The notes under the pieces were generated by a model. That model saw only the letters and a list, made by a program, of their open reading frames with translations, was not told the origin of the DNA and made no database searches. Source: a virus (Duplodnaviria > Caudoviricetes). Taken from it: a stretch of DNA of 25,208 nucleotides. Every line of letters starts with the position of its first letter. The stretch's first letter is position 1. The DNA lies in IMG/VR virus record IMGVR_UViG_3300017747_001595, positions 1 through 25,208 of that record. One strand, written 5' to 3'. Below, in pieces: positions 1 through 25,208 of the stretch. Made by a program: the position numbers and the translations under genes.

Positions 1-734
1 GCCGTTAAGTCACGTTTTGACCACCGAGTCATCACGATTATGATGGAACCACCTGGTTGTAGACGCTGACGAGGACCAGATGTATACCACTCGTACACTT
101 TGTCGTACACCTCTGGGTTACTTTCCGCTAATGTCGCCTCTTGTTCCGAATGAGGGTCGTCAATAATGAGGACGTCCGCGCCTTTACCTGTAACAGCGCC
201 ACCCACACCAATAGCAAAATAATCTCCGCCACGGTTAGTTGCCCAGCGTCCGGCCGCCTTCGAATCAGACTGAAGGCCGACTCCAGGAAATATCGATTTG
301 TAGACATCAGAATCCACCAAGTTACGTACTTTTCGGCCAAAGCCCACGGCCAGTTCTGCGGTATGGGAGGTCTGGATGACCTTTTTCTGTGGAAATTTAC
401 CCAAGAACCAAGCAGGTAGAAGATAACTCGCAAACTCAGATTTTGTATGACGAGGAGGCATATTAATAATAAGTCTCTTAATCTCACCCCTAGCCACCCT
501 TTCGAACGCATGTGCCATGTCCTTGTGGTGTCGACCCCCAATGAATGTGGGCCACACTTTATTCACGAAGTCCATGAAGTTGTCTTGCGCGTTTTCTTTT
601 GTTTTGAGATTCTCAAGCTCTGTGAGCTCTTCTAACAGCCGTGCCTTCTCTTCTTCACTTAGCAAGTGAATGACTTTATTAATGTCTTTCAAACTGACAT
701 TTAAGTCTTTAGCTATCGAATTAAGGATTGCCAT
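1..734 (-). CDS. terL: Terminase large subunit, N-terminal ATPase part (truncated by window edge)
   Basis: Manual translation from ATG at 734 is open to the edge: MAILNSIAKD...KRLIINMPPRHTKSE (Walker A-like)...GVGGAVTGKGADVLIIDDPH (Walker B)...IIIVMTRW. Not in the ORF track because there is no stop in the window. Confidence 0.95.
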   Translation of the reverse strand, partial: MAILNSIAKDLNVSLKDINKVIHLLSEEEKARLLEELTELENLKTKENAQDNFMDFVNKVWPTFIGGRHHKDMAHAFERVARGEIKRLIINMPPRHTKSEFASYLLPAWFLGKFPQKKVIQTSHTAELAVGFGRKVRNLVDSDVYKSIFPGVGLQSDSKAAGRWATNRGGDYFAIGVGGAVTGKGADVLIIDDPHSEQEATLAESNPEVYDKVYEWYTSGPRQRLQPGGSIIIVMTRWSKRDLT

Positions 735-1329
735 TAGTGTCGTCTATCGCCTTCGGTTTCTCCGATACCGCCACGCCCAGCACATCATCTAGAACTTCCG
801 CCGTTGGTGTGATGGGTTCCACGTCTATCACGTCTGTCTTTAGCAAACGTTTAATCTTCTCTTTAATCGCGGTTTCCAAGTCTTCACTGTTCTTATATTT
901 AACAGTCACTTCACTGCGCTCTGTGAACAGGGCTATATCCGAATGTTTACCTAACAATTCGAGTGCCTTAAGCTCAAACCTAGGGTCACCACAGTTAGCT
1001 AGTTCTAATAACTTATTAGTTAATGCAGCTCGTACATCTGATACATCTGCTGCCAACCGTGCGCTATATGTACGAAGAAACTCACGTGCAGCAAATGCCG
1101 CCCCTGGGGTGGTTAGCGCTTTAGGGTCTTGATTCTTAACTGCTTTATCAATGAGGTTAGCTGCCGCTTGGGCATCTTCTGTGCTCATTTCTGGGGGTCC
1201 GCCCAAGGCCTCAAGCAAGTCTGCTGTGTTAGCAGCAATCGCTAAGTCTTCGGCAAAAGAAGAGGTGTCCGGCTTATCGTCGGAATATGGGACAGGCTTG
1301 TCCTTATCAGGTTCTATTTGAATACTCAT
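721..1329 (-). CDS. Probable terminase small subunit
   Basis: 202-aa helical ORF directly upstream of terL, overlapping it by 14 nt. The call rests mainly on position. Confidence 0.55.
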   Translation of the reverse strand: MSIQIEPDKDKPVPYSDDKPDTSSFAEDLAIAANTADLLEALGGPPEMSTEDAQAAANLIDKAVKNQDPKALTTPGAAFAAREFLRTYSARLAADVSDVRAALTNKLLELANCGDPRFELKALELLGKHSDIALFTERSEVTVKYKNSEDLETAIKEKIKRLLKTDVIDVEPITPTAEVLDDVLGVAVSEKPKAIDDTNGNP

Positions 1330-1665
1330 GCAGGGCGAATCGGGTGCGCTCCAGTTGTTTGATGTGAGTATATACAGATTTTTAAAAAGTGCAAAACTTT
1401 TTGTGGGGTGGGGGTACTAATACTAGATTGTAAAAATGCGAAGTTTAACGTTTACAGGATATTTAGCGTCGCCGAGCCGACGTTCGTACTTTCCCCCCGT
1501 TTGCTCACTCTCACATAAGCAAAATTAGTTTATCAAAAATATACCCCCCGTGCATGGGACCCTAAATAAAAAGATAGGGGGTGGGTTCGCTTAACTGGGA
1601 AACTGGGAAATCTGTGGATATTCAAGTAGGGGTAGGGGGTTAAGTAGGCCGCGCTAAGCAAAAAT

Positions 1666-1701
1666 GGTAACTTTGGTAACCCTGGTAACTTCGGTAACTT
1701 T
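1666..1701. repeat. Tandem 4 x 9 bp repeat GGTAACYYY
   Basis: ggtaacttt ggtaaccct ggtaacttc ggtaacttt at 1666, 1675, 1684 and 1693. AACTGGGA also occurs twice at 1593-1608. Confidence 0.9.
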
Positions 1702-1843
1702 TTTAAAGTTGTGTATCTAATGTGCAAATTAGTGAGTAATAGGCAGTAGGAGTCCCATTCTACAAATGTGGGGGGCGGGGTATCAGCTTTGCAAATCATA
1801 TAACAATGTTATGGATAGGGGGTTAAATATTCTTTCCATCAAT

Positions 1844-1873
1844 TTGTATTTTGTAAAACAATCTGACTATAAT
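1844..1873 (+). promoter_or_regulatory. Putative sigma70 promoter P1
   Basis: TTGTAT-18 bp-TATAAT upstream of the first + strand gene. Confidence 0.55.
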
Positions 1874-2049
1874 GACAGCGAGCGCCACAGATTACAGCGC
1901 TTTATAAAATGTAATCGGCGCTGATTCTAAGACACTAGATATATGCGCTGACCGCTTTGACCTAGGGGGTGACAGCTCTAGCGAGTGCGAAGTTAGATAG
2001 CGATATCTTGTTCTTATTCTTTCTTAACCCTTTAGGAGTTTTATCAATC

Positions 2050-2580
2050 ATGGAAAATATCCATACAGTAGTAAGCCCAGTAGATTTAGAAGCCCAAATC
2101 ACAGAAGCCCGCCATGCGGTCACCGATTCATTACGTGGCAGTTTCGGCGCACAGAAGCGTTATGCTTCACTGTTGAATCAGAAGTTTGAATTCAATTGGT
2201 TTGATGTTAAGCACACCGACATCACTGATGAGGGTAAGGCAGTGCGTAAAGAGAAAGAAGCTTTCTTCGGTGAGCTCAAGGCTATCAACCACTCTAACCC
2301 TAGCAAGATTTGGAAAGACGTTAGAGAGTATGGTAGAGCCGAGCGCTTCCCTCAAGAGAAGAAGCTCGATGCTGAAGGTAATGAGATTACCGAAGTAGAA
2401 GAAGGTAAGAGCGGTGCGAATCATAACCGCTCACCAATGCTTCGCAACGTGGAAGAATTGACAGCCTTGTGGAAGTTTAACAAGCGCCAAGAATCTATCC
2501 CTGATAACCTACAGAAAGCCACTGTGAAAATCGGTGAAGCTTTGCAGGCTTTGGGTGTGAATCTGTCAATGATTCAGTAA
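2050..2580 (+). CDS. Hypothetical early protein, paralog A (176 aa)
   Basis: RBS AGGAG before ATG 2050, preferred to the track's GTG at 1969. Clearly homologous to 3290..3796. Confidence 0.85.
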   Translation: MENIHTVVSPVDLEAQITEARHAVTDSLRGSFGAQKRYASLLNQKFEFNWFDVKHTDITDEGKAVRKEKEAFFGELKAINHSNPSKIWKDVREYGRAERFPQEKKLDAEGNEITEVEEGKSGANHNRSPMLRNVEELTALWKFNKRQESIPDNLQKATVKIGEALQALGVNLSMIQ

Positions 2581-2584
2581 TCAC

Positions 2585-2607
2585 ATGGGGGGCTGACAAC
2601 CCCCCAT
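2585..2607 (+). terminator. GC hairpin after paralog A (weak terminator or processing/stability stem)
   Basis: ATGGGGGG-CTGACAA-CCCCCCAT followed by an imperfect U tract, tactttct. Confidence 0.5.
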
Positions 2608-2626
2608 TACTTTCTTAGGAGTAAGT

Positions 2627-2812
2627 ATGAATCAAGGTTTAGTTTATTGGGAAGATAACGAGCTCTGTTTTTATTTGCCTTACTTTGATTGTGACAGAAA
2701 AGAGCGCTGGCATATTAAAAGAGCCGAGTATCACTTAGAGCAGTTAGAGCGCTTGTTTGAAATAAATCAAGCTTGCTGTCCTACAGAATTACATAGGGAG
2801 TTTTTTATATGA
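2627..2812 (+). CDS. Hypothetical protein (61 aa)
   Basis: AGGAG RBS upstream; ATGA overlap with the next ORF. Confidence 0.7.
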   Translation: MNQGLVYWEDNELCFYLPYFDCDRKERWHIKRAEYHLEQLERLFEINQACCPTELHREFFI

Positions 2813-2949
2813 AATATCCAGTATCAATTTTTGATATACAAAAAGATTTAAAAGTTTGGGGCTTTTGGTTTGTTGTTTATCAGCATGGTTTTACCCCTCG
2901 CACACTATGGCTTATCTTTGTAGCTAAGCGCATGACACCCGCCTTCTAA
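2809..2949 (+). CDS. Small hypothetical protein (46 aa, MKYPVSIFDIQKDLKVWGFWF...)
   Basis: GGGAG RBS, ATGA coupling, ends just before a terminator. Below the track's length cutoff. Confidence 0.65.
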   Translation: MKYPVSIFDIQKDLKVWGFWFVVYQHGFTPRTLWLIFVAKRMTPAF

Positions 2950-2951
2950 TC

Positions 2952-2980
2952 AAGCCCGCCATGTGCGGGCTTTTTTTATT
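2952..2980 (+). terminator. Rho-independent terminator
   Basis: AAGCCCGC-CATGT-GCGGGCTT followed by a T run. Confidence 0.9.
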
Positions 2981-3175
2981 TCCAAAATTATGGGCGCCGA
3001 TTAACAATGTTATGACGTGCCCAAAGTGATAGTTCTCAGGGACGCGAAAGGTTGCACATTCTTTTGTCGCATCACGCAAGGGGAACATGATAGTTCTAAG
3101 GGACGCAAGACGCTAAAACATGAACCTAACAATGTTATACAGTTTTGAAATTTTTTGAATTTCTTTCCAAAAAAC

Positions 3176-3204
3176 TTGATTAAGCCACTATTTTGTTATA
3201 CAAT
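3176..3204 (+). promoter_or_regulatory. Putative sigma70 promoter P2
   Basis: TTGATT-17 bp-TACAAT with an A-rich upstream tract. Confidence 0.7.
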
Positions 3205-3289
3205 TAAGTATAGTAAAAAATTGCAGTAAAGGCTTAGTTGGGTCGCCTGTTTAAAGCATCTAACAATGTTATATGGAGTTTTAATCAAA

Positions 3290-3796
3290 ATGAATACATT
3301 AAATAACGAAGTGTTGAATGACGAAATCGCTATTGCTATGGATAGCGTAGTAGATAGCGTTAAAGGTTCTTATGGTTCACAGGTTCGCCTAGCTAGCTTG
3401 CTCAATCAGAAATACGAGTTCAATTGGTTTGATGTGAAACATACCGATACCTCAGACGAGGGCAAGCAAGTTCGCAAGGACAAGGAAACCTTGTTCACGA
3501 AACTCAAGGCGATTGACCATTCTAACCCTAGCAAGATATGGGCAGATGTTCGTAAGTATGCTCGCCTTGAGAGATACCCTGAGGTTAAAGAAGAGGGCGA
3601 AGTTCAAGAGGGCGAACAAGGCGAAAGTGGTGCGAACCACAATCGTAGCCCAATGTTGCGAACAGTTGAGGAATTGACTGCTTTGTATAAATTCCTAAAA
3701 CGCCAAGAAAACCTAGACCCAAAACTCAATGGTGCATTGTTGCATATTGGCAAGGCTCTTGAGGAATGTGGCGTCAAGTTGAATATGATTCAATAA
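3290..3796 (+). CDS. Hypothetical early protein, paralog B (168 aa)
   Basis: GGAG RBS before ATG 3290. Shares ASLLNQK.EFNWFDVKHTD, HSNPSKIW and SGANHNRSPMLR.VEELTAL with paralog A. Confidence 0.85.
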   Translation: MNTLNNEVLNDEIAIAMDSVVDSVKGSYGSQVRLASLLNQKYEFNWFDVKHTDTSDEGKQVRKDKETLFTKLKAIDHSNPSKIWADVRKYARLERYPEVKEEGEVQEGEQGESGANHNRSPMLRTVEELTALYKFLKRQENLDPKLNGALLHIGKALEECGVKLNMIQ

Positions 3797-3815
3797 GACC
3801 TACTACGCTAGGGAT

Positions 3816-3844
3816 AAGGGAGACCTGAGGGTCTCCCTTTTTTT
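3816..3844 (+). terminator. Rho-independent terminator
   Basis: AAGGGAGACC-TGAG-GGTCTCCCTT followed by a T run. Confidence 0.9.
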
Positions 3845-4365
3845 GTCCTAATTTTTTATGACCTAACATTGTTATACAATGTTCAAATTGTAAGAGGGGG
3901 AAGTGATAGTTCTAGGGGACGCAAGACGCAAAAACTAATGTTAGAAATGTTTGTTGGGAATGCTTTGCAATTTTCTAACATTACGCCTAATAAAATCAAG
4001 GACTTACACCTAATGTTAGAAATGCAAAAACGAATTCTAACATTATAAAAACCTTTGTAATCATGAAGTTACAAGCGATTGTTATACAAAGTGAGAAAAA
4101 CCCGAAAAATTGAGAGTGCAAGTTCTCAAAAGACCCCCTACACGCAGTGCAATCCCCCAAGCAAGAAAACTCTCAGGGGGGTATATAATTTTTCTAACAT
4201 TATAACATTATAACAATACACCCTACACAATTGATTTTATTGACTTTCTATTGTTAGAATTACTTTTTACACTTTCTAACATTATAACAATACATTTCTC
4301 ACTCTGTATAACATTGTTAGGATTATTGCCGTATACCCAAGTTCTGAAACCTCTCCGAAGAAAAC

Positions 4366-4394
4366 TTGAACTGACTACTTTTATGTGTTACAAT
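4366..4394 (+). promoter_or_regulatory. Putative sigma70 promoter P3 (extended -10)
   Basis: TTGAAC-17 bp-TACAAT, with TGn immediately before the -10. Confidence 0.75.
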
Positions 4395-4467
4395 TAGGTA
4401 TGTGAAAAAATAAAAATTTATGTGGGCTTTTTGTTTTCTTAATGTAGTTTCTCAGGAGTGTATAACA

Positions 4468-4557
4468 ATGTTAGATAAAGTCTTAGTAGTCCTTGCTTTC
4501 ATAGTCGCACCCATTTATTTCGTGGGTCATATTTTCTTTTACTTATTTAGGGGGTAA
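4468..4557 (+). CDS. Small membrane peptide (29 aa, MLDKVLVVLAFIVAPIYFVGHIFFYLFRG)
   Basis: AGGAG RBS; one hydrophobic segment; first ORF after P3. Confidence 0.6.
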   Translation: MLDKVLVVLAFIVAPIYFVGHIFFYLFRG

Positions 4558-4559
4558 TC

Positions 4560-4871
4560 ATGGGCAGAGTAAAACATCAGATGATGGAAGAATCACAAGC
4601 ACAAAATCGTTTCAACTTTCTTGACGAGCAAGAGTGCAATCGTATTGCGTATAACAATGTTAGGTCTGAGGAATCAACCACTCAACGCATTGCTAAAGCA
4701 TGGGTAGCACACGCCACAATCAACAAGCTAAAACATAACACAGAAAAGCGTAGACAAGCCCAATACTATTTCGTATCAGGTGCAGTATCCATGCTTGACC
4801 GAGTGCCTATGTTGATTAGTTTGTGCCTTGCATCAGGTCGTGATTTAGAGTCAGTTATTCAGAGAGGCTAA
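4560..4871 (+). CDS. Hypothetical protein (103 aa)
   Basis: ORF in a tightly packed operon with a GGGGT RBS-like sequence. Confidence 0.75.
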   Translation: MGRVKHQMMEESQAQNRFNFLDEQECNRIAYNNVRSEESTTQRIAKAWVAHATINKLKHNTEKRRQAQYYFVSGAVSMLDRVPMLISLCLASGRDLESVIQRG

Positions 4872-4873
4872 CA

Positions 4874-5065
4874 ATGTTAGACAAAATAAAAATAGTAGCT
4901 GAGCAGAATGGCATTTACACACACGCCATTCGTTATGTCAGCGATGAGGACTGCCCTGTGAGTTTTCAAGTAGTTGCAACAGACGAGCTTGATGCTTTCA
5001 TGCAGTGGACTGAATATATGTTAGGAGAGGTGAACCATGCTTTATCCCTTGCAGACAGAGGTTGA
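4874..5065 (+). CDS. Hypothetical protein (63 aa)
   Basis: GAGG RBS; starts 2 nt after the previous stop. Confidence 0.7.
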   Translation: MLDKIKIVAEQNGIYTHAIRYVSDEDCPVSFQVVATDELDAFMQWTEYMLGEVNHALSLADRG

Positions 5066-5261
5066 TGACCACGAGTGTGGTTGTGGTGAGCTTATTGAAG
5101 AAGGGCGGTGGGACATTGGCTACCGAGTATGTCTTGGGTGCGGTGATTCCATAGCCAAGCAGAAGAAGTGGACTGTTGCTATTCCATATAGCAAGGGTGC
5201 ATATCAGCTTATCCACGACCCGAAAGATTTATTTTTTACTAACCCGAAAAGGACAACATGA
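5037..5261 (+). CDS. Small C4 zinc-finger protein (TraR/DksA-like finger spacing)
   Basis: ECGCGELIEEGR...YRVCLGCG; GAGGTG RBS. Confidence 0.6.
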   Translation: MLYPLQTEVDDHECGCGELIEEGRWDIGYRVCLGCGDSIAKQKKWTVAIPYSKGAYQLIHDPKDLFFTNPKRTT

Positions 5262-5434
5262 CAGAGTATTACCGAGGGGAACGAGTGGCGGACTTACTGA
5301 AACGAATTGAGGAGTTGAAAGCTATCCTTGATGAGAACGCACACTTAGAACCTGACCCTCTTAGGATTGTTTCAGCATACGCAGACTTGGCAATTGCCAA
5401 GGCTAAATTTACGGCATTGAAAGGTGAGAAATGA
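5258..5434 (+). CDS. Hypothetical protein (58 aa, MTEYYRGERVADLLKRIEEL...)
   Basis: ATGA overlaps at both ends; AGGA RBS. Below the track cutoff. Confidence 0.7.
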   Translation: MTEYYRGERVADLLKRIEELKAILDENAHLEPDPLRIVSAYADLAIAKAKFTALKGEK

Positions 5435-5562
5435 ACATAGATGTATTGATTACTTTGGTTGGTGGCTTTATCTTGGGCTACCTATTGGGAGTTAGGGTCA
5501 CGAGGTATCGTGTCATAACATTGTTAGAACGCATGAAGAAGGAGTATTTCAATGGGTTATAG
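5431..5562 (+). CDS. Small membrane protein (43 aa, MNIDVLITLVGGFILGYLLG...)
   Basis: ATGA coupling; N-terminal hydrophobic helix with GxxxG. Confidence 0.65.
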   Translation: MNIDVLITLVGGFILGYLLGVRVTRYRVITLLERMKKEYFNGL

Positions 5563-6055
5563 AAGTCAGGTTGCTTGTTGTATCAGCGTAGATGTAGAAC
5601 GCAGAGAGATACCGAACCGCACAGATGTGAACGGCGAACCGAAGTATGAGTTTGTTTACGATAAGGACAAGTTCAAGCAGATGATTGGGTTCATCAAGCT
5701 CTCTAGGTTTTGGGAGTTGTGGCAAAACAGTTCAGACCAAGACGCAATTGGTTGGCGTAATGGCAGGTTCATTATGTATGGTGCTGATTGGAAATGGTAT
5801 CCCGACTATGAAGATGTCAAAGAGTTTCACAAGATGTTCAATCAGTTGGGTGAGATTGAAGGAATCTCAGGATACTTTTTGCGAGTGGGCGAAGAGATGC
5901 GTGATGTGGAAGAAGAACAGTTTGGCGATGACCCATGCTATGACTACTTCCATGCGTTTTCCGCTATGGACTTTCAAGGTGAAGATTATTTAGGAAAGAG
6001 AGAAACAGATGATGAAGAACCGCAAGCACAAGATGCGATTGCAACGCAGTCTTAA
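5552..6055 (+). CDS. Hypothetical acidic protein (167 aa)
   Basis: AAGGAG RBS; long ORF in the operon. Confidence 0.8.
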   Translation: MGYRSQVACCISVDVERREIPNRTDVNGEPKYEFVYDKDKFKQMIGFIKLSRFWELWQNSSDQDAIGWRNGRFIMYGADWKWYPDYEDVKEFHKMFNQLGEIEGISGYFLRVGEEMRDVEEEQFGDDPCYDYFHAFSAMDFQGEDYLGKRETDDEEPQAQDAIATQS

Positions 6056-6170
6056 TGTTAGAAAAGTTAGACAAGCACAACGATTTGCACAATCTAACAT
6101 TGTTAGGCGTAGCGTAGTAGTGGCAACAGATTAACACTAGCTCATGTAGCTCATTTAAAGAGAGGAAATT

Positions 6171-7124
6171 ATGTTCGGATATAGTAGGAACTCAGGTATC
6201 TCATGGTTCAGAGATTATGGTGATGCACTGCACAAGTATGAAAGCACGACAGATATTCGTGGCAGAACCGAAGAACCAAAGCGACCACTAGGGCATCGCA
6301 AGAGTGTGGATATGTATTCCATCGTGAAGTTGGATAACGGCGACATTCAATGTGTGCTTTACCAAACGCCTGTGATTACTTTCCATACGGATAACACAGT
6401 AAGCATAAAAGATGGCAGTTGGGCTAGTCAGACTACGGCTAACTTCATACCTGAGGTGATGGGTGGTGATGTGTATGCACGAGTGTTCAACGCCAAGATA
6501 TGCTTGACTGTTTGTGGTGATGATTACTTTCTACCTAGCGAGGGACTAAAGCTAAGCAAGACCGAGCAAGGCAATTGGCAAGTGGACAATCCACCTAACA
6601 ATGTTATCCACCACATAAATCGTAAGGCATCGCAGTTAGCACTAGCCAAGTATGAGGATTTCTTTAACTATCTGGAACGCATGATGAAGTTGCGGTTTGA
6701 TGGTGAGAGAGCAGTCTTTTGTGAGGAAGAGTATGTGCATACCTTCGGTGAGCTGAAAGATGGGACTAACTACATGGGTAGAAGTGATTGCGTGTTGAAC
6801 ACTGCCTATCAGGGAACGCACTTGGGTAAGTTCAAAGAATATATTACTGATACTTCAGAGGCTCAGCATATGAGCTACTACAAGGCTATGCTTACCCTAG
6901 TAAACACAGTGGCTTGGATTGATTGGCATTCGCAACAACGCCGAATGAAACGAGTGCATTGGGATAAAGCATTCAACGAGTTGAAGAATTTTATATGGGG
7001 TTTGCATCGTGACGAGGTGTTCAAGGAAGTGCCTGTCGCAAATGGCGTGGTCAAGCGAGATGCCTATGGGCGGTTCTTCAGCGGTGGTTGGAACACATAC
7101 CATGCGAATAACATTGTTAGGTAG
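6171..7124 (+). CDS. Hypothetical protein (317 aa)
   Basis: GAGGA RBS; long ORF with no motif I recognise. Confidence 0.85.
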   Translation: MFGYSRNSGISWFRDYGDALHKYESTTDIRGRTEEPKRPLGHRKSVDMYSIVKLDNGDIQCVLYQTPVITFHTDNTVSIKDGSWASQTTANFIPEVMGGDVYARVFNAKICLTVCGDDYFLPSEGLKLSKTEQGNWQVDNPPNNVIHHINRKASQLALAKYEDFFNYLERMMKLRFDGERAVFCEEEYVHTFGELKDGTNYMGRSDCVLNTAYQGTHLGKFKEYITDTSEAQHMSYYKAMLTLVNTVAWIDWHSQQRRMKRVHWDKAFNELKNFIWGLHRDEVFKEVPVANGVVKRDAYGRFFSGGWNTYHANNIVR

Positions 7125-7148
7125 TTATGAAACCACTCAGAAGAATAC

Positions 7149-7177
7149 TTGACTTTGTCAGTATTGTGTGTTACAAT
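7149..7177 (+). promoter_or_regulatory. Putative sigma70 promoter P4 (extended -10), with palindrome TTGACTTTGTCA over the -35
   Basis: TTGACT-17 bp-TACAAT with TGn. Confidence 0.8.
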
Positions 7178-7306
7178 ATAGTATATATTGATGATGGGAG
7201 TTTTTCATTACTTAAGTTATGAATCACATAACATTGTTATATGTAGTGCAGTAGTAGTAAGTATCTTAACCATACAGCAACAAGTTCTTAATATAAGGAA
7301 AAGCAA

Positions 7307-8374
7307 ATGAGTGAATTAAATTTTGGTAAAACAATTACATTGAAACAAGCAAGTCAAATGATTCTTGCCACACCACAGAATCGCTACTTACTACAAGGCG
7401 AGCCTGGGATTGGCAAATCCTCTCTGCTTAAGACGCTATCCGCAAGTCTGCCTGACCATGAGGTGTCATATATTGATGTGCCTAACATGGACTTGGGCGA
7501 TATTGCCATGCCTGTTATCAACCATGAAACCAAGACTACTGCCTACTACCCTAACACTAGATTCAAAGTGCATACGGGCAAACCTGTCATAACAATGTTA
7601 GATGAGTTCACGAAGGGTGCTGAGCCTGTGAAGAATATGTTGCACCCATTACTTGAGGTAGCGAACCCAAGACTAGGTGATGTATCAGTTCACCCTGAGT
7701 CAATTATCTTTCTGACAGGCAACCTAGGCACAGATGGAGTAGGCGATACCCTGAAAGCTCATAGCCGTAATCGTGTTATTCCACTAACCATAAGCAAGCC
7801 TGATGCAGACCAATGGATTGAGTGGGCTATCAATAACGACATAGCACCTGAGGTTATTGCGTGGGTCAAGCAGTTCCCCCATGCACTAGCAAGCTATACA
7901 GACCCAAGCCAAGCAGACAATCCGTATATCTACAACCCAAAGAAGATGCAGACCGCATTCGTATCGCCTCGTTCACTTGAGAGAGTATCTAACATTGTTA
8001 AGGTGCGTTCACAAATTGATACCGATACTTTGATATGTGCAATGACAGGAGCAGTGGGGGAGTCCGCATCACGAGATATGCAAGCATACATTGACTATGC
8101 AGACCAGCTACCTGTTTGGGAATCTGTAATCAAAGACCCTAAGAATGCGAAAGTTCCTGAGAGTGCAGGTGCTAGTGCGATTGTGGTATTCGGTGCGATT
8201 ACTAAGATTGACAAGACAACCATTACTCCATTCATGACTTACTTGGAAAGGTTTGAACCTGAGTGGCAAGCGTGCTTTGCAATCAATGTGGCTAAGTCAC
8301 CGACTAAGCAAGCGGTGGCATTCAGTTCCGCTAAGTTCGCTGATTGGGTTCAGAAGAATGAAGATTTACTTTAA
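7307..8374 (+). CDS. MoxR-like AAA+ ATPase
   Basis: Walker A GEPGIGKS, Walker B ITMLDE, sensor-1 LTGN, sensor-2-like SPRS. Adjacent to a vWA gene. Confidence 0.85.
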   Translation: MSELNFGKTITLKQASQMILATPQNRYLLQGEPGIGKSSLLKTLSASLPDHEVSYIDVPNMDLGDIAMPVINHETKTTAYYPNTRFKVHTGKPVITMLDEFTKGAEPVKNMLHPLLEVANPRLGDVSVHPESIIFLTGNLGTDGVGDTLKAHSRNRVIPLTISKPDADQWIEWAINNDIAPEVIAWVKQFPHALASYTDPSQADNPYIYNPKKMQTAFVSPRSLERVSNIVKVRSQIDTDTLICAMTGAVGESASRDMQAYIDYADQLPVWESVIKDPKNAKVPESAGASAIVVFGAITKIDKTTITPFMTYLERFEPEWQACFAINVAKSPTKQAVAFSSAKFADWVQKNEDLL

Positions 8375-8393
8375 TAGTTAAAGGGATATAACA

Positions 8394-9608
8394 ATGTTAG
8401 ATACACCTAGCGTAGTAGTGAAAGACAAAGAAGAACGCCGCCTGAGCAAAGTTAAGATTGCCATTATGCGTAATCCTAAGTTTGCCTTGTGGTCAGGCTT
8501 GATGACTGTGGGTAAGACGAGAGTTGATGACAATGTTCCGACCGCTTGCACTAATGGGCGTGACGAGATTTATGGGCGTGAGTTTATTAAATCGCTTGAC
8601 GACAAAGAGCTTGCCTTTGTTGTGCTACATGAAACATTGCACAAAGCGTATCGCCACTTGTTCACATGGAAGAAGTTGCATGATGAGAATCATCAGATTG
8701 CGAACATGGCTTGCGACTATGTTATTAACTTGCAGTTGCTAGACATGGATAAAGAGCAGTCAGTAATCGCCATGCCTACTCGTGCAGGTAAGGCAATAGG
8801 TCTAGTTGATGAACGCTTCCGCGGGTTCAACACTAAGCAAGTGTTTGATATTCTCAAGGAAGAAGAACCCGATGGTGGCTATGGTGGGGGTGATGGGTTT
8901 GACGAACACGATTGGGAAGGTGCGAAAGAACTCAACGAAGAAGATAAGAAAGCTCTTGAGAAAGAAGTTGACCAAGCCCTACGCCAAGGTGTTATTAACC
9001 ATAACAAGATAGCAGGTAAGGGTGCAGGTGGTATGAATCGTGAGTTAGGTGATTTGCTTGAACCCAAGGTAGATTGGCGTGAGATGTTGCGTGAGTTTGT
9101 GAAGGCTACTTGTAGTGCGAAAGATGCAAGCTCATGGCGTAGGGTTAATCGCAGATACCTGTCAGGTGATACCTATATGCCTAGCTTAATAGGTGAAAGA
9201 GTTGGGCATCTGGTGATTGGTATTGATACGAGTGGCTCTATCGGTAATGCGGAACTCAACGAGTTTCTAACCGAGGTCAAGGGTATTGCGAATGAGGTTC
9301 ACCCTGAGAAAGTGGACTTGATGTATTGGGATACTGAAGTAGCAGGACACGAGGAGTATGGATACCACGAGGTAGATAACATTGTTAGCTCTACTAAACC
9401 TAGAGGTGGTGGTGGAACAGACCCTACTTGCATGATTGCATACATGAAGGAGAAGAACATCAAGCCTGAGGCAATCATCATGTTGACCGATGGTTGTATT
9501 GGTCATTGGGGTGACGAGTGGGAATCTCCAATCTTGTGGACTATCTGTGGACAGTGGGGGAAGAATACCTATGCACCTATTGGCAAGACTATTCACATTG
9601 GTGACTAA
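8394..9608 (+). CDS. DUF2201-type protein: HEXXH putative metallopeptidase plus C-terminal vWA domain
   Basis: TACTNG...HETLH...ACDYVIN in the N-terminal part; MIDAS IDTSGS, GGGGTD and LTDG in the C-terminal part. Confidence 0.85.
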   Translation: MLDTPSVVVKDKEERRLSKVKIAIMRNPKFALWSGLMTVGKTRVDDNVPTACTNGRDEIYGREFIKSLDDKELAFVVLHETLHKAYRHLFTWKKLHDENHQIANMACDYVINLQLLDMDKEQSVIAMPTRAGKAIGLVDERFRGFNTKQVFDILKEEEPDGGYGGGDGFDEHDWEGAKELNEEDKKALEKEVDQALRQGVINHNKIAGKGAGGMNRELGDLLEPKVDWREMLREFVKATCSAKDASSWRRVNRRYLSGDTYMPSLIGERVGHLVIGIDTSGSIGNAELNEFLTEVKGIANEVHPEKVDLMYWDTEVAGHEEYGYHEVDNIVSSTKPRGGGGTDPTCMIAYMKEKNIKPEAIIMLTDGCIGHWGDEWESPILWTICGQWGKNTYAPIGKTIHIGD

Positions 9609-9618
9609 GGAGAAATAT

Positions 9619-9870
9619 ATGAAAGCAAAGATACAGATTGGCTACAAGACCTATGTGGTTGACCATGATAAGGCTATTCAGATACTAACAATGTTAGATG
9701 AGGCTGAGTGCTACGACAGTCAATACCACAAAGATGTGGGTGATGGTAAGGGTTCATACACTACGCATTATGTGTATGCACAAGAAGATATTAAGACGCA
9801 TAGCTTGGAGTTTATACCTGACAAGCTATATGCAATGTGGAAATTAGCAGGTAAACCAACGAAGGAGTAA
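9619..9870 (+). CDS. Hypothetical protein (83 aa)
   Basis: AAGGAG RBS before ATG 9619, preferred to the track start at 9490. Confidence 0.75.
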   Translation: MKAKIQIGYKTYVVDHDKAIQILTMLDEAECYDSQYHKDVGDGKGSYTTHYVYAQEDIKTHSLEFIPDKLYAMWKLAGKPTKE

Positions 9871-9874
9871 CGAT

Positions 9875-10051
9875 ATGGCTGAACTAACAATGAAACCATG
9901 CAATTTGACAAGGGAAGAATGGGATTTTTTATTGGTGGTATTCCAAGACTATGTAGATAACTTAGATTCTTCTGAATCCACAGTTGAGATGCTTAAGGAA
10001 ATACACCAAAAGCTATTTTTTATGGACTATTTAATCCAACAAGGGGAGTAA
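9875..10051 (+). CDS. Hypothetical protein (58 aa, MAELTMKPCNLTREEWDFLL...)
   Basis: AAGGAG RBS; fills the gap exactly. Confidence 0.7.
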   Translation: MAELTMKPCNLTREEWDFLLVVFQDYVDNLDSSESTVEMLKEIHQKLFFMDYLIQQGE

Positions 10052-10053
10052 TC

Positions 10054-10917
10054 ATGAGTATATCAAGTAGTGCAGTATTGGCAGAGTTGAACATTAGTGT
10101 TTGGACTGCTAACAAGTTAGACCGAGGTGCGACTGATGCGGTGCTTAGCAATGCGAGTGCTAGTAAAGATTCGGCACAGGTTCGCAAGAACTTAATGGCA
10201 GGAACTGACAAGCGTAAAAAGATAGCTGACTACGCTGCTAGGGCTAGGCTCTACCACAACCAGACTACTTTGCCTTGGTCAGATAAGGGTAGCAGACTAC
10301 TACCAACGAGTTTGTTCATGGAGTATAAGCAGAACATGAACACAATCAAAGGCAACATGAACGCCATGATTGAGGATTTCTATACGAACTACGAGAACTT
10401 AGTTGAGCAAGCTAAGTTTCACCTAGGCGATTTGTTCAACGCTGAAGATTATCCTAGCCTTGACGAGTTGCAAGGTAAGTTTGGTTTCCGCTTGGTGTTT
10501 AGTCCATTGCCTGAGTCAAATGATTTCCGCTTAGACATACCGAAGAATGACTTAGATGAAATGGCTAAGGACTATGAGCTAGCTTATAAAGATAGATTGG
10601 CTGATGCTATGCGTGAGCCTTGGGATAAGTTGCACAAGTGCTTAGGTCATATCTCTGAGAAGTTAACGGCAGAGGTAGGTGTTGATGGTCAGGAAATTCC
10701 TAAGCGGTATCACGATACCCTTATCACCAATGCCACAGAGTTGTGCGGTTTATTGACGCACTTGAATATCACCAAAGACCCTAAGTTGGAAGAGGCACGC
10801 CGTTCACTTGAGCTAACAATGTTAGGTGTTGACATTGATGATATTAAAGAACACGCAAGTGTGCGTAATGATGTTAAGTCTAAGGTTGATGAAATCTTAG
10901 GTAAGTTTGATTGGTAA
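10054..10917 (+). CDS. Conserved helical phage protein, possibly DUF3150-like
   Basis: LNISVWTANKLD...TLPWSDKGSRLLP pattern and position next to the AAA+/vWA pair. Family call is from memory and unverified. Confidence 0.5.
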   Translation: MSISSSAVLAELNISVWTANKLDRGATDAVLSNASASKDSAQVRKNLMAGTDKRKKIADYAARARLYHNQTTLPWSDKGSRLLPTSLFMEYKQNMNTIKGNMNAMIEDFYTNYENLVEQAKFHLGDLFNAEDYPSLDELQGKFGFRLVFSPLPESNDFRLDIPKNDLDEMAKDYELAYKDRLADAMREPWDKLHKCLGHISEKLTAEVGVDGQEIPKRYHDTLITNATELCGLLTHLNITKDPKLEEARRSLELTMLGVDIDDIKEHASVRNDVKSKVDEILGKFDW

Positions 10918-10927
10918 GGAGATGAGT

Positions 10928-11794
10928 ATGTTGCAATTGGAAAATGTAGAGTTCCCAAAAGAAACCGATAAGAATGGTATAGAAGTTGTAGCCACTATGG
11001 ATACTTACTTAGCACCATTAGTTGAAAAGCTGGCGTTAGCACACCCTGAGTGGCAGTTCAAGTCGCATCACTGCCGTAAGTTCTACGGCACTCATACATC
11101 AGGCGCAGACTTTGCTATGGTGATTGAACGAGTTAAGGTCATGGATAAATACGAAGAGCTGGGCTTGCTCGGCACTGACTACACAAGTAAGGGTAAGAGG
11201 TTTTATGTAAGCAATCACCGAACCGAAAAGATGCGTGAACGAGGTTCGGGTATGAAAACTATTCACCTTGATAAAGCGTGTAAGCACGTGGATAAATACT
11301 TTGGTCGCATGAATCATGGCGAGAAGATTGAGCAAGCGTCACTAGAAACTAAAGATGCGACATATCGTGTGATGCAAGATTCTTGGTATCCGATGCGAAA
11401 TGCTTGGCAAGCGGTAGAAGAAGTAGCTAAGAACTTTGTGGTTGATAACTTAGATGCGTTTAAAAGTTATATGCAGACCAATAGTAATACTAATGCTACG
11501 CAGATAGAAGCAGTAGATAAGTTCCCATCGCTATTGGCAGAGCATACAGGTATGCAAGCTATACATAGTAGTGTAGAAAAAAATCAACACATACTTGTTT
11601 TATTAGATGGAATGAATTATATTGTCAAACACAACAATCAGGTGGAAGTTAAAACTAGTGAGGAGTTGCCTGATTTTGTGCGAAGAGGAGTGGGTATGCT
11701 TAAGCTAGTAGAAGTAAAGCACGCTATCACCAACATTGGTGTTAGGGTAGATGAAACTACATTTGCTTTGATACCACCTAACAATGTTAGTTAA
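10928..11794 (+). CDS. Hypothetical protein (about 288 aa)
   Basis: TAAGGAG RBS with proper spacing to ATG 10928. Confidence 0.8.
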   Translation: MLQLENVEFPKETDKNGIEVVATMDTYLAPLVEKLALAHPEWQFKSHHCRKFYGTHTSGADFAMVIERVKVMDKYEELGLLGTDYTSKGKRFYVSNHRTEKMRERGSGMKTIHLDKACKHVDKYFGRMNHGEKIEQASLETKDATYRVMQDSWYPMRNAWQAVEEVAKNFVVDNLDAFKSYMQTNSNTNATQIEAVDKFPSLLAEHTGMQAIHSSVEKNQHILVLLDGMNYIVKHNNQVEVKTSEELPDFVRRGVGMLKLVEVKHAITNIGVRVDETTFALIPPNNVS

Positions 11795-11806
11795 TAAGGA
11801 GTTAAC

Positions 11807-12010
11807 ATGAAACAATTTTTTAAAGTAGTCAAGCAAGCCCTTGAAAAGGCTAAGCCTAAACCTGCTATGGCGTTAGACAAAGATTCAAAGTTTGTCTATC
11901 AGAGTGGTGCTGATGTGCAGAAAACATGGCGTAAGTATGGTTGGATACCACCAACAGAATATCGTGAGGACTACGAGTTTGCAAAGAATAGGGGGGTTTC
12001 AAATGACTGA
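11807..12010 (+). CDS. Hypothetical protein (67 aa)
   Basis: AAGGAG RBS; contains DVQKTWRKYGWIPP. Confidence 0.75.
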   Translation: MKQFFKVVKQALEKAKPKPAMALDKDSKFVYQSGADVQKTWRKYGWIPPTEYREDYEFAKNRGVSND

Positions 12011-12191
12011 TACCCCTAATAAGAAAGGCAGAGGATTAGGTAAAAAGCCTTCAATGCAGTATGTGGCGGTTAGGGTTAGTAGAGAAGTCTATGACTTTTA
12101 TAACTCGTTTCCGTCACGCAGTAAAGCCATGCGAATGGCGTTAGAAAAATTTGTTAACGAAGAAAAGGAAAAGCAAAATGAAACAAACTAA
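12003..12191 (+). CDS. Putative ribbon-helix-helix DNA-binding protein (62 aa)
   Basis: Basic arm KKGRGLGKK, alternating strand QYVAVRVS, helix REVYDFYNSF, then SRSKAMRMALEKFV. Confidence 0.6.
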   Translation: MTDTPNKKGRGLGKKPSMQYVAVRVSREVYDFYNSFPSRSKAMRMALEKFVNEEKEKQNETN

Positions 12192-12675
12192 AACACAAAA
12201 AGTAATGAAGTATATAGCTAAGCACCCTAGTGCTAAGGCTAGTGAAGTAGCTAAAGCCACAGGCGTAGCCGTATCTCTTGTATACGCTATTATCAGCAGG
12301 GCTAAGAAGGGCGGTAAGTTAAACCCTCTACCGCTTACAGGCATCACACCTAGCCAAGCTAAAGACTTAGCTTTCCAAATAAGCCAAGGTCGTAGCAAGA
12401 TGCGTGGTCGCCCACCTCGTATGAGAACTATTGCTGAGTTTGTTAGTGATACTCCAATAGCCACACGCATGGCAACGGCAGCCGATAACGTGAACCACCC
12501 TTCGCACTACAAGACAGGTGGTATTGAAACGATTGATTTCATTGAGGCGAAAGGCTTGAGCTATCACTTGGGTAACGTAGTTAAATACATTACTCGTGCT
12601 GAACACAAAGGCAATCGCAAGGAAGACTTACTCAAGGCTCAGTGGTATTTGAACCGAGCTATTGAGAAACTGTAA
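12178..12675 (+). CDS. HTH-DUF3310 fusion protein
   Basis: N-terminal KASEVAKATGVAVSLVYAI (HTH). C-terminal DNVNHPSHY..GGIETIDFI...GNVVKYITR..HKG..EDLLKAQWYL (DUF3310 signature). Confidence 0.8.
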   Translation: MKQTKTQKVMKYIAKHPSAKASEVAKATGVAVSLVYAIISRAKKGGKLNPLPLTGITPSQAKDLAFQISQGRSKMRGRPPRMRTIAEFVSDTPIATRMATAADNVNHPSHYKTGGIETIDFIEAKGLSYHLGNVVKYITRAEHKGNRKEDLLKAQWYLNRAIEKL

Positions 12676-12887
12676 TACAGAGAAGGGGGATTGATACACT
12701 GACTGCTGAGTTGCCTTGTAGGTGTAAAGGTAATCGGTGTCACTAGTTGACCCCTTCCCCTTAACAGGGTTTATTTCTCAGCTAGTGAACTCATAGTCCG
12801 AGGGTGGCGGATAACCTACATATCCACCCACTTCCCATACACATAACAATGTTATGTCGTGTCTAAAAAATAAATCATAAAAACCCC

Positions 12888-12915
12888 TTGACAAAGTCCA
12901 AGACCCTTGTATTAT
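12888..12915 (+). promoter_or_regulatory. Putative promoter P5 with operator-like TTGACAAAGTCCA
   Basis: TTGACA-16 bp-TATTAT; same architecture as 21227-21254. Confidence 0.7.
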
Positions 12916-12921
12916 TAGGGC

Positions 12922-13257
12922 ATGGCACTCACACCCGAAAAGAAAGTTAAGAACAAATGCGTTACGCTAATCAAAGCGTTTAACGTGTATTATTTCTTTC
13001 CTTCAATGAACGGCTTTGGTCGTAGCGGTGTGCCTGACATTATCTGTTGTGCTAACGGAGTATTCCTAGGCGTTGAATGCAAGGCTGGCGATAACAAGCC
13101 AACCGAGTTGCAATTGCTTGAGATGAAAAAAATCCGAGACGCTGGTGGTAAGACGCTTGTGGTTAATGAGGAAAACATAAGCGAACTTGAAGAGTTACTA
13201 AAGGAGCTAACGAATGAGAACCGAGGACATGAACAAGGGCGTGCAGATATTACTTGA
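12922..13257 (+). CDS. VRR-NUC / Holliday-junction-resolvase-like nuclease
   Basis: TPEKKVK...GVPDIICC...GVECKA...PTELQ, a PD-(D/E)XK motif set. Confidence 0.85.
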   Translation: MALTPEKKVKNKCVTLIKAFNVYYFFPSMNGFGRSGVPDIICCANGVFLGVECKAGDNKPTELQLLEMKKIRDAGGKTLVVNEENISELEELLKELTNENRGHEQGRADIT

Positions 13258-13627
13258 ACGAATCAAGAGCAACCCCGAAGAATTTACACCTGACATAGTA
13301 GGTAGGTATCCTGAGAAGTGGCGTGCTGTCTTGCAACAGGTAGAGGGTCGTGCCAACGATAAAGCCTGTAGATATTTAGACTTTCTTTCTGACGCAGAGA
13401 TTGCTGAAGTATGGCGTGCCATACAAGACGTAAGGGGAGACCAATTCACCAAGCAAGTTATGGACACGCTACTGCGTGATGGGGAACTATCACTCACTTC
13501 TGACCTTGGGCTTGGCGAAACGTCAAATTTAGAAAAGTTGCTTGAGGCAAAAGCAAAAGCTGAAGTAAATAAAGCAAAAACCATGCAAAGAATGGCACTA
13601 CTAAATCGTATCGCAGGTGCTAAGTGA
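13214..13627 (+). CDS. Hypothetical protein (137 aa)
   Basis: AAGGAG RBS; abuts the polymerase start. Confidence 0.75.
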   Translation: MRTEDMNKGVQILLERIKSNPEEFTPDIVGRYPEKWRAVLQQVEGRANDKACRYLDFLSDAEIAEVWRAIQDVRGDQFTKQVMDTLLRDGELSLTSDLGLGETSNLEKLLEAKAKAEVNKAKTMQRMALLNRIAGAK

Positions 13628-15444
13628 AAGTAATTGGCTTAGACTTTGAGACCTACTACTCAAAGACCTTCTCGCTGACCAAGCTGACAACGGAAGAATA
13701 TATCCGTTCACCTGAGTTTGAGACGATTGGCGTATGCGTGCAAGTGCAAGGCGAACACCCTGTGTTCTTTAGCGGTACTAAGAAAGACACAAAAGCTTTC
13801 CTTGATTCATACGAGCTTGATAAGCACATGGTCGTTGCCCACAACGCTATGTTTGATATGGCTATCTTGAATTGGCAGTTTGATATTCGCCCTAGGGCTA
13901 TTGTCGATACGCTGTCTATGGCTCGTGCAATACATGGAACAGAAGTTGGCGGTAGCTTGGCTAAGTTGGCTGACCACTATGGCATCGGTCAAAAGGGTGA
14001 CGAAGTATTTAAGATGGAAGGCAAGCGTCGTCTAGATATATCACCCGCTGATATGGATAGGTATGGTGACTACTGTATCAATGACGTGGTGCTGACCTTA
14101 GCCCTATTTGAAAAGATGGTTGCGAACTTCCCGATGGCGGAGTTGAAGTTGATTGACCTGACCATTCGTATGTTCAGCGAACCTACGCTTACATTAGATG
14201 CTCAAGTGCTACGTGACCACCTTGATGAGATTCGGTTCAAGAAGCAAACGCTATTGAAGACAGGGTTGAACAAAGAAGACCTCATGAGTAACGACAAGTT
14301 CGCAGGGTTGCTTGAAGCGTATGGTGTTAAGCCACCACGCAAGGTTAGCCCAACAACAGGTAAAGAAACATGGGCATTCGCTAAGACCGATGAAGGGTTC
14401 AAAGCACTCCTTGAGCATGAGAACGAAGATGTGCAGTTACTTGCAAGTGCAAGACTTGGTATCAAATCTACGATTGAAGAGACACGCACCGAACGCTTTA
14501 TTGACATAGCTGACCGTGGCTTATTACCCATACCCCTACGCTACTATGCAGCTCATACAGGGCGTTGGGGCGGTGACGACAAGGTAAACCTACAAAACCT
14601 ACCTCGTGGCTCAAAGCTTAAGTATGCAATCAAAGCTCCGAGTGGATACGTGGTTATCGATAGCGATTCGTCTCAGATTGAGGCTCGCACATTGGCGTGG
14701 TTGGCTGAACAGAACGACTTGGTTGATGCGTTTGAGAAAGGCGAAGATGTATACAAAATCATGGCGTCTTCTATCTATAACAAGGACATTACACAAATCA
14801 CAAAGGATGAACGTTTTGTCGGTAAAACGACAATCTTGGGGAGTGGCTACGGCATGGGGGGAAAGAAATTCCAAGCGCAACTCAAGAACTTCAATGTGGA
14901 TATTGCAGAGGAAGAGGCTAGCCGTATCGTCTCGGTTTACAGGGAGACCTACGAGTGGATACCTGTGTTATGGCAGAAAGCGCATAAGTCATTAGATGCA
15001 ATCTTGAATGACCAAGCGATGGACTTGGGTCGTGGCGGTGTGCTGAAGGTCGAGGGTAAGAAAGGCATACGCCTACCGAATGGGCTGTACATCAAGTATC
15101 CAAACTTGCGCCAGGTAGAAAATGAGCAAGGCAAACTAGAGTATGTGTATGACACCAAGAAGGGCAAAGCTACCATACCTAACCGAATCTACGGCGGTAA
15201 GGTTGTGGAGAACGTCTGCCAAGCACTAGCCCGAATCATCATCGGCTATCAGATGCTCATCATCGCTAAGAAGTACAAGGTCGTAATGACTGTGCATGAT
15301 GCTATCGCAGTGGTTGTACCTGAGGCTGAGAAAGAAACGGCTCAGGAGTTTGTTGAGATGTGCATGAGGTTGCGCCCTGATTGGGCGTTGGAGTTACCAC
15401 TTAATTGTGAATCAGGAGTAGGAGCTAGCTATGGAGATTGTTAA
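13624..15444 (+). CDS. polA: Family A DNA polymerase with 3'-5' exonuclease domain
   Basis: Exo I LDFET, Exo II AHNAMFD, Exo III YCIND; HTGRW..NLQNLP; motif A DSSQIEAR; motif B RFVGKTTILGSGYG; motif C TVHDA. Confidence 0.95.
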   Translation: MKVIGLDFETYYSKTFSLTKLTTEEYIRSPEFETIGVCVQVQGEHPVFFSGTKKDTKAFLDSYELDKHMVVAHNAMFDMAILNWQFDIRPRAIVDTLSMARAIHGTEVGGSLAKLADHYGIGQKGDEVFKMEGKRRLDISPADMDRYGDYCINDVVLTLALFEKMVANFPMAELKLIDLTIRMFSEPTLTLDAQVLRDHLDEIRFKKQTLLKTGLNKEDLMSNDKFAGLLEAYGVKPPRKVSPTTGKETWAFAKTDEGFKALLEHENEDVQLLASARLGIKSTIEETRTERFIDIADRGLLPIPLRYYAAHTGRWGGDDKVNLQNLPRGSKLKYAIKAPSGYVVIDSDSSQIEARTLAWLAEQNDLVDAFEKGEDVYKIMASSIYNKDITQITKDERFVGKTTILGSGYGMGGKKFQAQLKNFNVDIAEEEASRIVSVYRETYEWIPVLWQKAHKSLDAILNDQAMDLGRGGVLKVEGKKGIRLPNGLYIKYPNLRQVENEQGKLEYVYDTKKGKATIPNRIYGGKVVENVCQALARIIIGYQMLIIAKKYKVVMTVHDAIAVVVPEAEKETAQEFVEMCMRLRPDWALELPLNCESGVGASYGDC

Positions 15445-15675
15445 ATGAGACAAGAGTTTGAAGATTTTATGGTACGAAGAGGCGTATCTACTTTTACTAA
15501 AGCATCTAAGCATAAGTACAAAAGTGCGAAGCTACAAGAGCTATGGGAAGCATGGCAGAACGGCTGGCAGTTTGCCGTGTACGCCCAGCGTATGATGGAT
15601 GAAAAAGAAATAAACACCCTTAGAGCCAACATAGCCCTAGCGATGACTGTGCTAGAGAACAAGCGTAAACCATGA
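15445..15675 (+). CDS. Hypothetical protein (76 aa)
   Basis: GGAG RBS; starts immediately after polA. Confidence 0.7.
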   Translation: MRQEFEDFMVRRGVSTFTKASKHKYKSAKLQELWEAWQNGWQFAVYAQRMMDEKEINTLRANIALAMTVLENKRKP

Positions 15676-15851
15676 GACAGCTAAGAAGCCAATATAAAAC
15701 CGTGTGGTATCAGATACTAGACGAGAACGGCAACAGGGTCAGGCGGTTTCAAACACACGAAGAGGCTGAACACTTTGCTGAAGAGTGGGAAAGCATAGAG
15801 AAAGTAACTGTAATAAGAGAGGCATACGTGCCCGAAGAAGCACCGTTTTAA
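15672..15851 (+). CDS. Hypothetical protein (59 aa, ends EEAPF)
   Basis: ATGA coupling; fills the gap. Confidence 0.6.
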   Translation: MRQLRSQYKTVWYQILDENGNRVRRFQTHEEAEHFAEEWESIEKVTVIREAYVPEEAPF

Positions 15852-15858
15852 GGAGAAG

Positions 15859-16053
15859 ATGATGGATGAAACTACTAAAGACTACAAGGCTTGGCTTACC
15901 AAGCTAAGAAACTTTTTGATTGTATTGCTCGTTGGCTTTGCCCTCGGCAGTATGGTGGCTAACGCTACGTTTACTTATCACTTACAACAGGACTGTGACA
16001 CCATGAAGCAGTTTCGCATCGGCAAGTTAGCTTATACCTGCATGGTGAAGTAA
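15859..16053 (+). CDS. Small membrane-anchored protein (64 aa)
   Basis: AAGGAG RBS; hydrophobic FLIVLLVGFALGSMVA followed by two Cys. Confidence 0.7.
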   Translation: MMDETTKDYKAWLTKLRNFLIVLLVGFALGSMVANATFTYHLQQDCDTMKQFRIGKLAYTCMVK

Positions 16054-16130
16054 TGGAATGGGTTATAGTCGTGTGCCTTGTAGTTATTGTTTACAGGCTT
16101 GAGTGCATCTTGAAGGAGCTAAAGAAATGA
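16053..16130 (+). CDS. Micro membrane peptide (25 aa, MEWVIVVCLVVIVYRLECILKELKK)
   Basis: TAATG and ATGA coupling on both sides. Confidence 0.55.
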   Translation: MEWVIVVCLVVIVYRLECILKELKK

Positions 16131-16408
16131 GAAAGGTAAGCATACGGACAGTTGAAGGTGATATTCGATTGGCACGTAGCGTTGCTAATGGAACAACCAA
16201 GTTTCCTTTTCTTGGCTACTGCGCAGACCAGATGGCAAGAATGCTTGAAGAGATTAAAGAGTCAAGAAAGAAGAAAGAGTGGCAATACCTAACAGACGAT
16301 GAGATTAAAGAAATCGTTGGTAGTTATGGTAACGAAGGCGGTATCGGTGGCTATACCCGTGAATTGTTTAACAAAATAGAAGCGAAGATAAGGGAAAAAA
16401 ATGTTTAG
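16127..16408 (+). CDS. Hypothetical protein (93 aa)
   Basis: AAGGAG RBS before ATG 16127; contains EWQYLTDDEI...IEAKIREKN. Confidence 0.7.
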   Translation: MRKVSIRTVEGDIRLARSVANGTTKFPFLGYCADQMARMLEEIKESRKKKEWQYLTDDEIKEIVGSYGNEGGIGGYTRELFNKIEAKIREKNV

Positions 16409-16595
16409 ACCACAAGGTAACGGCGGTAAAGGTGATGTTCCAAGACCTATTCAAGACCGTGAAAAGTTTGAATCAAATTGGGACAGTATATTTAAAAAGA
16501 AAGAAAAAAATGGAAACGAAGTTTTGCCCGTCATGCCAGCAGACGAGGGACAAGGAAGGATTCAAACTGGTAGCGACATCAAGCAAGAATCATAA
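16401..16595 (+). CDS. Hypothetical protein (GKGDxPRP...NWDxIF type)
   Basis: AGGGA RBS; short motif of a kind I recall from small phage proteins. Confidence 0.65.
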   Translation: MFRPQGNGGKGDVPRPIQDREKFESNWDSIFKKKEKNGNEVLPVMPADEGQGRIQTGSDIKQES

Positions 16596-16692
16596 GCGTT
16601 GGAAGTGCGCAGTATGTTTGGAAAAGAAATCAGAAACAATTTACAGAAGTATTAAAAATGACCCCGCAAGAACAACAGAGAGAACAACGTGA
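16510..16692 (+). CDS. Small C4 zinc-ribbon protein
   Basis: METKFCPSC...RWKCAVC. Confidence 0.6.
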   Translation: METKFCPSCQQTRDKEGFKLVATSSKNHKRWKCAVCLEKKSETIYRSIKNDPARTTERTT

Positions 16693-16856
16693 ACAACGAG
16701 AACGAAAAGACCGAGAGCAAAACGATTGACAGAGAACAAGTTGTTCTTTGGGCATACGAAGCAGGCTTCCCTAGCAATTATGTGCGGGGTGAAGTAGCAC
16801 GCTTTGAAACACTAGTTAACTTAGTTAAGAAATACATAGAAAGGGATTACAAATGA
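16689..16856 (+). CDS. Hypothetical protein (55 aa)
   Basis: GTGA and ATGA overlaps with its neighbours; contains REQVVLWAYEAGF. Confidence 0.5.
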   Translation: MNNENEKTESKTIDREQVVLWAYEAGFPSNYVRGEVARFETLVNLVKKYIERDYK

Positions 16857-17635
16857 GCATTGAAACAGTAACAATTAACAAAAACAAACCAAGCCTGATG
16901 ATTGCAACACCTATGTACGGCGGTATGTGTACAGGGCAGTTCATGGTTGGCGTATTACAGACTATTAATAAAATGCAATCTGTAGGCGTACAAGTCTACT
17001 TCGTGCAGATGGGTAACGAGTCATTGATTACACGGGCACGTAATGAGCTTACCCGTATCTTCTTAGAGCAAAAGATGGATTACTTAATGTTCATTGATGC
17101 TGACATTGGCTTTGATGGTAATGCGGTTGCTCAGCTAATGGCGGCGGATAAAGACATTGTGTGCGGTATCTACCCTAAGAAAGAAGTTGATTGGGTTGCG
17201 GTTGAGAAGGCAGTTGCATCAGGCAAGACCACAGGACTTAAAGATTACTCAGGTGCTTTTGTATTGAACTTTGCACATGAGTTAGGTCAAGAGCTACACA
17301 CAGATGAATCAGGTTGTATTGAAGTGCGTCATGGCGGTACAGGCTTTATGCTGATTAAAAAAGAAGTATTCCATAAGCTAGCCGACAAAGTTCCTACGTA
17401 CAGACCAAGTACAGTTAAAGATGCTAACGGTAACTACCTCAAGCCCGAAGTAAAAGAGTTCTTCGCTACAAGTATTGACGACTCAGGTTGCTTGTTATCT
17501 GAGGACTACCACTTCTGCGAGTTGCATCGTAAGCACGGTGGCAAGATTCACGTAAATCCATTCATTAAGCTAGAGCACGTAGGCACATACGTATATGGTG
17601 GTGACATCATTAAAGCGGGCGGTAACCTCAAATGA
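16853..17635 (+). CDS. GT-A fold glycosyltransferase
   Basis: IATPMYGG, SLITRARN, DxD motif FIDADI, GTGFMLIKK, SEDYHFC, LEHVG. Confidence 0.85.
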   Translation: MSIETVTINKNKPSLMIATPMYGGMCTGQFMVGVLQTINKMQSVGVQVYFVQMGNESLITRARNELTRIFLEQKMDYLMFIDADIGFDGNAVAQLMAADKDIVCGIYPKKEVDWVAVEKAVASGKTTGLKDYSGAFVLNFAHELGQELHTDESGCIEVRHGGTGFMLIKKEVFHKLADKVPTYRPSTVKDANGNYLKPEVKEFFATSIDDSGCLLSEDYHFCELHRKHGGKIHVNPFIKLEHVGTYVYGGDIIKAGGNLK

Positions 17636-18342
17636 GCCTACCCGAAATTCACTTAGCCACAGACGGAGATTTGAACTATGCTCTTTTTAAGCATAACGAT
17701 ATTGTTAGTAACGCTGTACGTAGTGGTGGCTACGAGAAAGAACTACAAGAACTCTCGACCAAGCTTTTGGAAGGACACACTGAGGGCATTGTGCTTGATA
17801 TTGGCGCTAATCTTGGCAGTTATGTTGTTCCACTGGCTAGAAATCATGCACATCTACAATTCGAATGTTTTGAACCTCAGCGTATTGTTTACTACCAATT
17901 ATGTGCCAACATATTTTTGAACAGACTAAGTAATGTACACGCACACCAAGCAGGTATAAGTAACGAGCAGCGGGTTACGAGCTACGTGCTACCAAACTAT
18001 GCAGAAGAAACTAACATCGGGGCCTTTAGCATCGACTTTGATACACGGGCTAATAACTACGAAGTTAAGTCTGAAGGCTTTACCGAACGTATGAGAATCA
18101 TCCCTCTTGACATGATGCAGTATGAGAAGGTGCGTCTAATCAAGATTGATGTAGAAGGTCACGAGCTTTCTGTGTTACTAGGTGCGGAGCATACTCTGCG
18201 TGAAAACAACTACCCACCGATTATCTTTGAAGCGTGGACTTGGAAGTTTCCTGAGAAGCGTAAAGCCCTCTTTGAACACTTGCAGGGTCTTGGCTATGAG
18301 ATTACCGAAATCGGTCAAAACAATGTGGCGGTGAAAAAATGA
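17632..18342 (+). CDS. FkbM-family SAM-dependent methyltransferase
   Basis: VLDIGANLG, FEPQ, LIKIDVEGHE..VL.GA, PIIFE. Confidence 0.9.
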   Translation: MSLPEIHLATDGDLNYALFKHNDIVSNAVRSGGYEKELQELSTKLLEGHTEGIVLDIGANLGSYVVPLARNHAHLQFECFEPQRIVYYQLCANIFLNRLSNVHAHQAGISNEQRVTSYVLPNYAEETNIGAFSIDFDTRANNYEVKSEGFTERMRIIPLDMMQYEKVRLIKIDVEGHELSVLLGAEHTLRENNYPPIIFEAWTWKFPEKRKALFEHLQGLGYEITEIGQNNVAVKK

Positions 18343-18530
18343 ACGAAGAAGATTTGAGAGATTGCTTTGCTATGTTTGCAATGACAGGGTGGATTATGAA
18401 CGGGCATTACAGCGGGGAAGAGTGCGCTGCAAAAGCTTACGAGGTTGCTGACATGATGTTAAACGTACGCAAACTAAAAGATGAATCGGGTATTGCTGCT
18501 ATTAAACCAAGAGTAAGGAAGAGAGCATGA
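18339..18530 (+). CDS. Conserved small phage protein
   Basis: LRDCFAMFAMTG...AYEVADMML pattern; ATGA coupling. Confidence 0.7.
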   Translation: MNEEDLRDCFAMFAMTGWIMNGHYSGEECAAKAYEVADMMLNVRKLKDESGIAAIKPRVRKRA

Positions 18531-19201
18531 GTTTTAGCTGGTCTTACAGTAGCATCAAGACATTTCAACAGTGCCCTAAGAAGTATTATCATCTTAAGGT
18601 TGCCAAGGATGTTAAAGACGAAGGTAGTGAAGCCACTATCTACGGGCAGGAGCTACATAAAGCTGCGGAAGATTACATCAAAGATGATGTTGCACTACCC
18701 CCACAGTTTGCGTTTATGCAAGACCTATTAGATTCCTTGAAGAAAATTCCAGGGGAGAAGCACTGCGAACTTAAACTTGGTATCGCCAAGCGTGATGGTA
18801 AGTATGTTGCTTGCGACTTCTTTGAAAAAGATGTGTGGTGGCGTGGTATTGCTGACTTGGTAATTATCAACGGCGACACTGCCTACTCTGTTGACTACAA
18901 GACTAGTAAGAATGCTAAGTACGCAGATACTAAGCAGTTGGATTTAGTTGCATCGGCTTTGTTTACACACTTCCCCCAGCTTAGAACGATTAAGTCTGGC
19001 TTGCTATTTGTTATCAGCAAAGACTTTGTTAAGAAAGACCATAGTTCAGATTTCCGTACCGCATACATCGAACACTTTAGCTTTGACATTATGCGTATAG
19101 AAACAGCTACTAAAACAGGTGTATGGAACGCAGTGTCTGGCCCTTTGTGCGGATACTGCCCAGTTAAAACGTGTCACAATTACAGGGAGAAGAGAAAATG
19201 A
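18527..19201 (+). CDS. PD-(D/E)XK exonuclease, Cas4/AddB-like with probable Fe-S cysteines
   Basis: SYSS...CP, G..LH, GIADL, DYKT, QL, and C-terminal CGYCP...C. Confidence 0.88.
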   Translation: MSFSWSYSSIKTFQQCPKKYYHLKVAKDVKDEGSEATIYGQELHKAAEDYIKDDVALPPQFAFMQDLLDSLKKIPGEKHCELKLGIAKRDGKYVACDFFEKDVWWRGIADLVIINGDTAYSVDYKTSKNAKYADTKQLDLVASALFTHFPQLRTIKSGLLFVISKDFVKKDHSSDFRTAYIEHFSFDIMRIETATKTGVWNAVSGPLCGYCPVKTCHNYREKRK

Positions 19202-19599
19202 GCAAGCATGTTTACGGAATGAAAGATTGCCCTTGGGCGCTAGACGAGCTTGAGTTTGAGCACGGTGAAGATGATTATTCGTGCAACTTTGACTTCAATA
19301 TTCGTTTTGGCAAAGAAGGCTACAAGTACGACAAGGAAAGCTACATAGATATTGATGCCGACCAAGGCGGTGCGTACCCTCTAGGTTTGGCTATTAAAGT
19401 AGATGGTAAGTGGCATGAAATACAGGAAGCTTCGGCTATGCGGGTAGTTATTCGTGGGGACTATGAGCAACGGGCACTACTTGCGGCACTACAAAAGATT
19501 GCCTTGATGAGTCTGCCTGTTTACGGCAAAATAAAGACTTACAGTGAACAAGCCGAGGAGCATGAAAATGCCATACGTGAACAAACCAAGACCGTATAA
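19198..19599 (+). CDS. Hypothetical protein (133 aa)
   Basis: ATGA coupling at 19198; GGAG RBS. Confidence 0.7.
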   Translation: MSKHVYGMKDCPWALDELEFEHGEDDYSCNFDFNIRFGKEGYKYDKESYIDIDADQGGAYPLGLAIKVDGKWHEIQEASAMRVVIRGDYEQRALLAALQKIALMSLPVYGKIKTYSEQAEEHENAIREQTKTV

Positions 19600-19852
19600 A
19601 AAAGAATACGAAGAGTATCAGGGTAAGCCTGAGCAAATTAAAAAAAGGGCTAAGCGAAACGCTGCCCGTGCGGAGCTAATGAAAGATGGAAAAGTACACA
19701 AAGGAGACGGCAAAGATGTCGACCACATCAAGCCTCTTAGCAAGGGGGGCGCAAGCTCTAAGAGCAACCTTCGGGTCAAATCAGCAAGCGACAATAGGTC
19801 ATTCAGCAGAAATGCCGACCACACAGTCAAGCGTAACAAAACCAAAAAATAG
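19568..19852 (+). CDS. HNH endonuclease-like protein
   Basis: DVDHIKPLSKGG...NLRV....NRS; GAGGAG RBS. Confidence 0.85.
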   Translation: MPYVNKPRPYKKEYEEYQGKPEQIKKRAKRNAARAELMKDGKVHKGDGKDVDHIKPLSKGGASSKSNLRVKSASDNRSFSRNADHTVKRNKTKK

Positions 19853-21230
19853 CATCCTCACGGACTACGACTGGCCTGGTAAGTTCAAGCCGTTTGCACA
19901 CCAAAAGCAGACGGCTGAGTTTCTGACTTTAAACCGCAAAGCATTCTGTTTTAACGAACAGGGTACAGGCAAAACAGCTAGCGTGATATGGGCATGTGAC
20001 TACCTAATGAACTTAGGTGTGGTTAAACGCGTGCTTGTTATCTGCCCACTATCTATTATGAAGTCAGCATGGCAACAAGACTTGTTTAAGTTTGCTATCC
20101 ACCGCACCTGTGATGTAGCCCATGGGGAACCCAAGAAGCGTAAGAAGATAATCTCTCAAGGCGCTGAGTTCGTCATCATTAACTTTGACGGTGTAGAAAT
20201 TGTTAAACAAGATATTATGGATGGTGGGTTTGACCTCATCGTAGTTGATGAGGCAAGTGCGTATAAGAATGCACAGACCACTCGTTGGAAAACACTGCGT
20301 GATGTAGTTGCAACCACAAAGGGTATTTGGATGCTTACTGGTACTCCAGCAGCTCAATCACCTGTAGATGCTTTCGGTCTAGCTAAGATAATCAACCCAA
20401 CCAACACCCCTAAGTTCTTTGGTGAGTTCAGAGACAGAGTAATGTACAAAGTTGGTCTGTATAGATGGATTCCAAAGAAAGATGCTCAAGACACGGTACA
20501 TAAAGTGTTACAACCTGCTATACGTTTTGAGAAGAATCAATGTCTAGATTTACCCGATTTAACTTTTGTTGAACGAGATGCACCACTAACGACCCAGCAA
20601 AATAAGTATTACAAATTACTCAAGAAACAAATGGTAATTAATACGGCTGGTGAAAGCATCTCAGCAGTTAACGCTGCTACTAACATCAACAAGTTACTAC
20701 AGATTTCGGGCGGTGCTGTGTACTCGGACAACGGGGAAGTCATTGAATTTGACGTCAGCAACCGCTTGAAAGTTATTGAAGAAGTTATAGATGAAGCTTC
20801 ACATAAAGTCCTGGTGTTTGTTCCATTTACTCATACTATAGAACTATTACGTGCGCACCTAACCAAGGCGGGCATCACGTGTGACGTGATTAATGGACAA
20901 GTACCTGTGAACCGCAGACACACAATCATTCAAGACTTTCAAGATACTGATAATGTGCGGGTGCTCATCATACAACCTCAAGCTGCATCACACGGGTTAA
21001 CACTAACTGCTGCTAACGTAATCGTTTGGTATGCTCCCGTAACCAGCGTAGAAACATACTTGCAAGCTAATGCACGTATCAATAGACCAGGGCAGAAGAA
21101 CCCTATGACTGTTGTACATATTACTGGCAGTGAAGTAGAAGCTAGGCTATACAAGATGTTACAAAATAACATCAACAACCACGAAAAAATAATTGACTTG
21201 TATAAGCACGAAATTGAAAATATAGCTTGA
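19812..21230 (+). CDS. SNF2-like SF2 helicase (start codon uncertain)
   Basis: PFAHQ, EQGTGKT, VVDEA, LTGTP, HGLTL, QANARINRPGQ. Confidence 0.92.
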   Translation: MPTTQSSVTKPKNSILTDYDWPGKFKPFAHQKQTAEFLTLNRKAFCFNEQGTGKTASVIWACDYLMNLGVVKRVLVICPLSIMKSAWQQDLFKFAIHRTCDVAHGEPKKRKKIISQGAEFVIINFDGVEIVKQDIMDGGFDLIVVDEASAYKNAQTTRWKTLRDVVATTKGIWMLTGTPAAQSPVDAFGLAKIINPTNTPKFFGEFRDRVMYKVGLYRWIPKKDAQDTVHKVLQPAIRFEKNQCLDLPDLTFVERDAPLTTQQNKYYKLLKKQMVINTAGESISAVNAATNINKLLQISGGAVYSDNGEVIEFDVSNRLKVIEEVIDEASHKVLVFVPFTHTIELLRAHLTKAGITCDVINGQVPVNRRHTIIQDFQDTDNVRVLIIQPQAASHGLTLTAANVIVWYAPVTSVETYLQANARINRPGQKNPMTVVHITGSEVEARLYKMLQNNINNHEKIIDLYKHEIENIA

Positions 21231-21254
21231 CAAAGTCAAAGTAAGTAGTATTAT
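21227..21254 (+). promoter_or_regulatory. Putative promoter P6 with perfect palindrome TTGACAAAGTCAA on the -35
   Basis: TTGACA-16 bp-TATTAT, with an AAGGAG RBS downstream. Confidence 0.75.
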
Positions 21255-21280
21255 TAAGGTTCAAAGAGAAGGAGCTAACA

Positions 21281-21682
21281 ATGAGTGAAACATCTGTGTC
21301 CTCGGACAAACTGGCCGAGATTTACATCAAAATTCGTGACAAGCGTGCTGAGCTTAAAGAAAAGTTTGAAGAGCAAGACAACGAACTTAAAGCACAGCAA
21401 GACTTATTAGCGGAACAAATGCTAGCACTATGCCATGAGCAAGGTGCAGATAGCATCAAAACCCCAGCAGGGACAATCATTCGTAAAGTTGATACACGGT
21501 ACTGGACGACTGATTGGGATTCTATGTATCAGTTCATTGAAGAGCATGATGCGTTTCCTCTGCTAGAGAAGCGGTTGCATCAAACAAACATGCGACAGTT
21601 TCTTGAAGAGAATCCAGATTTGTTACCTGCTGGGTTGCAGGCTGACAGTAAATACACCGTGGTCGTTAGAAGGAGCAAGTAA
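21281..21682 (+). CDS. Conserved phage replication-module protein (coiled-coil N-terminus)
   Basis: AAGGAG RBS; contains SIKTPAGT...DWDS...LLEKRL. Confidence 0.75.
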   Translation: MSETSVSSDKLAEIYIKIRDKRAELKEKFEEQDNELKAQQDLLAEQMLALCHEQGADSIKTPAGTIIRKVDTRYWTTDWDSMYQFIEEHDAFPLLEKRLHQTNMRQFLEENPDLLPAGLQADSKYTVVVRRSK

Positions 21683-22566
21683 TGAGCAACATTTCTATTT
21701 TTAAACAAGGCGGAGCAGTAACATCGTCACGTGCTGAGGGCATGTCTGAGTTAGCTAAATCATTAGTTACCAACACAAACAATAGCCGTCGTATCACGAT
21801 GAACAAAGGCAAGTTCTCACGTGTAGTTGGTGGTGAACAAGCTGGCGGTAAAGTAGCAGGTTCTATTAACGTAATTATTATTAATGCGTTACCTAAAGTA
21901 TCACGTCAGTTCTACGCTAAACCGTACGACCCAAATGGGGAGCCAACGCTACCTGATTGCTGGTCTAACCTAGGCGACGTACCTGATGCTAAGGCATCTA
22001 ACCCACAGGGTTCTTCATGTGCAACATGCCCACAGAACGTAGATGGTTCAGGTCAAGGCGGTAAGGGTCGTGCATGTCGTTTCCAACGTCGTGTAGCTTT
22101 ATTGCTTGAAGGCGATATGAGCGGTGACATTTATCAGTTCAACATTCCGTCTAAGTCATTATTCGGTAAGGGTACTGGCAACGTGCATCCGTTCGAGAGC
22201 TATCTTAAGTTCTTGCCAGCTAACGGTGAGAGCATTGACCGTATCGTTACACAGATTGCATTTGATGAGAATGAGACTGCCGATGTGGTCAACTTCACAC
22301 CAGTACGCCACTTGAGCGATGAAGAGATTGATGTTGTTGAGGCGGCACAATCTTCTCCAGAGTGCAAAAGCGTAGTGCAGTTAACAGTAGCACAGCAAGA
22401 CGGAGTTAAGAAGCTACCCCAAGCAGCTAAGCCAGCGCAAGCTGAAGCGGTAGAAGCTGAGGAAGTAGAAGAACCAGTTAAGCGTGCGTCCAAGAAGGCT
22501 GAACCAACTGCTAATGCACCTAAGCAGAACTTAGCTGATGTAGTAAGTGCTTGGAGCGATAACTAA
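21682..22566 (+). CDS. Putative ssDNA-binding/annealing protein with Cys cluster
   Basis: PDCWS...CATCPQN...GRACRFQRR; acidic low-complexity tail ending WSDN; lies between helicase and primase. Confidence 0.55.
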   Translation: MSNISIFKQGGAVTSSRAEGMSELAKSLVTNTNNSRRITMNKGKFSRVVGGEQAGGKVAGSINVIIINALPKVSRQFYAKPYDPNGEPTLPDCWSNLGDVPDAKASNPQGSSCATCPQNVDGSGQGGKGRACRFQRRVALLLEGDMSGDIYQFNIPSKSLFGKGTGNVHPFESYLKFLPANGESIDRIVTQIAFDENETADVVNFTPVRHLSDEEIDVVEAAQSSPECKSVVQLTVAQQDGVKKLPQAAKPAQAEAVEAEEVEEPVKRASKKAEPTANAPKQNLADVVSAWSDN

Positions 22567-22568
22567 GC

Positions 22569-22799
22569 ATGAATAATAGGTATAGCTTAAATATTATGCT
22601 TCTTAACCAGCAGGCGGAGCAAAACCGTCTAGGAGTTAAACTGGGCAAGAAGTGTATTAAGTTAGGCATCCCCGTAGCAGACGTTGCAGGTAGAGTAGGC
22701 GTAAGCAGACAAACTGTTTACAACTGGTTCATAGGTGCATATGACCCAAAGCCTGAGCTAGCTACGGTGATTACACAACTATTACGTAACTTAAAATAA
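22569..22799 (+). CDS. Cro/XRE-type HTH protein
   Basis: VADVAGRVGVSRQTVYNWFIGAYDP. Confidence 0.85.
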   Translation: MNNRYSLNIMLLNQQAEQNRLGVKLGKKCIKLGIPVADVAGRVGVSRQTVYNWFIGAYDPKPELATVITQLLRNLK

Positions 22800-22817
22800 C
22801 GGGCTATGCCTAACGGC

Positions 22818-22840
22818 AGGGGGGAGCAGTCCCCCCTTTT
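22818..22840 (+). terminator. Intrinsic terminator between the HTH and primase genes
   Basis: GGGGGA-GCAG-TCCCCC-TTTTT. Confidence 0.7.
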
Positions 22841-22862
22841 TGCCCCCAACGAAGAGATAAGA

Positions 22863-25208
22863 ATGACAAACATCGACCTATTATCAAGAGTGCAATCAGC
22901 TGACGGCTGGTACGTGATATTGGGTCTGAACAATGGTCGTTATGCCGACCAGCAAATAGTTGCAACAAGAGAAGAGTTTGACGAGCTAACAAACAAGTAC
23001 GTTGCTAACCAGTGGGATGTTTACTTCGGTGTAGCAAAGTATGCGGAGAAGAAACCTAAAGAGTTCCGCAAAAAGGAAAACGTACTCAACATAAAAGCCT
23101 TATGGATTGACTTAGATTGCGGCCCAACTAAAGCCAAGGTCAATGAAAAGACAGGTCGTCCTGATGGCTACATAGACCAACAAACTGCACTTCAAGAGTT
23201 GCAAAGATTCTGCAAAACGATTGGTTTACCAAGACCTTTAATCGTTAGTTCAGGCCGAGGAATCCATGTATACTGGCCTTTAACAGCACCACTAGAGCGT
23301 TCTGAATGGGAACCTTTTGCCTCTAGACTTAATGAACTGTGCTTAACTCATGACCTTTATGTAGACAGCAGTGTTTTTGAAGCCGCTCGTGTACTTAGAG
23401 TTCCTGGTACTTACAACTTTAAAGATGTTCCACCTAAGGCAGTAGAGGTTATATCCGATTCTCCTGACTACGATGCGCAGGAGCTTAAGGATATTCTGGG
23501 TGTTAAAGAAGTTGTAGTGCAACCCAAGCGGGAACTTTCTGAATTACAAAAAGCTATGATGGCTAACACCGTATCTCGGTTTAGCAAGATTATGGTTCGC
23601 AGTGCCAACGGTGATGGGTGTGCTCAACTGTTGTATCAATACAACAATCAGGAGTCCGTATCAGAACCTATGTGGTTTAACGCTCTTTCGGTTGCACAAC
23701 ATTGTGTAGATAGAGACACTGCAATCCATAAAATATCGGAAAAGTATGAAGGCTATGATTACGATGATACTGAGAAGAAAGCACTCCACACACAGTTCCC
23801 TCAAACATGCGCTACGTTTGAGAAGAACAATCCAGGTGGATGCGAAGGTTGTCCTTGGAAGGGGCGTATCAAGTCACCAATTGTGTTGGGCAAAGAGGTT
23901 GTTAGGGCTGAGGAAGATGAGGACTTTATTATCGAAGAAGCACCTGACGTACAAGCTGAAGATAATGAGGAAGAGGCTGAAACAGTAACCTACACAGTGC
24001 CTAAGTTCCCGCACCCATATTTCCGTGGGAAGAACGGTGGCATCTACGTAGTACCCCCAGGCGGTGAAGACGAATCAGAACCTGTTTGCGTGTACGAACA
24101 CGACCTGTATGTTGTAAAGCGTATGCGTGACCCAGACCCTGCAATCGGGGAAACGGTATTAATGAGATTGCATCTACCTCAAGATGGTGTGCGGGACTTC
24201 GTCATACCGCTTGCTGATGTGGGCTCAAAAGATAAACTACGTGAAACACTAGCAGCTAACGGCGTAGCTGGATACAAGAAGCAGACAGAGTTATTGGGTA
24301 ACTTTGTTATGGCGTTTATTAAAGAGATGCAATATAAGAAGAAGGCGGAAGTTATGAGAAAACAATTTGGTTGGGCTGATAAGAACAGCAAGTTCATCCT
24401 AGGAGACCGTGAGATTAGCGTGGATGGTGTGTTTCATAGCCCACCATCACATGCAACAAAGCAGATTGCCGACTACATCGTGCCTATGGGTAGCATGGAT
24501 AAGTGGAAGGAAGTGTTCAACTTGTACGGTCAGCCAGGGCTAGAACCGCACGCATTTGCTGCTTTGACGGCATTCGGTGCCCCGCTACTTATGCTTACAG
24601 GTCATAAAGGTGCAATCATTAACGTGATTCACAAAGACTCAGGCACAGGCAAATCCACAGCGTTGTATATGTGCAACAGTGTGTATGGACACCCTGACAA
24701 GCTAACGGCTATTTGGAAAGACACACATGCAGCCAAGATGATTCGCTTGGGATTGATGAATAACCTACCGTTCACTATTGATGAGATTACCAACCTAAAG
24801 CCCGAAGAGTTCTCAAACCTAGCCTACAGTATGTCTCAAGGGCGTGGTGCAGACCGCTCTAAGTCTCAGACCAACGAACTACGTGTAAACGACCAAACTT
24901 GGCAAACCATATCACTATGCAGTTCTAACGCTAGCTTCTACGAGAAACTTGGTGTGCATAAGAGTACCCCAGACGGCGAGATGATGCGTCTATTAGAGTA
25001 CAAGATTGAGTCGAACAACATTATCCCGCCAGCAGTAGCTAAGCAGATGTTTGACTACCAGCTTAAGGAAAACTATGGTCATGCAGGTGAGATATACATC
25101 CGCTATATACTGAACAACCTTGAAGAAGTTAAGAGCAGTTTGATTGCCATCCAGCAGAAGATTGACGCTGAGATGCACCTCACCAACCGTGAACGATTCT
25201 GGTCAGCA
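22863..25208 (+). CDS. Primase-helicase fusion (RepB-like primase plus DUF927-type P-loop domain), truncated by window edge
   Basis: Manual translation from ATG 22863: ALWIDLDCG, SSGRGIHVYW, ARVLRVPGT, Cys cluster (CATF...CEGCP), FGWA, Walker A DSGTGKST, Walker B FTIDE. Confidence 0.88.
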   Translation, partial: MTNIDLLSRVQSADGWYVILGLNNGRYADQQIVATREEFDELTNKYVANQWDVYFGVAKYAEKKPKEFRKKENVLNIKALWIDLDCGPTKAKVNEKTGRPDGYIDQQTALQELQRFCKTIGLPRPLIVSSGRGIHVYWPLTAPLERSEWEPFASRLNELCLTHDLYVDSSVFEAARVLRVPGTYNFKDVPPKAVEVISDSPDYDAQELKDILGVKEVVVQPKRELSELQKAMMANTVSRFSKIMVRSANGDGCAQLLYQYNNQESVSEPMWFNALSVAQHCVDRDTAIHKISEKYEGYDYDDTEKKALHTQFPQTCATFEKNNPGGCEGCPWKGRIKSPIVLGKEVVRAEEDEDFIIEEAPDVQAEDNEEEAETVTYTVPKFPHPYFRGKNGGIYVVPPGGEDESEPVCVYEHDLYVVKRMRDPDPAIGETVLMRLHLPQDGVRDFVIPLADVGSKDKLRETLAANGVAGYKKQTELLGNFVMAFIKEMQYKKKAEVMRKQFGWADKNSKFILGDREISVDGVFHSPPSHATKQIADYIVPMGSMDKWKEVFNLYGQPGLEPHAFAALTAFGAPLLMLTGHKGAIINVIHKDSGTGKSTALYMCNSVYGHPDKLTAIWKDTHAAKMIRLGLMNNLPFTIDEITNLKPEEFSNLAYSMSQGRGADRSKSQTNELRVNDQTWQTISLCSSNASFYEKLGVHKSTPDGEMMRLLEYKIESNNIIPPAVAKQMFDYQLKENYGHAGEIYIRYILNNLEEVKSSLIAIQQKIDAEMHLTNRERFWSA

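Follow-up and report, generated by a model that had tools for sequence, protein, structure and literature searches.

A palindromic-site array confined to the early region of a freshwater phage, and a candidate reader encoded within it

What reads a short palindrome that is repeated many times over one block of phage DNA, and what is it for? The stretch of DNA analysed here, referred to as the window (25,208 nt), contains 22 exact copies of TAACAWTGTTA, all of them in one interval (Table 1) with none elsewhere in the window, where shuffled sequences contained a mean of 0.04 and a maximum of 2 (100 shuffles). This recount agrees with an earlier note made from the sequence, which had confined the exact copies to the same interval and estimated 0.03 by chance. 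Allowing any central base and one mismatch added a single copy (position 24299; 1.6 expected in the window), and there is therefore no halo of weak sites. The window belongs to a freshwater phage of approximately 63 kb with a likely lytic lifestyle. No integrase or ParA was found among the 63 scanned proteins of two complete relatives (G001 and G042), and no relative was found in bacterial genome contigs that were searched for a host or prophage copy.

Confinement and maintenance of the array

The array was found in over a hundred genome pieces of relatives and is present in 76 of 80 relatives. Confinement to the early block, to be checked by counting the motif over whole related genomes, was upheld, as 156 of 164 copies in nine complete genomes lie within a single block of 8–12 kb, and in 13 genomes 219 of 227 sites fall in one run of 7.6–12.2 kb. 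No repeated palindrome was found in the covered parts of HTVC023P (30 of 61 kb) or DSL-LC04 (45 of 62 kb), and no account of the array was found in the literature searched, mostly the main texts of papers available without subscription. In the window, the gaps between sites are 120–650 bp at the left and about 1 kb at the right, so that the rightward fall in density described earlier stands in outline but is not monotonic, the first gap being 1,201 bp.

Table 1. Positions of the array and associated features in the window
Feature	Position	Strand	Remark
Palindromic-site array TAACAWTGTTA, n=22	1801–12854		Exact motif count
Array site starts, first half	1801, 3002, 3127, 3261, 3864, 4309, 4463, 4652, 4869, 5516, 6095		
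Array site starts, second half	6596, 7109, 7229, 7590, 7990, 8389, 9377, 9686, 10814, 11779, 12844		
Zone lacking GTAC and GGCC, with few ACGT and TCGA	1651–13774		Likely first-entering leader
Putative small terminase, assigned because in relatives it precedes the gene for the large terminase	721–1329	-	Diverges from array, marks left border
Gene 1 paralog a, putative reader of subfamily A with four helices, an acidic linker and a helical hairpin	2050–2580	+	Family covariation
Gene 1 paralog b, putative reader; predicted homodimer	3290–3796	+	Helix 4 (residues 80–95) likely recognition helix
Two sites around sigma-70-like promoter (TTGATT-17-TACAAT, 3176–3204), centres ~-78, +56	3127–3271	+	Consensus match only
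Two sites around sigma-70-like promoter (4366–4394), ~-86, +68	4309–4473	+	4463 overlaps likely start codon
Two sites around ATPase promoter-like element (7149–7177), ~-70, +50	7109–7239	+	
Intragenic site, AAA+ ATPase (ITMLD)	7590–7600		Position common to 51/81 loci
Intragenic site, ATPase (SNIV)	7990–8000		Position common to 59/81 loci
Intragenic site, DUF2201 peptidase-VWA gene	9377–9387		Position common to 54/77 loci
Intragenic site, DUF3150-like gene (LTML)	10814–10824		Position common to 53/67 loci
Last site and promoter-like element of replication operon (TTGACA-16-TATTAT, 12888–12915)	12844–12915	+	No window site downstream of element

Twelve of the 22 copies lie within called open reading frames, close to the ten reported earlier, and the two frames (N-N/I-V and I/L-T-M/L-L) and the copy encoding ITMLDE at 7590 are as described; three further copies overlap an ATG (3261, 4869 and 8389). 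Relatives carry sites with a 1 bp or a 2 bp spacer. In 1-bp-spacer phages the motif was present at 203 of 206 codon-compatible gene positions, against 8 of 51 in 2-bp-spacer phages, where its decay is synonymous; the chance level is 1–4 %. A protein-level cause is rejected by this difference and the intragenic copies are kept at the DNA level, as the earlier note had held. The 'HNH' label of phrog_1314 lands on the DUF2201 peptidase-VWA protein.

The outer bases of the sites, with both sides pooled (n=44), are C in 23, A in 19 and T in two, consistent with the earlier description of mostly C/A flanks that often do not pair. An RNA hairpin was rejected, because the outer bases pair with each other in just eight of the 22 sites.

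The block that carries the array is also depleted of restriction words. GTAC is absent from the zone and occurs 51 times outside it (p 1.6e-13), while synonymous shuffles give 20. The contrast between leader and remainder is strong in 8 of 13 genomes. In seven of the 13, the kilobase before the first site contains 8–19 restriction words and the kilobase after it 0–5; five have the array without the purge. On the right, the purge fades out gradually. On the strength of this purge the early block is likely the first-entering DNA, which supports the suggestion that the array marks the first-injected segment.

Gene 1 as candidate reader

Gene 1, present as two paralogs in the window, is very probably the reader of the array, judging by how its sequence varies with that of the sites. 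Of the distinct proteins, 60 of 65 in subfamily A come from 1-bp phages and 46 of 51 in subfamily B from 2-bp or mixed phages. The subfamily matches the spacing in 72 of 79 loci despite 12 subfamily changes on the ATPase tree, and some subfamily-B loci keep a few 1-bp sites alongside 2-bp sites. Comparison of independent pairs on well-supported branches was not significant for spacing (p 0.06 on the ATPase tree, 0.125 on the terS tree), nor for the outer base, where only two pairs were available (p 0.5). The exceptions are five subfamily-B proteins with 1-bp spacing, two of subfamily A with 2-bp spacing and one of subfamily A with none, together with two additional subfamily-B exceptions with 1-bp spacing among new metagenome loci. 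Loop length before helix 4 was rejected as the spacer rule, being contradicted by four loci (L123, L238, L343 and L344).

The outer base is tracked by the residue three before the invariant Trp of helix 4, which is the best flank-tracking column of the protein (0.79; next column 0.51). Asp at this position goes with C (0.89, 37 proteins), Asn and Thr with A (0.66, five proteins, and 0.61, three proteins), and Lys and Arg with G (0.77 and 1.0, one protein each). The usual protein-base preferences are Asp-C, Asn-A and Lys/Arg-G. In new metagenome loci Asp again went with C (0.87, n=32) and Asn, Thr or Gly with a mix of C and A (n=6); Asn out of sample (C 0.47, A 0.38) is a relaxation with no clean flip. 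Subfamily-A proteins with Ser at this position have mostly C (0.84), yet the window itself is mixed, and a second flank determinant is therefore missing. One VWA column equals the gene-1 column in flank tracking (30 rows) but fails to separate A from G flanks.

Among the five candidate binders named earlier, the genes at 2050 and 3290 co-vary with the motif, while the ribbon-helix-helix (RHH) protein at 12003 and the HTH-DUF3310 protein at 12178 have no column that tracks spacing and were rejected; the former is also 95.5 % identical between one 1-bp and one 2-bp phage.

Gene 1 was predicted to form a homodimer (score 0.64; best control 0.00), with contact agreement between runs of at least 78 % and pLDDT of at least 77; the mark used was passed by 20 of 30 solved pairs and one of 23 single chains. 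Only residues 83 and 87 of helix 4 fall within the predicted interface. Together with the covariation, this prediction makes it likely that a dimeric protein reads the double-stranded DNA, as had been proposed. Gene 1 had no sequence match in Pfam, PHROG or PDB, and its fold had no Foldseek match at E 0.001 in PDB or BFVD; the best VIA Z scores (7.3 to KaiA, rmsd 3.8 over 80 aligned, and 6.1) are within the helical-bundle background. Matches in the ESM Atlas are viral clusters without names, with DUF3102 (0.86) a lead only, and the family comprises 678 database proteins, none of them named among the 120 matches listed. Gene 1 thus appears to belong to no described family.

Placement of the sites and their possible role

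A site lies at +20 to +90 from 70 % of 305 promoter-like elements (random 11 %) and at -40 to -110 from 31 % of 320 (random 12 %), in counts that take in near-identical relatives. Sites bracket 51 of 305 elements, at varying distances, and overlap just 10 of 320; the sites therefore do not act by classical occlusion. With a loose threshold, the number of promoter-like matches does not exceed chance expectation (27 vs 28.5). No clear helical period was seen by eye in the bracketing pairs (65–162 bp, commonest 120, 119 and 134). The last site was rejected as an activator of the replication promoter, because it lies at a variable distance, 66 to 2,884 bp, upstream of the replication operon in 63 regions. 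The earlier note had left the choice of function open, and position relative to these predicted promoters favours silencing.

We propose that the leader is the first DNA to enter and that host polymerase would transcribe it from sigma-70 promoters. Gene-1 dimers would read the TAACA half-sites through helix 4, dimer geometry fixing the spacer. Elongation would stall at dimers bound near +50, at the junctions between genes and at intervals of 0.4–1.2 kb in genes; alternatively, bound dimers may loop out promoters bracketed by two sites. Accumulation of gene 1 would then exert negative feedback on the leader and time the switch from early genes to replication. If a second phage of the same specificity enters, its leader could be silenced by the dimers as well, which would explain the repeated replacement of reader and sites. 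We give this mechanism as a whole, in which gene-1 dimers shut the leader off by roadblock or loop, about an even chance of being correct. A further site inside the first replication gene, found in about 30 of 63 relatives, is superfluous for a pure early shut-off.

Three other roles would keep the same reader. Staged entry, in which gene-1 dimers compact or anchor the arriving leader and pull in or release the remaining genome, would suit the left edge that the array shares with the restriction-word-free zone (7/13 genomes) and the largest gap in the window of 1.2 kb, and in T5 the shut-off of first-step genes is linked to second-step transfer (PMC10644984). A handle, however, has no need to lie at +40 to +55 from promoters, and the gradual right edge of the purge, the variable distance of the last site from the replication operon and the arrays without purge also speak against this role, which we consider rather unlikely. 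Shielding of the leader from exonucleases or a phage-made host-degrading nuclease, by dimers every 0.1–1.2 kb, is less probable still. Although the sites cover exactly the purged DNA, and it is unclear, according to PMC10644984, how T5-like phages leave their own first-step DNA intact, the purge itself implies a leader unshielded against restriction enzymes, 22 short footprints make up less than 3 % of 11 kb, the placement relative to promoters is left without an explanation, and a search of the block with Pfam and PHROG found no nuclease family.

It is slightly more doubtful again that the array serves mainly to exclude other phages, with gene 1 of a resident phage silencing the leader of one that arrives later and with self-regulation as a secondary role. 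The 12 subfamily changes and the leftover 1-bp sites in subfamily-B loci are expected if the reader swaps first, and superinfection immunity diversifies stoperator repressors (PMC9283540). Site loss would nevertheless benefit an escaping phage, yet a full new array is rebuilt, so the sites must serve the phage's own genome; the lack of integrase and ParA in the proteins scanned is a further argument against exclusion. A reader from the host, such as a MazE/AbrB-type or MatP-type factor, is highly improbable, since spacing and outer base vary between close phages along with gene 1, and 97 % identical ATPases accompany 1-bp or 2-bp arrays (L056 vs L053). What speaks for it is the resemblance to matS, and that the plasmid antitoxin MtvA binds the identical 11-mer (PMC11826091).

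A candidate reader can be named for an array found repeatedly in a large group of uncultured phages, and the natural variants in spacing and outer base make binding and specificity testable with one small protein and oligonucleotides, in the absence of a host. If silencing is correct, a phage that is likely lytic would have a timer resembling stoperators; if gene 1 drives entry, experiments on the control of staged DNA entry would become possible in a simple system. Orthogonal spacer variants might also find use as repressors.

Comparison with known systems

In the cultured relative MinM2 (OQ594354), whose capsid is 70 % identical to that of G001, ATPase, VWA and DUF3150 genes are present and another palindrome, GGTTCAN3TGAACC, occurs in 18 copies, two of them flanking the first early gene. 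That palindrome differs in sequence and spans 36 of the 40 kb covered, and the first gene was rejected as a gene-1 homologue (hhalign probability <1 %). The gal promoters have GalR operators on either side, near -60 and +53, and here too palindromic sites flank promoters, but bracketing is limited to 51 of the 305 elements and distances vary. In phiC31, conserved inverted repeats provide many palindromes for one phage reader protein, the arrangement suggested here. In sequence searches gene 1 is unrelated to either protein. The matS site, GTGACRNYGTCAC, is bound by MatP, which has a ribbon-helix-helix; the array site differs from this consensus at 4 of 13 positions, the gene-1 models are helical with no ribbon strand, and MatP is absent among the fold matches listed. 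MtvA, from the Pseudomonas plasmid pPAD8, has the same 11-mer (TAACATTGTTA) as a tested binding site, but is a MazE-like protein with one promoter site, against 22 dispersed sites here (PMC11826091). Antitoxins of the MazE/AbrB type are swapped-hairpin proteins encoded next to a toxin; no MazE/AbrB family member was found in the window using Pfam and PHROG.

The first-step-transfer DNA of T5 and BF23 (PMC10644984) and, in Autographiviridae, the region injected early (PMC12455610) resemble the leader in that restriction sites are costly in roughly the first 10 kb, though tolerated elsewhere in the genome. The accessible parts of these sources do not describe a dispersed operator array over the leader, and no PHROG or Pfam match to T5 A1/A2 homologues was found among the 44 window proteins. 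Further hallmarks of the T5 type are a long terminal repeat and injection in two steps with a stop signal.

Close parallels exist with Cluster A mycobacteriophages (L5, TipsytheTRex; PMC9283540). Their operators and stoperators are asymmetric 13-mers, orientation-dependent and distributed genome-wide in short intergenic spaces, and are read by a monomeric HTH-plus-Stoperator protein, the immunity repressor of these temperate phages, which halts elongation when bound. The window site is instead a perfect palindrome, neither asymmetric nor oriented with transcription, its putative reader is a predicted dimer of no known family, the array is confined to the first 8–12 kb with half of the window sites inside genes, and no integrase was found in the relatives scanned. 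In both systems, however, more than 20 copies of a short site lie near and away from promoters, and the phage-encoded reader, putative in the case of gene 1, diversifies together with its site between phages.

The palindrome array in the window and its relatives

A scan of the whole window found 22 exact copies of TAACAWTGTTA, the number reported in an earlier note, and, with mismatches allowed, a single extra copy carrying one mismatch. Called ORFs contain 12 of the 22, not the ten noted earlier, in two reading frames as previously described, and three more overlap an ATG. The outer base flanking the window copies is C or A.

Three or more copies that share a spacing class were present in 76 of 80 ATPase-anchored loci (exceptions L040, L047, L050 and L079); in L040, L047 and L050 the array is almost missing. 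L046 and L049 have few palindromes and 7–9 copies of the asymmetric word AAAAATAGGCA. CTAACAWTGTTAG is the form in most relatives, with variants that have a 2-bp centre, lack a centre (CTAACATGTTAG in L184) or show A or G in the outer position; L276 carries the half-site variant CTGACAAATGTCAG. In 13 genomes, one run of 7.6–12.2 kb, starting 0.3–2.2 kb from the small terminase gene, takes in 219 of 227 sites (156 of 164 in the nine complete genomes), so the proposed confinement to the early region holds in related phages. MinM2 (OQ594354), a phage in culture, has 18–21 copies of its own palindrome, GGTTCAN3TGAACC, at 2196–38560 and two paralogous helical early proteins, and so could be used to test a similar system in culture.

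Complete relatives are 60–67 kb, and the capsid protein of one (G001) is 70% identical to that of MinM2 and 63% to that of HTVC023P. The best sequencing-run matches were freshwater metagenomes. A lytic lifestyle is likely, because no integrase or ParA was found among 63 proteins from two complete relatives (48 from G001, 15 from G042) and searches of bacterial genomes gave no match for the ATPase or for gene 1, the first early gene. OQ594354, OL906435 and PP438419 are recorded from different cyanobacterial hosts yet have equal length (65,014) and identical match scores, and these host labels may be unreliable.

Features of the window
Feature	Position	Description
Likely small terminase		leftward-facing
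G-rich runs	1390–1790	between likely small terminase and first site; with GGTAAC repeats, candidate packaging or genome-end signal
GGTAAC repeats	1667–1700	four, at 9-bp period, in the same interval
Early block		gene 1 (two copies), small ORFs, AAA+ ATPase, DUF2201 peptidase-VWA, DUF3150-like, RHH-like, HTH-DUF3310
Longest inter-site gap	1850–3000	ACGT, GCGC and TCGA persist (block's first kilobase)
Gene 1 paralog	2050–2580	may be a recent gain
Gene 1 paralog	3290–3796	
41-nt repeat, three copies	3018–3119, 3895–3935	adjoins sites 3002, 3127, 3864
Weaker repeats	4035–4290	TAACATTATAAC type
Replication promoter-like element	12888–12922	interval from element to ATG; element stops 6 bases short of the ATG
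Replication operon		nuclease, DNA polymerase A, exonuclease, helicase; DUF927-type primase in relatives
Glycosyltransferase-like and FkbM methyltransferase genes	16853–18342	inside replication operon
One-mismatch palindrome	24299	

Constraint on the sites and a candidate reader

Four intragenic site positions are common to relatives. Where the amino acids are compatible, the motif is present in 203 of 206 gene copies from phages with a 1-bp centre and in only 8 of 51 from those with a 2-bp centre, the expectation from codon use alone being 1–4%. Some 2-bp phages keep ITMLD, SNIVK or LTMLG encoded by other codons, and incompatible amino acids occupy 101 of 152 positions in 2-bp phages versus 46 of 252 in 1-bp phages. 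These comparisons place the constraint on DNA, not protein, as the earlier note had argued. In some mixed phages the intergenic sites are 2-bp and the intragenic sites 1-bp, which suggests that the reader changed before the sites.

When alignment columns were scanned across 20 gene families, the one that stood out was gene 1, which splits into subfamilies A and B; a query with subfamily B alone matched mostly 2-bp phages. The count took in 116 of 122 proteins, all distinct and accompanied by three or more sites: subfamily A comprised 60 from 1-bp, two from mixed, two from 2-bp and one from no-centre phages, and subfamily B 36 from 2-bp, ten from mixed and five from 1-bp phages. On the ATPase tree, subfamily and spacing were concordant in 72 of 79 loci; subfamily changes 12 times, several sister pairs switch both traits together, and a strict pair test gave 4.8 same-way, 0.0 opposite and 3.2 no difference (p 0.06). 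Concordance on the small terminase tree was 103 of 111 (p 0.125).

The outer base is tracked by the residue that lies three positions ahead of the invariant helix-4 Trp. Asp (C 0.89, n=37 proteins), Ser (0.84, n=59, subfamily A) and Tyr/His (about 0.87, n=5) go with C, Asn (0.66, n=5) and Thr (0.61, n=3) with A, and Lys (0.77, n=1) and Arg (1.0, n=1, subfamily A) with G. No other column of the protein follows the outer base as well, and on a tree made without this column its residue switches 6 times; just two pairs fell on well-supported branches in the pair test (p 0.5). One VWA column equals it on 30 rows and does not tell A flanks from G flanks; the next rival column falls at the old motif position. 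An out-of-sample set of 79 new metagenome loci added 39 proteins not seen before, of which 38 had two or more sites (31 2-bp, five mixed, two 1-bp). Asp again went with C (0.87, n=32), and Asn, Thr and Gly with a C/A mix (n=6); on these sequences the Asp–C pairing is therefore firm, and other residues loosen or shift the preference. The window's own Ser proteins and mixed flanks match this rule only partly.

The gene-1 profile matches 678 database proteins, and Pfam, PHROG and PDB sequence searches found no known family. Models of both subfamilies are alike: a linker separates four helices from a helical hairpin (pLDDT 79 and 83, pTM 0.54). The predicted homodimer scored 0.64 (best control 0.00; of solved pairs 20 of 30 pass the mark, of single chains 1 of 23), with contact agreement of at least 78% and pLDDT of at least 77, and leaves helix 4 mostly clear of the interface. 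The models support, but do not show, dimer formation.

Restriction words in the block

The block and the remainder of the window differ in GTAC (0 versus 51), ACGT (7 versus 58), GGCC (0 versus 14) and TCGA (1 versus 19), and the 11 other palindromic tetramers present show no clear depletion in the block. Synonymous shuffles of nine block genes gave 11–21 expected for each of the four. Beyond this block-specific purge, the window has no GATC anywhere and two copies of CCGG. When the words were picked from each block's middle half, the contrast was strong in eight of 13 genomes and slight in five (GC 0.48–0.57). Seven genomes have a sharp left edge at the first site, and the right edge is gradual; the window's first block kilobase still has 13 words versus 16 per kb outside. 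Restriction sites count mainly in the first-injected region in T5-like phages (PMC10644984) and Autographiviridae (PMC12455610). The block looks like first-entering DNA, and its earlier designation as the probable first-injected segment appears likely to be correct.

Placement relative to promoters and possible roles

Promoters were scored as consensus matches in blocks, in counts that include near-identical relatives. A site is centred at +20 to +90, with a peak at +40 to +55, for 70% of 305 promoter-like elements (11% at random) and lies at -40 to -110 for 31% of 320 (12% at random). Sites overlap ten of 320 elements and bracket 51 of 305; the window has three bracketed promoters. The replication promoter has an upstream site at variable distance; in about 30 of 63 relatives a further site falls within the first replication gene. 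The close approach of this promoter-like element to the ATG recurs in many relatives and suggests a leaderless mRNA for the replication operon.

Mainly because of this placement, we favour a shut-off, to which we give about an even chance: the leader would enter the cell first, gene 1 would be the first product made, and its dimers, sitting on sites shortly downstream of promoters, at the junctions between genes and within genes, would stall transcription or loop it out, so that the block closes itself. The same placement is what chiefly sets it above four rivals. That the sites serve as handles for DNA entry is possible but rather unlikely, and for protection of the DNA the chances are slim. 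Exclusion as the main role is slightly less probable again, and a host protein as the reader would be a considerable surprise.

The literature searched held no description of this array; the covariation of subfamily with spacing and of residue with flank, the test for synonymous decay and the offsets of sites from promoters are new. An unrelated plasmid antitoxin has the identical 11-mer as a tested binding site (PMC11826091). The array may work like the stoperators of mycobacteriophages (PMC9283540), but differs from them in site symmetry.
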